Notes under the pieces: generated by a model
Database searches by the model: none
What the model was told of the DNA's origin: nothing
Seen by the model: the letters and a program-made list of their open reading frames with translations, nothing else
Made by a program: the position numbers and the translations under genes
DNA from: Proteromonas lacertae
Taxonomy: Eukaryota
DNA: 64,000 bases
Direction of reading: 5' to 3'
NCBI GenBank assembly: GCA_002245135.1
Contig: NGBS01000611.1
Location: 1 to 64,000 of the forward strand
In this document: piece by piece, positions 1 to 64,000 of the stretch
Layout: each line of letters opens with the position of its first letter
How positions within the stretch are numbered: the first letter of the stretch is position 1

Positions 1-1
1 T

Positions 2-1150
2 GTGATTCCATTCAAGAATGGTGAATTGCAAGGACAAATAGTTTTTTTAAAAGCGAAGAATTCTAAATCAGAAGAATTATTGAAAGTTGGACAAGATAAA
101 GAATTGAAGTTATCAAAACAATTGTCAGACCTTATCTTAGAGAATGATAAGCATCAAAAGGATTTAGAGACAAAGACTAAAGAATATCAAATAGAATTGA
201 GTAAAAACCAATTGAAATTAGAGAAATATATTGCTGATATAGGTAATATGCAGGAAGAATAAAAATAACTCAACAAAGAATGAATTGTTAGAAAGTGATT
301 TAAATACGACTACAATAAAATATAACAATCTCCAAAAAGAGTTTGAAGCATTGCAGAAGAGGTATGAACTTTGTGAAGAGAAAGTAAGATTTGTGTTGCA
401 AATCACTCATCATTAGATGGATCATCACAATCTGCAGCTTCATCTCCATCAAAAATACCTCCACCACCATCTACAATGCATGATTCTGCATTAGAAGGAA
501 AAGTAAAGGAATTAAACGAAGAAATAGAAAGATTAAAAGGAGAGAATCAAGAGAAAGATTCAACAATTGATAATCTTCAAGCAATTATTGAAGATTTGAC
601 AGCCAAATTACAAGATTATGCAGATCAGACAGATGAATTAATGAGGAAAGCAGGTGAGGAATCAGATAAACATAAAGTGAATGAATTACAAAAAGCTAAG
701 AAGAATGTGGATAGTATTGATTTTTTTTTTATTTTTAATTAAATAGAGGCTGTAAAGGCTGTAGTGGATAGAAAAACACAATTTCAGGAAATTAGAAGAT
801 ATGATACTATTCCAAAACAACCTGCAATTATTACCATCATATGTTGTTTACACTTATTGAATCATGAAGTTGATGTGAATAGTAGTTCCTTGACACTAGC
901 TCAATGGAATTATATTAGAAATTTCTTTAAATATTCGTTGGTGGTTGAAATATCTGAGTATAACATCATGGATAAGCTTGATGATGACGAAGTGAAAGAG
1001 AAGATAGGTATAATAAGAGAACAAATTCAGAAATGTAATAGTAAGGAAGTTTACTCTGCTTCATCAGTGATTGGCGCAATATATGATTGGTTAAATGGAT
1101 TAATTGGTTTGTATGATACAGCTATGAATGAGAAGGAGTTAATGTCATAG
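2..1150 (+). CDS. Coiled-coil protein with C-terminal dynein stalk microtubule-binding-domain-like fold (5' partial; paralog 1)
   Basis: ORFs 2-262, 476-742 and 764-1150 join through apparent indels and a GT-AG intron at 714-746. The C-terminus FQEIRRYDTIP...QWNYIRNFF...VYSASSVIGAIYDW is homologous to the genes at 4237 and 5902. Confidence 0.6.
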
Positions 1151-1267
1151 TATTATTATCGCTTAATTATAATTTTTATATTTTTAATGTATTATTCATG
1201 TAAATGAAATTTGGGAATAAAATAAAAAAATATTCGTTTCTTATTCCATTTCTAATTTTTTTCTTAA

Positions 1268-3341
1268 ATGGCTCTAGAATACGATTCTTCAGCATTTTCA
1301 TATTTCATATTCACTTGTCTAGTGATTTATTTCATTCCAGCAACTTTATTTGTAATATGGAGATGTTACAAAGCAGTAAGAAGAAATACTGTTGTTGAGA
1401 ATGCAAGAACAGAAGCTGAAAGGCTAAAACTACAAAAATACTTGAAAAGAAGACATTTACCAACACTTTGTGTACTAAATGCTTTTCTATACATTTTGTA
1501 ATATATATTGCAATATTTGCAATATTAGTGAATACAGTATCAAAACCTACAAACTCAAAATGAATTAAAAGGTTTTGATCCTTATGAAATCTTAGGTGTA
1601 GAACCAGGAGCATCCGATAGAGAAATTAAAAAGGCATACCGTAAACTCAGTTTGTTGTACCATCCAGATAAAAATCCTGGGAATGAAAACAAATTCATCA
1701 TCATTTCAAAAAGCTTATGATGCTTTAACAGATCCATTAGCTAAAGAGAATTGGGAGAAATATGGCAATCCAGATGGACCACAAGAATTCAAAATATCGA
1801 TGGGTTTACCAAAATGGTTATCTGAACAAAAAGAATCAGAATCTAGCCGTTTTATTTTATATGATATTTTTATTGGTAATTATTCCTGGCTTAGTATATT
1901 CCTGTTATCAATCTACCAAAGATGTATCTGGTGAAGAAGAAATATTAAATAAAACTCTTTATTATATTGTGAATTTCTTTTTCCAAACACTCCATTTAGA
2001 GGAATAGTTGAATTATTTTCACTATCTTCTGAATTTGTAGATGGAAAAAAATATCAAAATAAGAAGTGGAGAGCAACAACATCTTCGTGAAATGTACAAT
2101 CAAATGATCAAAGAGAATAAAATGCATAAACCTGGTGATTTATATCAACATACAGATCCATCTAAATTAGAGAATTTATCTACCAGTAGGATATAGAGGT
2201 TTAAAGACATTAATATTAATTCATGCATATATGAACAGATTACCTAATTTAAATGAGAATGATATGGAAGATTTACAATTTATATTACAAAAAGCACCAG
2301 CATTATTAGAGAATATGATTGGAATGGTATTTCATCCACAATGTAGAGCCAATCATATATATTCAGTAGTTAATACAATTATTACATTCTATCAATGTAT
2401 GATGCAAGGATTAAGTCCTAAGGATTCAGAATTTAAACAATTTCCATATTTAGGTGATGATGAAATAAAACATATTGTGGAAGGTAAAAAAGGTGTAAAA
2501 GGATTGTTGGAATATTTGTGTTTACCTGAGTATATATTATATAATTTATTATATTATATATTATAGTGAAGAGAAAAAAGGATTGAAATATTTAACTGAA
2601 GAACAAAGAATTGATATCTACAAATCATGTAAAATATTCCCAAAGTATGAAGTTAAAATCCATCCAAATGTTGGTGGTGAAGATATTATTATTCCAATGG
2701 ATTTAGTCACTTGTAGTGTCACAATAACTAGAAAGAATTTAGAAGAAAATGAAGACTCAATTGGACCAGCCTATTCATTATCATATCCTCTACCAATTAA
2801 AGAAAAAATATATTTATTGATAACACAAAGCACTATTGTCAATATGATTGACAATATAAAGAAGAAAACAATGCATCAAGAGAAAATAGGTGTAATAATT
2901 GGATTTGAATTCGCCAAGAATCAAGAAAGAGAGTTTACAGTAGATATTAGATTCCCAGCTCCACCAAGACCAGGATTATATAATTTTATATTATATGTAA
3001 AACCATCATGTTATAGAGGTTTAGATCAAGAAATACCATTTACTATCAAAGTAGATGAATCCAATGCAGTGAGTGAGAAACCAATAGATAAAGAAGATGA
3101 AGAAATTTTGAATAATTATAATGGACCTTTAGATTTATTACAAGATCATAGTAATAGTGAGAGTAGTGATAGTGAAGATGATAAAGATGATTCTGATAGT
3201 GAGAATGATATTGATAAAATACCTGACAAAAAGAAAGGAAGTGATAATGATGATGATGAAGAAGATGATAATGATGAAAATAATAATAAGAAGAAAAAGA
3301 ATAGTGATAGTAGTAGTAGTAGTGATTCTGACAGTGATTAA
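1268..3341 (+). CDS. SEC63: ER translocon subunit Sec63 (TM + J domain + Sec63/Brl domain + acidic tail)
   Basis: N-terminus [14 protein letters not shown] domain FDPYEILGV...[16 protein letters not shown]...[19 protein letters not shown]; acidic C-terminus. Intron near 2530-2566. Several small frameshifts at 1490-2200 are probably assembly errors. Confidence 0.9.
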
Positions 3342-3403
3342 TTAAACTAAAAGAGTTATGAAACATAAGAAATTACGATTTTTATTATTATTTTTTTATT
3401 TAA

Positions 3404-4163
3404 TTATTTTGATCTTTGTTTTTTCCATTTATAAACCGGTGCTTCTCCATTTTCACCTTCTGATACTTTGATATATTTACCTTTTCTCATTAAATTCCTC
3501 TGGCTTTGGACATGATCAATAATTCGTTTAATTTCTTTAGTTTTTGTCTGATATTCATTCAATTCTTCTTTTGTCTTGTTTTGACCTATTTGAATCTGTT
3601 TTAATGTATCTATATCTGAATTACCAATAAATATATTCTTCTTCAAATCATCTTTTCTAATTCTGTTGAATGTTCTTGATACTAACTCAGGTTCTGTGTC
3701 AAAATACTCAGCAGCATCAAAATTCTGTACTTGTTCTTCTTCATCGAGGAAAATTGTGTGTTTTGGCTTTGCATTTGGTAAAATATGAAAAGTTGATTGA
3801 AGTTTTTCTGCTTTTTTCATATTCTCCTGTTTCTTTGATGTTAAAAACTCATAATCTTGAAGTTTTGCTTTTTTAACTTTTTCTTTATCTTCTTCAGTAG
3901 TCTCTCCATTTCGTTGCTATTCAAATAACAATATTTATCTATAGAAATACTTTTGATATTGAAATCATCTTGCAATAGAATTCATCTGGATTTCTGAGTG
4001 ATGCTTTAAGCATTAAGTTCTGTAGAAATTGTTTCTTGACATGATAGGCTTTAGCACGAGCTGTATAGTCTTTATGTTTTTCCAAGAATCCCAATCGCTG
4101 TCTTGCTTCAGGTTGAGATCTTTCTTTGTGTATTTTTGATTTGCCTACCTTTTTAAATGACAT
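3404..4163 (-). CDS. UTP11: U3 snoRNA-associated protein 11
   Basis: HKERSQPEARQRLGFLEKHKDY...RNPDEFY and C-terminal PVYKWKKQRSK. One 34-nt GT-AG intron at 3917-3950. Confidence 0.92.
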
Positions 4164-4236
4164 TATACAAAATTAATATGAAACAAGCCAAACTTATTTA
4201 TGAGGTTTGAACAAATCTGAACCGATAGTTGAGAAA

Positions 4237-5772
4237 ATGGATTTTGATGAAATTTATGGTTGGAAGTATAAAGAAGCACTTCAGGTAAATAATTCACTTG
4301 AAAAACAGCTTAAAATGCTGAAAGATTTCTCAAAAAGGTTTGAAGGTATTGTTGATGGCAATCAATCCTCAAGGGAAGAGCTTAGAAAAACAAAAGAAAA
4401 TAGAATCAATAAACATAATGAATATATTCAACAATGTGAGAAAGAATTAGAAGATTTCGAAGTGAACATGGCCAATAAAGAACAAACAATAGAAAAACAA
4501 GCAAATGAAATTTCAGAATTAACAGCAAGAGCTAAAGAGGATAAGGCCACAATCAAGAAGTTTAAATCCGAAAAAGAGAAATTACTCCAAGAAATCCGTG
4601 TACATCAAAAAGAAATTGATCGTTTAAAGCAACAAATAGAAGAATACCTCAAAAAATGGAAGTATTGTTTAACTCACCATAATGAGCAAGAAATAGCTGC
4701 ACAGAGAGCAGAAGTAGCAGGTTTAGAAGAAGAATTAGAAAATTTACAAGATCAACATGATGATATAAAACGTGAATGTGATAGAGTTCAAAATGAAGAT
4801 CCTGAATTATTAGATTTAAAGAATCAATTAAGAGCCAAAGAAGGTGCTTACAGTGATATAAATAAACAGAACCAACAATTAAGAAATCAATTAAATTCAG
4901 TGAGAGAAAATATCAGATTAAAGGATTTATTCCAATCTGATCTTCAAAAAGAAATAAGAGATAAAGGCGAAAGAATAGAATCAATTGGTAAACGTATTGT
5001 AGGATTAAAAGACAAATTAAAAGAATTAGAGCAAGAAAGGGATGAAAAAGATCGATTATTAGCAGAGCAAACATCTAAATTAGACGAAGAAAACAAGAGA
5101 CTGGAAGATGTAAAAGATCAAATTCCAAAACCACCAACATCAAGACGAGGAAGTACAAGTAATGGCGCAGGAGGTAGTAATAGTTTCTCATTTGAAGGTG
5201 CAGATATAGAGAATGAAGAAGAACAAGAAGATGATTTCTATAGAAGAATGAGCACTTTAAAGCGAAGAGTAAGATATGCAGTAAAGACTATATTATCATT
5301 GAGATCACAATTTGCTGAGATTAGAAGGTATGATAAGATGCCTAGAGTTGGACCTTTGAAGATATTAATGTGTGGTTTATACTTGACAGATCATATTAGC
5401 TCAGAAGAATTTGGAATGGAAATAACAGAGATAGTACAATGGAATTATCTTAAGAATTTCTATGGTTATTCTTTGGTTATTGAATTTTCAAGATTTGATA
5501 TTGAAGAACATTTAAGTGACTATGATATTCCGATTATAGAGAATATTAGAACAGCTGTGGCTCATATTGATATTGATGATGTTAATCAGTACAGTCGTTG
5601 TATTGGTGCTTTACAAGAGTGGATGCAGACTATGCTTATGTTGTATGATGCTAAGGTAGAACAGTTAGAAAGAGAAGGTAAAGAAAGACCAATGATCGCT
5701 AAACCTGTTTCTCGTTTTGGTCCTGATTATCATTCACCTTTGAAATTAAAAACTGACGATGATGATGAATAA
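4237..5772 (+). CDS. Coiled-coil protein with C-terminal dynein MTBD-like domain (paralog 2)
   Basis: Single long ORF with first ATG at 4237. About 300 aa of heptad-rich sequence, then FAEIRRYDKMP...QWNYLKNF...SRCIGALQEWMQTMLMLY. Confidence 0.7.
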   Translation: MDFDEIYGWKYKEALQVNNSLEKQLKMLKDFSKRFEGIVDGNQSSREELRKTKENRINKHNEYIQQCEKELEDFEVNMANKEQTIEKQANEISELTARAKEDKATIKKFKSEKEKLLQEIRVHQKEIDRLKQQIEEYLKKWKYCLTHHNEQEIAAQRAEVAGLEEELENLQDQHDDIKRECDRVQNEDPELLDLKNQLRAKEGAYSDINKQNQQLRNQLNSVRENIRLKDLFQSDLQKEIRDKGERIESIGKRIVGLKDKLKELEQERDEKDRLLAEQTSKLDEENKRLEDVKDQIPKPPTSRRGSTSNGAGGSNSFSFEGADIENEEEQEDDFYRRMSTLKRRVRYAVKTILSLRSQFAEIRRYDKMPRVGPLKILMCGLYLTDHISSEEFGMEITEIVQWNYLKNFYGYSLVIEFSRFDIEEHLSDYDIPIIENIRTAVAHIDIDDVNQYSRCIGALQEWMQTMLMLYDAKVEQLEREGKERPMIAKPVSRFGPDYHSPLKLKTDDDDE

Positions 5773-5901
5773 GAATATAGTCTATATATGTCTAATCTTT
5801 ATATATTAATGTGAAAATTTGATATTTTTTATTTTTGGAATAAATTCTAAAATTAGAGTCGTTTCAGGACTAACAGATTTTTTTTTATATCTAGCTGTAG
5901 G

Positions 5902-7361
5902 ATGTCTAATCAGGACACATTCGAGTATAAATATAACGAAGAAATTAAAAAGACCGGCATACTCCAAGAGGAAATTGATAAGATAAGAAAAGAGAATGAA
6001 TCGAAACATGAAGCTTTTCAGGATGGAAAATCACAGAAAGACATAGTAATAAATGAACTAGAGCAAGTGAATGAGACGATAGCGCAATATAAGAAAGAAA
6101 TGGAAGTGAAACGTAAAGAAAACGCTTTAGCTCTTAGTGAGAAAGTACAAATAATAGAAAATCAACAAGATGATATGAAATCATTAAATGATGCTTTAAA
6201 AGAAAACAAAATAGTGATTAAATCCTTAAATGCAGAAAAGTCACAGTTACAAAGAGAAATATTGGTAGATATTAAAACAATAACTCGTTTAAAAGGTCAA
6301 TTAGATGAATTAATAAAGAAATGGAATTATTGTAGAACTCATCACAAAGAGAGAGAAATTGCAGCTCAAAAAGAAAGAGTAAAGTTGTTACAAGAGAAAA
6401 TCAACGATTTTAGAAAGAAAAACGAAGATTTAGAATCAAAATTGAACTTCCTTCGTAATGATAAAAGTCGTATACTTAATTTAAAAGAACAAATAATGAA
6501 GAAAGATAATCAATTAAGTGAAGCCTCAAAAGATAATAAAGTCTTAAAGAAACAATTAGAAGAATTCCGTCAGAACTTGAGAGAGAAGGATAATATGGAA
6601 AAAGAACTGCAAAAGGAGTTGAGAGATAGAAATGAGAAAGTGAGATTAATTGGTCAAAAAATTACATCGTTGAGAGTAAGAGCAAAAGATATAGAAACTG
6701 AAAATGCGAAAAAGGAAAAAGAAATTAATGAAACAAGACAAAAGATTGAAGATTTGTCTGATCAAACTGCAGATTATCAAATGCAATTATTGAAGACTTC
6801 TAGAAGAAATAGTGCTTCATTTGTATATATATATTATGTATTATATTATTAAAAATATAGTCGTTTGATGGTGAATTTCCGATGGATGAAGATAGTCCAA
6901 GTGATGATTTAGCTAGAAGGATGAGTACTTTAAAAAGAAGAGTGAGATATGCTGTAAAAACTATTTTATCATTGAGATCACAATTTGCTGAGATTAGAAG
7001 ATATGATAAGATGCCTAGACCTGGTCCATTAAAGATATTAATGTGTGGTTTATACTTGACAGATCATATTAATGAAGAAGAGTTTGATATGAATATAACT
7101 GAAATGAGTCAGTGGAATTATCTTAAGAATTTCTATGGTTATTCTTTGGTTATTGAATTTTCAAGATTTGATATTGAAGAACATATGACTGCTTATGATG
7201 CTCCAATTTTAGAAAATATAAGAAATGCTGTTAAGAATATTGATGTGAATGATGTGAACCAGTATAGTCGTTGTATTGGTGCTTTGCAAGAGTGGATAAC
7301 TACAATGTTAAATCTCTATGATGCCAAAATTGAACAGATACAGAAAGAAGGGAAGTATTAA
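5902..7361 (+). CDS. Coiled-coil protein with C-terminal dynein MTBD-like domain (paralog 3)
   Basis: ORFs 5902-6852 and 6882-7361 are joined by a phase-0 intron at 6823-6860. The C-terminal domain is nearly identical to paralog 2. Confidence 0.7.
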
Positions 7362-7709
7362 TTTAGTAAAAAAATATACAAATCGAATTATAGTTCTTAA
7401 ATGTTTATCTTCTTCACCATGTTTATTTTTTTGTATATAAACATAATAAGATGATGGAAAGAGAATTTAAAAAAAATAATTAACAAAAGCTTAACAAACA
7501 GAAAAACTGTTTAAATAATTGCTTCTATATCACAATTTCATATTTTTTCATTTCATACTCTTTCTAGTTCTTATAAACTTCGAGTTTAAAAAATTTGGAT
7601 CAAAGAATAACTGATTCATCATTCACATTTTTGACCGTTTCATAAATTTAAACCAATCATTGCATAGCAGTTGAGTTGTAACAAATTTCATTCTCTATTG
7701 CGCTTAATA

Positions 7710-10312
7710 ATGAGTAAATTAAACATTTACTATAGTATAAATACATTATTTATATATTAGTATGCATATTTGCACTAATCTTCGTTTGCGTAAGTGGCTT
7801 TAGTGATCTAAGAAAAGATCAGAATAAAAATCCTTTAAAAGTAGTGAATCATGGACCTTCCTCAAAACTAGTTGAGTATAAACTCGAATCTCTACTTGTA
7901 CATAGTAATTCAAATGAAGGTGAAGATTTAATTGTTAAGAAACGTATTAATATTGATGAAGAAAGAGAATTGGATGTTACAGGATCAGAAGATGAACCTT
8001 CAGGAAGTACTAGTTCAACAGCTGATGTAACAACAACACCAGCTGCAACAGGATCTACAGCTCCAATAACCGAATCTACTGGAGCAACAACTGAACCAAG
8101 TGATGCTGGAAAGACAACTCCAGAAGCAACAACAACAACATCTGGTGGAGATGATGTTAATACCAATGATGGAGATGAACCACAAACAACTCATCCTTCG
8201 ACAACACCAGAAAGTACAACAACTCCAGAAGAAGAAGGCACTACTGGAACAGAAGAAGAAGGAACAACTCCACAAGCAACAATACTTGATAAATTATCTT
8301 GCCCATTTGAAAGAACACGTTATGTATATGTTAAAGGTGATAAAAAGACAATAAATTTAAGAAAACTTGAAGAAAATGATAGTAATATTACTTACACAGA
8401 TATAACTTGTAATCCTATTTACGAAGGAATTTACTATGATAATACAACTAATGTCATAGTTGATACATCAGTTGAATATTCTGGTGTTTGTACTATACGT
8501 TGTAATGCTAAGGGATTTTCTGAAGGTTCATCATCTTTTTCTATTTCTATTGTTGATTATAAAGCAATTGGAATAAATCCTATATTATCAAGAGTTCCAG
8601 CTGTAGTGAACCTATCAAAACCATTCAATGTAACATTAGTATTACAATATCCATCAATTACAGATGCACAAGATATTCCAGAAGGAAAATCAATTACATT
8701 GAATTTCGACGATGTTAGTAAATCTGATTATAATATAACGCAAGATGGTTTAGGAGATGTAGAAGAATTGGCAAATAATTCTACATTTAGATGGGATGAT
8801 TTACAGATCAATTATAATGGTGATGATACAATATATGGTTTAAATCCTGTGACTGTTAATGTCAAAGACAATAAATTAAAGAGTTATGAAAATTACACAA
8901 TAAAAGTTAACCATGATGATAATTGTACATATAGTAATGGTTATGATGAAGAAGGTTTATGTTGTAATAGAACTTATCAAGGAGAATATTGTACAAAAAT
9001 AAAAGCTACTTTCACATTCAACAACAACGATGGTGATTTTGATAGCTTTAAAACCGCATTCGTAAATGGTGTTAATACAATTACTACTGGAAGTCCATAC
9101 TTTTCTCAAAGAATAGAAAGTGAATCTAACGGTAGAGTTTTATCTGACACAAATGCTATCACATTATTAGTTACATATATTGAAGGTGGAAGTAATCCAT
9201 ATGCAAATAGATTATCAACAAGATTATTACAAGGAGGTATTGATTGGAATAGCATTTTTAGTGATGGAAAAATTGATCCAATTCAATTTGGTACAGCATT
9301 ATTATCAATTGTAGGTCCAAGTGATAAAAGTGATGGAACTATAGAAATACCTCCAGAATTAAAAGGTACACCAATTGGTAATGCATTAAAGGATGTAGTT
9401 GAAAATAAAGTTGTCACAGATGCTGTTGCAACCATTACTACAGTAGCTGATGAACAAGGTATTACAAAAGATCCAAATAATTATTTCAAATCTGAAGCAA
9501 CAGATGAAAAAGCTCCAGATGAATTAGAAGTAAAACCATTTGATAATAATTCCAAACCTTGGGCAGAAGAATATTGGTGGGTGATATTAATAATATGTAT
9601 TGGAGCTGTATTAATAATCGGAATAATCGTAGCAATATTAGTAGTATCATTATCAAGTAGTGGTGGAAGTAAAACTAACAAGAAAGATTTAGAAAAGAGT
9701 GAAAAGATAATGGAAACAGTAATTCCAATCGAAAAGATAAAACAAGAGAATGAGATAAGTGATGATGATATTTATAAACCATTTAGTTATGAAGTAATAA
9801 TGGAAGGTTATTTATTAAAGAGTGGTCGAGATCGATTAGTTGGAAAATGGCAGCGAAGATATTGTGTATTATATTTTGAACCAGCTGTATTGAGAATCTA
9901 TGATTCGATGGTTCCTAGTTATTATGGTAAAGTATATATTGATGAGAAACAAAGTATTCCATTAGATTGTTATAATGGAATTGAATATAAAGATGGAAGT
10001 AATGAATTTACATTGGTATTGAAAGTTCGAGATTCTTCAATCAAAGCATTTGAAGCAGGTGATAAAGAGAGAAAGATTGTGATGAAAGTAGAAGGTGAAA
10101 ATAGTATAGAAACAGCGAAGAGATGGGTAGAATGTTTTAGAGATTTTAAGAATCAAAAACCTAAAGCTGGAGATGCTTGGACAAGACCTTTAATAATTGA
10201 TCAAAACAATGGAAAGATTTCGACAAGTACAAACAAAGCAGCTGAAAAGAAGAATGAAGAAATAGTGTTGAAAGCTCAACAAAGAAGACAAGCAATATCT
10301 AATTCCAATTAG
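7710..10312 (+). CDS. Type I membrane surface protein: signal peptide, Thr/Glu-rich mucin-like stalk, Cys-containing variable ectodomain, TM, cytoplasmic PH domain (copy 1)
   Basis: ATG at 7710 plus a 26-nt intron (7735-7760) gives signal peptide MSKLNIYYICIFALIFVCVSG. TM is WWVILIICIGAVLIIGIIVAILVV. PH motif VIMEGYLLKSG...KWQRRYCVL...AKRWVECF. Confidence 0.85.
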
Positions 10313-10415
10313 AATAAATTACATATAATATTATACACATTATTGTATTGTTATTGTTATTATTTTTAATAAAAAATAATCAAAACAAATAATTTATTAT
10401 TAAATAATGCGTAGT

Positions 10416-12065
10416 TTATTTTCCATTTTTCACATTCTTTGCTTGTGATGGATAAAATAAAACTAAAAACAAAGCAAATGAAACAAAGCCACCAACCATT
10501 ATAAATATTCCCAATAATCCAATACTATCTAATAAGATTTGAGAAAAAACTGCTGAAAATAGATTTGAAACAACTATTCAAAATATAAAAATATCTAAAT
10601 AATCATACTTTGAGAAGTGAATATCAATCCATAAATAATACTGAAATTCTTTCTTTTAAAAGCAATAGCTGTCATTGTAGGATACATTCCAAAGAAACCA
10701 CCAAAACAGAAGAAACTCAAACATACATATATTGAATATAACACTTTGTTTCTTATATAATAAAATGAAAATTGTAATATTCCACAAACTATACCCAATA
10801 TACTACAAGTCAATCTTTGACCAATTATATCACCTAATTCACCCCACACTATTCTTCCACCTGCATTAAATATGGAACTAATTGAACCAGTCCATGTTAA
10901 AAATGTATCATCACTTGTTACTCTATCAACTCCTTGAACTTTCCAATAGGAAGACATTATACTTACAGCTACACCATTTCCCATAAACATTAACCAAATT
11001 ATCCAAAACTTATATGATTTTATTGCTTCTTTAACTGTATAAACATGATCTTTTACTTCTTCTACTTTTATCTCATCATTTGGTTTTTCTTTTATATTTA
11101 TTGTTATTTCTCTTTCATCATCAACAACAGGAGAATTTGTTGGAGATGAATTATTACTTTTGATTGTTGAAGAGTGTAATGAAAGTGGATTTGATATTGG
11201 AAGTTCATTTTCTACTGATTTTTCTTCTTCACTTTTGATTGAAAGAATATCAATTGAATTAATCTCTTTTTCTTTGTTTTCTTTATTTACATTCTCTTTT
11301 GAATTTGATTGATTCAGTGACATTTCGATTATTTCACTGGTTTCTTTATCTGGTAAACTTATCATTAACCAACCAACCAATTCTAAACAAACATATATTC
11401 CACCTGTTACTAAAAACAATTTTGGGACATTTTTCACTTGCTCTTTTGAATAGTATCCATCCTATTCACATGCTATAAAGATAAACTATACATCACTTGG
11501 TGATTCTTTATTTGGGTTTATTATTGCCAACTGAATTTGACTAAAGACAAAGGATCCTAAACCAAAACCACCTACGATTATTCCATTTATCAAACCTTTG
11601 TATTTAGGTAACCATTTCATACAAACAGACATTGGACTAGAATATGCTATTCCAGAACCAGATCCTGCTAACAAACCATATACCAATATTAAACCAACGA
11701 AATTGTGACAAACAAGAGAAGTAACAAATAAACTAGCACATAGCAAAGTACATCCTATAGCCATAGTAATTTTAGCACCAAATCTTCTCTCCATTAAACC
11801 TCCCAAAGGCATAAATGCTGACTATGTGTATAAATTATGAAATTAGAATACTTGTCCAAATAATGACATAGCGAATGGCCAAACAGATATATTTTTACCA
11901 ATCGACTATATAAATATAAAAAAGAATGAATAATACAGGAGATCCATTATTTCTGATATATGAAATAACATATAAACTGAGATTACCCCATGAATATACT
12001 GCTCCCAATGTTAAATGTATTAAAAACCCACCTAAAACAGCCAAGAATGGCCTTAAATTTGACAT
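10416..12065 (-). CDS. MFS transporter, OxlT/OFA (oxalate:formate antiporter)/monocarboxylate-like
   Basis: LGAVYSWG, GGLMERRFGAK, KWLPKYKGLINGIIVGGFGLGS and FNAGGRIVWGELGD motifs. Four short GT-AG introns. Confidence 0.85.
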
Positions 12066-12239
12066 GATAATAAACTAAAGAATTTAACAGAATTTTTTAA
12101 AACACGTGTTTTTTTAATTGGAATTAATGTATGAATGTTATTTCATACAAAAAATATACATATCATGATATACTAATAATAAACTTAATTAAACTAAATT
12201 ATTATAATCTATTCTATTCTATTAAGATTAAGAATTTGA

Positions 12240-12390
12240 TTGTTGAATGAAGTATCAGGAACTGTCTTTCTATAAATAATGATGATAATAATATTATCTT
12301 TTAATATACATTTGGCTGTACCAATTGTTCTTTTCATAGATTTACTTTCAATATCTATTTTCAGTGGAGAACTTATTGCTTTTCTCATCA
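12240..12390 (-). pseudogene. Duplicated 3' fragment of the EXO1 gene
   Basis: The reverse complement closely matches 40411-40572 (...TCTCCACTGAAAATAGATATTGA...TCTATGAAAAGAACAATTGGTACAGCCAAATG...AGAAAGACAGTTCCTGATACTTCATTC). Confidence 0.85.
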
Positions 12391-13213
12391 GTTAACTATT
12401 AAATCCTTTAAAATACATCTCTATTCAATAAATATTAACAAATAACAAAAAATACTCTCAAATAGTTTAAATTAATCTCTATTAAATCAACTACTTGTTG
12501 CAATGATGTTATATCTGTTATTTTATTAATCATTTCCTTGAATAAATTCTCATCTTTTATCTCAATATTTGCTATAATCACTGCTTTACCTATGTTTGTA
12601 CTGATTCTAATTAAATTCTGTATTTCTTCATAAGATAATGAATTTTTATAATTAATGAATAATAAATAAGCAGAATGTTGTACTTCTGGAGGTTCATTGT
12701 ATATGAGAAAATCACAACCTGTAGCTAATCCAGTTTTTGGATATCTAGTAAATATAACAATATTTCAAATATATTATTATACAATTTCATTTTCTTCAAG
12801 TGATTATAAACTGCATATCTTAAAATAAATGGGATTTGGTTATTTACATAATTAGAAGAAAATAACTTCCATAAATCAATGAATGATACAATATCATTGT
12901 TTTTATAGCAGACTTGGATTAAATTTTGAGCAAGAAGATGGATTGTTTCTTCATGTGACAGCTATTGATTAAAATAATAACCATACAATCAAATATTCAT
13001 CACTAGATGATATATATTCTGGTTTGCCTTTTGAATAACTACCTCTACCAAAACTACCTAAATTATATACCTATATACCAATATATTCGATAATATACTT
13101 TATTATATGTGTCTTTATCAAAGACATACACTACTGAATCTATTAATATTGTTGTTAGCATGATATTCTTTAATTACACATCCAATGTCATTTTGACATT
13201 GAATTACACTCAT
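12388..13213 (-). CDS. tRNA-splicing endonuclease catalytic subunit, Sen2-like (multi-exon; start uncertain)
   Basis: Manual translation across tiny introns gives VYNLGSFGRGSYSKGKPE and RYAVYNHLKKM...YPKTGLATGCDFLIYNEPPEVQHSAY...LIRISTNIGK, matching the Sen2/EndA catalytic motifs. Confidence 0.75.
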
Positions 13214-13321
13214 TTTATTTTTTCTTAATTTCTGAATGATATTCTCATGTTAGAATAGAACAAACACTTAAAATAAAAAAGACGATGTTATGATTTATAA
13301 AATATTAAATCAATAAACTTA

Positions 13322-14880
13322 TTACAGTTTATTGTCTTTAATTATTTTACTTCTGTAATCTTCAATATTATCAATTGTCAATTTTACAAGCATCCTATGA
13401 GTCAATTTTTTCTTAGTGAAAGGACAAATATTCTTCGGTTCTTTCATTAATACTTTCAACCAAGACTGATAATCCATGACATGTCCATATGGTGAAATTG
13501 CAGGTTGTACCATAGCTGTACAAGTAACAGGATCAATCATATCAGGTAAAAGGTTTATATTTTCATTTGTATCTATATTGTAAGAGTCTGTATTGTTTTT
13601 ATCATCATTTTCATCTTCTTCACTAAGATATAGTTCTGTATCTCCAGCTCTAGTGGTTCTTCTTCTCTGCCTGTTTTTCTTTGGCTTTGGAGTTCCAGCT
13701 TCACCATCTTTATCTTTTTCTTGAGAATGAAATTTGAATTTCAATTTACCATTTTCAAAGTAATAATTCTTATCCTCTATCTCTCCTTTCTGTATTAATG
13801 CTCTATAATAGTTACTGCATTGATATCCTACTCTTCCTGGTATATTCATTGAGAAAGTTCCCCATTCATAATTAACACCTCTCTGTTTGATATTGTTCAT
13901 AAATGTTCGTTTCTCTTCTTCTGTCCATGGTCCTGTTGCTTGTGGAATGCCTGGATCATTGAATCTATAATAATATGCATTTGGATTCTTATCTTTGTTG
14001 TTATACGCTCTAATTCTAGCATCACTCCATCCCAACTGTCTTAATTCTTGACTATTATAACGTTTCACTGTTTTTGGTAAATTGATCTTCTTTTTTCCAC
14101 CTTTCTTTGGTTGAATATTAGTAACAGCTGATTCTTCTGTATTCTCACTTTTAACTTCTGCAGAATCTACATTCTTTTCACTTACTGGTGAAGAAGACGA
14201 AGAATTAGTTTTGTCATCAGCATTTTGTTGTGAAAACATATTATCTTTATGTTCAAATACTCGATGAGTACTATCTAATTCTTCTAACTTTGATAAAGCT
14301 TCATTTAATGTCAATCTTGGAACTGTCCTTCGTTTCTTGTGTGCACTATTATCTGAATCATATTCATAGTCTGCCTCATTGGTTTTATCTTGAGGCTTTT
14401 TTGCTTTCTTTCTTCGTATGTGATAAGCTGGACAATCATAATCATCATCATCACTTTGTTCATTTGAGACATATTCTTCATCTTTTAGTACTGGTACTCG
14501 AGCTCTGGTTATTTGTGGAGGTTGCTGGTTTTCTTGTTCTACCTTTTCTCCTTTATATTTCTCTTCACACTGTTCTCTGAAATCCTTTTCATTTCCTAAC
14601 CGTTCTAATGCCTTGAATTCATCCCCTTCGGATAATTTAATAGCTATTTTTGCAACCTCGTCCGGTATGTCAGGATATGTATTTTTAATTGTTTCAATCT
14701 GTATATAAATAAAAACAATAATACCTGATCTTCAATATGTTTTTGAGCAAAACATTGAAACTCTGCTTGAAGGCCTTTTAAAGTTGATTGTATCATATTC
14801 TATGTAATTCGATTGAATAAATATACCTTCTGCTCTTCTGATAAACCTGCTAATTCTTCGGAGTCTAGCAGCGAAGTCAT
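13322..14880 (-). CDS. Myb/SANT-domain + U-box protein with N-terminal CUE/UBA-like region
   Basis: Myb-like GPWTEEEKRTF...WGTFSMNIPGRVGYQCSNYY; U-box DPVTCTAMVQPAISPYGHV...CPFTKKKL. Two short 5' introns extend the ORF to ATG 14880. Confidence 0.7.
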
Positions 14881-15242
14881 TTCTTAGAAATGAAATTTTA
14901 TTATGAATTGGCGCGAAAATGAAAATGAAAAACGAATATATTTTTATGAACATGTCCATGATCTGATCATAAAATTTGCGGTTTCAAAAATTTCAAAATT
15001 CAATTGATTTATTCGTTTCACTGTTTATCAATAGTTTTTCAACTTACAAAAATTAATCCTTATTTTTTAATATAATTCAGAGCTTATTTTTCATCGATCC
15101 TAAGGTATTTATAGTTCTTATATTTTTATCTATTGTATCTACCGTTCTTGTATTAAACCAGCTGCTGTTTCTTTTTCCATCGAAACTCAAACTCGAAATT
15201 TCATATCTAATAAAGATCATTATATTTATTTGCTATAGACTA

Positions 15243-15801
15243 ATGAAACAACCAAGTGAATGCACTAATATCTCAAACAAAAGAAGAAAAACTACTCCAA
15301 AGAGGTAATCTTATTTATTTGTAATATGTAATAGGAGTATTATGCCTTCTGAACCTATAAAACATATATTAAAATTGGTGCTGTTGACTCCTGAGACTGA
15401 AGAAAAAGAAATTAAGAAATCTAGCCCTCCCTCACCAGATACTGTCAATGAGATAGTACAACACAAACACAGACCTGTATACTCCTATGACAAGAAGAAG
15501 AAGGGACTTGTATACTCATTTTATAATGATTTTAATTAGATTTGTATTTCCTGTTCTGTACGAAAGACTCCTCGTTGGCACAAATTGCAATTTTTCAATC
15601 AGGACGTGGTATATTAACTATATATTTATATTCTGTCTTTAGTCATTATGTAATGCTTGTGGTATTAGATTCAAAAAGTATGGTAAAATATGTGAGTCTT
15701 GCTACTACGTCTTGAGAAAAGAAGAACAGTCTTTAACTTATTGTCCATTTTGTCAATGTACAATTAACCAGCCTAGTGAGGATGAAGATGATAAGTTATA
15801 A
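15243..15801 (+). CDS. GATA-type zinc-finger transcription factor with a second C4 cluster
   Basis: Spliced translation gives CISCSVRKTPRWH...LCNACGIRFKKYGKICESCYY...CPFC. Three short introns; start uncertain. Confidence 0.8.
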
Positions 15802-16118
15802 TTTCTTTTATTTATACATATATATAATAATAATATTTATTATTAACAATGTAGATATAACATATGTTAATATATTATCTATTAATATAAATACTGTCTA
15901 TTGGGATTTTATATTTTGAATTATCCACTGGAATAGTTTGATTATATAATACTGAGTTATATTCAAATAAAATAAATATGAATTGATAATAATTGATGTT
16001 TTACAGTGAATTGCTGATTACAAAAATTTTTTAAATTTTTGAAACTGAAACACAAGCCCATTTTTAATCAAGCCGATTTTAAATCGTTTTTCTCTATATT
16101 TTTTAATTTGTAATTAAA

Positions 16119-19100
16119 ATGTGTTATAAGTTATGTTGTTTATTTGTGTTGTTTATAATTATGTATGTAGATATATCATTCATTTAACCCTGTAGATCTT
16201 TTTTCTCTGTATCGTTAGCTGAAGGGAGTTACAACACTCCAAATACCAACAAAGGTGCTGGCTATTATGACAGTAGTATAAAAGAACTGAAATATATCAA
16301 TGACGTGATGTATTTATTTAAAGAGACTAACACAAATATTGTTGAGATAAAGTCATGTAAAAAGGATGAATCAATAATAAAATTGTCAAATTTTACTGTT
16401 AAACTTCTTGATGCTTCAAATTGCAGAATTGAAGAGAAGCAAATAGAGTTAGATGTAATTAACTCATTTTATAAAACGTATAATATTTCATTTATTACAT
16501 TTTTAGAATTAGTCTTATTAAACTATATTCAACTGACGATATTTATGGCATTAAGATAGAATCACCTTGTAAATTGATATGTATATTAATTGATATATTA
16601 TACTGTATATAGACGAAAGTACATTTGACGAATCAATGGGTTGTGATGATAAAAGAGGAATAGAATTAACAAAATTTGACACATCTAAAGAAATATCTGC
16701 TTATAACAATAAAATCCTATTCACAAGTCAAATTGAAAATAAAAACGTTATGATATATAAACAAATCACAGATATTAGCAAAATTCACTCAAAATCACCT
16801 AAATCAGTTATATCAAGTGGTGATAATTTAGAACCATCTTGGTATTTGATTGTATCTCCATTAAAACCACACAATTCAACTCATATTATCTCATCAATTG
16901 AAATTCAAAGCAATAACAACAACAACATAATATACAATATTCACTATTCAAATATTATTTTCAATTCTGTAAGTAAAGATATGATATTAAGTAGTTATAA
17001 TACAGTGAAATATGATATTTATATTAATATTAAAGATAATTACAGCTTTGATAAGAAATATTGTTTTAGAATAAAGAGTAATAATGGTGATAATGAAGAT
17101 TTAATACATTGTTATAATATTACAGAATCAAGTATAAATATATATATTATCATTATTATATTGAAATAGTTTGTCAAGCAAAATACAGTAAATTTATACC
17201 AAATGAATCATGTAATGATTTCAAAAGAATTATTAAAGTTATACCTTCTTATCCAGATATATGTAATAATAATAATAACAATAATAATAGAATAGAAATA
17301 GAATGTGATAATCTGGAGTAATAATTCAACAATAACAACATTAACAATTATCTTATATCTATTCATCATATTTTCAATGATTACATTGTCATTATTTATG
17401 ATATATTTCTCATTACATATCAGATATTTATTCAGTCAATTTATTATTTTCAATTTCATTGGATTGTTGTTATATTCTATTACATTTATATTTGGATTTT
17501 TTAGTTCTTCTAAACAAGGATGTTATGGATATATGTATGGTACAAATATTGGTGAAGTCATTATTATTCTATATACTAGCATGCTTAGTCAAATATAATA
17601 TTAAAGTATAAATATATATATGTTTTATTTATATTTATATATATAGAAAAGTACATGTAAAGGAATTATATCCTATAATAAATGGAAAATACAATTAATA
17701 TCGTATTTCATACCATTATTGCTATGTCAAATCTTATTAATTGTTTTATCAACTCCATTTTATCAGACTCATCATGTCAATTATGATAATATAACAGTTT
17801 ATTCTTATAGTAACTGTTTTCTGGTAGATAATGACAATGAATCATATAAAAGAATTATCCCATCTGTTATCCACTTTTCGTTAATGTTTTATATTGTTTT
17901 TGGTTCAATTTATTCGTTAATGTTTGGAAATGAATCAACAACAAGATCAATGAAAATTGGATCTTTGTTTAATATTCTCTATGGAATTATATATATTACA
18001 TTTAGTATTATATACATGGTAAATGGTGAATCTACAATGAAAGATAGGTTTTTGTTCGTTTATATTCCATTCTTTATTTACATTTTCTTATTTTTAGTAT
18101 GTTCTGTTTCATTGTTATTAATGAATAAAGATCAGAAATATATTATCATTTCAAGTATGTTAGGTGATCCAGTTTATAAGTTATATATTGAATTATATAT
18201 GAAAAGTATCAAGGAAGACTCTTACCTACATTTTTTTGATACTATGAATAAAATGTTTAGTCAAAAGATAGTAGATTCAACAACAACATTACCAATACAA
18301 AGTATTTATTCAACCTATTTTGATAAAAATGGAATTAAAAAGATTGAAATAGATGAAAAAATAAAAGATGAATTAGATAAGAATATGACATTAAATCCAA
18401 CAACATATGCCATATTTAGACCAGCTTATATTTATGTTGAGAATTATATCCAAAATAATATTATACCTTCATATTTACAAACTGCTTATAGTCAAACTGC
18501 AGAATCAATAGCAGAATGGTTGAGTGATTTTGATCTATTGCCATATGAAGGAAAAACAGTTGTAAAATATAAAATCCAATTATTACATCCAAATAATGAT
18601 AGAATGTTAATTGACAGAGTTGCTAGTTTAAAGAATAATAATAGTAACAGATTTATAAAGATCGCTAGTAATAGAATATATCCACAACAATCGAACAATT
18701 CAATGAGTAATCATTATATGTCTGTATTTAATCAAAATATGACAATATCTGTAGAACAACAATCTAATAGATTTTCAGATGCTAGAACTAGTGCATTAGC
18801 TAAGAAAGAATCAATTGGTAAGAATAACAAAGTGAAGGGATGTATAGTTGATGTTACTAATAAAAATGTTGAAGTAATGACATCTGATGATATATCAAAA
18901 CATATAACAAGAGGAAGTGCATTGGAGATAAATAGTCAAGATATTAATGTTATTGCACCTTGGAACAATCAAGAAATGGTAAAGAAACAAAACACAATCG
19001 ATTTAAGTAAACAAGATGTGAATGAGATAGCTCCTTGGAATAATCAAGAAATGGTAAAGAAACAAAACACAATCGATTTAAGTAAACAAGATGTAAATGA

Positions 19101-19359
19101 GATAGCTCCTTGGAATAATCAAGAAATGGTGAAGAAACAAAACACAATCGATTTAAGTAAACAAGATGTAAATGAGATAGCTCCTTGGAATAATCAAGAA
19201 ATGGTGAAGAAACAAAACACAATCGATTTAAGTAAACAAGATAAATGAGATAGCTCCTTGAATAATCAAGAAATGGTGAAGAAACAAAACACAATCGATT
19301 TAAGTAAACAAGATGTAAATGAGATAGCTCCTTGGAACAATCAGAAACTTCCATCGTAA
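16119..19359 (+). CDS. 7TM receptor (class C-like) with N-terminal ectodomain, fused RGS domain and C-terminal 25-aa repeats
   Basis: Signal peptide MCYKLCCLFVLFIIISFFSVSLA (after an intron); about 7 hydrophobic segments at 17330-18120; RGS motif MLGDPVYKLYIELYMKSIKEDSYLHFF...IYSTYFDKNG..KIEID...IFRPAY..V...IQNNIIPSYL. As written the ORF stops at 19248; it ends at 19359 if two small deletions in the last repeat are errors. Confidence 0.75.
18937..19345 (+). repeat. Coding tandem repeat, 75-bp unit, about 5.4 copies (APWNNQEMVKKQNTIDLSKQDVNEI)
   Basis: TGGAA(C/T)AATC recurs at 18961, 19036, 19111 and 19186. The next unit is 3 nt shorter because of 2-nt and 1-nt deletions. Confidence 0.95.
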
Positions 19360-19499
19360 TTTAAAACATATATATTCATTTTTCCTTTATTAATAATATA
19401 TATCTTTTTGTTAAGTGTTTTTGATTAACTATAACAAACAAAACATGAGCTAAGCTATAAATTATTTAAATTAGTTATTTTCTAATATTGTCTGTTCTA

Positions 19500-20585
19500 A
19501 AGGATTAGGAGGAGTCTATATGTAATATATATTCTCTATTAATACGATTTGTTTTACTCTAGTCAAATGTATATATACTAAAACTGGAAATATTTCTGTA
19601 AAAATAATGATTATTTTATCCCACAAAAACTTTTCTATACACTTTGAATCAGTAAAAAAACATAAACTAAAAAAGATAATATACATACACAATATACTCA
19701 AATCTACTTCTTCCTTTTGAAAAATTGATTGTTTTCACACTTGAATCACATAAATTAAATGTAAAGATTATCAATGTTGTGTATAAAGTCACTCTTAACT
19801 ATATTCATAATAATATATATATATATATAAAATAATAATAATACTCTATTTACGATCTTTTTAATCTTTGGATCTCTCACATTAGTCATTGAAATAATAG
19901 TTATAACCTATTCATAAAATATAATAATAATAATCATACTGGTCTTACATAATAATTATAAACAATTATATATATTAAATTAATCAATAAAAATGAGATT
20001 TCTATGATGAAATTCACTGTTCCATATCCTGTACCCACTGCAAAGAATGAAGCAATTAATATTACAAAGAAAAACTATTTTTATAATAGAAATATAATTA
20101 TACTCCAACTCCAATTGTTTCAAAGATATTCTGAAGTGAAACAGGAACACATCCTTTACAGTAGTTGTATATTACAATCAAATAATATAATAAATATAAG
20201 TAACTATACATATAATAATAAATAAGAGAAGTAAATACAAAAATAGAAAAATCATTTCTGGTAAAGATGTAATAAAATCATATATTTCTATTGTGTCTAT
20301 CCTAAATATGTAATTTTCAAAACATAAACTATTCAAATAATGTCATATAAAGTATACCAAACATTTCGAGTTAATAAAGATATCAATATAATTCCATAAA
20401 ACTTCAGACGCGTTGATAATACTCTGTTATATCTAAAATAATAGAACTTACTTATACTTATGTGAAATACGAAAATCTCTTATAATTATAACTATCAGGA
20501 GGATATCAACAACAGTAAACAAAGCTATATCCACCATCAACATCGTATATGACTCTCCTGAGATATATTTGGACTTAGATATCAT
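19500..20585 (-). CDS. Multi-pass membrane protein, possibly TOM1/THH1/GPR137-like (exon structure partly uncertain)
   Basis: Hydrophobic exons separated by tiny introns: KFYGIILISLLTRNV, LPEMIFLFLYLLLLF, IFTEIFPVLVYI. Confidence 0.4.
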
Positions 20586-20647
20586 TTTATTCATCTTTTT
20601 AAAACTCAAACTTTTTTAAAGCTTGAAAGTTCTTTTGCTTTTAACTC

Positions 20648-21474
20648 ATGACTAAAGGAAGTGAACACAACAGTGATGATGAAATTCAGTTTGTTGAACC
20701 TAAATCAACATATAGTCCATATTTAAATCTCTATATTGTATTGATTGTAGTAATAATTGCAATGCTGACGTATTAAGATTAAAATAATTGTTATTTTATT
20801 AGATATTATATATTCCTATGTCAATCAGAGAAAAAGAGTATTATAGAACAACATCCTTTGTTAAATATACAAATACCTACAAAGGAAGAACAATTGAAAC
20901 TTGCAGTACTATGGAGTAAATCTAGTATAATTATATGCAAAAATATATGAAATATAGTTACAAACATATACATTTCACCAACTGAAAAGATAAGAATTCA
21001 ACACTTGCCATCTCAACCCAAAATTATTCGTAATTTTCCAGATTTCTTCTATTCAGGAGTATCTTATGGAATTACAGGTTGGAATCCAATGGGCAGAAAA
21101 GTTGATGATAATGATAATATAAAAGCAAATTTAGAAATGAGAAAAGAACTTGATAAATTACATCCATCTATATTATTAGGAAGTTACAGTGAAGATCCTG
21201 AAGGTAGTTGGCGAGAAGTATCATATAATATAATTGCTAATATACATAGGATGGATTTTTTATTCATTTTAATCATTTTTCTGAAGAAATTGAGAATAAA
21301 GTGAAGATGATAGGTAGATTATATGGTCAAGCAGCGATATATAAATGGTATAATCATATTTGGGGTAAAAGTGAGAATATAAAAGCTCATTCAACAATAA
21401 TTCAAGAAACAGTTCCATGTAGTGGTGGTTTACAATATGTGAAATATTCAGGTCGTTTATTTGTAATTGAATAA
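20648..21474 (+). CDS. Membrane-anchored DUF3293-like protein
   Basis: N-terminal TM, then YGITGWNPMG....NIKAN...EDPEGSWRE|DGF...IGRLYGQAAIYKW, which matches the bacterial DUF3293 pattern. Three introns. Confidence 0.6.
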
Positions 21475-21562
21475 ATTATTATTATTATTTCTACTAAATC
21501 TCATATAAAGACAAATAAAAAAAAACATATGTAAACTATATATTATATTTATCAAATGTAAT

Positions 21563-24160
21563 TTACTTGGAAGAAATAGCAGCTTGTCTTCTTTGTTGAG
21601 CTTTCAATACTATTTCTTCATTCTTCTTTTCAGCTGCTTTGTTTGTACTTGTCGAAATCTTTCCATTGTTTTGATCAATTATTAAAGGTCTTGTCCAAGC
21701 ATCTCCAGCTTTAGGTTTTTGATTCTTAAAATCTCTAAAACATTCTACCCATCTCTTAGCTGTTTCTATACTATTTTCACCTTCTACTTTCATCACAATC
21801 TTTCTCTCTTTATCACCTGCTTCAAATGCTTTGATTGAAGAATCTCGAACTTTCAATATCAATGTAAATTCATTACTTCCATCTTTATATTCAATTCCAT
21901 TATAACAATCTAATGGAATACTTTGTTTCTCATCAATATATACTTTTCCATAATAACTAGGAACCATTGAATCATAGATTCTCAATACAGCTGGTTCAAA
22001 ATATAATACACAATATCTTCGCTGCCATTTTCCAACTAATCGATCTCGACCACTCTTTAATAAATAACCTTCCATTATTACTTCATAACTAAATGGTTTA
22101 TAAATATCATCATCACTTATCTCATTCTCTTGTTTTATCTTTTCGATTGGAATTACTGTTTCCATTATCTTTTCACTCTTTTCTAAATCTTTCTTGTTAG
22201 TTTTACTTCCACCATTACTTGATAATGATACTACTAATATGGCTACGATTATTCCGATTATTAATACAGCTCCAATACATATTATTAATATCACCCACCA
22301 ATATTCTTCTGCCCAAGGCTTGGAATCTTCTGGAGAATGATCTACTTCATCACCAACTTGTGTTGTAGGTGTGAAATAATCCTCAGATTTTTTAACACCA
22401 TTCTCATTTGCTGAGATAGTAATTTCTTTAACAACTTTTTTAACTACATCTTCTTCAATTACTGTCTGTAATGCTGATTGTATTTCAGGTGGTAATCCTA
22501 TTGGTATTACAATTTCTTCAGGATTTCCAGTATTTTCACTTGGTGCTATTACTGATAAAAGAACATTACCAAATAAAATTGGATCAACTTGATTATTACC
22601 ATCCTTTCCATTTAAAATGTCATTCCAATTTATACCTCCTTCTAACAATCTTCCTTCAAGAGTTGGAAAATCTGGAGCTGTTCCATTTTCAATATATGTT
22701 AAAATGAATCTTATTTTATGATCATTTTCATCATTACCATTTGTTTTATCCTCATATTTATATGGACTAGTATTAAATATTACATTCATGTTTTCTGTAA
22801 AATTATTTTTAAATTCACTAAAACTACCACTACCATCAAATTCAAATGAAAATGCACCTTGAATTTTTGTACAATATTCTCCTTTATATTTTCTTTCACA
22901 ACATAACCCTTGAGGATCTACAGATTTTGGACTATTACATTCTTTATCATGACTAACAAGTATTTTAAACTTATGATTAATATGGTAAATACTATCAGAA
23001 ACACTAACAGTTACATCATCAACACCTTCTTCTTTATTAGTGTTGTAATTAAACTGTAAATCTTTCCATTCAAATGTAGTTGAATTTGAAATTGGTACAA
23101 CTTCTTTTTCATAACCATCTTGAGTAATATTATAACTTCTTGGATTAGTATCATTGAAATTTAATGTTACATCTTTCCTGTACTGCTTTAATTGATCCTC
23201 ATTTTCATAACCAGATATTGTTGGATATTTTAAAGCCAATGTTACATTGAATGGAGTAGATATATTAACAATTACTGGAACTTTTGATAAGATTGTATTT
23301 ATGCCATTTGGTTTATATTCAACAATTGATATAGAAAATGATGAACTTCCTTCTTTATATCCAGTAGCATTACATTTTATAGTACATTTCACATTATTTA
23401 ATTCTACATCTGTTTTAACAGTGACATTATTTTCTATACTATACGTAATATTTGGATTATTTTCATCACAACTAAAATCATAATAGTTAATATCTATTCC
23501 ATTTTCATTTAATTTAGTTGGATTTATTGTTTTAGTTTGACTTCCTACAATAAATTTATATGTAGGATATTGAAACGGACATTTTAATACTTCTTTTTCT
23601 GGTGTTGTTCCAGTTACAGTTTCTGTTGGTTGTGGTGTTGTCGCTGCTGGTTCATCTGTCTCACCACTACCACCTTCATCTTCTGGAGTTGTTGTTACAT
23701 CAGGTTTAGTTGTTCCTTCTGCTGTTGTAGCTTCGTATTTTGTTGTACCTGTGAATTCTTCACCATCATCACCATCTCCTTTTGGTGTTGTTGGACCTGT
23801 TGATCCTTCTTCTGACTTTTGAGTTGTTGTTACTTCAGGTGTTGTTTTTACTGAACCTTCTCCACCATCTTCACCAGTTGGTGTACCTTCTTCCATTTCT
23901 CTTTCTTCATCTAAGTTCATTCGCTTCTTTATTATCAAATCTTCTCCATCATTGTTGGAATTACTATTATTATTATAAAGATTCAAACTTATACTCATTC
24001 ATCTTTCCAGATAAACCATCTCTAAATCCACTTACTAACTTAGACTTCTTTTCTTTACTTAAATCACTTAAACCACTCACACTCACTAAAATCAATGCAA
24101 ACATGCATACTATTAAATTAAACAAACTAATATACCATAGTAAATGTTTAATTTACTCAT
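21563..24160 (-). CDS. Type I surface protein with cytoplasmic PH domain (copy 2; +1 frameshift near 23978)
   Basis: ATG at 24160 and a 26-nt intron at 24110-24135. One extra A relative to copy 3 (ttataaagattc vs ttataagattc) disconnects the signal peptide. TM+PH region is nearly identical to copies 1 and 3. Confidence 0.8.
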
Positions 24161-24874
24161 TATTCAATGAAATAGAGAATGAAATTTAAAATCACTCAAC
24201 TGCTGTGTAATGATTGGTTTAAATCTTATGAAACGGCTCTTTTCAAAATAAAATAGAATTTTCATTTTTCATTCGTTTTACATTATTTCTGTGTAATCTA
24301 CACAAAAATGATAAATAATTAATTTAAATTGAATGTCTGGAATATTATTTACAATTATCTATTCTTTTTACTTCATCTGAATTTCATCAACTATTACCGT
24401 ATTACTTATATTTGTTTATTTGAAAGTAAATATGTAATATGTAATAGCAATTAAGGTGAAAAGAGAAGTTTCTTCTTTGATTTCACTTAATCAACTACTA
24501 TTTAATCAACTCCTGTAAATAATCAACTGGATTGTTCTATTAATAGAATAAACCATCCTTCCATTTCCTTAACTCCAAATTTTCAAATTAACATCGTTTA
24601 AATCAACAAATTAAATAAACACATTATATTAATTATGAATATGCTTTTATCTTTCATTTTCTCTCCATATCATATCTCTAATCTCTTTTTCAATAATCAC
24701 ACATCGTTTAACCATTACGAATTTCATTTAGATTGTACAGTATTATATAACCATGGTAATAACTTCGTTTCAACTGGTTAATTCTTCTTATTTTTGAATT
24801 TCATTTTCAAAAATTCAAACTTGTTTGTTTCAATTTAAATTTAAAAACTGTTTTACTCTTGATTAAGAAGTTTA

Positions 24875-26989
24875 ATGAGTAGTATCGATAATAATATTGA
24901 TTGGTCGAACAATAATGTAGAGTTTGAAGGTTTTAATACTGGTGATGGGTATATATTTTTTAATAGTTATTCTTGTAGAATAATATTGGATTTAGTAACA
25001 TCTGGATATAGTGATATTAAATTTATAGTTGGTGAAAATGAAGTTCAAGCAGTTAAATCCATAATATGTATTAGGAATGAAGATCTTAAATCAATAATAA
25101 ATGAAAAATATCATTTAGGTCCAATAGAATTAGATGAAAGAGTAACAGAAAATGGATTTATAGAATTACTGAGATTCTATGGTGGAGGAATTGTAGTAAT
25201 AAATTCCTACAATGTAATTGATATATTAATTGTATGTTTGATTTATCATGTGGATATATTACTTGAAGCAGCAGAAAAGTATTTATCATTAATTCATTTA
25301 TAGTTATATATACAACCATTTCACTAATGATATGTTATTATCACTTATGTCATATATTTCATTCTTCAAAGGGTTAGAAAACTCTCAATTATATACATTA
25401 GTAAATACAACACTACAATATAGTAATTCATATATCATTAATTCAAGTATTTTATTCCAATTATATTAAATAGATAATTTGTTTAGTTTAAGTGCAGATT
25501 CATTAAAATACATCCTCTCAATTCCAAATCTATTATTTGAGAGTGAAAGTCGTTTGTTGTGTAGAATATTTGATTATTATAATCGAAATATAAAAGTGAA
25601 TGAAAAAGATGAAAATACAATGAAATCATTCAAATCAATATTAAATTTAGTTTCTTATAAATCAATAGATTTGTTAGAAATCCCAGCAGAATATCAACAG
25701 TTATTATTTAAATATGGCAAGTATTTTAATTTAAATAAAGAAAATGAAATTAAAAGAATATATATGAGTATAATTTAATTCATATTTATTATTTTGTTAT
25801 AGAGATTTTAGATGTAAAGAATATTCTATTAAACACAATATTATTGGAATGGTATATAAATAACGATCCATATTTATTATTATCTGAAGAAAGAAAGAGT
25901 TTATTACATAATATCGAGTTTACAGAAGATATAGGAATAATATTAAAAGGTGAAGAAATAAAATACAAAATAATGGTATTAATAATGATAATAGATTTGA
26001 ATATAACCTTTGATATATCCAAATATTCTCGTGTTTCGTTGGAATTAATAAATACTTATAAAAGTATATCTTCAGATTCAAATGATATGAAAGATGCAAT
26101 CTGTAAGTGTTTAACATTATTCACAAAAGATAAACAATCCAATGCAATTATCCTAAAGACAAAAGATAAAGAATTAATCTCAAAAATTAATGAATATCAA
26201 TCAATCACATCAAAGACTGATTTTGATACAACTGTTGAAGATATTAAAACAACACAAATATCATTAAAATGTATATCATCATCTCCAGCCAATAATAATA
26301 ATAAGATAGCTATACCATCTCCACCAAAACAATCACGATTATCAATAACTTCAACAACTTCACCATCTGTAAGAAGACATAGTGCAATGTATATGATGAG
26401 AAGTCCAAGGTTGTTTAGAGATAATAATAATGATATGGTTATGCCTAAAGGTAGTAATAGTGGTTTTACTATGAAATCACCAAGATTGTCAAACCCATTG
26501 TTTGATAATACTAGGTTTTATGCTTGTATTATTACATCACCAAAATATGATAGACAATCTCATTATATTAGATTATATGACAATAGTAAATACTCTATAT
26601 TTAAATTGACTTATAAAATAACTGGTGAAAAGAAAGTGGAGATTAAATATAAACATAAATATACTGAATTTAATAACTTCATTGCTATTTTCTTTAGTGT
26701 TGATAGTTATATATGTGAATGGAAAGGTGAGAATATTTATACATTTTATAATGAAAGTGATGAATATTTTACTTGTAATAATGGTGGATCTGTTACTCAA
26801 TTGAATAATATTCCACAGATTAAATCAGATTCAACATATCATGTTGTATATAAGAATAAATCAATTTCCATCAGTGTTAATGATGGTGAAATGATTCAGT
26901 TGTTTAGTAATATTGATGTTCCTGTATGTCCATGTATTTCATTGGATAATTATAGTTCGATTGAGTTAATGTCTATAACCGAAGAGTAA
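24875..26989 (+). CDS. BTB/POZ (+BACK-like) domain protein with beta-rich C-terminal domain
   Basis: YSDIKFIVGENEVQAVKSIICIRN...FIELLRFYGG...NVIDIL (BTB); FSLSADSLKYIL...ESESRL (BACK-like). Several short introns. Confidence 0.7.
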
Positions 26990-27117
26990 ATATTTTTATT
27001 TTTGTTATTATTTGTTTGCAATACCAAATAATTTAATTATATATATATATATTTGAATTTTAAAACAATGTAAATAATAATAAGAAATGATATTTATTTT
27101 TTATTAACTTACATAAT

Positions 27118-28526
27118 TTATTCTGCTGGAGCTTCTTCTGGTGCTGGTGCTTCCTCTGCTGGTGCTTCTTCTGTTGGAGCTTCTGCTGCTGGTTCTTCAG
27201 CTGGTGCTTCCTCTGCTGGTGCTTCTTCAGCTGCTGGTTCTACTGGAGCTGGAGCTTCTTCTGCTGGAGCTTCTTCTGCTGGTTCTTCTGTTGCTGGAGC
27301 TTCTTCTGTTGCTGGAGCTTCTTCTGTTGCTGGAGCTTCTTCTGGTGCTGGTTCTTCTGTTGCTGGAGCTTCTTCTGCTGCTGGAGCTTCTTCTGCTGCT
27401 GGAGCTTCTTCTGCTGGTTGTTCCTCAGCTGGTGCTGGTTCTTCTGTTGCTGGAGCTTCCTCTGCTGGAGCTGGTTCTTCTGTTGCTGGAGCTTCTTCTG
27501 CTGCTGGTTGTTCTTCAGCTGGTGCTGGTTGTTCTTCAGCTGGTGCTGGTTGTTCTTCAGCTGGTGCTGGTTGTTCTTCAGCTGGTGCTGGTTGTTCTTC
27601 AGCTGGTGCTGGTTGTTCCTCTGCTGGAGCTGGTTCTTCTGTTGCTGGAGCTGGTTCTTCTGTTGCTGGAGCTTCTTCTGCTGCTGGTTGTTCTTCAGCT
27701 GGTGCTGGTTGTTCTTCAGCTGGTGCTGGTTGTTCTTCAGCTGGTGCTGGTTCTTCTGTTGCTGGAGCTTCCTCTGCTGGTGCTTCCTCTGCTGCTGGTG
27801 CTTCCTCTGCTGCTGGTGCTTCCTCTGCTGGTGCTGGTGCTTCCTCTGCTGGTGCTGGAGCTTCTTCTACTGGAGCTGGTGTTTCTTCAGCACCGTAGGA
27901 TGGTTGTGTTGATCTGTTGCATTGTATACATTGGAAATTACCTTGATATTTATAATAATTACTACCTCCTTCAATTGGATTTCCACAATAGTGACATTTG
28001 AAACAGTCTGGATGGATTTGACTACCATCACTTAACTTTACAATATTAGTTTCTATTGGTTTATTACATATTGAACACTTTGGAGCATAATGTTCGCAAT
28101 AATGTACTTTACAATAGAAAATTGGTGTATCTGGGTTGAAATCTGGTGGTTTGTAATATATACCTTCACTAAATTCAGCACCACAGTCATTACATTTGAA
28201 ACATTTCTTGTGATATGTTACACCATCTGCTAATGAATATACTCCCATTATAGCTTCGTGACATACACCACACTTTGGAGCAACTTGATCGCAGTAATGT
28301 TTCACACAATATCTTTTGCCCTATTTAATAAAGGATACTATTCATACATCATGCAAATATGATTGTTTCCCTCCTAATTCTTCTCCGTCTACTTCACATA
28401 CAAAGCATTCTGGATGGTATCGATCTTCACCGCACTTAACTCCAGTCTCGGTAATAACTTTATTGCATAATACACAGATGTCTATAAATATTGATATTAA
28501 AACAATATAATATAAATACCTGCCAT
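27118..28526 (-). CDS. Triple-LIM-domain protein with long Glu/Ala/Pro-rich repetitive tail
   Basis: Three CxxC...HxxCFxC LIM motifs (first in a 5' exon: ICVLC...YHPECFVC); two introns; about 255 aa of EEAPA/EEQPA repeats. Confidence 0.85.
27121..27890 (-). repeat. Coding minisatellite of 15-21 bp units encoding (A/T/P)EE(A/Q)PA
   Basis: Tandem gctggtgctggttgttcttca and gctggagcttcttctg units on the + strand. Confidence 0.9.
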
Positions 28527-28738
28527 TCTTTTAATCAAAATAAGAAAAACGAAAGTTCGGTAAGCAGATTTATGTAACGATATTTTCGGGTCTAACTGTC
28601 ATTTCTGTTTAAAGAAAAAAAGTAACCACTTGAAAATTTAAAAAACACACCCATTTACAACATTTTGAAATAAAAGAACAAAATTATAATAAAATATCAA
28701 ATTTAACAATTCAATCACACAAAAATGAAAAAGTAATT

Positions 28739-29678
28739 CTACTTATCAACTTCATCATAATCTATTTTAAAAATATACAATAATAAATCAATATACATCC
28801 ATCTAAGAACCTTTTAATAATATCTTCATTAAGTAATTCATCAGCACTTGGTCTCATTCTTGGATTAAATTCTAACAGTCTGGCACATATATTTCTAATT
28901 GCTGGATTATAAATACTTGGAAATGAAACATTCGGTATCATTGAACCTCTGTGCTCTGTACACAAAACCATAGTATCAGTAAATGCAAATGAATGTGTAC
29001 ACATCACATACAATATACAGCCTAATGAAAACATATCAACTTTATTGTCATATGATTCATGTCTCATTATTTCAGGTGCTATATAATACTTTGAACCAAC
29101 AGATGATGTAGCAGTAGGATCTAGATTATCAACAACCTTAGAAAATCCAAAATCGCCAATGGCACAACGATTGTAATTGTCTATAAATATATTTTCTGGT
29201 TTTAAATCTCTATGAATGCAGTTTTTACTGTGAAGAAATGATAATCCATTTAATATATCAGTTAAAATACGTACTACAGCCTATTACATATGTAAATAAT
29301 GTTATATACATGTTCTGTCAACCATAATCTTCGTGTTTTACAACTATTAATTCTGTCTAACAAATCACCTTTTGCATAATATTTCATAACTAGTCGAATT
29401 TCACGGCCATGGATATATGCTTCTTTTAATTTTGCTATATTCGGATGTTCTCTGAACTTACCAAGTGTTGATGCCTATTATTATTACGAAATTATATTTT
29501 TATAATATAATAATACTTCTTCACGAGTTCTACGAAAATCATCATCTGTAAGTCTTGTTAAATCTACTATTTTCATTGCATATATTTTTGTCATTCCACT
29601 CGATGTTCTAAGCTGTACTTTATGTACTATTCCATAACTACCTTGACCCAATTGCTCTAATATTTGATATTCACTCAT
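28739..29678 (-). CDS. NEK/NIMA-like Ser/Thr kinase (kinase domain only)
   Basis: LGQGSYG, YAMK, HRDLKPENIF, GDFGFS, YIAPE, VDMFSLGC. Three introns, including 29281-29309 and 28762-28796. Confidence 0.85.
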
Positions 29679-29805
29679 AATTTTTAAAATGCAAAAAAAA
29701 TCAAGCTGAAAACTTGTGCTATTTTGAAACGTATATATTTTATAAATTAGAGAATAAAGCGTTTAAGACATTATTAACTTGAATTGAATATCAAAATCAC
29801 AAAAT

Positions 29806-30335
29806 ATGATTTTTGTTGATCCAGAGGATAGAAATGTAGGGTATCTTGAACCGAATATCACTTCAAACCTTGTTGTTAAGAAGTATCATACAGCTTTATA
29901 TAGATTAATGGGATTTGAAACTGTATTAATGATAATATTATATTTAATAATAGATTCTACTCACTGTATTGTTATTCACAGATACTTTAGCACTTATCCC
30001 ATCCTTAACAGTTTGTATTGGTCAGTATGTTATTTTACACTTGTTATATAAAGATATGGCGTTATTCTTTCACATTATGGTATTTAAATTATTATTACAT
30101 TCAATATTAGGCTGCACTGTTATCAGCTTTTAGAGTGTGCATTTACATAACTTTGATAATAGTGCATATTGTTGAAATGGTGAAGAATAAACTACCCAAA
30201 CAAACATTGCAATTAATATATATTTCTGTTGGTATAGAATCATTGTGTATAATAGTGTGTTTATATTCGACATGGAAAAATTACAAATTATACATTTTTC
30301 AAAAGAATACAGAATATGTGCCACTTGAAACTTAG
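29806..30335 (+). CDS. Small multi-TM hypothetical protein
   Basis: Spliced hydrophobic ORF with short GT-AG introns, ending ...EYVPLET. Confidence 0.45.
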
Positions 30336-30420
30336 GATATTTATTTTTGTATATTTTTTATTCTTTTTGTAATATTTAAAAAAACAAAATAATTTATATT
30401 TCATAATATTTATATTCTAT

Positions 30421-31296
30421 TTATTTTGGTACTTCATCATAACATCCATTCAAATACTTTCTAATAATAGGTCTTTGTAATACTTCATCAGCAGAAGGTC
30501 GATTTTGTGGATTATATTCCAACAAATCTTTACAAATATCTCTCAACTTCATATCATATATATCAGGGAAGGCTACATCAGGTATCATTGATCCTCTATG
30601 ATCTGAATATAATACAGTAACATCAGGAATAGCTTGAGTATGTGTACAAAGGACAAATAAAATACAACCTAAAGAAAACATATCTACTTTATTATCATAT
30701 TGTATATGTCTCACTATTTCAGGAGCTACATAATATAAGGATCCTACTAGTGACATTGCCATATGATCTGCACTTTCTACTATTTTTGATAAACCAAAAT
30801 CACCTATTACACATCTGTTGAAATTATCTATAAATATGTTTTCTGGTTTTAAATCTCTGTGAATACAGTTATGTTCATGTAAATAACTTAAACCAGTTAA
30901 TATATCTGTTAATATTCTTAATACAGCTTGCTCAGTAAACCACTTTCCTCTTGTTTTTAGATGATTTATTTTTTCTAAAAGATCACCCTTTGTATAATAT
31001 TTCATTACAACTCGTAATTCTTCATGGTCAGTGTTTACATTATAAGCATCAACAATCTTTGAAATATTTGGATGATCTCTAAATTTGCTTAATATTTTTA
31101 TCTAATAAATACATATTTCAATTTAATATACTTCTTCATTGGTTTTTATTCTCATTTCTTGACTTAAAGCTGACATATTTATTATTTTCATCGCATAAGT
31201 CTTTAGTTGTGTAGTATTTTTGTACTTTCGTTGTACTTTATAGACAGTACCGTAATTACCTTTCTGAATTTCTTCTAATATTTGATATTCTTCCAT
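30421..31296 (-). CDS. NEK/NIMA-like Ser/Thr kinase (paralog of 28739-29678)
   Basis: IQKGNYG, YAMK, HRDLKPENIF, GDFGLS, YVAPE; shares the HRGSMIP motif with its paralog. One intron near 31102-31131. Confidence 0.85.
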
Positions 31297-31417
31297 TTTA
31301 AAGCAAAATTAAAAAGTGAAGATCAAACAATCGGCTTGATTTGTTTATGTTTTTTAATTCTGTTAAAACGGAAATAAAGAACTAAATCAGAATAAATTAT
31401 GTTAAAAATATCTACAT

Positions 31418-32959
31418 TTATTCATCTTTTTCACTTTCAACCTCTACATCATCCAAGGCAGCTAGATCAAAATTATCAGCAGGAAATCTATATTTCTTTT
31501 CACTTGTAGCTTCTGCTTCCTTATTCTCTGATATTTTCTCATTCCATTCTTTCTCAGCCTTACTTAATTTCTTCAACTGTTTCTTTGCTATTGATACTTT
31601 TTCTTTTTCTAACTGTAATTGTTCTTTTTGAATTCTCATCTTATCACTCAACATTCTTCTTTCATTCTCTTCTTTTTCTATTTCATATTTTGACATTGTC
31701 TCATGTAATTCTTTTTCTTTCTCTTTTAATAGTTTCTTCTGAGATCTTATTAACCTTTCTCTCCTTTTTAGTTTTTCTTCACTTTTATTCAATTTTGCAT
31801 GCTTTATTTCAATATTCATTTGTTCATTCTCTAGATATGTTTGTGCTTCTGGTGGTAATTTCTTCTATGAATATATATGAATATATAAAAAATATATAAA
31901 ATATACTTTTAATTCATCATCTTCATCATCATAATCAACTTCTGGTTTAAGACTTCCACTATTATAATCATTATTTGATTTTGACGTATTTGTATTTGAA
32001 TGAACTGATGTATGAGTATTACTACTTTCATCAAATTCATTAGACGAAGATATTTCATCATTTACTTGTTGTTGTTGTTGTGGAGATTGTGATTGTTTTG
32101 GTTCATCTTTCAATAATTCTTCATCTATTTCATCATCTATATCATTATTATCATTTTGATTGGCTTGAGTTTGACTTGGTTTATTGGATATTGCTGAAGA
32201 ATTAAAAGATGGTGATGATAATGATTGTTGAGTTTGTGATGGTATTTGTGAAGTTGCTGTTGCTGTTGGAGATGCTGGTTGTGATTTAGAAGGAGATTTA
32301 TTGTTATTATTTTGTTGTTGTTGTTGTTGTTGAAGTTTATATAATTGTTGTTGTAATTGATGAATTTCTTTAATATATTGTTTATTTTCAGTTTCTAATC
32401 TATTTATTTGACTGAATCTTGGATCAAATTTGAGTGATCTGATTTCTTCTTTTGCTTCTTGTAATGAATATCTCAAATTCACTATTTGTGATCTTAATTT
32501 TGATATTATTGAACCATAATATCCATCATCTGGTTGACCTGGTGGATGCATGTTATTATCTATTTCTTGTCTTATTTCTGCTTGTGTCAGAGATTCTACC
32601 CACAAATTTCTTGCTTGTGTGAGCTTTAGTTGTTCTTTTAAGTGATTATTTTCTTGTTTCAGTGATATTATTCTTTGATACATTTCTTCAGGTTCTAGTC
32701 GAAATTTTGGTCGATCTAACCTCGATTTACTATTCAGAATAACATAGGATAAATACTTTATATCGCCATCCATATAAGGACTGGGTTTGGCTGATACAGA
32801 TCGAATTCTTCTAGGACTTCTAGCTGAACTACACTTTGCTATATACAATAAACAGGATAATCTAATACATGATGCTCTACTGTGAGTTCTACTACTGCCT
32901 TTAGGTTTCATAGGAACATATCTAACAGGAGATGAAGAAAATTCATCTAAAAAATTCAT
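31418..32959 (-). CDS. Coiled-coil, Q/S/N-rich hypothetical protein
   Basis: ORFs 31865-32959 and 31418-31819 are linked by a GT-AG intron near 31865-31906. Confidence 0.55.
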
Positions 32960-33079
32960 CTAAATAAAAATTGAAAAAAAACTGTTTTAAATGGAGCGAA
33001 AAAAAGAATTTTCAATAACCACAAAAGTAAAAAAAACTAAAAAAACAATGCAAATATATTAATTTAAGTATTTACTTAT

Positions 33080-33699
33080 CTATTTATTATTACTATTGTT
33101 AAAGTCATTAAAATCAGAAAAAGCTGTAGTTCCTGGCGTTCTAATTGAATCACTAGGTGAAGTTCCAAGCAAATAACTAGCAGCAGGTGGTGAAGAAGGA
33201 GGAAAATTAATAGTCAAAAGAGAAGGATCAAAAGGAGTAGCATAAGGCAATATAGAACTCATATTTTCATACTAATTATAATAAATAAATGTTTTATATA
33301 ATATATATACAGAGTTATTTTGTGGTATAGGTGTATGTGGAATTGGTTTTGATATAATTGGTGGAGTATGAAGTGGAGAAATTGATGGAAGACTATTGCT
33401 ATTATTATTATTATTATTATTATTAGAGATAGAAATGGAATGAATAAACTGTTGAAGATTATTATCTTGTTGTGTGTTATTATTATTATTATTATTATTT
33501 GGTATAGGAAGTGGTAAAGGAGGTGGTGGTATTTGTTGTTGCTGCTGTAAAGATGTATGAAATGACTGTAATTGTAACTGAGGAGGAATATTAGAAGATG
33601 ATTGCTGTTGATTATTATTAAGTAAATGTCTTTGATGGATTTTTTGTTTATATTTTATTGATTTTGTTATGTGTAATGTATATACTTTTGAAGATAGTG

Positions 33700-33750
<51 letters not shown>

Positions 33751-34472
33751 GCATTTGCCTTTTTATTTTTCTTTGAATGTGTTTTTCTCTCAATTTCTGT
33801 TTAGTTGTTGCTTGATTTTCATTATATTCATTTTTCATTTTTTCATTTTCTATGTTATTACTACTATCTATTGCTATTATTATTATTATCTACAGTAGTT
33901 GATGGTTGAGGATCATTATCTTTTATTTTATTTAAACAGTCCAAAATATGTGAATAAGCCGTTTGTAATATACTTACTTTATCACTCTTTGGTAGTTTTC
34001 CTCTTTTCTCTTCTAACTCTTTCTTTATTTCTAATATTAGGTTTTTGATTGTGGTGGTCCTTCGTCTTTCTATTGCTTTGTGTGTTTCTTTTGATTCTTC
34101 TTTTGTTCTTTTTCTATTACTATAATAAAGAATAATTATACTTCTTTGTTTGAGGAGTCTGTCTTATTACTGGCTGAGGGATAGGTTGCGGTGATAATTG
34201 CATAAGTTGATTTGTTTGATACTGTAAAAGCTAAAGTATAAAAAGATTAAAATAGAACAGAATATACCTCAGTAGTACTGGGGTTTCTAGATAATGAGAA
34301 TATTTGCCTTGGAAATAAAGACAAAGAATCGTTAAAATCCTGATATTGAGTTAAATCGGCTAAAGAATAAAAATTAAATGATACCAAGATTTGATGATGA
34401 TGTATTGAAGTAATGGCCATTCACAAAAGTTGGTGAAAGCTGAAAATTCGGGGTGACTGGCGTGTTATTCAT
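33080..34472 (-). CDS. bHLH transcription factor with polyQ/polyN tracts
   Basis: The exon at 33940-34120 encodes THKAIERRRTTTIKNLILEIKKEL...KSDKVSILQTAYSHIL. Several short introns. Confidence 0.75.
33701..33752 (-). repeat. (CAA)n microsatellite encoding polyQ
   Basis: Uninterrupted (ttg)n run on the + strand. Confidence 0.9.
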
Positions 34473-34606
34473 TAAAAAAAAACAATCCTAAAATTATAAC
34501 CGTTTCAGTTTCTGTTATATTTTTATTTTATTTTTATCTCCCTCAGAAAAACAATTTCAACTATCATACACTTCATGAAAAATGTTATAATGTAATACAA
34601 TTTCAT

Positions 34607-37600
34607 CTATAAAGATACACCAGTATCAGTTCTAGGAATTTGAAATTCAACATTGTTATTTCTGAAAACTTTACATGAGTATTTACCACTCAATGTATTA
34701 ATAATTATTTCCATCAAATCTTTCACATTTGTCTTATCATCAACAATTAAATCAGCATCTTTGTTCTTTCCATCAACATCAACTCTAATAACAGGTACAA
34801 ATGGATGTCCTGGTGCAGCAGGTAAATCACTATAAGCAACAATAACATTAACACCACCACTTGCAATACCAACTAAATTCTCAATCCAACTCTCAGTTAA
34901 ACTCTGCATGATATGGTATTTATTATTTCTATCGCTTAAAGGTACAGTTTCACCAAATAAACAGGTATTTTGTGGTTTAACTTCATGGAATATTTTCTCA
35001 TTATATTCTTTTGATTGAATATGACTGCTTTTCTCTGTTGTTACAATATACATTCCATTACCACCAGCAATTGTTGTTAACTCAATTAATAACTTAATAA
35101 TTGGTTCAGGAAGTGATTTGCTGTGCGTAAATATACCAATACCATAGTTACAAATATCAGTGGTTATTCTTTCAGGTTGTTTTAATTCAGATACTTTAGT
35201 TTTGAGATAATTCTCTACTTTTTCATAACATTTATCAATACCATGATCATTTTGAATTGAAGCTTGTCCATAATCATTAATATTCATATTTAAACCTTTC
35301 ATCTATTCAATAATAATAATAATTAATAATAAATATACGATTTTATCAAAATAAGCAATCAATGTCTTTTCACATCCATGTTCCAATAACAATGTATTTC
35401 TGACATTATTATGAGTTAAATGACCAATCATTACTCTGTCATATAACTTTAATCCATCAAATGGATGATCACCATAACCTTCACCACATCCTTCAGTATG
35501 AGGTAATGCAACAATTCGACTATAAATATCACTAATACGGTTATTAGTTGAAGATGATGAATTGGTCTTTTGTTTCTTTGGTGATTTTCTTTTCTTTTCT
35601 TCATTCTCTAACATAGTTTGGAGGTAAAAAAATAATAAATTAAAGAAAATAATAATAATATATATAAAAAAAATGATATCTTATTGGCATATTTCATAGA
35701 AACTTGTCCTGAACATAAACTAGTAGGTAATACTAAGAATATATTATCACCACCAACTATTTCTCTTTCAGGTAATTTAACACCATCAAATTTCAATGTT
35801 GTTGTATTCACTGATTCAGATATAGGATATGGTGAATGACTTGGTGGTTTTCTTTCCATTGTAACTTTATAATCATCTTTAGAGATATTATACCAATTCC
35901 TCCATATTTGAACCTATATTTATTAATAAATATTTATACTTGTGAATGACCTGCTATTTCTCCTTGTGTTTTTTCACCACTACATACTCTAATCAATCTC
36001 TCAAATGTTTCTTCAGTCAAAGTCTCCATACTCTTACCATCTAAATATTCACCAGCATTCACATCAATATCACCACTTAATAATTCATATCTACCTGTTG
36101 TAGTCATTAACTTAATAATCGGTACAAATGGATGATTAGTTACTGATCCATTTCCTGTACTGAATAAGATAATATTACATCCACTAGCTACTTGTCCAGC
36201 AACTGATTCAATATCATTACCAGGACTATCCATGAAATAATAACCTCTTTCTTTATTCTGACTTCCTTCACTATAATTCAAACAGTAATCTAATCGACAG
36301 CATTCTGGTTTCTTCATTGCTGCACCTAATGATTTGATTGTAATGTTATATAAACCTCTATAGAAGTTTCCACCACTTGGATTACTTTGTGCACTCATTC
36401 CATGATTACCTGCCCATTCATCATAATGGGATTGTAACTGTAAAAAACTCTTTGCAGTTTCTAAATCTTTGACTTTATCTAATATATAACTACCTGCTCC
36501 TATTAATTCATCTGTTTCTGCTAAGATTCCTTTTCCACCTTGTTTGATTATCTTTGCTGCAATATTACCTTGTAATGGATTGGCACTTATTCCACTAAAT
36601 GCATCACTTCCTCCACATTGTAATGCGACGGTTAAATCAGAGAGTGGACATGGTTCTCTTTTGGAACGAGTAAATTGCTTTTTGAATTTATTTACCAGTT
36701 TTCTTCCTTCTTCGATTGTATCATCGAAATTTGGTTTTACTTCGATATATTCTGCTATTACTTTACTAATATCAATTCCTCTACCTGATATCTCTTTATC
36801 GATCATTTCTTTTGTTATGTGACATCTATACATACATAATTAAGAGAATTATATACGATGGTGAAGTTACAACTATAGCAGCACATGTATTTGGATGACA
36901 TATAAATCCAGCTATAGTTCTCAATAAGTAATCAATATTATGAGGAGTTGTATCACAATCATCTTCAGTATGTCTTATACAAGCCAAGCCGTCAAGATTC
37001 TTTGATTTGGCAAATGTATTACCAAATGAATTCACAATTGCTTGAGCATAGGGACCACAAACTGCATTCAAACCAATAACTACTATGAAACTCCTTGTTC
37101 CTACTCCTCTATTTCCTTCACGTTTATAACCGTCAAAGTAACGTAATTCTTTATCCAACGGTAATTGTTCTGCTGGTTTGAAATTCTTTTCATCTAACAC
37201 AAATTCGTCTATTCTATCATCAAAGTTGCATTCTGTTGGTAATTCAAGTGATGGATCAATTACTTCTATTGACATATAAATAATTATAACCACTATAAAT
37301 AGTAAATACTTAAAGCTTCTAATCCTCTTCGATTAATTAGATAATCACCTGGATGTAAATCAGTCAACGTTGTTCCAAATTCCAACCCCCATGAATATAC
37401 GTGTTTACCTTTTGGTATTTCTTCAATAGCAAATCTATGACCTAAACAACAAGTCTAAATTATCATTAAATAAACTAATTTGGTATAATTATTCAATAAA
37501 AAGATATATGTGAAATAGAAACAGTCTTCCCTTCTGGTAGTTCAATCTGTGTTCCTTTTTCTAAACGAACACATGCCACAGCACAATTGTCACCAGCCTT

Positions 37601-37642
37601 AGGAATTCGAGCAATATCATGAAACTTGAGAATCTTGGCCAT
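34607..37642 (-). CDS. UxaA/GarD-family altronate/galactarate dehydratase, extended form (SAF domain + GD_AH core + second degenerate GD_AH-like region)
   Basis: SAF GDNCAVA...HTCCLGHRFA; GVGTR; LQCGGSDAFSGISANP; NPSGGNFYRGLYNITIKSLGA; MDSPGNDIESVAGQVASGCNIILFSTGNG. A second ALPHTEGCG...EHGCEK repeat follows. Six introns. Confidence 0.85.
35624..35679 (-). other. U12-like AT-AC intron (56 nt)
   Basis: AAG|ATATCATTT...TTTTCTTTAAT...TTTTTAC|CTC. Removal joins YANK to LQTMLENEE in frame; no GT-AG alternative was seen. Confidence 0.75.
37455..37507 (-). other. U12-like AT-AG intron (53 nt)
   Basis: CAT|ATATCTTTT...TTTATTTAAT...TTTAG|ACT. Removal restores the SAF motif SH-TCCLGHRFA. Confidence 0.75.
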
Positions 37643-37710
37643 ATTCAATAAAATCTTTGATTTTATATTCTTCAGATTAGCTTGGCTTGATAATTATGAA
37701 AATTTAAAAA

Positions 37711-38665
37711 ATGGACAGTTTCACTACTTGGATGGAAGATAATAAAGATAATTTATCAGATAAAACAATATTTGATATTTTACTACCAGGAACACACGAT
37801 TCTGGTATTTTTCTCATATTTTATTAATTTTACACTAGGAGCATATGCTTTGGGTAAAAGTGTTGGACCAAATGGAGCTGGTTGTGGTATAGCAGGTAAA
37901 TGCAAAAAGTATCACATTTCAATTAGTGGAACTATGAGGAAATGGTCTCAAGCCCAACCAAATTGTATATATGAGCAACTAGATGCTGGTATTAGACAAT
38001 TAGATATTCGAGCATTATGGGATTCACAAGATTGGGTTTTACACCATTGTTTATTAGGTGATAAAATATTAAGAGTTCTTGTTGAAGTAAAGAGTTTTAT
38101 AGAGAAGCATGAATATGAAGTATTACGAATAGATTTTAGTCATACATTTTATTCTGCAGAAGGTTATAAAAATGAAGAATTATTTGATTTAATAATGAGT
38201 TATATTGGTGATTATTGTATTGATAGAGATACAGATCTACATACACTCACATTTGATGATATGTGGAAGACTAATAAGAGGATTTTAGTCACTTTTGATA
38301 GTGACAAAGGAATTGATAATTATAACTGTATTTTTAATTTGTCAACTATCGCTGAAGGGTATTTTTCTAATAAAGTGAAAGTAGCTGAGATGATTGAACA
38401 TAATAATATGTTGTTATCTAAGCATAATCCTAAGTTAATGTTGGATTTATCTTGGACATTGACTCCAAGAGCTGGGAATATTGTGAAAGGTATGTTCCAT
38501 TGTGGCAAAACGAATTTACTTCAATTAGCATCCAGTGCTGATGAGTATCTTACTGATTGGTTGAATACTCATAAAAATGAGATGAAAGGAGTTGTTTTGA
38601 TGGTTGATAACTATGAAAAATGTCCTGATTTAATAACTATGGCTATTCTAATTGCTCAAAGTTAA
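37711..38665 (+). CDS. PI-PLC X-domain (PLCXD/bacterial PI-PLC-like) protein without signal peptide
   Basis: WMEDN...LLPGTHDS|GAY...WSQAQ...EQLDAGIRQLDIR...LHH. One intron near 37805-37838. Confidence 0.85.
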
Positions 38666-38840
38666 TTTATTATCTTATATATTATCTAAATTTAAATAAT
38701 ATTTAATAATTTGTGTGTATTGGCTTATAAATGCATGAAATGTGTAATATGGACATATTTGTGATATATTATTCAACAGCTAAATCTATTTATTTTTAAA
38801 TATTCAAAAAAAGCGCCATTTCAAATTAGATTTGAAATGA

Positions 38841-40595
38841 ATGGGTGTATGATTGATATGAATATTATTTTTATAGATCAAAGGGCTGCTTAAATTTTTA
38901 GAACCATTTGCTAACAGTTGTCACATTCAAAACTATCGTGGCAAACGATTAGCAATAGATGGCAATATATGGCTTCATAGAGGGTATATTAACACTGAAT
39001 ATTGTATTATTTTACATAGTGCTTATTCTTGTGCACTTGAATTGGGATCTGGAGCAAAAACTACAAAATACACAAATTATGTTATGAAAAAGATAGAAAT
39101 GTTACAATATTATGGAATAACTCCTGTAATGGTATTCGATGGTAGAACACCAAAGGTCAAAGATGATGAAGTGCAAAGAAGAGTAGATAAAATGACAGAA
39201 GACAAGACACAAGGTCTATTATTATTAGACAAAATTAACCACACTCCTAGTGGTAAAGATACATCAAAACTCAAATCAGAAGCTGTTTCTCATTTTCAAA
39301 GATGTATTAGAGTAACACCTGAAATGAAGCAAGAGTTAATATTAGTATTAAAAAAGATGAAGATACAATATATCGTCTCACCTTATGAATCAGATGCCCA
39401 AATGACTTATCTCTGCAAAATTAACTATACTCAAGGTATAATCACTGAGGATAGTGATTTAATCGTATATTCAGCAGTAATCAATAAGAGTTATCCAATC
39501 ATAACTAAACTAGCAGATAATGGTGAAGTTGTAGAATATACATTACAATCTATTTTGAATGGAAGTAAAACGGATAAATTTTGGAAACAAATGAAAGTGA
39601 TGAACAATGTAATGTTCATTCAAGGATGTATCATGTCAGGTTGTGATTATTTAAAATCAATAGAAGGAATAGGAACTAATAAATCATTCAAATTATTACA
39701 GAAATATCACATGTATAGTGATGATGAAAGAATTAAACATATTATAATGGAATTACAAAGACAAAGAAAGAAGAATATTCCAGAAAATTATGTGAATGAT
39801 TTTGAGAAATCGTATAATGCATTTTTTACACATAAAGTGATTGATCCTTTTAAGAATAAAATAGTATCTTTGGTATATGATAGTAAAAAAGAAGAAGATA
39901 ATAATAATAAAACTGTTGAAATAACATCAGATATTGAAGATGATGATGATAATAGTGATATTAAAATAGATACAAATATAGTAAATAATATATCATCAGA
40001 AACAACTGATAATAATGATAATCAACATCATACCATGTTTAATCCATTTAGTAGTAATAAATCAATAAAACCATCATTTACACTAAGGAAATCTCCTATT
40101 ACCATTCCATCCAATTATAATCAACCATCTCCTATATCATCTACAACTTCATCAACTGATGGTAATATAAAGATAGTTACACCAAAGATGAGTGTATTTG
40201 ATAAATTCAACTCAATTAAGTCGAAATATCAGTGTTTAGCTAATAAAGATAAAGAAACAGTAAATAATTCTTATACTGCCAATACTTCTACTACTCCTAG
40301 TAAGAAAACTGATATAATTTCACCAATTGATATTAAATCTTTGAGTTATTTCAGTCAAAAGAAGAAATTATATTCTACTAATAGCAATAACAGTTTATTT
40401 AATAATTATTTGATGAGGAAAGCAATGAGTTCTCCACTGAAAATAGATATTGATAGTAAATCTATGAAAAGAACAATTGGTACAGCCAAATGTATATTAA
40501 AAAGAGCGTATTATAATATTTTTATTATCATTATTTATAGAAAGACAGTTCCTGATACTTCATTCACCAATCAACCACCAAATTCATTATTTTGA
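38841..40595 (+). CDS. EXO1: Exonuclease 1 (XPG/RAD2 family)
   Basis: MG|IKGLLKFL...AIDGNIWLHRG|AYSCA; VFDG; VSPYESDAQ; ITEDSDL; SGCDYL.SI.GIG. Confidence 0.9.
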
Positions 40596-40644
40596 TGGGG
40601 TGAATTAATAAATTTGTTAAAATATGTTTATTATCAGTATTTTA

Positions 40645-40882
40645 TGTTGGGAGCAGTATATTCTGGAGTAATCTCAGTTTATATGTAATTTCGTATATAA
40701 ATAATGTATGTTGAATTTAATATATGTATGTTGGTGTTTCTATTTTAAAATGGCAGCTATTGCTTTTAAAAAAAAGAATTTCAGTATTATTTATGAATTG
40801 ATATTCACTTCTCAAAGTATGAATATTAGATATTAATATTCTAAATAGTTGCTTCAAATTTTATTAGATAGTATTGGATTAT
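40645..40882 (+). pseudogene. Heavily deleted remnant of the MFS transporter gene
   Basis: Colinear patches match the reverse complement of 11955-12010 (TTGGGAGCAGTATATTC...AATCTCAGTTTATATG), 10590-10677 (CAGCTATTGCTTTTAAAA...TTCACTTCTCAAAGTATG) and 10518-10580 (TTATTAGATAGTATTGGATT). Confidence 0.85.
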
Positions 40883-40944
40883 TTGATTATTCTTTATAAA
40901 AAATACATTTCAGATATGTAAACTATATTATTATCAAATGTAAT

Positions 40945-43532
40945 TTACTTGGAATTAGATATTGCTTGTCTTCTTTGTTGAGCTTTCAACACTATTTCTT
41001 CATTCTTCTTTTCAGCTGCTTTGTTTGTACTTGTCGAAATCTTTCCATTGTTTTGATCAATTATTAAAGGTCTTGTCCAAGCATCTCCAGCTTTTGGTTT
41101 TTGATTCTTAAAATCTCTAAAACATTCTACCCATCTCTTCGCTGTTTCTATACTATTTTCACCTTCTACTTTCATCACAATCTTTCTCTCTTTATCACCT
41201 GCTTCAAATGCTTTGATTGAAGAATCTCGAACTTTCAATACCAATGTAAATTCATTACTTCCATCTTTATATTCAATTCCATTATAACATTCTAATGGAA
41301 TACTTTGTTTCTCATCAATATATACTTTGCCATAATAACTAGGAACCATCGAATCATAGATTCTCAATACAGCTGGCTCAAAATATAATACACAATATCT
41401 TCGCTGCCATTTTCCAACTAATCGATCTCGACCACTCTTTAATAAATAACCTTCCATTATTACTTCATAACTAAATGGTTTATAAATATCATCATCACTT
41501 ATCTCATTTTCTTGTTTTATCTTTTCAATTGGAATTACTGTTTCCATTATCTTTTCACTCTTTTCTAAATCTTTCTTGTTTGTTTTACTTCCACCACTAC
41601 TTGATAATGATACTACTAATATTGCTACGATTATTCCGATTATTAATACAGCTCCAATACATATTATTAATATCACCCACCAATATTCTTCTGCCCAAGG
41701 TTTGGAATTATCTTCTACAGAAAGTGGTTCATCAGTTGGTTTAGAAGTGAAATAATTATCAGGATCTTTCTTAATACCTTTATCATTTGCTGATTGAGTT
41801 ATTGTTGCAACAGCATCTGTGACAACTTTATTTTCAACTACATCCTTTAATGCATTACCAATTGGTGTACCTTCTAATTCTGGAGGTATTTCTATAGTTC
41901 CATCACTTTTATCACTTGGTCCAATTACTGATAATAAAGCATTACCGAATTGAATTGGATCAACAGATCCATCTCCTGAAAAAAGTGATGTCCAATTGAA
42001 TGGTGCAGGTGTAGCTTCTTCTAACATTCTATTTCTTAGACTATTTCTACCTTCAACGTATGTCATTAATACAACAACTTCATTATTTCCTAAATTATTT
42101 TCACTTGTCTTATCATCCATGATATATGGACTGTTATTCAAAATTAATTTCAAATTTCTAACAAAATCATTCTTAAAAAGTCCAAAATCTTCTTTCTTTA
42201 TTGTTTCACCTTCTGTTGGCTTAAAAGAAAAAGTTCCTTCTATTTTTGTACAATATTCTCCTTCATATGTTAACTCACAACATAATCCTTGAGGATCTTC
42301 CCTATTTGGTGGTTTACATTCTAAATCATGATTTACTTTAATTGTGTAATTAACATCAATTCCGTATTGATTACTATCAACATTAACTTTTACAGGATAT
42401 AAACCATCTAATTTTTCTTCACCCTTATAATTAATTTGTATGTCATCCCAGTTAAATGTATCACTTTTGGTTATTGGTTGTATATCAGTAACATTATCAT
42501 CTTTTGTAATGTTGTAATTATCAGTAACAACTTTGTTAAAATTCAAAGTAACTGGCGTATTTTTATTATCATCTAATTCCTGTTTTGTATAACCAGTAAT
42601 TGTTGGATATTGTAATTCTAATGTTACATTAAATGGAGTTGATAATTTTACCATAACAGGAACTGTTGATAAGTATGGATTAATACCAGTAGGCTTATAT
42701 TCAACAAAATTAATGGTAAAATTTGTTTCTTTACTCTGTCCATCAGCTGAACATTGGATTGTACATGTAACTGAATCACCATTTGGAGAAATTGTTTTAG
42801 GTGTTAAAGTGATATTACCATCCTCACTAAATGTTGGAGTAGTAGTAATACCTTCACAATGAAGGTTTGAATATTTTATTTCCTTACTATGGAAATTGTA
42901 ACTTAATGGTAATAATGTCTTTTCTGTTTCAGAACCATTAATAAATCTGTATGTAGAGTATTGATATTGACATTCAAGAGGTTCTGGTGTTGTTCCAGTT
43001 ACAGTTTCTGTTCCTTGCGGTGTAGTTGCTGCTGGTTCATCTGTCTCACCACTACCACCTTCTTCTTCTGGAGTTGTTGTTACATCAGGTTTAGTTGTTC
43101 CTTCTGCTGTTGTTGCTTCATATTTTGTTGTACCTGTGAATTCTTCATCATCACCATTTGGTGTTGTTGGACCTGTTGATCCTTCTTCTGATTTTTGAGT
43201 TGTTGTTACTTCAGGTGTTGTTTTTACTGAACCTTCACCACTATCATCATCTGATCCAGTACCTTCCAATTCTCTTTCTTCATCTAAGTTCATTCGCTTC
43301 TTTACTATCAAATCTTCTCCATCATTGTTGGAATTACTATTATTATTATAAGATTCAAACTTATACTCATTCATCTTTCCAGATAAACCATCTCTCAATC
43401 CGCTTACTAACTTGGTCTTCTTTTCTTTACTTAAATCACTTAAACCACTCACACTCACTAAGATCAATGCAAATATGCATACTATTAAATTAAACAAACT
43501 AATATACCATAGTAAATGTTTAATTTACTCAT
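40945..43532 (-). CDS. Type I surface protein with cytoplasmic PH domain (copy 3)
   Basis: ATG at 43532 and a 26-nt intron at 43482-43507. Intact ORF with the same architecture as copies 1 and 2. Confidence 0.88.
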
Positions 43533-44035
43533 TATTCAATGAAATAGAGAATGAAATTTAAAATCACTCAACTGCTGTGTAATGATTGGTTTAAATCTTA
43601 TGAAACGGCTCTTTTCATGTTTCATTCGTTTTACATTATTTCTGTGTAATTTGTATTAATTGACTAAATGAATTTAAAAGTCTGAAATATAATAGAAATG
43701 ACTATTCCAAGTATTAAATACTCTTTATCTTCACTAAATCTCTGATTTTTTCTTGTTTATTGTTTAAGTATGTTTTCTAAATCTTCATTACCACAGTGAA
43801 TATGAAAAATATTCCATTTCATTATATCTTCTTCTAATTCACTATTTTAATCATTTTCAGTTGTTTTATCATTCCAATCATATCTTCACTAAGAGTTACC
43901 TTCATTTAAACTTTCAATCATACTAAATTGAATGGATATATACACTTTTCAATAGAATAATATCATCATAAATGGTTTATTTTTGAAATGAAAATACAAG
44001 AATGTTTGATAGTAATCAAGCCTAGATTATTAAAA

Positions 44036-45081
44036 ATGAAAATTCTCACTATTGTGATATTATTTTTACTAATTAATATTGTAAAATGTGAATTAAAGTA
44101 TGAAAGATGGATGGAAGAGAATAAAGAATATTTGTTAAACAAAACTCTGTTAGATGTGATAATTCCAGGAACTCACGATAGTGGAACATACTATTTATCT
44201 GACATAATGGCACCTGGTGGATCTGGAAGTGAATTTGATGTATTTTTAGAATTAGCTGAAATTCTTCATGCTCCAATTGCTGAAATAATGAGACCATGGA
44301 GTGTAACTCAAACAGATAATTTGATAGAACAATTTAAAGCAGGATTTCGACATATTGATTTAAGAGTTTTATGGGATAGAGGTGAATGGCGAACTCATCA
44401 TGCTTTAGAAGGTGATAGAATCTATGATATGATAATTGATATAAAGAAATTTATTGAAAGTCATCCATATGAAGTAATAATTGTTGAATTAGGTCATACT
44501 GATTATTCTGAAATTGGTTGGAATAACACAGAATTAATGTATTTAATAAGTGATATCTTAGGAGATTATATGTTAGAAAATGATTTCAAAGATATATATG
44601 ATTTAACATTCAAAGAAATGTGGGAAAATAATAAACGATTGATATTTATGTTTGATATATTTGATGACACTTTGAATAATAACAAATTCTTTTATTTGAG
44701 TAAAATAAGTGAAGGATATTATGCAAATAGTGCCAATGTTAATGATATGATAAATCATAATGATTATTTAATATCTGATCGAGTAAATTCATTTTTATTA
44801 GAAATATCTTTTACTTTAACAGCTGATGTATATTTATTTATTTATTTATTTATATAATATATTATTAGGGTAATACAATATTTGGTTCAATATTACCCAA
44901 ACATCCAAAATCATTATTGGAATTATCAAAATATGCGAATAAAGAATTGAAGAAGTGGTTATCAAGTCATAAATATGATATATTGGGAAGTATAATAGTA
45001 ATAGATGATTATGCAAGTTGTGAAGCGTTGGTAGAATATGCAGTAGAAATGTGTAAATTACCATTAAATAAAGATAATTAG
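44036..45081 (+). CDS. Secreted PI-PLC X-domain protein
   Basis: Signal peptide MKILTIVILFLLINIVKC; IPGTHDSG; GFRHIDLR; THH. Intron near 44828-44868. Confidence 0.85.
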
Positions 45082-45253
45082 AGTTTTTTATATATAATTA
45101 GTTTATAATCTAAAATTTTTATATTAAAATAATTTTATTATGTTTATAGGTTTGAGGATAAATATTAAATATCAATAATATAATTCAATACAATTAAAAA
45201 AAGAATTAAATGTATTTAGGTTTGATTCCTATCAAGCAATCTCATTCTTCAAA

Positions 45254-46317
45254 ATGAAATATGTCGCTTTGTTGTTGTTAATATTATTAGTTAGCAGTGT
45301 AAAAAGTGATATAAATTATGAAAGATGGATGGAAGATAATAAGGATTTTATTGCTAATAAAACACTCTATAATATTGTTTTACCAGGAACTCATGATACA
45401 GGTATTATCAAAAAATATATATTTGTATAGGATCATATAGATTTTCTGATAATATTGCTCCGGGAGGTTCAGGTGCTGAATTTGACGCTTTTATAAAGTT
45501 AGCTGAAATATTACACATTCCTATAGCTGATGTAATAAGACCATGGAGTTTAACACAAACAGGAAATATAACTCAACAATTATTATCTGGTTTTAGACAT
45601 TTTGACTTGAGAGCAATATTGGATCATAATAATTGGTATACCTATCATGCATTAGAAGGAAATTTAATCCATGATATAATAATAGAATTAAAGAACTTCA
45701 TTACTTCTCATCCTTTTGAAATTGTGTTTGTAGAAGTAGGACATACATATCCATCAGTAAAAGGATATAATAATACTGAATTATTATATCTAATATCTGA
45801 TTTAGTAGGTGACTATATGATTAAGAAGGATATGGATAATAATAAGGAGTTATATGATATTACACTGAAAGAGATGTGGGAAATGAATAGAAGGTTAATA
45901 TTTTCATTTGATGAATTTAGTGATACACTTTATAACGATTATTTCTATTATCATACTTCAATATGTGAAGGTGTTTATGCTAATACTCCCAAAGTTGATG
46001 AAATGATTAAACATAATGATGATATGATTAAAGGAAGAGTGGAAGGGTTTATTATGCAAGTGTCATATACTTTAACTGCTACTGTATTGTTCATTTATGA
46101 TATATTGTAGACTGATACGATTTTAAGTTCAATATTACCAAATCATCCAAAGTCAGTGATTGATTTAGCGAAAAAAGCTCAGAAAGAGTTGAATAATTGG
46201 TTAGCAAAACATAAGACTGATTTATTTGGTAGTATTATAGATGTTGATGATTTTGTGAATTGTAAAGCTGTAGTTGATTTTGCGATTGAAATGGCTAAAA
46301 TACCTTTAAAAGTGTAA
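45254..46317 (+). CDS. Secreted PI-PLC X-domain protein
   Basis: Signal peptide MKYVALLLLILLVSSVKS; LPGTHDT|G; GFRHFDLR. Two introns. Confidence 0.85.
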
Positions 46318-46426
46318 TAATATGATAGTGTGTGATAAAAATATTGATTGGGCAAAAAATAAAAAATAAAAAGGACATGATCTGTCCAAATCCCAATTTT
46401 TCTAATTCAATTTCTGTGTGTTCTAT

Positions 46427-47481
46427 ATGAAATTTCGTCAATATTTAATCTGTTTTGTAATATATATGATAAATTATTCACTTGAATACAAATATGATAG
46501 ATGGATAGAAGAATCTAGATCTATTCTCTCAGAAAAGACACTTTTTGATGTAATGCTGCCTGGTACCCATGATTCAGGAACATATAGTCTTGGTGAAAAT
46601 ATATGTCCAGGTGGTGGTGGAGGTAAAACCAATGAAATCCTCAAAGTCACCAACGCATTGTTATTACCAGTCCAAAAGATAATGAAGAGATGGTCAATTA
46701 CACAGAATGGAAATATAACAACTCAACTAAATGCAGGAATGAGATATTTTGATATAAGAGCATTATGGGATAAGGATCAATGGTATATACATCATGCTCT
46801 GGAAGGTGAATATATTCATTCTGTATTTCACCAAATCAAGAACTTTCTAGATATTCATGTATGAAATTAAGGAAATATATATATAATTGATTAGAAATAT
46901 GAAGTTATTTGGATTGATGTAAGTCATACGGATTTTTCAGCTGATGGATATAATAATACAGAATAATTATACCTAATAACTGATATAATTGGATATTATG
47001 CAATACCAACAGAATTGGAGATAAGAGAATTGAAATTCAAAAGAATGTGGAAGAATGATATAAGGTTAGTGCTAACATTTGATTTATTTGAAGAAACACT
47101 AGAAAATAACAAGTATTTATATAATTATATTATATTAATAATAGATTTTTCTTTGTAAATGATCTCGTTGAAGGTGCTTTTGCAAATACGCCATATAAAG
47201 AAGAAATGATTATTCATAATACCAATCTATTAGATGAAAGAAGTGAAGGATTAATTTTGCAGATTAGTTGGACAATTACTCCAGGAATAGAAACAGTGTT
47301 GTGTTCAGCATTACCTGGAAGACCTCAGAGTTTGCTTGCACTTGCTGTTGATGCTAATAGTGAGTTTTTAAAGTGGTTTAATGCAAAAAGGAAGTTATTG
47401 AAAGGTACTATTGTTATGGTTGATAATTTTGAACAAGCTGAAAGTTTGGTAAAATCAGCTATTTTGATTAGTAGAAGTTAA
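46427..47481 (+). CDS. Secreted PI-PLC X-domain protein
   Basis: Hydrophobic N-terminus; MLPGTHDSG; QLNAGMRYFDIR; IHH. Two introns. Confidence 0.85.
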
Positions 47482-47594
47482 GTAATTTAAGAATATATAA
47501 TGTAATCAATTTTTTAATGATATTTTTCATTTTTATTCCATTGTAATTTGCTCATTATCATTATTTTACATTATGAAAACATAATTTTACTGAT

Positions 47595-48093
47595 ATGTTA
47601 AAACTGATGAAAAAAAACAAACTGATTCAAGCTTCCATTCAAGCAATTTCTGTTATTCGTTTTTTAAAAATATCTAAAAAGCCTATCACATTTTATGAAA
47701 AATCAAATGGTATAATAGTTCATTTAATTTCTACAGACAACAAGGTCAGGTTTGTCATTAGCTCCAATTCGATCATCACCCATTCCAAGTTTTGATGCAA
47801 GTTATAATGATGATCCGTTATTCAAATGTTCATCGTTAAGTTCATCAATGCCTAAACTAGCTCCTTTACCTTCATCACAGAGATTTATGCCACTTGTTTA
47901 TCGTATGATTAGAATAATTTATTTTATTAGCACAAGACAGTGAATTGATGATTCCAGAAGTTTCAAGCAACAGTCGTAAGTTACAACCTCTAAATGTTCA
48001 ACATAACAAATTTCCTATGTATAAAAAGCAATCAATTAAGAAAAAGAAGAGTTTACATCCTTTAGAACCATTGCCATTGCTGTGGAATAAATA
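47595..48093 (+). CDS. Small Pro/Ser-rich hypothetical protein (structure uncertain)
   Basis: Coding-like segments (LAPIRSSPIPSF..., KLQPL..., LHPLEPLPLLWNK) separated by GT-AG micro-introns. Confidence 0.3.
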
Positions 48094-48296
48094 GTAGACA
48101 TTTATTTCTTTTTCATTTTTCGATTTTACGTTTTATATTTAAACAGTTATTTTGTATTTATCTTATATAATTTTTTTCGTCAATTCTTATTATATATATT
48201 TTATGTTGGGGTTATAATGTTTTAAAACAACAACAACAAATAATAATAATAAAAATAATAATCTAAAAAAAATTCTCTGAAAAAAAAGTCATTAAT

Positions 48297-49431
48297 CTAA
48301 AGAATTTCATTAATTTTCTTCTTTTGTTCTTCAGTCAATGCTCTAGGATATTGAATCAACAATTTAACATGTAAATCACCAAATTCAGAAGGATAATTAT
48401 GAACAGGCATACCTTCACCCTTCAAATCAATTACTTGGAATGGTTTACTCACTTCATCTTTATTCTCAACAGTAACACTATGTTGGTCCATATGATGAAA
48501 TGTCTTTGAAAATCCTAATAATGCTTCTTTCAATGATATTTTCAAATCCATATACAATTCTTTATCTTGTCTAGTGAATCGATAATGTGGTTTCAATTTT
48601 AAATCAAATACAACATCACCAGGAATCATTCCTGGAGTTTGTTTACTGGCTCTCTCAAACCTGACTTGATAGTCACTTGGCATACCTTTTTCGATCACCA
48701 CATCCAATACTTTATCTTCATTAACTACTTTATTACCATGACAGTGTGGACAAGCCTCTTTGTATGTATTTCCTTTACCACCACATACTGGACAGGTTTG
48801 TTGGGTTTGAATAACGAATCCTGGAGCTACTTGTTGATTTACATTAACAACACCTTTTCCACCACATTTTTTGCATTTTTTTGTCTCACCACCCTTTGCA
48901 CCAGTACCTCTACATTTTGGACAGATTACACTTCTATTGATTTTTGATTTCTTTGTAGCTCCATTATATAGTTCTTCTAAAGTAACTTCCAAGTCTAAAT
49001 GTGCATCAGCATCTTTTCTTCTTCCTCTACCACCACCTCCTCCAAATCCACCAAAGAATAAATCCTCTAATGTTGTTGGTCTATTTCTTCGTTGGCCATC
49101 TTCTTCTAATCCTTCTTCCCCATCTATATCATATACTGAACGCTTATCTGGATCAGATAATATCTATTTAATTAGAATATATTGTGTTATACTTCATAAG
49201 CATGAGAAATTTCTTTGAATTTTTCTTCTGCTTCTGCATTTCCCTTATTTTTGTCTGGATGATATTGTAAACTAAGTTTTCTAAAAGCTTTCTTTATTTG
49301 CTGATCAGTTGCATCTCTTTTAACTCCCAAAACTATAATAAAAGAGTAAAATGCATTTGATACTTTCATATAAATCTTTGCCAGCATAAACCGATAGTAT
49401 TAATAACCAGCAGTAACAAAATGTATTTCAT
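48297..49431 (-). CDS. ER-lumenal type I DnaJ (Scj1/ERdj3-like): signal peptide, J domain, CxxCxGxG zinc finger
   Basis: [16 protein letters not shown]; four CxxCxGxG-type repeats; PGDV; GEGMP. Two introns; apparent 1-nt indel in the signal peptide. Confidence 0.88.
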
Positions 49432-49649
49432 TTTGATCTATAAACAGTAGAATTTGGCTTATATAGAAAAAATGAGATATAAAAAAATTCAATAAACAAA
49501 AAAGATAATCTATAATACATCATACTTCCTCTAAAAAACAAAAATTGAATTGAAAAAATGTTTGTCAATGCTCAAGCTTCTCATTATTTAATTTCCATTT
49601 TTAACAACCAAAACATATATACAGATAAATAAACATTAAATTACTTAAA

Positions 49650-50822
49650 TTATACATACTCATAAATATTATTTGACATATAGTACAATCCACCAGGTGA
49701 TAAACCATGAATCCATAAATAATTCTTCTTTATTTCATCAAAATTTATGAATTTTGTTTGTATAAAATCAGATACTCTGTGATTGAATATATTATACTGA
49801 CTAATATTACAATATTGCAGTAACATTCCTAAATAAACATCATCCATAAATATTATCTTCTTCATATAATAAGAAGCATTTAATACTTTCTTAATTGTGT
49901 TTTCTGATAGGAATATACATGGACCTTGTGGATAATCTGGCCAATATTCACCAGAATAAGCAGAATAAGTGACATACCATTTTTTCCATCCATTCATTTT
50001 CGAAGAAATGTGATGAATTACTCTCTGATGTTTGTACACAGCTGAAATCACTGGATATACAGTAGAAATACTATGAAAATGTTCTAAATAATAAGGAATA
50101 TTAAGAAATATATCAATTTGATGCATTACAACATATTTGTAGTTTTTACAATGATTATTTATCCATCTTAAACTGCCAATCATATTATATGGTAGTTTAT
50201 AATACTCTCCAATAAAATCAAACTGAATTATATCTCCATAGTATTGATTTTCTTCACTTATCAATCTATTTATATTGTCTATTTCACTTGTTGTAGTGAA
50301 AAAGAATGTTTGAATAAATGAATAATTATAATACATTTTTCTATAAGTATATCTCTCTAGGAATGATTCTACTGGACTTGTTATTACCAATATTAATTCT
50401 ACACCATTTTTACATGGATTTATTGGGTGGATATTAATATTAATATTAATTGGATGTTTTAATATAAATTTTGGTGAGTATATATTCTTTGCTCTATTTT
50501 TAATACCTTCATATAATAATCCGCACTTCAAGAAATAACGGAATTTGCAATTCATATAAGCATTATATCTCGTAGACAGTCGTTTATTCATATACTTCAC
50601 ATATACTGTATATTTCCTTTTATATACACTTAGATTACCTTCAACCATGGTAAACAAAGGAGGATATTGAGAAGCTTTCTTCAAATCATAACCATTTTGT
50701 AAACAAATCCATAAATCATAAAAATAATCCAATTTCTCAGTATATAAAAAAAGATACATAGTTAAATTAATTGAAATATCTACAATTATAATCAATAGGA
50801 AGAATAAAAAGAGTTTACTCAT
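49650..50822 (-). CDS. GT31 beta-1,3-galactosyltransferase-like, type II membrane
   Basis: N-terminal TM; FLERYTYR; ENQYYGDIIQFDF; WPDYPQGP; MDDVYLG; WIHG. Confidence 0.8.
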   Translation of the reverse strand: MSKLFLFFLLIIIVDISINLTMYLFLYTEKLDYFYDLWICLQNGYDLKKASQYPPLFTMVEGNLSVYKRKYTVYVKYMNKRLSTRYNAYMNCKFRYFLKCGLLYEGIKNRAKNIYSPKFILKHPINININIHPINPCKNGVELILVITSPVESFLERYTYRKMYYNYSFIQTFFFTTTSEIDNINRLISEENQYYGDIIQFDFIGEYYKLPYNMIGSLRWINNHCKNYKYVVMHQIDIFLNIPYYLEHFHSISTVYPVISAVYKHQRVIHHISSKMNGWKKWYVTYSAYSGEYWPDYPQGPCIFLSENTIKKVLNASYYMKKIIFMDDVYLGMLLQYCNISQYNIFNHRVSDFIQTKFINFDEIKKNYLWIHGLSPGGLYYMSNNIYEYV

Positions 50823-50925
50823 TATTCAAGTTTGACAGGAATCAAGCTTACATAAACATTATCAATTATAATAATCACACATCAAAAGAAAAACAACGAA
50901 TCAATTATAAATTAATCCTACACGA

Positions 50926-52042
50926 CTATTGATATAGAGTTTTTGATAAAAAATAAATAGAACCTGGAGTTAAAGCATGAATCCACAGCAAACCATTTCT
51001 AATTTCATCAAAGTGAATATATAGGATGATTTGGATAATTTGACACAATATTCTCATCATAATTACACTGAGAATTAGTTGAACCAGTATAATTCAACAA
51101 CAAACCAATAAATACATCATCCATTGGCAATATCGTTTTAACATGATAAGTAGCATCATCTAATGCATTAATCAAACTCTCTGTAAACATAATACACGCT
51201 GCTGATGGGAAATTAGGGTAAAATGAGAAAGGATAGACAGATTTAGGCACATACCATTTCCTATATATACTACTCGTATCTCTAACTGGTGCATATCCAT
51301 AACGAATTAATCCTATCAAAGGACATACCTTTGTGATTGTAGAATTATAAATATGTGTTAAAAAATATGGAATGTTTATAAATATATCTGTTTGATGGTG
51401 GATTATATATTTGTAATTTGAACAGTGAGACTTTAGCCATCTAATAATACTTATCATTATTACGGAGAGTTTATAATAACTACCTTCAACATTAAATTGG
51501 ATAATATCGTTATACTTTTTGTTTTCTTCTATAATAAATGAATTAATTGTTTGATTTTCACTAAAACCCATAAAGAAAAACAAAGGGTAGTATTCATTTA
51601 GTAATTGGTAAGACTGTCGATATGCATGACGTTCAAGAAATGAATTTGGAGAGGTCATTATAGATATAATCAAATCTGTGTTAATACATTTTGCATTTGA
51701 TTCTAGTCTAATACTTGTTTCTACTGGGAATGCAATAGTATCATTTGGAGGTATATTATTAGCTACTGGCAATTTAAATCCTTCAAAATTCTCACCACAA
51801 TCAAGTATTCCATACTTTGTACAATTTTTATAGTTATTATACCTACTATGCAGCTGTTTATCTAAACGATCGTATAATTCATCATAATTTCTAGATTTAA
51901 ACGGATCTGGTGGTAGAAGATAGAAATACCTTCTTCTTTTAAAGTGAAAACTAGTACTTAGCATAAGTGCAACTGACATACATATCATGAATGTGGAAAA
52001 TGATATGAACAGCACAAGTATAAGCATTTTGAATTCTGACAT
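50926..52042 (-). CDS. GT31 glycosyltransferase-like (frameshift near 51010)
   Basis: Same motifs (ENKKYNDIIQF, MDDVFIG). The conserved tail DEIRNGLLWIHALTPG is in another frame after CTTTGA and ends at TAG 50926. Confidence 0.75.
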
Positions 52043-52116
52043 AGATCTGATTTAACCGCACAAAAATAAAAATAATTAAAAAAAACTCAATAAATAGCTA
52101 CCTAATTAAATAATAT

Positions 52117-53229
52117 CTATATTGGCTTAGTCAATTTCCATATATGATACATAAATCCAGGTTGTACACCGTGCAACCATAATAAATTTGTCTTAATCTT
52201 ATTGACTTTCTTTATACTATTAACAGAACTTCTAACACTATATCTTACATCATATTGCTTAATGTCAGTATTATTCATCAACAGTCCTAAATAAACATCA
52301 TCCATAAATAAAACAAAATCATATGAATAAGACAGTTCACATATTCTATTTGTTGCATATTCTGAAAATAAAATGCAAGGACCTTGAGGATAATCTGGAA
52401 ACTTATCATAAGGATAAACAGACTTAGGTAATTCCCATCTCTTGTAAAAAAGACTGGTAGTATTTCTAATTGGACCTCTATTTGTGTATGTAGATGATAT
52501 AACTTTATATACTTTGTCTTTAACTCCAAATACTTGAAAGTAATACATAATATTAAAAAACACATCGCTTTGATGTTCGACTATGTATTTATACTTTTGA
52601 CAATGTTCATTTAACCATCTTAAGCATCCAATTGTCTGATATGTTAAATTATAATAATGACTAATAAAATTGAATTGAATTATATCATTATATTTTTCAT
52701 TTTCTTCTTTTATAAATTCATTTATTGTTTCATTCAAACTCATTCCAACAAAGAAATAATACTCTACGTCATTATAATATTCATTGTATATCTTTCTATA
52801 TGTATATCTTTCAAAAAACGAATCAGGTGCTGCATTTATTCCAATGATTAATTCCATATTATTTCTACAAATATGTGTTGATTGTATAACATTTTTTATT
52901 ATGATAGGAAATGGCAATAAATACTTTAATGATGTTGTTGTTCTTCTAATGAAAATCTTGTTTCTGCCCTCTATGAGTTTCAAGCATTCTTTCAGAGTAT
53001 AATTGCAAGTATTATACTCACTATCCAACAATTCTAAATATGAATCATATTGCGTATTATTTTCAAAATTATAATCCTGATTTGATCCTCTGTTATTTCT
53101 CAGATTTACTCCATTAAGAAAATTCTGTTCTTGTATATAATCATTAGACAGCATATTATCATATCTGTTTAGAAAAATAATTATCAAAGCCATCATAAGA
53201 ACACAAGCATAAATAAAAAAAAATTTCAT
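52117..53229 (-). CDS. GT31 glycosyltransferase-like
   Basis: N-terminal TM; ENEKYNDIIQFNF; FPDYPQGP; MDDVYLG; WLHG. Confidence 0.8.
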   Translation of the reverse strand: MKFFFIYACVLMMALIIIFLNRYDNMLSNDYIQEQNFLNGVNLRNNRGSNQDYNFENNTQYDSYLELLDSEYNTCNYTLKECLKLIEGRNKIFIRRTTTSLKYLLPFPIIIKNVIQSTHICRNNMELIIGINAAPDSFFERYTYRKIYNEYYNDVEYYFFVGMSLNETINEFIKEENEKYNDIIQFNFISHYYNLTYQTIGCLRWLNEHCQKYKYIVEHQSDVFFNIMYYFQVFGVKDKVYKVISSTYTNRGPIRNTTSLFYKRWELPKSVYPYDKFPDYPQGPCILFSEYATNRICELSYSYDFVLFMDDVYLGLLMNNTDIKQYDVRYSVRSSVNSIKKVNKIKTNLLWLHGVQPGFMYHIWKLTKPI

Positions 53230-53356
53230 TATACATGTTCAAGCTTTTCTTTAAAAAGCTTGAAGTATAAAAACCTTATTTTCTCATTAGTTTATGATTA
53301 TTACTACCTATTAACAATATAACAAATATATATATAGAATAATAATTATTTTATAA

Positions 53357-53945
53357 ATGTCATTGAACCAACAATTTATAAATCCGCAATTACAGTCACT
53401 GGCTGAAAAAGAATTACATTTTAAAAAACAAATGGTTTACTGTTATATAGCAGAACTTGTATGGAATTATATATTTTGATGAAATAGGTATTTACTTTTT
53501 TGTCTTGTGTATGTGTATCATATTATTCTGCAATATGTGTTATTTGTGTCATCATACAATTTTCAATGTTATCATGTCCAGAAAGTAAGAATAACAAATG
53601 TTACAATGGGAGTGTATAATTATATTTTTATGTATAGATCATTGCATTATCAGTGATAAGAATAATCGGATATTTGTTTTTTGGAGGATTATGTGGATGG
53701 TTGTTGAATGATGTTATTACTACTAATAGAAATGTATATTATGCTAGATTTTGGTATATATTCGGAGTAATATTGATATTTATATCACTTGTACTATGCG
53801 TATATTTATATTATTTATCATTCTAAACTTTCTATAGGGTTTTATATTATCAAAACATATTCAATACAATACTCTATTCAAATATGTCAATTTTAAATCA
53901 TATACTACAATAGATATGTCAAAAGGTGAAGCAGTTGATGTTTAA
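53357..53945 (+). CDS. Small multi-TM hypothetical protein
   Basis: Spliced hydrophobic ORF with three micro-introns, ending ...KGEAVDV. Confidence 0.4.
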
Positions 53946-54234
53946 TTATTTTATTTATGTATATTATGACTAATGTTTGACTTATTTAGTATTGTATGAA
54001 AATGTACATTATACTTTGATATTTTATTTTCTATATTTCATTCATTTGCAATAAGTAGATTGTTTTTGATCAATGTATTGTATTTAGAAAAGAAGGTTAG
54101 GATTATGAGATTTTTTGAACTGGTGTTACGAAATATAATGAAAATTTTCGCACCAAAAGAAGAAAAAAAGAAATTTGATTGGTTAAATGTCAGTTGTAAT
54201 TTTTGATTTTTATTTCATTATTTCTCGTTAAATC

Positions 54235-57169
54235 ATGAAAGATCAATTTTATTTGTCATGTATTTTATTTTATTATATATATAGTAATCTTAATCTTAAC
54301 ATGTGTTTTTGTTAGATGTGATAAGGTAGAAAAAGATCCCTTCACAGTTTCTATTTGTAGTTTTGTACCAGAAACTCCAGAACCTACTAGAACACCAATT
54401 CCACCCGTTCCTACAACTCCTAAACCAAAACCAACCACAGATTCAGATACAGGAACTTTTGATGATGATGCTACTGAGTCTGAAAAGCCATCAACTGATA
54501 GTACAACTACAGCTGTTTCTGATACTTCTGCTGCAACATCAGCAACAACTCAAGAAGCAACAACAGCTGACACTACTACACCTGCAGGTACAACAACTAA
54601 GACAGAAGTAGCAACTACTACACCTTTAGATGATAGTACAACTGATGAAGAAAACGAAGGAGGTAATCAAGAGAATCAAGGTAATAATAAAGGTATAAAA
54701 GAAGATGGAGAATTATTAGTTTATAATAAGAACAGATTTTTATTAGAATATGGTGAATTCCCACCACAACAAAATGATGAATTAATCAAATCATTTGCTC
54801 TATCTGCATTTAACACTACCTGTAAAGATAAAGGTCTTGAATTTAATATTGAAGGTATTGAAATTAGTGTTGAATATAAATATACAAAAGGTGAAGATAG
54901 AGTTACATATGAAATTACATTCAGTGAAATATTCATCAATAATACAGTTGAAAATAACAAAACATGGGAAGGAATAATAAATGAATTAGAAGGAAATAAT
55001 GGTACATTTTACTCCATAATGAATAATTTAACTAATGATAATTATACTACCTGTGAAATGCCAAATAGATTGAAAGAACCAACTCCATGTAGTTATGATA
55101 AAACATATTATGAATATTTAGCTATTAATGAGGCTAATGATAAAATTGTAAGTCCTAATGCTACAAATGTGAATGTAAGTTATGCAATATCTTGTACAAA
55201 GGATTATGTTACTCCAGATAACACAAATGGTCAATTAAAAGTAGATATTAAAACAAAACAAAGTTTTGCTTATTGTAATATTCAATGTAGTGCTGAAGGT
55301 TATAGAAATAATTATAATCAATTAACATTCGTCGTTAAAGATAATTTACCTTCTTTTACTAAAGTAGGCAGTGTTGTTCCATTCTATCAGAACTCAGAAG
55401 AAGTATTTAGTATTACAATGAAAGTAGTATATGCAGAAGGAGTAGATGCAACGAGTAAGAAAATGACAATATCTAATTCAGGTTCATGTACATTAGAAGG
55501 AAAAAATGAAGTAGAAGGAAGTACAAAATTTGTATTTAATGATTTGAAGTACAAATGTCCATATACTAATACATTTAGTGAAAGAATAACCTTTACAATC
55601 GAAAGTGTAACAAAACAATATGCAGTTCAAGTAGTTGAAAGGCCAAAGTTTGTACCCAATGAAAATCCATCTACAAATGCAGATGGATCAACTCAAGCAC
55701 CAGTAGAACCTGAATATACATGTAAAGAAGAATTATCATTGGATCCAACAACTAACTTATGTTGTAAAAGAGATGAAGTTTTAGGTGAATCTTGTAATTC
55801 AGTTATTATTTCATTCCCATTTGCAAAGACAGGTTCTGAATCTATTACAAAATTAGATGAAGGTTTTGTTGAAGATTATATAAAGATGCTTAGACAATAT
55901 GCATTTGATGAAAGTAATTTCAATTTTACGATTATAAATGATGGGAGTGATATGAAAATTGAAATTAATGTAAAGTTTTACAGTCAAAAGACATTCATAT
56001 ATAGTGGTGGTGAATTAATAAGAAGAAGATCATTGCAACAAGGAATGAATTGGAATGCATTACCATCACCATTTTTATATATTCAAACAGTTGTTTCATA
56101 TATTGAGCCAACTGCTGTAACAGATACTAGCGGAGAAGGAAATGTTGCAAATGAAATACCACCAATATTACTAGAAGCATTTCCTGAAGCTACAAAAGAC
56201 ACAATTATCAGTAAAATAGAAACTGTAAAAAAAGAAGCATCAGTAGCAGCTACACAGATATCAGCTGAATATAATGTTGTATTAGATACAGAACAAGGAA
56301 TATCATTAATGCCATCAGTTGATAATACTGCTGTAGCACCAGAAGTAACAAATGGAAGATTAGAAACAGTGAGTAAACCTGATGATAAATCATGGGCTGA
56401 AAAGAACTGGTGGGTTATATTAATAATCTGTTTAGTTGTGGTTATTCTAATAGCTGTGATTGGCGTTGTTTTATATATTAAATTATCCAATAAATCAGGT
56501 GGTGGTTCATCTTTATCTCCAAGATCTGTTTCAACATCAAAGAAAGATTTAGAAAAGAGTGAAAAGATAATGGATACTGTTATTCCATTAGAAAAGTTCA
56601 AAGAGGATAATGGAGTAGAAGATGAAGATATTTATAAACCATTTACATATGATGTAATAATGGAAGGATATTTATTGAAAGAAGGACATGATAGAGTAGT
56701 TGGTAAATGGCAGAAAAGGTATTGTGTATTATATTATGATCCTGCAATCTTGAGAATCTATGATTCAATGGTTCCTAGTTATTATGGCAAAGTATATTTA
56801 GAAGAGAAGCAAAGTATTCCGTTAGATTGTTATAATGGAATTGAATATAAAGATGGAAGTAGCGAATTTACATTGGTATTGAAAGTACGTGAATCTAACT
56901 TAAAGACTTATGAACCAGGTGATAAAGAAAAGAAGGTGATAATGAAAGTAGAAGGTGAAAATGCTAAAGAAACAGCTAAGAAGTGGGTAGAATGTTTTAG
57001 AGATTTTAAGAATCAAAAACCAAAACCAGCTGAAGCATGGACAAGACCATTAGTAGTGGATGAAAGTAGTGGGAAAATTACAACTACAACAGAAAGAGGT
57101 GCTGAAAAGAAGAATGAAGAGATCATTAATATGGTTAATCAAAGAAGAAAACAAACAAGAGAGAATTAA
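54235..57169 (+). CDS. Type I surface protein with cytoplasmic PH domain (copy 4, most divergent, longer ectodomain)
   Basis: ATG at 54235 and a 25-nt intron (54260-54284) at the same codon-9 phase-1 position as copies 1-3. The frame is open from 54285 to 57169. TM WWVILIICLVVVILI; PH VIMEGYLLKEG...WQKRYCVL. Confidence 0.85.
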
Positions 57170-57405
57170 ATGATTTTAAATAGTTTACTATTTAAAATGT
57201 AAATTGTTATATATACATATCTAAACATATTATTCCCATAATTATTGTGTTGTTTATAGTTTTATCTGTAATATTAGAGAAGAGAATAATCTCATTCTCT
57301 TTATTATTAGCTTGATTTCTGTTTGAGACTTTTTTTTGAATTTAAAATCTTCATCATCTAGAAGTAGTTTAGTTATACTGTTATTAATTTACATTAAAAA
57401 ATCGA

Positions 57406-59627
57406 ATGAATAATTCAGTAGGAGTTAATAGAAGTAGACCGCCAGATCCAATCCATCCATCAACTTCTCTTCTTCCATACGCCAATTCAGAAAGAAGAAA
57501 ATATCCAATATGTTGTGCAGAACATTATGAGTGTATTGTAATGTATATATTCTAACTTCACTAATTTTTTAGCTTTTTGGATAGATATGCTATGTATGCA
57601 AAGCAGTTATTTCAGCTCTCAGAAAAACAATTCCACACAGAGAAACTACAAGAATTTAACAAACTAAATCCAGCAAATCAATCTATAGTTCAAGATAAAG
57701 TTCCAATAAGTTCTAAGTTAAAGAAGTTATATTTAGAAATGATGTTACATCATGATAACTATTTGGAGCAACACAAAGATCTTGTTGACAAATATAGAGT
57801 ATTAAAAATGATGTATTATTTTTTATTAGCAAGAAGATTTTGATCCAAAAAAGTATAGACATGAATGTAAGTTTATAAAAGAAGAAGAAAATAGAAGAAA
57901 GAAATTAATATCACATACAAAAGTAACAGAAGCAAATCTGAGTGTATTATTATAATTATGTTGTTTATATATTTCAATTAGCCAATAATTGAACAATTAG
58001 CACAAAAGTTAGAATCAACTGAGAATTATATGAAAGCTATTATCAATGAGAATAGAGAATTGAAAGCAAAATTACTTGAATATAATGATTATGTGATGTT
58101 GAATGAAAGATATAGAACTTTGTCAGCAGAATATAATACATTGAAAGTATAGATTTTAAATGTTATATATATGAATAGATTAAATTGGATCAATTGGCAA
58201 TAAAAGATGAACAAATAAGGAATTTGGAATATGAGCTTGAGAAGTATTTATTTCTAATATAATTCATTTGTTATAGAAAGAATAAAGAAATAGAAGAGTT
58301 GAAAGAAGAGTTAAAGAAAGTAATTGCAGAAAGAGATGCATTAGAAGATCAATCAGTATAATTGATAATTATTGAATAAAATAATTAGATGACAATAACA
58401 TCATTAAAAGCACAAATTGAAACATTAAAAAGACATAATCAAGAAATAGAAAAGAAATATGAAAGTATATATTTACTTAATTGTTACAAATATATAGAAA
58501 TGTGGCATGATCCATTTTATATGGATAAACGAGCCAAATCATTATTAGAAATAGACAAAATAGTAAGTGAATCAAAACAAGATCATAGTGAATGTCAATT
58601 AGAAATGAAATATCTGAAACAAAAGAATGATCTTTTAGAAAAACAGTGTAAAGCACTTCAACAAGAATTAAATGAAAGAATTGAAGAAGAAATGATAAGA
58701 AACGAAGTAATATTAGATGATGTAAATACTCAAATATTATTAAGGAGATTAAGAGAATTGGGAGTTACAGAACCAGAGGATATAAATAATGCAGTGACAT
58801 ATATATTGAATAAAAGAGCAAGAGAAGAAGATGATTCTGTTAATCTGTTTAATATTAATTGGAAGAATCCTGATATGTATTTATTATATATAATATATAA
58901 TTATTATTATAGTGATGATATTAAGAATAAATTTGAAGAATTATGTAAATTGTTAACTGAAAAAGAAACTAATTTAAATGGTAATAATGATATAAATAAT
59001 GAAATACAATATATTGAATTGAAGTATATATATATATATAATTGTGTTTAATTCTCTTGATAGAAAAGAATATGAAAGAAAAGAAAAAGAATACAAACAG
59101 TTAATAAACAATCTTCAAAATCAAATAGATGAATTGAAAGAAGAAAATGAAAGACTCAGTTCAAGTGTAAATAAAAATGAGATAGAAAGTGGAAGTATAT
59201 ATATATTTATGTTTTAATAGTTGGAAATGAACTACAAATAATTATTAATCATGTTTATTATAATCAGAAGTATTTCCATGAAGATGATAAAACTATCATT
59301 TTATTTGATTTATTTCCATTTGAAACTTATTCTACAGCTCCACATATAGGTATAGAACCAATATTTGATGAAACTCCTTCATATATCATTCCAACAGATA
59401 GAATAGAACAGCAAAACTTTTTGAATCAAGAACTAAAAATTGAGATTTATAAAATGAATGACAATGAGCCAATGATTATGGGAATTATAACTATACACAT
59501 TCAATCAATAATTACTCATCAAAATGAATTGAATCAATATGTTATAAAGAATGAAAATAGTGAAAATATTGGTTATCTTACTCTTATGTTTTCTTGTCAA
59601 ATATCTGAAGAAGATTTTATTAAATGA
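57406..59627 (+). CDS. Multi-exon coiled-coil protein with C-terminal C2 domain (RPGRIP1/RPGRIP1L-like)
   Basis: About 10 micro-introns; long coiled coil, then TIILFDLFPFETYSTAPHIGIEPIFDETPSYII...LKIEIYK...IGYLTL. Confidence 0.5.
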
Positions 59628-59731
59628 ATTTAATTTATTCTTATTTTTTTTTATTTCCTAAACAAACAAACAAACATCATATTAATTTCTCACTATTGCT
59701 GTAAAAAAGCATCATTTTAAAAAAATATTAA

Positions 59732-62468
59732 CTATATTAACTTTTCAAATTCACCAGAATTCTTTCTATATCTGGGTAACTTTTCTGTTGTTTTATTCAT
59801 CTTCACAATCACTATCTTTCTAATTTCTTCAACCCAAAATATTGTAGAAGACAACATCACAATTCCAAGTAATTCCTTTAAAGATAAAGATTCAGTTTTG
59901 AATATATGTTGAAGAGGATGCCAATATATAACAAGTAATTGACCAATTACAGAAGCACCACAAGCATACCAGAAAAACTGATTAGAGAAAAATCCAATTT
60001 TAAAAATAGATTTAGTACTTGATCTACAAGATAAAGCAGTGAATAAATCACAAAATACAAATGTAGTAAATGTCATTGTAATATCCTTTTCATCAGCATG
60101 GCCATCACTCACCATATAATCGAAATAGATAATACAAACCAACGTAACTATCATTATTGCACCATATACAATTAAGAAATATACTTGTTTGGATAGTATT
60201 TGTTCTTTTGGATTTCTAGGTGGAACATTTAATACAGATGTATCTACAGGTTCTACTCCTAAACTTTGAGCAGGAGGTCCATCCATTAATATATTAATCC
60301 ATAATATCTGCATGGCATTCAATGGATTTGGCTTACCAAAACTATTAGCCACAAATACTAAAAACAAAGCAGCAATACTGGTAGTTATTTGGAATCTTAC
60401 AAAGTTACGGATATTTATATAAGTACATCTACCTTCTTCAATAGCAGATATAATACATTTGAAATTATCATCAACTAGTACTAAATCTGCAGCTTCTTTA
60501 GATACATCAGTTCCTGATTTGCCCATAGCAACACCAATATCAGCTAATTTCAAAGCAGGAGCATCATTTACACCATCACCTGTCATTGCTACAACTTCAC
60601 CATTAGCTTTATAAGCTTGAACAATCTTCATTTTATGTTTTGGTGTAGTTCTGAAGAAGACTGAAACATTGGAAATTACCTTCTGTAAATCTTCAATACT
60701 TAATGAATCAATTGCTTTACCACTTAATACTTGAATTGGTCCAAATATATCCATACCTAATTGATGGGCAATAGCAACAGCTGTAGCTTCACAGTCACCA
60801 GTAATCATAGTCACTCTTACACCACACTTATGTAATTTCTTCATTGTATCTTTAACACCTTCTCTTGGTGGATCATGAATGCCAACTAAACCATAATATG
60901 TTAAATTATCAACATTACTACCACTAGCAATTGCTAATACACGTAATGCTTGTTGTGCCATTGACTTAATCTCTTGATTTATCTGTAGAATATCATTATC
61001 AGTAAGTGGTACTTTTGTTCCATTATCTTTATAATAATTCTTACATTTTGGTAATACAACTTCAGGAGCACCTTTAGCATAGAAATTATCTTGATTTCCA
61101 TTCATCATATATTGTTTACCCATCCATTTAGTAGCTGAATTGAATGATAATTCCATATTACACTGTAAACCAACACGTGGATCAACCATATGCATTTTAC
61201 TAGCTGCATAACAGATTGCACATTCCGTTGGTTGTCCCATTAAAATACCATCTTCATTATTAACACAATCACAACATAAATATGCATTGTTCAATAAGGT
61301 AGTTAATGCTGTACGATCATATTCATTTAATTCACTATTACCTTCTTTAGTAACATTTCCTTCACTGTTATAACCAATACCTGAGAATTCATAACACATA
61401 TGTTCACTTGTGATGATCTTCTTAACAGTCATTTCATTTTGAGTCAATGTACCAGTCTTATCACAACAACAGATAGTTGTACAACCTAATGCTTCAACTG
61501 CTGGTAATTTCTTAACAATTACTTTTCTACTAACCATTCTTAATACAGCTAAACCTAATGTAACTGTTGTACAAATTGGTAAACCTTCTGGTATTGCTGC
61601 TACAGCTAAAGATACACCAATTGTAAATACCTCCATAATTGGATGAGATCTGATCAAACCGAACAATGATATAACGACTATAATTCCAATAGAAAGTGAA
61701 CTAATAACTTTACCTAAATGATCCATATTCTTCTGCAATGGAGTTCTTTTCTCATCAATATCTTTAACCATTGTAAATACACCACCAAATTCAGTATGAT
61801 GACCTATTGATGTTACTATTGCTTTACCATGACCACTTCTTACCATTGTACCCATAAATACTACATTAGTTGCACCACTGATGTGATTTTCAGGCATTAA
61901 GTCACTAATTGATTCTATTGACTTGGAAACTGGGTGTGTTTCACCAGATAGAGAAGATTCATCGACTTCAAGATCACTACATTCAAATAATCTTGCATCT
62001 GCTGGAATTCTATCACCTAATGATAAAGATATAATATCTCCTGGAACTAATTCTCTTGCTTCCATTCGATAGGTTTGTCCGTTACGAATTACATGACACA
62101 TTGGTGGTACTAAGTCATTGAGAGCTTCTAATGACTTCTCTGAACGGTATTCCTGAATGAAACCAACAGTAACCACAATTACTACAGCACCAAATATACT
62201 AATAGCATCTTCATACTCTCCAACTACAGCACTGATTAAAGCTGAAGCCATTAACAACATAATCATAGGATCTTTGAACTGGGAAATAAACTTATGAAAC
62301 AGAGTTTCATGGTCGGATGTGTCAAATTCATTGTAACCTACAGAATATCTTCTAGAATCAATTTCATGTTCCTTTAAGCCGTTCACTAAATCTGTGTGTT
62401 CTAATTTCCTTCAACTGTCCAATAGTAAGAGTTGCTGCTTCTACAGTTGTAACAACCTTACCAGACAT
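59732..62468 (-). CDS. PMR1: P-type IIA Ca2+/Mn2+ ATPase, SPCA/PMR1 type
   Basis: QEYRSEKSLEAL, IPEGLP, DKTGTLT, MTGDGVNDAPALK and NAMQILWINILMDGPPAQSLGVEPVD (SPCA signature). The 5' end from ATG 62468 needs a 1-nt correction. Confidence 0.92.
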
Positions 62469-62810
62469 CGTTCTTTCTTAAACTAAATCAAAAAAATTAA
62501 AAACAAAAATTTGGATAGGACCAAGCTTTTGTTTGACAGTTTTTGAAGAAAAGAAAGTTCTTTTTTAGAAAAGAGATGTAATTATTCTGAATTAATATTT
62601 TAAAAGAAGATAATATATTTTCAAGCATAATAAGAGATTTTATATTTTGACTATAAAATTAAATCATAATGCCTTTTGATAGAATTGACAATAATACCAA
62701 AAATATCAATAACATATATTTCTGACTTGATTGTAATATATTTAACCATCAATAAAACATAAAGTGTATTAAGGTGTATTATTTTTAATATCAGTTTTAT
62801 CAAAATTCTC

Positions 62811-63538
62811 ATGTCAGAAGAAGATAAAAAGTACTTTGTTATTTTATTTTGCATAGAAACGTACCAAAAGTTACTGTGGATGAAAAAGAAGAGGATGATG
62901 GCAAGAAGTAGGAATGATTTTTCTATTGCAATAGGCGTTTACCAAAATTTCATTTTACCAATGGAGATAAAAAGGAACATGTAGTTGTTAAAAGTGGAGA
63001 AGAAGCAAAAGACGGTGATGAAGATTCTGACTCTTCAGAATCCATTGATGGTATTTTCAATAAATTAATTCATCCATAGAAGATGAAGAATTGCAGAAAT
63101 ATGATAATATAATGTTAATGGCTGATCAATGTCGAAAGAGTGTATACTGTTAATCATATAATGCATTAAATAGGGTAAAGAAGCAGAAGCATTATTATTA
63201 TGTGACAAAGCAACAGAAATAAGAGAAGAATTAGAAAATGTTCCATTAAAATTGAGAAGAAGGAAGTATTTATACGCTTTATAATTTTATTAATGTGCAG
63301 ATTACAGAATCTAGCTGAAGCTGAAGCTGAAGTGAAGAAAGGAGTTAAATTGGGTAAAGTTGTGAAAGATGTATATGAATATAGCATTTCTATTAATCTT
63401 AGAATTGGGAGAATTATATTACAGATAATGCAGAAATGATTTGTTTGATAATTATGTCAATTGGACTTGTATTTATTCTTCTTTATTACATTTGAATAGA
63501 TAGTTGCATTCTTTGTGATACTCTATATTGTGACATAA
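62811..63538 (+). CDS. Small tail-anchored hypothetical protein (7 micro-introns)
   Basis: In-frame spliced product MSEEDK...ICLIIMSIGL|IVAFFVILYIVT*. Confidence 0.55.
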
Positions 63539-63617
63539 ATTATGTAGTTATAACTATATTGTTTTTATCATTTTTTCATTCCAATAACATATTTTATTAT
63601 TTTTTAATTGTTGGTTT

Positions 63618-64000
63618 ATGAAAATTCTTTTCAAATACCTATTTTTGTTTTATTTGTTTTTTTATGGCATCAAGCATTCCTGGCGTTTTTTATGTTATTG
63701 ATTTTAATAATACTCTTATAAACAAGGTTATATGGAAGAAAATATTACCAATTGAAATAATTGATATTTATAAAGAGAAGAATAAATCATTAACTTATCA
63801 GACATTACCCAGAATTGAAGATTTATCAATCAAATTACGTGAATTGTGTATATTAGCATCATTTTATTTATTAGCTTCACAAAACAAGCATCATCTTCTA
63901 AAAGTACTAGAAACAGTTACATATAGCAGAAGTGGAAGTGAAGCAATGTGTAAAGGTGATTTGGCAATAGATATGCAAGGCACATCACTAATAGGTTATT
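63618..64000 (+). CDS. Hypothetical protein, 3' truncated by the window edge
   Basis: The frame is open from about 63664 to the window end and is preceded by a hydrophobic leader from ATG 63618 (1-nt offset in a T run). Confidence 0.45.

Follow-up and report, generated by a model that had tools for sequence, protein, structure and literature searches.

The window, by which we mean the whole 64,000-nucleotide stretch of Proteromonas lacertae DNA that was analysed, contains three genes encoding a C-terminal domain of ~140 aa, all on the + strand: P1 (domain at 749-1147), P2 (within the ORF 4237-5772) and P3 (6861-7361). The 5' end of P1 lies beyond the window. Its coiled-coil region (2..713), which includes an S/P-rich stretch at about 420-480, is joined by a predicted 33-nt intron (714..746; GT-AG, 91% AT, frame kept) to a last exon (747..1150) encoding a CC1 remnant, a domain with the predicted fold of the dynein microtubule-binding domain (MTBD), a CC2 remnant of about 20 aa and the stop. 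Two frame changes interrupt the P1 coiled coil, near 260 and near 383; they are probably assembly indels, because the neighbouring Sec63 gene is likewise frameshifted in several places. An intron at 384-416 was considered and rejected, as it does not restore the frame and is just 67% AT. P2 is a single-exon ORF of 511 aa (4237..5772) comprising a coiled-coil rod (4237..5106, aa 1-290) with a C-x-x-H-H motif (4666..4680, aa 144-148), an S/G-rich, acidic linker (5107..5241) with RRGS at 5143-5154, and a C-terminal unit (5242..5676) that begins with RRMS and consists of a basic CC1-remnant helix, the MTBD-fold domain and a short CC2 remnant. In P3, exon 1 (5902..6822) encodes the rod, with C-x-x-H-H at 6331-6345 and RRNS at 6802-6813, and exon 2 (6861..7361) the end of the linker, RRMS (6915-6926), the basic helix, the MTBD-fold domain and the stop; splicing out the predicted intron between them (6823..6860; 38 nt, GT-AG, 92% AT) yields a 473-aa ORF collinear with P2. 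The window holds no fourth copy: the family profile matches 3 of its 848 six-frame ORFs, the last exon of P1, itself a member of the profile, scoring 182 bits.

Neither an AAA ring nor a stalk can be encoded by P2 or P3, which bears out an earlier note on this DNA that saw no AAA ring here. Each of the three ORFs ends soon after the domain, with a further gene beyond it; the stop lies about 20-45 aa past the start of CC2, a helix of about 25 aa in the P2 model, after which the ORF ends. P2 and P3 are flanked by neighbouring genes at both ends, and P2 starts 73 nt from the divergent start of Utp11 (4163), which leaves no space for extra 5' domains. No AAA family came near the Pfam cut-off in P1-P3. 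The domain is 83% identical to that of P2 in P3 and 35% identical in P1 (P2 versus P1 by tblastn, E 5e-21). It is under purifying selection, with a dN/dS of 0.17 over 145 codons and of 0.44 in the rod, and relatives of the family are present in other assemblies.

The rods of P2 and P3 show a hydrophobic periodicity of 3.5 residues, and the regions upstream of the domain in P1-P3 give only sub-threshold Pfam matches, mostly to coiled-coil families. The C-x-x-H-H motif falls within the best-conserved island of the rod, where 13 of 20 residues are identical between P2 and P3 and the heptad periodicity drops; it could conceivably form a metal clasp or a hinge. Between the rod and the CC1 remnant lies the S/G-rich linker. 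All the RRGS, RRNS and RRMS sites that the earlier note placed before the domain in the second and third paralogs were found (RRGS at aa 303 and RRMS at aa 336 of P2; RRNS at aa 301 and RRMS at aa 326 of P3). Two such RRxS sites per protein compare with 0.15 (P2) and 0.12 (P3) in 5000 shuffles (P 0.010 and 0.006, the two proteins being non-independent). P1 and the relatives P0001 and P0060 lack the RRMS site. The basic CC1-remnant helix of P2 has a net charge of +8 over 24 aa and belongs to a 35-aa run identical to P3, after which the domain is net acidic (-9 in P2, -7 in P3).

The P2 domain was modelled with AlphaFold2, which has seen dynein MTBDs, from the three window sequences and with no templates. 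The best model reached a pLDDT of 74.8 and a pTM of 0.74 and was the only confident one of five, the others having a pLDDT of 43-51; a model built from the P1 sequence alone, with a pLDDT of 57 and no match to dynein, was too poor to inform. In the Foldseek comparison with dynein stalk structures that the earlier note had proposed, ranks 1-14 were taken up by entries for dynein MTBDs, dyneins or doublet microtubules (TM 0.54-0.72), the best at E 0.15 and none reaching E 0.001. Among 48,161 chains, six matched the model with a Z of at least 8, five of them dynein MTBDs (Z 11.8-14.1, rmsd 2.5-3.4, 126-130 residues aligned), and the first unrelated chain had Z 6.2; the comparison software cautions that values of Z under about 13 may be generic among helical proteins. 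Profiles free of dynein sequences matched the yeast dynein MTBD at E 5e-6 (15-sequence profile) and E 0.008. The yeast MTBD also ranked top when a 3-sequence profile was run against the PDB, but at E 0.97, and a single-sequence PDB search with the domain returned nothing relevant. Pfam MT (PF12777), the other suggested check, was negative: with E values up to 10 allowed, it matched none of the three window domains and none of the 15 members of the alignment. Predicted fold and profile together support homology of the domain to the dynein MTBD. The earlier observation of three paralogs ending, after a coiled coil, in a dynein-MTBD-like module is confirmed.

A search of 1.84 billion representatives gave 16 matches, none recognisably dynein; just one carried a Pfam family above cut-off, a Dpy-30 protein whose family matches Chlamydomonas RSP2 collinearly. 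Profile-profile comparison of the P1-P3 family with RSP2-type proteins gave a probability of 96.3% (E 2e-9, 134 columns). RSP2-type proteins, a set both chosen and scored with one kind of search, reach 43-63 bits across the whole domain, whereas the best solved dynein reaches 19 bits and covers half of it. Solved Chlamydomonas RSP2 was not matched by sequence profile, but its structure (7jtk_C 459-592) superposes on the P2 model with Z 11.9 (rmsd 2.5, 129 aligned). The family and the RSP2-type rows share two offsets of one residue from yeast dynein, at the CC1-H1 junction and at H3-H4. An Atlas search with the domain of the RSP2-type protein P0015 returned PF12777 clusters in 26 of 30 matches; with the P2 domain it returned just weak bacterial and phage clusters of low recognition and was uninformative. 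Judged by these comparisons, the nearest full-length relatives found are RSP2-type radial-spoke proteins, a motor-less lineage with solved members. The resemblance is confined to the C-terminal domain: a full-length RSP2-type profile of nine sequences aligns to the window at profile positions 441-612 and nowhere else, with no match to the central globular domain, described as GAF-like, that precedes the last coiled coil of RSP2. The Dpy-30 motif is absent from P2 and P3 in a Pfam scan, the 5' end of P1 being beyond the window. P2 and P3 are neither dyneins nor, since they lack the Dpy-30 head, RSP2 orthologs. A tree of 21 rows, many of them fragments, places a long branch (1.93) before the RSP2 group, but includes no dynein outgroup, so that the family is unrooted.

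Several tubulin contacts of dynein have counterparts in the family. The equivalents of yeast K3117, E3122 and R3124 in H1 are K/R, E and R in all three paralogs, the K3117 mapping being possibly off by one, and this triad is also kept in the four close-relative rows that cover the site; the R3124 equivalent is absent from the three RSP2-type rows. A K/R at W+4 of H3 in the paralogs matches Dictyostelium R3423. The equivalent of R3201 in H6 is Q or S, and those of R3152 and R3159 are absent. About four of six dynein tubulin salt-bridge positions thus appear to be kept (three in H1 and one Dictyostelium-type in H3), R3201 and the second H3 contact being missing. According to Nishida et al., each such mutation lowers affinity more than 2-fold.

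We suggest, with a probability of roughly 0.45 on the basis of model and sequence comparison, that the P1-P3 family is a dimeric, ATP-independent microtubule tether whose domain is closest to the RSP2 type. An RSP2-type domain would have been duplicated onto a new coiled-coil rod, and the rods would pair into a parallel dimer. Tubulin would be bound through H1, H3 and the basic CC1 helix; binding per head would be weak for want of the H6 arginine, and would be made effective by the avidity of the dimer, which could tether or cross-bridge microtubules with no need for ATP. As there is no stalk there would be no registry switch, so any regulation would act through phosphorylation of the RRxS sites of P2 and P3. 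We count against this proposal the missing H6 and H3 contacts, the net acidity of the domain, and the position of RSP2, the nearest motor-less relative with a solved structure, which sits off the lattice in the head and neck of the spoke.

The main rival, which we hold to be rather unlikely, is that the domain, as in RSP2, serves in protein-protein docking in the basal apparatus or axoneme, whether in a spoke, facing the central pair or bridging spokes, with the rod positioning the domain and no binding to tubulin. The RSP2-type identity of the nearest relatives argues for it, as do the lost H6 arginine and the acidity of the domain, and the fold recurs in trypanosome RSP2 (Z 7.5 against the P2 model) and in a doublet protein of bovine sperm, 1509 aa long (Z 10.9). 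An RPGRIP1L-type C2 domain encoded in the window, which clears the Pfam cut-off, suggests a flagellum and makes flagellar loss in the host unlikely; the absence of dynein motors or flagella that the earlier note had entertained is thus disfavoured. Blastocystis, for which a GC content of 21-23% or 39-55% and the loss of nearly all cilia genes are reported, is a poor match to this DNA, with its GC of about 28% and its RPGRIP1L-type gene. Against docking, P2 and P3 carry neither Dpy-30 nor another spoke-docking module, the K/R-E-R triad of H1 persists in the paralogs and close relatives, unlike in the RSP2-type rows, and the presence of several paralogs points to a family that has expanded more than to one spoke subunit.

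Two further explanations were weighed. In the earlier note's version the domain was exapted straight from a dynein heavy chain and retained as a static tether, in which case the likeness to RSP2 would be parallel divergence. Structural Z is slightly higher for dynein MTBDs (13-14) than for RSP2, and H1 has a dynein-like E-x-R, but the large search that found RSP2-type proteins found nothing recognisably dynein, and the difference in bit scores, the shared one-residue offsets and the lack of a PF12777 match all speak against direct descent, which we find improbable and the data do not support. That P1-P3 are decaying, functionless fragments of a dynein or RSP2 gene, as the two frame changes in P1 might indicate, is very hard to reconcile with intact P2 and P3, the dN/dS values of domain and rod, relatives in other assemblies and a Sec63 neighbour that is frameshifted too.

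Most work on the dynein MTBD treats it as a motor's tip, its affinity set via the stalk. A natural stalk-less family would allow a direct test of the head alone and of which contacts suffice, and would indicate that the fold spreads without dynein, via the radial-spoke protein RSP2. Since Pfam misses such copies, inventories of protist dynein loss and cytoskeleton may overlook them. If the proposed tethers do bind microtubules, they become candidates for links yet to be identified in the cortical or root microtubule arrays of protists. A broader reading, in our view doubtful, is that an RSP2-type domain was freed from the radial spoke, put on new rods and returned to true microtubule binding as an ATP-independent cross-bridge family, the MTBD fold being, with ICMAP2 and the sperm doublet chain, a widespread, Pfam-invisible stand-alone anchor. 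No text within our literature coverage, outside which fall two primary radial-spoke structure papers, calls RSP2, ICMAP2 or similar proteins MTBD-like. None of 269 candidates matched when P2 aa 335-490 was run through a word-index search limited to proteins of 281-895 aa, and locus scans for the family found it in 0 of 91 metagenome stretches and 0 of 64 prokaryote genomes; the single match of a P0011 locus scan (L001) was low-complexity and false.

Among known systems, the dynein heavy chain has an AAA+ ring that flanks the stalk; ring, linker and tail are absent from P1-P3, and only short CC1/CC2 remnants stand in place of the long antiparallel CC1/CC2 stalk. With the dynein MTBD itself (PF12777; PDB 3ERR, 5AYH, 6KJN/6KJO, 8I3J, 6L4P) it shares the predicted fold, a weak sequence homology over H3-H6 at 12-18% identity and, by the residue mapping, about four of the six salt-bridge positions, though neither the H6 arginine nor a match to the Pfam family. 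The C-terminal domain of RSP2 (Chlamydomonas, PDB 7JTK/7JRJ; trypanosome, 9E5C; RSP2-type P0015, P0036-P0042) is homologous over its full length and has the same fold, and like the family has short CC1/CC2 remnants only, no motor, and the E-[IL]-x-R-Y and L-x-C-x-L-Y patterns. P2 and P3 lack the Dpy-30 head, the central globular domain and the E/A-rich tail of RSP2, and have instead the 290-aa rod with C-x-x-H-H and the H1 arginine. A further comparison is offered by 9ya2_L, a chain in the structure of Toxoplasma ICMT1 that by its length and numbering is most likely ICMAP2. It differs in being a 1678-aa protein with no sequence match to the family, and its likeness is one of structure alone, at a middling Z of 7.9 (rmsd 3.4, 121 aligned). 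ICMAP2 is a microtubule-bound dimer that binds between protofilaments, and upon its loss a microtubule pair separates; motor-less, and with a globular domain superposable on the P2 model, it may be a precedent for a tether of the kind proposed here.

The + strand paralogs P1, P2 and P3 form a real family in which a coiled-coil rod carries a stalk-less head, of the type found in radial-spoke protein 2 (RSP2) and with the predicted fold of a dynein microtubule-binding domain (MTBD), an arrangement that was apparently undescribed before. P2 (4237-5772 +) is a single open reading frame (ORF) of 511 aa whose start and that of the divergent Utp11 gene are 73 nt apart, and P3 (5902-6822 joined to 6861-7361, +), which encodes 473 aa once a predicted 38-nt intron is removed, is 48% identical to it overall and 83% in the domain. 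P1 enters from the window edge and ends at 1150 (+); it contains a predicted 33-nt intron (714-746), and its domain is 35% identical to that of P2. The adjoining Sec63 gene (1268-3341 +) carries several frameshifts, which suggests indel errors in the assembly there. Since this neighbor is repeatedly broken too, the frame changes in P1, near 260 and near 383, look more like assembly indels than decay. The DNA of the window is eukaryotic and rich in AT (GC 23-36% per 2 kb), and its GT-AG introns are short; a possible 5' UTR intron is a GT-AG stretch of 34 nt (5861-5894 +) that lies immediately 5' of the P3 start and contains a CTAAC branch-like site. The family profile matches only P1, P2 and P3 among the 848 six-frame ORFs of the window.

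The likeness of the head to a dynein MTBD, claimed in the earlier note, is supported by both predicted structure and sequence profiles. AlphaFold2, given the three window sequences, produced one confident model in five (P2 domain; pLDDT 74.8, pTM 0.74). Six of 48,161 chains matched this model at a Z of at least 8. Five are dynein MTBDs (Z 11.8-14.1, rmsd 2.5-3.4) and the sixth is a sperm doublet chain; the best unrelated chain reached Z 6.2. Foldseek ranks 1-14 were all dynein MTBD, dynein or doublet-microtubule entries, with no match, these included, at E 0.001. Pfam, including its MT family (PF12777), recognized none of the three window domains and none of 15 family members. Independently of the model, a dynein-free profile of 15 sequences that included RSP2-type proteins (relatives with a matching C-terminal domain, mostly Dpy-30-bearing) detected the yeast dynein MTBD at E 5e-6, and one of 17 window-family sequences only did so at E 0.008, both over helices H3-H6. 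Modelling P1 from its sequence alone gave a poor model without a structural match, and the fold is therefore assigned to P1 through its homology to P2.

The domain is not a piece of a dynein heavy chain. The dynein MTBD is followed by a long stalk helix, CC2, and then by further AAA modules; all three ORFs end ~20-45 residues after the CC2 start and, as previously noted, encode no AAA ring. P2 and P3 each have an S/G-rich linker between their rod (280-290 aa) and a short CC1 helix.

Sequence comparison places RSP2-type proteins as the nearest relatives found. A window-only profile gave 16 matches at E up to 0.001 among 1.84 billion representatives, comprising 11 window-family-like fragments, four RSP2-type proteins (P0010, P0011, P0012 and P0015) and P0016, a short protein of uncertain placement, with no recognizable dynein. 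A search of longer proteins gave nine matches among 7992 scored candidates, seven with Dpy-30 and two homologous pieces without it, and a profile of these nine matched Chlamydomonas RSP2 collinearly (E 6e-10), the match being weak over RSP2 514-536 and 573-644. Neither of the two dynein-free profiles matched Chlamydomonas RSP2 itself by sequence; the window and RSP2-type profiles matched each other with 96.3% probability over 134 columns. Solved RSP2 residues 459-592 (7jtk_C, which we infer to be RSP2 from an RSP2 profile match and the structural match of 7jrj_I 461-534) superimposed on the model at Z 11.9 (rmsd 2.5, 129 aligned), and trypanosome RSP2 at Z 7.5. P0011 groups with RSP2 (support 100/99) in a domain tree built without a dynein outgroup, and 26 of 30 Atlas matches of the P0015 domain are PF12777 clusters. 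Window-family and RSP2-type rows have in common two one-residue offsets against yeast dynein, the dyneins aligned being those of yeast and Dictyostelium only. Direct derivation from dynein, with the same tether role, is improbable: dyneins score slightly above RSP2 in structure, but a profile free of both gave RSP2-type proteins, a set itself chosen by score, 43-63 bits over the whole domain against 19 bits over half of it for the best solved dynein. The fragments P0002, P0003, P0009 and P0013 hint that related assemblies contain additional paralogs. P0016 (186 aa) carries the domain on a long branch, with a more dynein-like H6 whose arginine is kept, and may represent either a separate stand-alone MTBD-fold family or a fragment.

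Six dynein-tubulin salt bridges, at K3117, E3122 and R3124 (H1), R3152 and R3159 (H3) and R3201 (H6), and the use of R3423/K3424 in H3 instead in Dictyostelium, are described by Nishida et al. (PMC7042235). Mapped through profile alignments and chain numbering, the H1 equivalents in all three paralogs are kept as K/R, E and R, the first possibly off by one, and the R3423 position is K/R in all three; the equivalents of R3152, R3159 and R3201 are absent. None of the three RSP2-type rows that cover H1 has an equivalent of R3124. P2 and P3 have a strongly basic CC1 helix (+8 in 24 aa), and the domain beyond it is acidic. The RRxS kinase-type sites reported before the domain in P2 and P3 are present, and the RRMS at the start of CC1 is absent from P1 and from the relatives P0001 and P0060. 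This pattern would fit weak tubulin binding per head, helped by avidity. Between P2 and P3 the domain is under purifying selection (dN/dS 0.17 over 145 codons; rod 0.44 over 285 codons, with dS near saturation). Because dS is lower in the domain (0.68 vs 1.43), a degree of gene conversion is possible, and this could have lengthened a 35-aa run identical in both.

A passive microtubule tether is the most likely function, at a probability of roughly 45%; an axonemal docking protein instead is rather unlikely, though less so than direct dynein descent. The suggestion of a relic after flagellar loss is unlikely, because an RPGRIP1L-type transition-zone gene (58389-59624 +), whose C2-C2_1 domain (59181-59624; 32.5 bits vs cut-off 29.2) lies behind a coiled-coil ORF, suggests a flagellated organism. 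Blastocystis is a poor match as the source, since PMC12129017 gives it a GC of 21-23% or 39-55% and almost no remaining cilia genes, against about 28% GC and this RPGRIP1L-type gene in the window.

Elsewhere in the window, four large paralogs (7736-10312 +, 21566-23998 -, 40948-43524 - and 54239-57166 +; 35-66% identical) have a T-rich ectodomain and a hydrophobic segment, with a C-terminal PH domain barely over cut-off in both of the two scanned, and are a possible surface receptor family. Altronate/galactarate dehydratase (35937-37332 -) and DUF3293 (20951-21301 +), identified by Pfam, belong to families typical of bacteria and are candidate horizontal transfers. The product of 17647-19245 +, with an RGS domain behind hydrophobic segments, is possibly a membrane-anchored RGS protein. 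A coiled-coil ORF (31868-32959 -) presumably resembles IQCE, for which Pfam gave no support. Three tandem galactosyltransferases lie within 37700-47478 + and 49653-53238 -, as do repeated ORFs that we take to resemble PI-PLC X-domain proteins, three of them bearing THDSG or a similar motif.

RSP2 combines Dpy-30, a central domain and the C-terminal MTBD-fold domain, whereas P2 and P3 share only the last; Pfam and RSP2-type profile scans found neither of the others in them, and they are therefore not RSP2 orthologs. The long C-terminal part of RSP2 reaches the spoke head surface, according to PMC10774353. The chain 9ya2_L of a Toxoplasma ICMT1 structure (Z 7.9 on the model; 162 modelled residues numbered 1208-1457) is probably ICMAP2, possibly a further motor-less copy of the predicted fold, and may be an unrecognized MTBD-fold microtubule cross-linker. 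In the portions available, ICMAP2 is reported to lack a recognizable domain (PMC10774369) and to form a microtubule-bound dimer, with dynein mentioned only among the references (PMC12819142). The literature consulted held no text naming these domains MTBD-like, and the available parts of PMC3583065, PMC12366701, PMC12399478, PMC10266980 and PMC5780805 held nothing bearing on the fold; the primary RSP2 structures (Gui et al., Grossman-Haham et al.) may describe it. Motor-less copies in solved structures are RSP2, in two species, and 9fqr_Xl, a 1509-aa bovine sperm doublet protein labelled AKAP14 in the PDB match listing, whose residues 1343-1495 form an MTBD-fold domain (Z 10.9; profile E 0.27). 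From its length, we suspect 9fqr_Xl to be EFCAB5. EFCAB5 has a DPY30 motif and is sited in the RS3 stalk, as stated in PMC11779644; if the two are the same, mammals would have an RSP2-like protein combining Dpy-30 with the MTBD fold.

Follow-up and report, generated by a model that had tools for sequence, protein, structure and literature searches.

Two likely minor-class AT-start introns in a dehydratase gene of the Blastocystis/Proteromonas lineage, at positions that favour gain

The stretch of DNA analysed here (64,000 nt, referred to as the window) carries a UxaA/GarD-type gene of the altronate/galactarate dehydratase family, which is interrupted by four GT-AG introns and by two introns that start with AT (Table 1). 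Joined by homology, the seven exons would give an mRNA for a double-length sugar-acid dehydratase of about 900 aa, in which a GD_AH_second plus GD_AH_C module is followed by a second GD_AH_second module (Pfam matches: GD_AH_C and two GD_AH_second). Apart from the introns, the frame is intact across its 929 codons, and it is colinear from end to end with the bacterial double UxaA proteins of about 900 aa and with Blastocystis hominis CBK21964.2; its score lies under the TIGR03248 equivalog cut-off. A search of the ESM Atlas with the dehydratase returned bacterial UxaA clusters only, the ortholog pattern had no match in viral contigs, and the exon-1 frame of the window had no exact match in the protein collection searched.

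Table 1. Positions of the dehydratase gene, its introns and further features of the window.
Feature	Position	Strand	Description
Dehydratase gene, UxaA/GarD-type	34607..37642	minus	929 codons, seven exons, six introns
Dehydratase exons	37642-37508, 37454-37310, 37265-36857, 36825-35940, 35913-35680, 35623-35339, 35302-34607	minus	model joined by homology
Intron 1	37455..37507	minus	53 nt, AT-AG, phase 0 after codon 45; U12-like 5' end ATATCTTTT
Putative branch box, intron 1	37465..37470	minus	TTTAAT; adenosines 12-13 nt from AG
Intron 2	37266..37309	minus	44 nt, GT-AG, phase 1 after codon 93; position common to Blastocystis-type orthologs
Intron 3	36826..36856	minus	31 nt, GT-AG, phase 2 after codon 229; position common to Blastocystis-type orthologs
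Uninterrupted site after codon 465	36119..36120	minus	canonical ATATCCTT intron here in Blastocystis-type orthologs
Intron 4	35914..35939	minus	26 nt, GT-AG, phase 0 after codon 525; in Blastocystis-type orthologs and the P0241 cluster, not in the P0242 cluster
Intron 5	35624..35679	minus	56 nt, AT-AC, phase 0 after codon 603; U12-like 5' end ATATCATTT
Putative branch box, intron 5	35639..35645	minus	CTTTAAT; adenosines 17-18 nt from AC
Intron 6	35303..35338	minus	36 nt, GT-AG, phase 0 after codon 698; in-frame stop inside; none in Blastocystis-type loci
Predicted single-pass membrane protein, four copies	7736-10312, 21563-23998, 40945-43524, 54239-57169		
PI-PLC-X-like genes, tandem array	37700-47480		about four genes
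In-frame TAA in PI-PLC-X-like gene	46964-46966	plus	
GT31 galactosyltransferases, tandem array	49650-53238		three genes
Coiled-coil plus RPGRIP1-type C2	58389-59627	plus	just above Pfam cut-off

The window gene groups with B. hominis CBK21964.2 and with intron-bearing metagenome loci (support 100/99) and has three GT-AG intron positions in common with the Blastocystis-type orthologs, from which we conclude that it is orthologous to the Blastocystis gene. CBK21964.2, a member of the same family, is thus an ortholog by tree, whereas OAO15613.1 of subtype ST1 (Lind et al., Table S6) was matched by annotation alone. The window gene and two clusters of related proteins (P0241 and P0242) make up an AT-rich branch that is sister to the human-type subtypes. 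At about 28%, the GC content of the window is closer to the 27.0% published for Proteromonas lacertae than to the values for tortoise Blastocystis (21.5-23.1%) and for human subtypes (39-55%). Among its other genes, a DnaJ has its best named matches in oomycetes, and a PMR1-type ATPase scores above cut-off, a family counted in Proteromonas and in 0 of 8 Blastocystis genomes. A further gene combines a coiled coil with a C2 domain of the ciliary RPGRIP1 family, for which the excerpted Table S5 of PMC12129017 has a Proteromonas count of none, and which therefore speaks against a placement with Proteromonas. The host is probably an AT-rich member of the Blastocystis/Proteromonas group. Each copy of the predicted membrane protein joins an N-terminal part rich in Thr to a PH domain at the C-terminus, the latter near-identical among the four. 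The in-frame TAA in a PI-PLC-X-like gene, of which two paralogs in the window are uninterrupted, marks either a pseudogene or a base error.

The first-pass annotation had described both AT-start introns from the sequence, and its coordinates, ends, lengths, sequences and TTTAAT boxes, all on the minus strand, proved exact. It had also stated that their removal restores the frame, which holds, as the frame is kept only if each intron is removed, 53 and 56 nt not being divisible by three. All frame-keeping junctions up to 48 nt from each intron end were enumerated and ranked against orthologous proteins. With five Blastocystis-type orthologs as reference, the junction left by intron 1 came first among 870, tied with a 1-nt slide that yields the identical mRNA. 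For intron 5, seven proteins of the P0242 cluster (66-71% identical), which read through the site, placed the AT-AC junction fourth among 2128. The three junctions ahead of it, by 2.4 points at most, have TA-TG, AT-GA and TA-AG ends, which are not recognised splice ends, and AT-AC is the best of those with recognised ones. An AC is also found at 37453-37454, two bases beyond the AG of intron 1; as an acceptor it would shift the frame and lead to an early stop.

Both introns start with the RTATC core followed by TT at +7/+8 (ATATCTTTT and ATATCATTT), unlike the major donors of the window. The strict textbook RTATCCTT is not matched, since +6 is T in intron 1 and A in intron 5 instead of C, in keeping with the relaxed consensus that had been suggested. 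Although only 48 of 128,001 positions match the pattern ATATC[ACT]TT, a rate of 3.7e-4 per site, it stands at both homology-fixed breaks, which is far beyond chance. As placed by the homology ranking, the AT-AC and AT-AG termini fall within the AT-AC, GT-AG and tolerated AT-AN forms. The adenosines of the TTTAAT box lie near the 3' end (Table 1), the optimum distance being 11-13 nt in the excerpted text of Turunen et al. (PMC3584512). The box also occurs in 2 of 40 GT-AG candidates, and a branch box at 9-21 nt arises in 12% (intron 1) and 24% (intron 5) of 10,000 shuffles of the intron interior; by itself, it is weak evidence.

The ordinary introns used for comparison were 40 GT-AG candidates, hand-picked from 68 heuristic clusters in the window. 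These measure 23-44 nt (median 32.5), so that the earlier range of 25-44 nt was about right and both AT-start introns are indeed longer. They use GTAT(A/T) donors: 38 of 40 have T at +4 and a single one has C at +5, whereas both AT-start introns have C at +5; the acceptor is TAG in 40 of 40. The rarity of G at +5 among the ordinary donors (3 of 40) and the uniform TAG hint at a divergent U1/U6 pairing in the host. The length offset, 53 and 56 nt vs 23-44 nt, parallels that in the Blastocystis-type loci (40 vs about 30 nt). The ATATC core, the TT at +7/+8, the length beyond that of the neighbours and phase 0 support the proposed U12-like class, and introns 1 and 5 are likely minor-class (U12-type) introns with a drift from C to T/A at +6 and in the branch box. 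We infer their splicing as well as its machinery. Two heuristic scans of the window gave no further convincing AT-start candidate, the best-looking one (minus strand, 47523) being antisense to a gene end. No mobile element shared between introns 1 and 5 was found, only short AT-rich matches, and no inverted-repeat signature was seen at them by eye.

Within the 64-kb window, U11, U12, U4atac and U6atac had 0 Rfam matches. A minor spliceosome has been published for Blastocystis ST1 and ST7; in ST1 all four snRNAs are present together with seven proteins specific to it, and 319 genes hold 346 U12-type introns (PMC5608401), and the count of Larue and Roy for ST1 is 253 minor introns, 77% of them AT-AC and 49% in phase 0, with a median of 39 nt (PMC10639083); these and the other papers given by PMC or bioRxiv number, as well as Olthof et al., are cited for excerpts. 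Set beside these figures, neither the very short length nor the occurrence of two minor introns in one gene, both of which the first-pass annotation had put forward as noteworthy, is so. Its description of AT-AG as an unusual subtype stands as far as rarity is concerned, yet this is the commonest non-canonical subtype in the excerpted data of Sheth et al. 2006 (20 of 66; PMC1557818). The U11/U12-25K domain has been counted in Proteromonas and in three tortoise Blastocystis, and not in Cafeteria (PMC12129017, part of Table S5). The AT-start introns are likely a relaxed variant of the minor system known in Blastocystis.

A degenerate-pattern scan of metagenome contigs returned 20 loci, namely 10 bacterial-type and 10 intron-bearing Blastocystis-type ones (about four distinct types). 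All 10 of the latter carry a ATATCCTT intron after codon 465, a site that is read through by the window, by 13 of 13 proteins of the P0241 cluster and by 7 of 7 of the P0242 cluster. Among 69 cluster members checked, 61 cover this site, of which 60 read Ile-Ser-Phe/Leu into the intron and one Val-Ser-Phe. The 3' end was placed in nine loci: six end in AC, of which five measure 40 nt and have a CTTAAC box and one measures 158 nt, and three end in TG. The three TG-ending introns (L012 2886-2847 (-), L015 352-391 (+) and L019 3768-3807 (+)) are 40 nt long, start with ATATCCTT, must end in TG for frame and homology and hold a branch-like box, TCCTTCA; AT-TG ends are not in the table of non-canonical ends of Sheth et al. 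as excerpted (PMC1557818). In one Blastocystis-type lineage (L010 3768-3925 (+), L016 from 1141 (+)) the intron has grown to 158 nt by trinucleotide repeats. B. hominis CBK21964.2 (P0379) is two residues short at the site, as expected if its annotation took a GT six bases upstream. Further introns proposed by the spliced aligner were left out of the count: one of 72 nt with an open frame in L003/L018, and those in L012/L019 near codons 331-334 and 391.

The Blastocystis-type copies are without introns 1, 5 and 6 and have introns of their own after codons 163, 465 and 726. Site 45 is empty in 7 of 7 Blastocystis-type loci covering codon 45, that is, at one outgroup level. Site 603, which sits in a variable linker, is empty in 8 of 8 Blastocystis-type loci covering it and in the 7 of 7 sister proteins of the P0242 cluster, that is, at two successive outgroup levels. 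The gene thus has three minor-type sites (45, 465 and 603), all in phase 0, whose distributions do not overlap.

The first-pass annotation had made the newness of the AT-start introns conditional on a bacterial origin of the gene. Homologs are mostly bacterial (50-59% identity, many phyla, no close donor), and the galactarate/altronate dehydratase of Blastocystis ST1 was reportedly proposed as a transferred gene by Eme et al. in 2017. Three further eukaryotic homologs come from one haptophyte and two dinoflagellates (P0311, P0323 and P0347), the other homologs found being bacterial, and the distribution in eukaryotes is patchy. A quick tree (95 rows) split the eukaryotes, with the dinoflagellate and haptophyte copies among bacteria; holding the eukaryotes together, however, was 58 log-likelihood units better, and the AU test did not reject this clade (p-AU 0.916). 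In a careful, unrooted tree (45 rows: 7 of 11 from the group, 3 other eukaryotes and 35 of 81 bacterial; 713 columns, LG+G4), all ten eukaryotic rows lie on one side of a branch with support 97/88. Separate transfers of the dinoflagellate and haptophyte copies were dropped on account of both results, while the grouping of the eukaryotes could come from long branches. Lind et al. 2025 classify the ST1 gene as 'Not HGT' and report orthologs of it from both Cafeteria and Proteromonas (excerpt of PMC12129017 Table S6). In the careful tree the gene does not fall within the bacteria separately from the remaining eukaryotes, and the free-living Cafeteria has it too; the best description is a gene of bacterial type with a patchy distribution that is nevertheless old in these eukaryotes, and the premise of a bacterial transfer into this lineage is weak. 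Since no recent transfer can be demonstrated, the age of the gene sets no tight bound on that of its introns, and the case for gain has to rest on the intron map.

From our point of view, three other explanations of the AT-start introns have to be weighed, two of which concern their nature. Splicing might take place at nearby GT-AG or GC-AG sites, an A might have been miscalled for a G, or the gene might be a pseudogene. In-frame options do exist, namely a sole GT-AG alternative of 68 nt at junction 1 (37522-37455) and GC-AG alternatives of 83 and 95 nt near junction 5, both from 35688; against the bacterial profile alone the 95-nt one scores 986.9 vs 985.7 for the AT-AC intron, and the three residues directly after junction 1 are unlike those of the orthologs. 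However, these alternatives delete residues that the orthologs conserve, five of them in the 68-nt case, and with rank 169 of 870 for the latter and 822 of 2128 for the best GC/GT-AG junction at intron 5 they were rejected. Exon 1 runs into Ile-Ser-Phe-Tyr-stop in the window and likewise in all six close-relative sequences, which are about 89% identical and come from 39 contigs; because all six read Ile, where G would give Val, a miscalled G is ruled out for intron 1, the intron which this check covers. The frame being otherwise intact, we regard this set of explanations as highly improbable, and the comparison with orthologous proteins confirms both predicted AT-start junctions. The second explanation accepts these junctions and lets the major spliceosome remove the introns as U2-type AT-AC/AT-AG introns that drifted from the GTAT donors of the host. 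U2-dependent AT-AC introns exist (PMC1557818), C at +6 is missing, and the ordinary introns come near to the AT-start ones in their T at +4 and in the TAG end that intron 1 shares with all 40 of them. What speaks against it is the C at +5 of both introns, their length beyond that of all 40, the AC end of one and the canonical minor system of the relatives; it appears improbable to us, if less so than the use of other sites.

The remaining explanation takes the minor introns as real but old, all three having been present in the ancestor shared with Blastocystis and then differently lost by the lineages. Such losses are frequent in this group, as 11 of 12 alignable minor introns of ST1 are absent from B. 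hominis (PMC10639083), and the P0242 lineage is without intron 4, which both other groups have. The gene is also older than the group, and minor introns tend to occur together in the same genes (Sheth et al., PMC1557818). However, the ancestral gene would have held three minor introns among about ten positions, whereas ST1 has 346 genome-wide (PMC5608401), and site 603 would require two independent losses vs one gain. That many minor introns in a single ancestral gene would be unusual, which is why gain is preferred and common ancestry of all three appears rather unlikely. Of the earlier claim of de novo gain, the argument from bacterial transfer therefore fails, and the lineage-restricted positions favour it. 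The three non-overlapping sites favour gain within the Blastocystis/Proteromonas group, where the gain of at least one site, ranked ahead of pure loss, has moderate support; a phase-0 bias was likewise read by Larue and Roy as possible recent gain of minor introns in Blastocystis (PMC10639083). On balance, we consider it probable, though by no means certain, that the AT-start introns are minor-class introns with an AT-drifted consensus, gained within this lineage after the gene was already eukaryotic. In this reading, U11 and U6atac would recognise ATATC(T/A)TT and U12 the TTTAAT box. Intron 5 would then have arisen on the branch leading to this organism, and intron 1 and the codon-465 intron each on one side of the deepest split.

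One could speculate on how such a gain proceeded. The GTAT(A/T) donors of the host are two substitutions away from ATATC, and a new short intron might drift into recognition by the minor spliceosome; AT-AG, as in intron 1 with its AT start and TAG end, would be a half-way form of such a major-to-minor conversion. No relative compared has an ordinary GT-AG intron at site 45 or 603. Turunen et al. consider the conversion highly unlikely, the minor donor being stringent (PMC3584512), whereas Olthof et al. infer some major-to-minor conversions. It is a tentative idea, which we hold to be possible rather than probable, that the gut stramenopiles of the Blastocystis/Proteromonas group are a second lineage after Physarum that still creates minor introns, with three independent gains in this gene, favoured by major donors drifted to GTAT, and with AT-AG caught as an intermediate.

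The introns of the window resemble the U12-type introns of Blastocystis ST1, which belong to the same lineage and are short, AT-starting, in phase 0, longer than the major ones and sometimes more than one per gene (PMC5608401, PMC10639083). They differ in that the Blastocystis-type site keeps ATATCCTT and a CCTTAAC-like box, whereas the window introns have T/A at +6, TTTAAT, 53-56 nt and one AG end. Both papers suggest recent gain; the mapping of sites on orthologs, as done here, is not part of their excerpts. The mass gain of U12 introns in Physarum polycephalum likewise involves altered signals with T for C at +6 (bioRxiv 10.1101/2020.10.12.336362, as excerpted), but comprises over 20,000 minor introns and a proposed transposon signature, as opposed to just two in the 64 kb of the window, out of some 40-70 candidate introns. 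AT-AG U12-type introns with A at +1 and an AG end as in intron 1 have been described as proposed intermediates between AT-AC and GT-AG (PMC1557818, PMC3584512); in these excerpts they concern human, mouse and Arabidopsis and the switching of old introns, not new positions.

Searches for earlier literature on altronate in Blastocystis found none, although the ST1 intron at site 465 may be among those given in the supplements of PMC5608401. Among papers on Proteromonas and the spliceosome, none was on minor introns as judged by title or the start of the abstract, and those on U12-type intron gain and horizontal gene transfer were reviews or unrelated work. New minor introns are considered near-absent, with one case cited by Turunen et al. 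(PMC3584512), and Larue and Roy see very little evidence for gain outside Physarum and call for comparative work on recent gain in Blastocystis (PMC10639083, both as excerpted). What is new here is that the Blastocystis-type orthologs are without introns 1 and 5 but have a ATATCCTT intron at a third site.

Overall, the dehydratase gene does not give the clean proof that an intron in a bacterial gene must be new. The present analysis adds an AT-rich Blastocystis relative to the organisms with likely minor splicing, here under a relaxed consensus, and with three mappable, non-overlapping sites in one gene, the gain of minor introns becomes directly testable in existing genomes.

Follow-up and report, generated by a model that had tools for sequence, protein, structure and literature searches.

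The window, the whole 64-kb stretch of DNA analysed here, has a GC content of 28%, uses the standard code and has predicted introns of 25-36 nt; for comparison, GC contents of 21-23% and 39-55% and introns of 30 nt are given for Blastocystis in the available text of PMC12129017. A search with the Ca-ATPase encoded in the window yielded hits at only 49-52%, for the most part from animals. Four paralogs of a predicted surface-protein gene were found within the window:

7710..10312, plus strand: copy 1, 848 aa predicted, including an internal block (9317-9432) and a tail (9546-10308)
21563..24160, minus strand: copy 2, 846 aa predicted
40945..43532, minus strand: copy 3, a predicted type I membrane protein of 843 aa with two predicted introns
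54235..57169, plus strand: copy 4, a distant paralog outside the recent exchange

Copies 1-3 are dispersed, 17-33 kb apart, with copies 2 and 3 in direct orientation and copy 1 inverted relative to both. The gene models depend on two short predicted introns, which in copy 3 are:

43482..43507, minus strand: predicted intron 1, 26 nt, after base 25, at a position common to 4/4 copies
43337..43366, minus strand: predicted intron 2, 30 nt

The second of these is also 30 nt long in copy 1 (7876-7905) and 31 nt in copy 2 (23994-23964). In copies 1 and 3 it is in-frame and without stops, and it is the apparent frameshift created by 31 nt instead of 30 nt in copy 2 that gives the predicted intron away. 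With both introns removed, the frames of copies 1, 2 and 3 are open (848, 846 and 843 aa, respectively), and once intron 2 is recognised there are no coding frameshifts in the four copies or in a 2.6-kb ATPase gene. The idea that copy 2 is a frameshifted pseudogene or silent donor was rejected, as its extra T (23977-23979) sits inside predicted intron 2, and the gene is probably intact. Comparable stop-free introns of 3n length may inflate ORFs elsewhere, for example at 40508-40540 in the EXO1-like gene.

The predicted protein of copy 3 has, in order, a signal peptide, a Thr/Glu-rich stalk, an Ig-like sandwich, a low-confidence beta region, a Cys hairpin, a ferredoxin-like alpha/beta domain, a transmembrane segment (TM) and a PH domain. 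A structure was modelled from 14 aligned sequences (mean pLDDT 66.5), and two ectodomain domains were compared with known folds:

42984-42697, minus strand: Ig-like beta-sandwich, from the predicted structure
42258-41734, minus strand: predicted membrane-proximal alpha/beta domain, folded alone (pLDDT 81.6)

The first resembles S-layer, SraP, VCAM, PKD and cadherin domains alike (Z 7.6-9.4, rmsd ~3 A, ~90 residues) and, as modelled, is a generic sandwich with no one family favoured. The membrane-proximal domain has its best Z of 6.0 (rmsd 2.8, 86 aligned) to ferredoxin-like domains, and PCDH15 MAD12 appears at rank 49 (Z 4.8, rmsd 4.3, 96 aligned). Because the ferredoxin-like fold is widespread, a SEA-like role for this domain is only a lead; a Foldseek search with it gave 0 matches at E up to 0.001, and no SEA-family chain stood out, though the domain may still belong to that family. 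An R-x-L-Q/E-like loop motif recurs, a putative sign of proteolytic processing within the domain. The PH-domain assignment (PF00169) is marginal, with scores of 25.3 bits for copy 3, 25.4 for copy 1 and 25.9 for copy 4 against a cut-off of 25.1, and of 25.0 bits for copy 2, under the 25.1 gathering cut-off. Cadherin families were absent from the Pfam hits shown for the family proteins, and a PDB sequence search gave 0 matches at E up to 1.

Relatives of the family are few: 2 of 1586 candidates, and 15 hits among 1.84 billion representatives. The full-length relatives are unnamed assembly proteins, with 0 names in the 7 clusters looked up. In the ESM Atlas the ectodomain query gave no usable match and the tail query one weak match at 0.77, to an unnamed eukaryote cluster. 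In metagenome contigs, 28 pattern matches yielded 0 confirmed as a related locus, and an exact match to a tail pattern was not found; short forms of the protein were 0 of 65 candidates. No description of the receptor architecture was found in the literature searched, which comprised main texts only, with thin coverage of subscription papers. At the protein level, tail conservation extends to distant relatives (45-71% aa). One of these, the P0127 cluster, has six near-identical variants (98-99%) with no divergent patches. Another protein, P0133, carries the same PH subtype (E 1e-4) in a very different composition and without a TM, and the PH module may thus predate the receptor fusion.

Copy 4 is related to copies 1-3 by 70-71% aa and 83% nt in the tail and by ~20% aa in the ectodomain. 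It has an extra N-terminal folded-looking region, and its first intron is positioned as in copies 1-3. Its tail codons are ~80% alike to theirs, against 63-68% for ectodomain codons, an excess that perhaps reflects an older conversion.

Along copy 3, likeness to the other two close copies changes, and the gene can be divided as follows:

42986..43650, minus strand: 5' tract common to copies 3 and 2, with upstream DNA, signal peptide, both introns and stalk
43475..43617, minus strand: perfect 143-bp match to copy 2 (24245-24103)
41920..42985, minus strand: middle ectodomain, ~1.07 kb, 59-62% nt and 43-46% aa identity among copies 1-3
41804..41919, minus strand: internal block, matching copy 1 9317-9432 at 115/116 positions
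41712..41803, minus strand: juxtamembrane spacer, diverged, matching copy 1 at 66/93 positions with a further 21-nt indel
40964..41711, minus strand: homogenised tail, with the TM at ~41682-41613 and the PH domain at 41463-41113

Identities (for pairs 1-3, 2-3 and 1-2) and private sites (for copies 1, 2 and 3) by segment are:

5' tract: identity 67, 94 and 65%; private sites 141, 16 and 7
Middle: identity 59, 62 and 62% (593/999, 636/1023 and 618/1002); private sites 157, 125 and 150
Block: identity 98, 63 and 62%; private sites 1, 37 and 0
Juxtamembrane spacer: identity 71, 62 and 59%; private sites 11, 18 and 8
Tail: identity 99, 98 and 99% (740/747, 731/747 and 737/747); private sites 0, 9 and 6

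Recomputing these segments without intron 2 left the result unchanged. The original prediction had placed the 5' part of copy 3 near copy 2 and far from copy 1, and in coding sequence the two identities are indeed 463/492 and 305/456. The tract aligns copy 3 43650-42986 to copy 2 24297-about 23600 over ~660 bp, with 29 substitutions plus in-frame indels. Its perfect 143-bp match spans 85 bp of upstream DNA, exon 1 and intron 1, the last being identical to copy 2 at 26/26 positions and to copy 1 at 15/26. The three other segment claims also held: the internal block is near copy 1 and unlike copy 2 (115/116 vs 64/102), the middle of the ectodomain is unique to each copy (59-62% nt in every pair), and the cytoplasmic part is homogenised, with tails 98-99% identical among copies 1-3. 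The block, which encodes a loop and two helices in the predicted alpha/beta domain, has a binomial p of 3e-25 at the 59% background. The two large tracts end at predicted domain borders, at the stalk/Ig-like junction (~42985) and just before the TM (41711).

Private-site counts vary by segment (chi-square 237, 8 df, p 1e-46). The segment borders were set after the alignment was viewed, and the permutation and simulation tests are independent of them. Runs of a single site type reach 37 in the ectodomain; simulations on a star tree with clumped rate variation attained this in 0 of 20,000 cases (maximum 16), and a 3SEQ-like maximum descent of 67 was equalled in 0 of 100,000 permutations (maximum 33). 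Silent divergence (dS) reaches 0.72-0.83 in the middle, against 0.13 in the 5' tract, 0.04 in the block and 0.04-0.09 in the tail. In the PH part, codons for the same amino acid are identical at 192-198 of 201-203 positions among copies 1-3 (96-98%), against 118-120 of 148-149 (~80%) in comparison with copy 4, where 70% of residues are kept; protein constraint alone is therefore insufficient for the likeness among copies 1-3.

Whether segment trees agree, a point raised in the original prediction, received a divided answer from trees that included copy 4. The 5' tract resolves 2+3 (99/99; alternatives p-AU 0.014), and the block, a short segment, groups 1+3 (72/94) without rejecting 2+3 (p-AU 0.27); with block and spacer pooled the grouping was 2+3 (71/75), without significance in either direction. 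A weaker signal joins copies 1 and 2 at 42915-42660 (p 0.002-0.009 before correction for the three pairings; tree 85/81), which may be an older tract or quicker change in copy 3. Additional 2/3 tracts in the middle were not significant (p 0.08-0.10).

Two further signatures were considered and set aside. GC-biased conversion would be indicated by raised GC3, a frequent but not required sign of converted tracts; tail GC3 is 0.143-0.148 vs 0.163 in copy 4, with directional changes of 8 vs 11. Positive selection in the middle is unsupported, with dN/dS at ~0.6-0.7 but silent sites saturated; codon identity for the same amino acid is 64-74% there, the level seen against copy 4.

It is proposed that the patchwork among copies 1-3 arose by repeated ectopic gene conversion between dispersed paralogs, a reading of the sequence patterns to which a probability of about 0.8 is given. 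Homology-directed repair would mend a broken copy with another as template, starting in stretches that are still alike and halting where likeness ends. At least three separate exchanges would be involved: the 5' tract between copies 2 and 3, the 116-bp block between copies 1 and 3, and the tail among all three in short alternating pieces, with the inverted duplication flanking loci 1 and 3 as an extra, larger rearrangement. The conserved ends would go on recombining and so stay alike, the middle having diverged past easy pairing. The TM/PH tail and the promoter/export module would thus evolve in concert, and the folded ectodomain (~40% DNA divergence) would largely escape, gaining only occasional patches.

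The original prediction went further and described copy 3 as a mosaic of copies 1 and 2. It does share tracts with both, but its role as recipient does not follow: three sequences give no direction of transfer, and copy 1 has a patchwork tail too, alternating between the states of copies 2 and 3. That tail resembles copy 3, then copy 2 (9676-9880) and then mostly copy 3. Tail sites polarised with copy 4 conflict, supporting 1+2 at 9674 and 10160 and 1+3 at 9905 and 10115, and with copy 4 so distant the polarising states may be homoplasies. Copy 1 has private states at 0 of 13 two-state tail sites (p 0.005 under an equal star), which would suit a mosaic, a donor to both others or a polished consensus alike. 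It had also been suggested that patchwise recombination shuffles ectodomain segments. Patchwise non-allelic exchange is borne out; shuffling is not, since the 116-bp block is the sole strong tract in the folded ectodomain, and the exchange would therefore mostly homogenise.

The 3' flanks of loci 1 and 3 share an inverted duplication, consisting of an MFS gene and an EXO1-like 3' end:

10400..12070, minus strand: MFS transporter gene lying 3' of copy 1, with approximate ends
12164..12404, minus strand: orphan EXO1-like 3' end, adjoining a tRNA-splicing-endonuclease-like gene
40397..40646, plus strand: 3' end of an XPG/EXO1-like gene (ORF 39042-40595), duplicated beside copy 1
40639..40906, plus strand: deletion-riddled ~270-bp remnant of the MFS gene, the intact form of which lies beside copy 1

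The gene adjoining the orphan end lies with a Myb and U-box protein in 12440-14314, and we take it to be tRNA-splicing-endonuclease-like from a motif. The two flank copies (10300-12404 and 40397-40906) sit at the two ends of a 30-kb segment, and their decay is reciprocal, with the MFS gene intact at locus 1 and the EXO1-like end intact at locus 3. In aligned flank blocks 37/445 sites differ, far below the middle ectodomains, so the copy 1 and copy 3 ectodomains did not part at the flank duplication. Silent differences between the tails of copies 1 and 3 are 6/148, not significantly fewer than in the flank (p 0.10), and one large copying event could therefore span both; some of the likeness between copies 1 and 3 may stem from such a larger rearrangement. 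Past ~50 bp, the 3' flank of copy 2 is unrelated to those of loci 1 and 3.

The most serious alternative is that a few one-off rearrangements, by ectopic crossover, break-induced copying or staggered-break inversion, made chimeric genes and no conversion is ongoing. An inverted duplication of the receptor 3' end, MFS gene and EXO1 3' end bounding a 30-kb segment, together with the indistinguishable ages of tail and flank (p 0.10), speaks for it, and the flanks of copies 1 and 3 resemble the staggered-break inversions for which the accessible text of PMC1885836 describes inverted duplication of non-repetitive sequence at segment ends. Here an inversion is one candidate origin, and duplicative transposition fits equally, the two origins implying opposite directions. 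A single event cannot yield a 99% block, a 71% spacer and a 99% tail in succession, and rearrangement leaves unexplained both the tail of copy 2, whose flank is unrelated beyond ~50 bp, and the alternating tail sites. As a full account it is improbable; it probably accounts for the flank and perhaps some of the 1/3 likeness only.

Less probable still is an assembly or polishing artefact in which reads of one copy overwrote shared blocks in another. A majority consensus would give what is seen in copy 1, with no private site at any of the 13 tail positions. Nevertheless, the tail tracts are not identical, with 7 substitutions in 763 bp for the pair 1-3 and 14 in 745 bp for the pair 2-3, mostly at silent third positions; tail mismatches include no indels and fall at codon position 3 in 12 of 14 cases. 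Likewise, 29 substitutions plus in-frame indels persist in the 5' tract, each copy has its own middle, and coding frameshifts are absent from all four copies and the ATPase gene. The 116-bp block lies within flanks of 60-77% identity, and polishing would presumably not lift 60% to 99%. Polishing could have removed the last 1% of differences, which would alter ages only; the shared tracts are probably not artefacts.

Programmed antigenic variation, in which silent donors would feed an expressed copy 3 as with the trypanosome VSG, is very unlikely. A surface-protein design that varies on the outside and keeps its anchor constant would suit it, as would the segmental mosaicism, but all copies look intact with their own upstream regions, the variable part is the least exchanged, and tracts differing by 1-6% indicate an evolutionary rather than a switching time scale. 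Moreover, the 64-kb window holds no pseudogene archive, 4/4 copies being open once the predicted introns are removed. Purifying selection with rate variation alone can practically be dismissed: the tail protein is conserved in distant relatives (45-71% aa), but homogenisation extends to silent sites, an intron and upstream DNA, likeness is pair-specific with the partner switching along the gene, and none of the 20,000 rate-variation simulations matches the observed run.

Several other features of the window were recorded. Two tandem coiled-coil genes (5213-5681 and 6886-7354) have 3' parts that are 83% identical and 5' parts at ~55-65%, which may be a further case of regional homogenisation. 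At 49650-53229, three galactosyltransferase (PF01762) genes in tandem are evenly ~60-65% identical, with no patches, and PI-PLC X-like secreted-looking genes, dispersed and tandem (37772-38665 and 43988-47112), are ~67% identical. A D-galactarate/altronate dehydratase gene (PF20629) at 35300-37700, with predicted short introns, belongs to a mainly bacterial family and is therefore a candidate for lateral transfer. Additionally, a membrane protein with an RGS domain (17719-19347) has a tail of 75-bp tandem repeats, and a LIM-domain protein (27118-28305) has a long Pro/Ala/Glu repeat tail and is the GC-richest part of the window.

Judged by its architecture, the family would be one of adhesion or recognition receptors with differing outer specificities and one common intracellular PH module. 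A bolder and rather doubtful extension is that it forms a so far undescribed protist recognition-receptor system in which variable Ig-like plus ferredoxin-like ectodomains are joined directly to a cytoplasmic PH domain, conversion holding the promoter/export and signalling modules interchangeable and now and then patching the ectodomain, as a protocadherin- or TLR-like code evolved independently in a unicellular eukaryote. The process, gene conversion, is known and the protein family is unannotated. Conversion itself is textbook and would not surprise a specialist in gene-family evolution; the value lies in a clean, divergence-dated example from a sparsely sampled eukaryote, with tracts ending at domain borders, and in a single-pass receptor family with a cytoplasmic PH domain and unnamed full-length relatives. 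Trees or annotation resting on the tail would misdate the duplications of copies 1-3.

Among known systems, mammalian TLR1 and TLR6 are likewise single-pass receptor paralogs in which the TM and intracellular TIR domain are homogenised by conversion as the N-terminal ectodomain diverges (PMC2077338, in the part available). Those genes lie in tandem and have LRR and TIR domains, whereas here three dispersed copies in both orientations have a PH tail, and the second converted module, at the 5' end, involves a different partner. In the clustered protocadherins of fugu, zebrafish and human, as the accessible sections of PMC1852091 describe them, 3' regions are >99% identical among paralogs, silent sites included, and 5' ectodomains, of beta-sandwich folds as predicted here, have diverged. 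They differ in having tandem variable exons and raised GC3, in contrast to whole dispersed genes with no GC3 rise, and the present family, with no cadherin Pfam match, is not cadherin by sequence. Conversion also carries ectodomain pieces between receptor paralogs in the N-domain of primate CEACAMs (PMC8860441, available portion), but there the ligand-binding domain is the converted unit and selection is demonstrated, and here the folded ectodomain is the least converted. Trypanosome VSG and Paramecium surface antigens are protist surface families in which segmental conversion gives chimeric genes (PMC4235209, from the text at hand); the VSG differ in that the variable domain is the unit moved, with no sign here of an archive, expression site or exclusive expression, and unlike both of those families the present proteins carry a TM and a PH domain. 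Should the proteins truly serve in adhesion or self-recognition, the family would parallel, by convergence, the evolution of TLR1/6 and the protocadherins.
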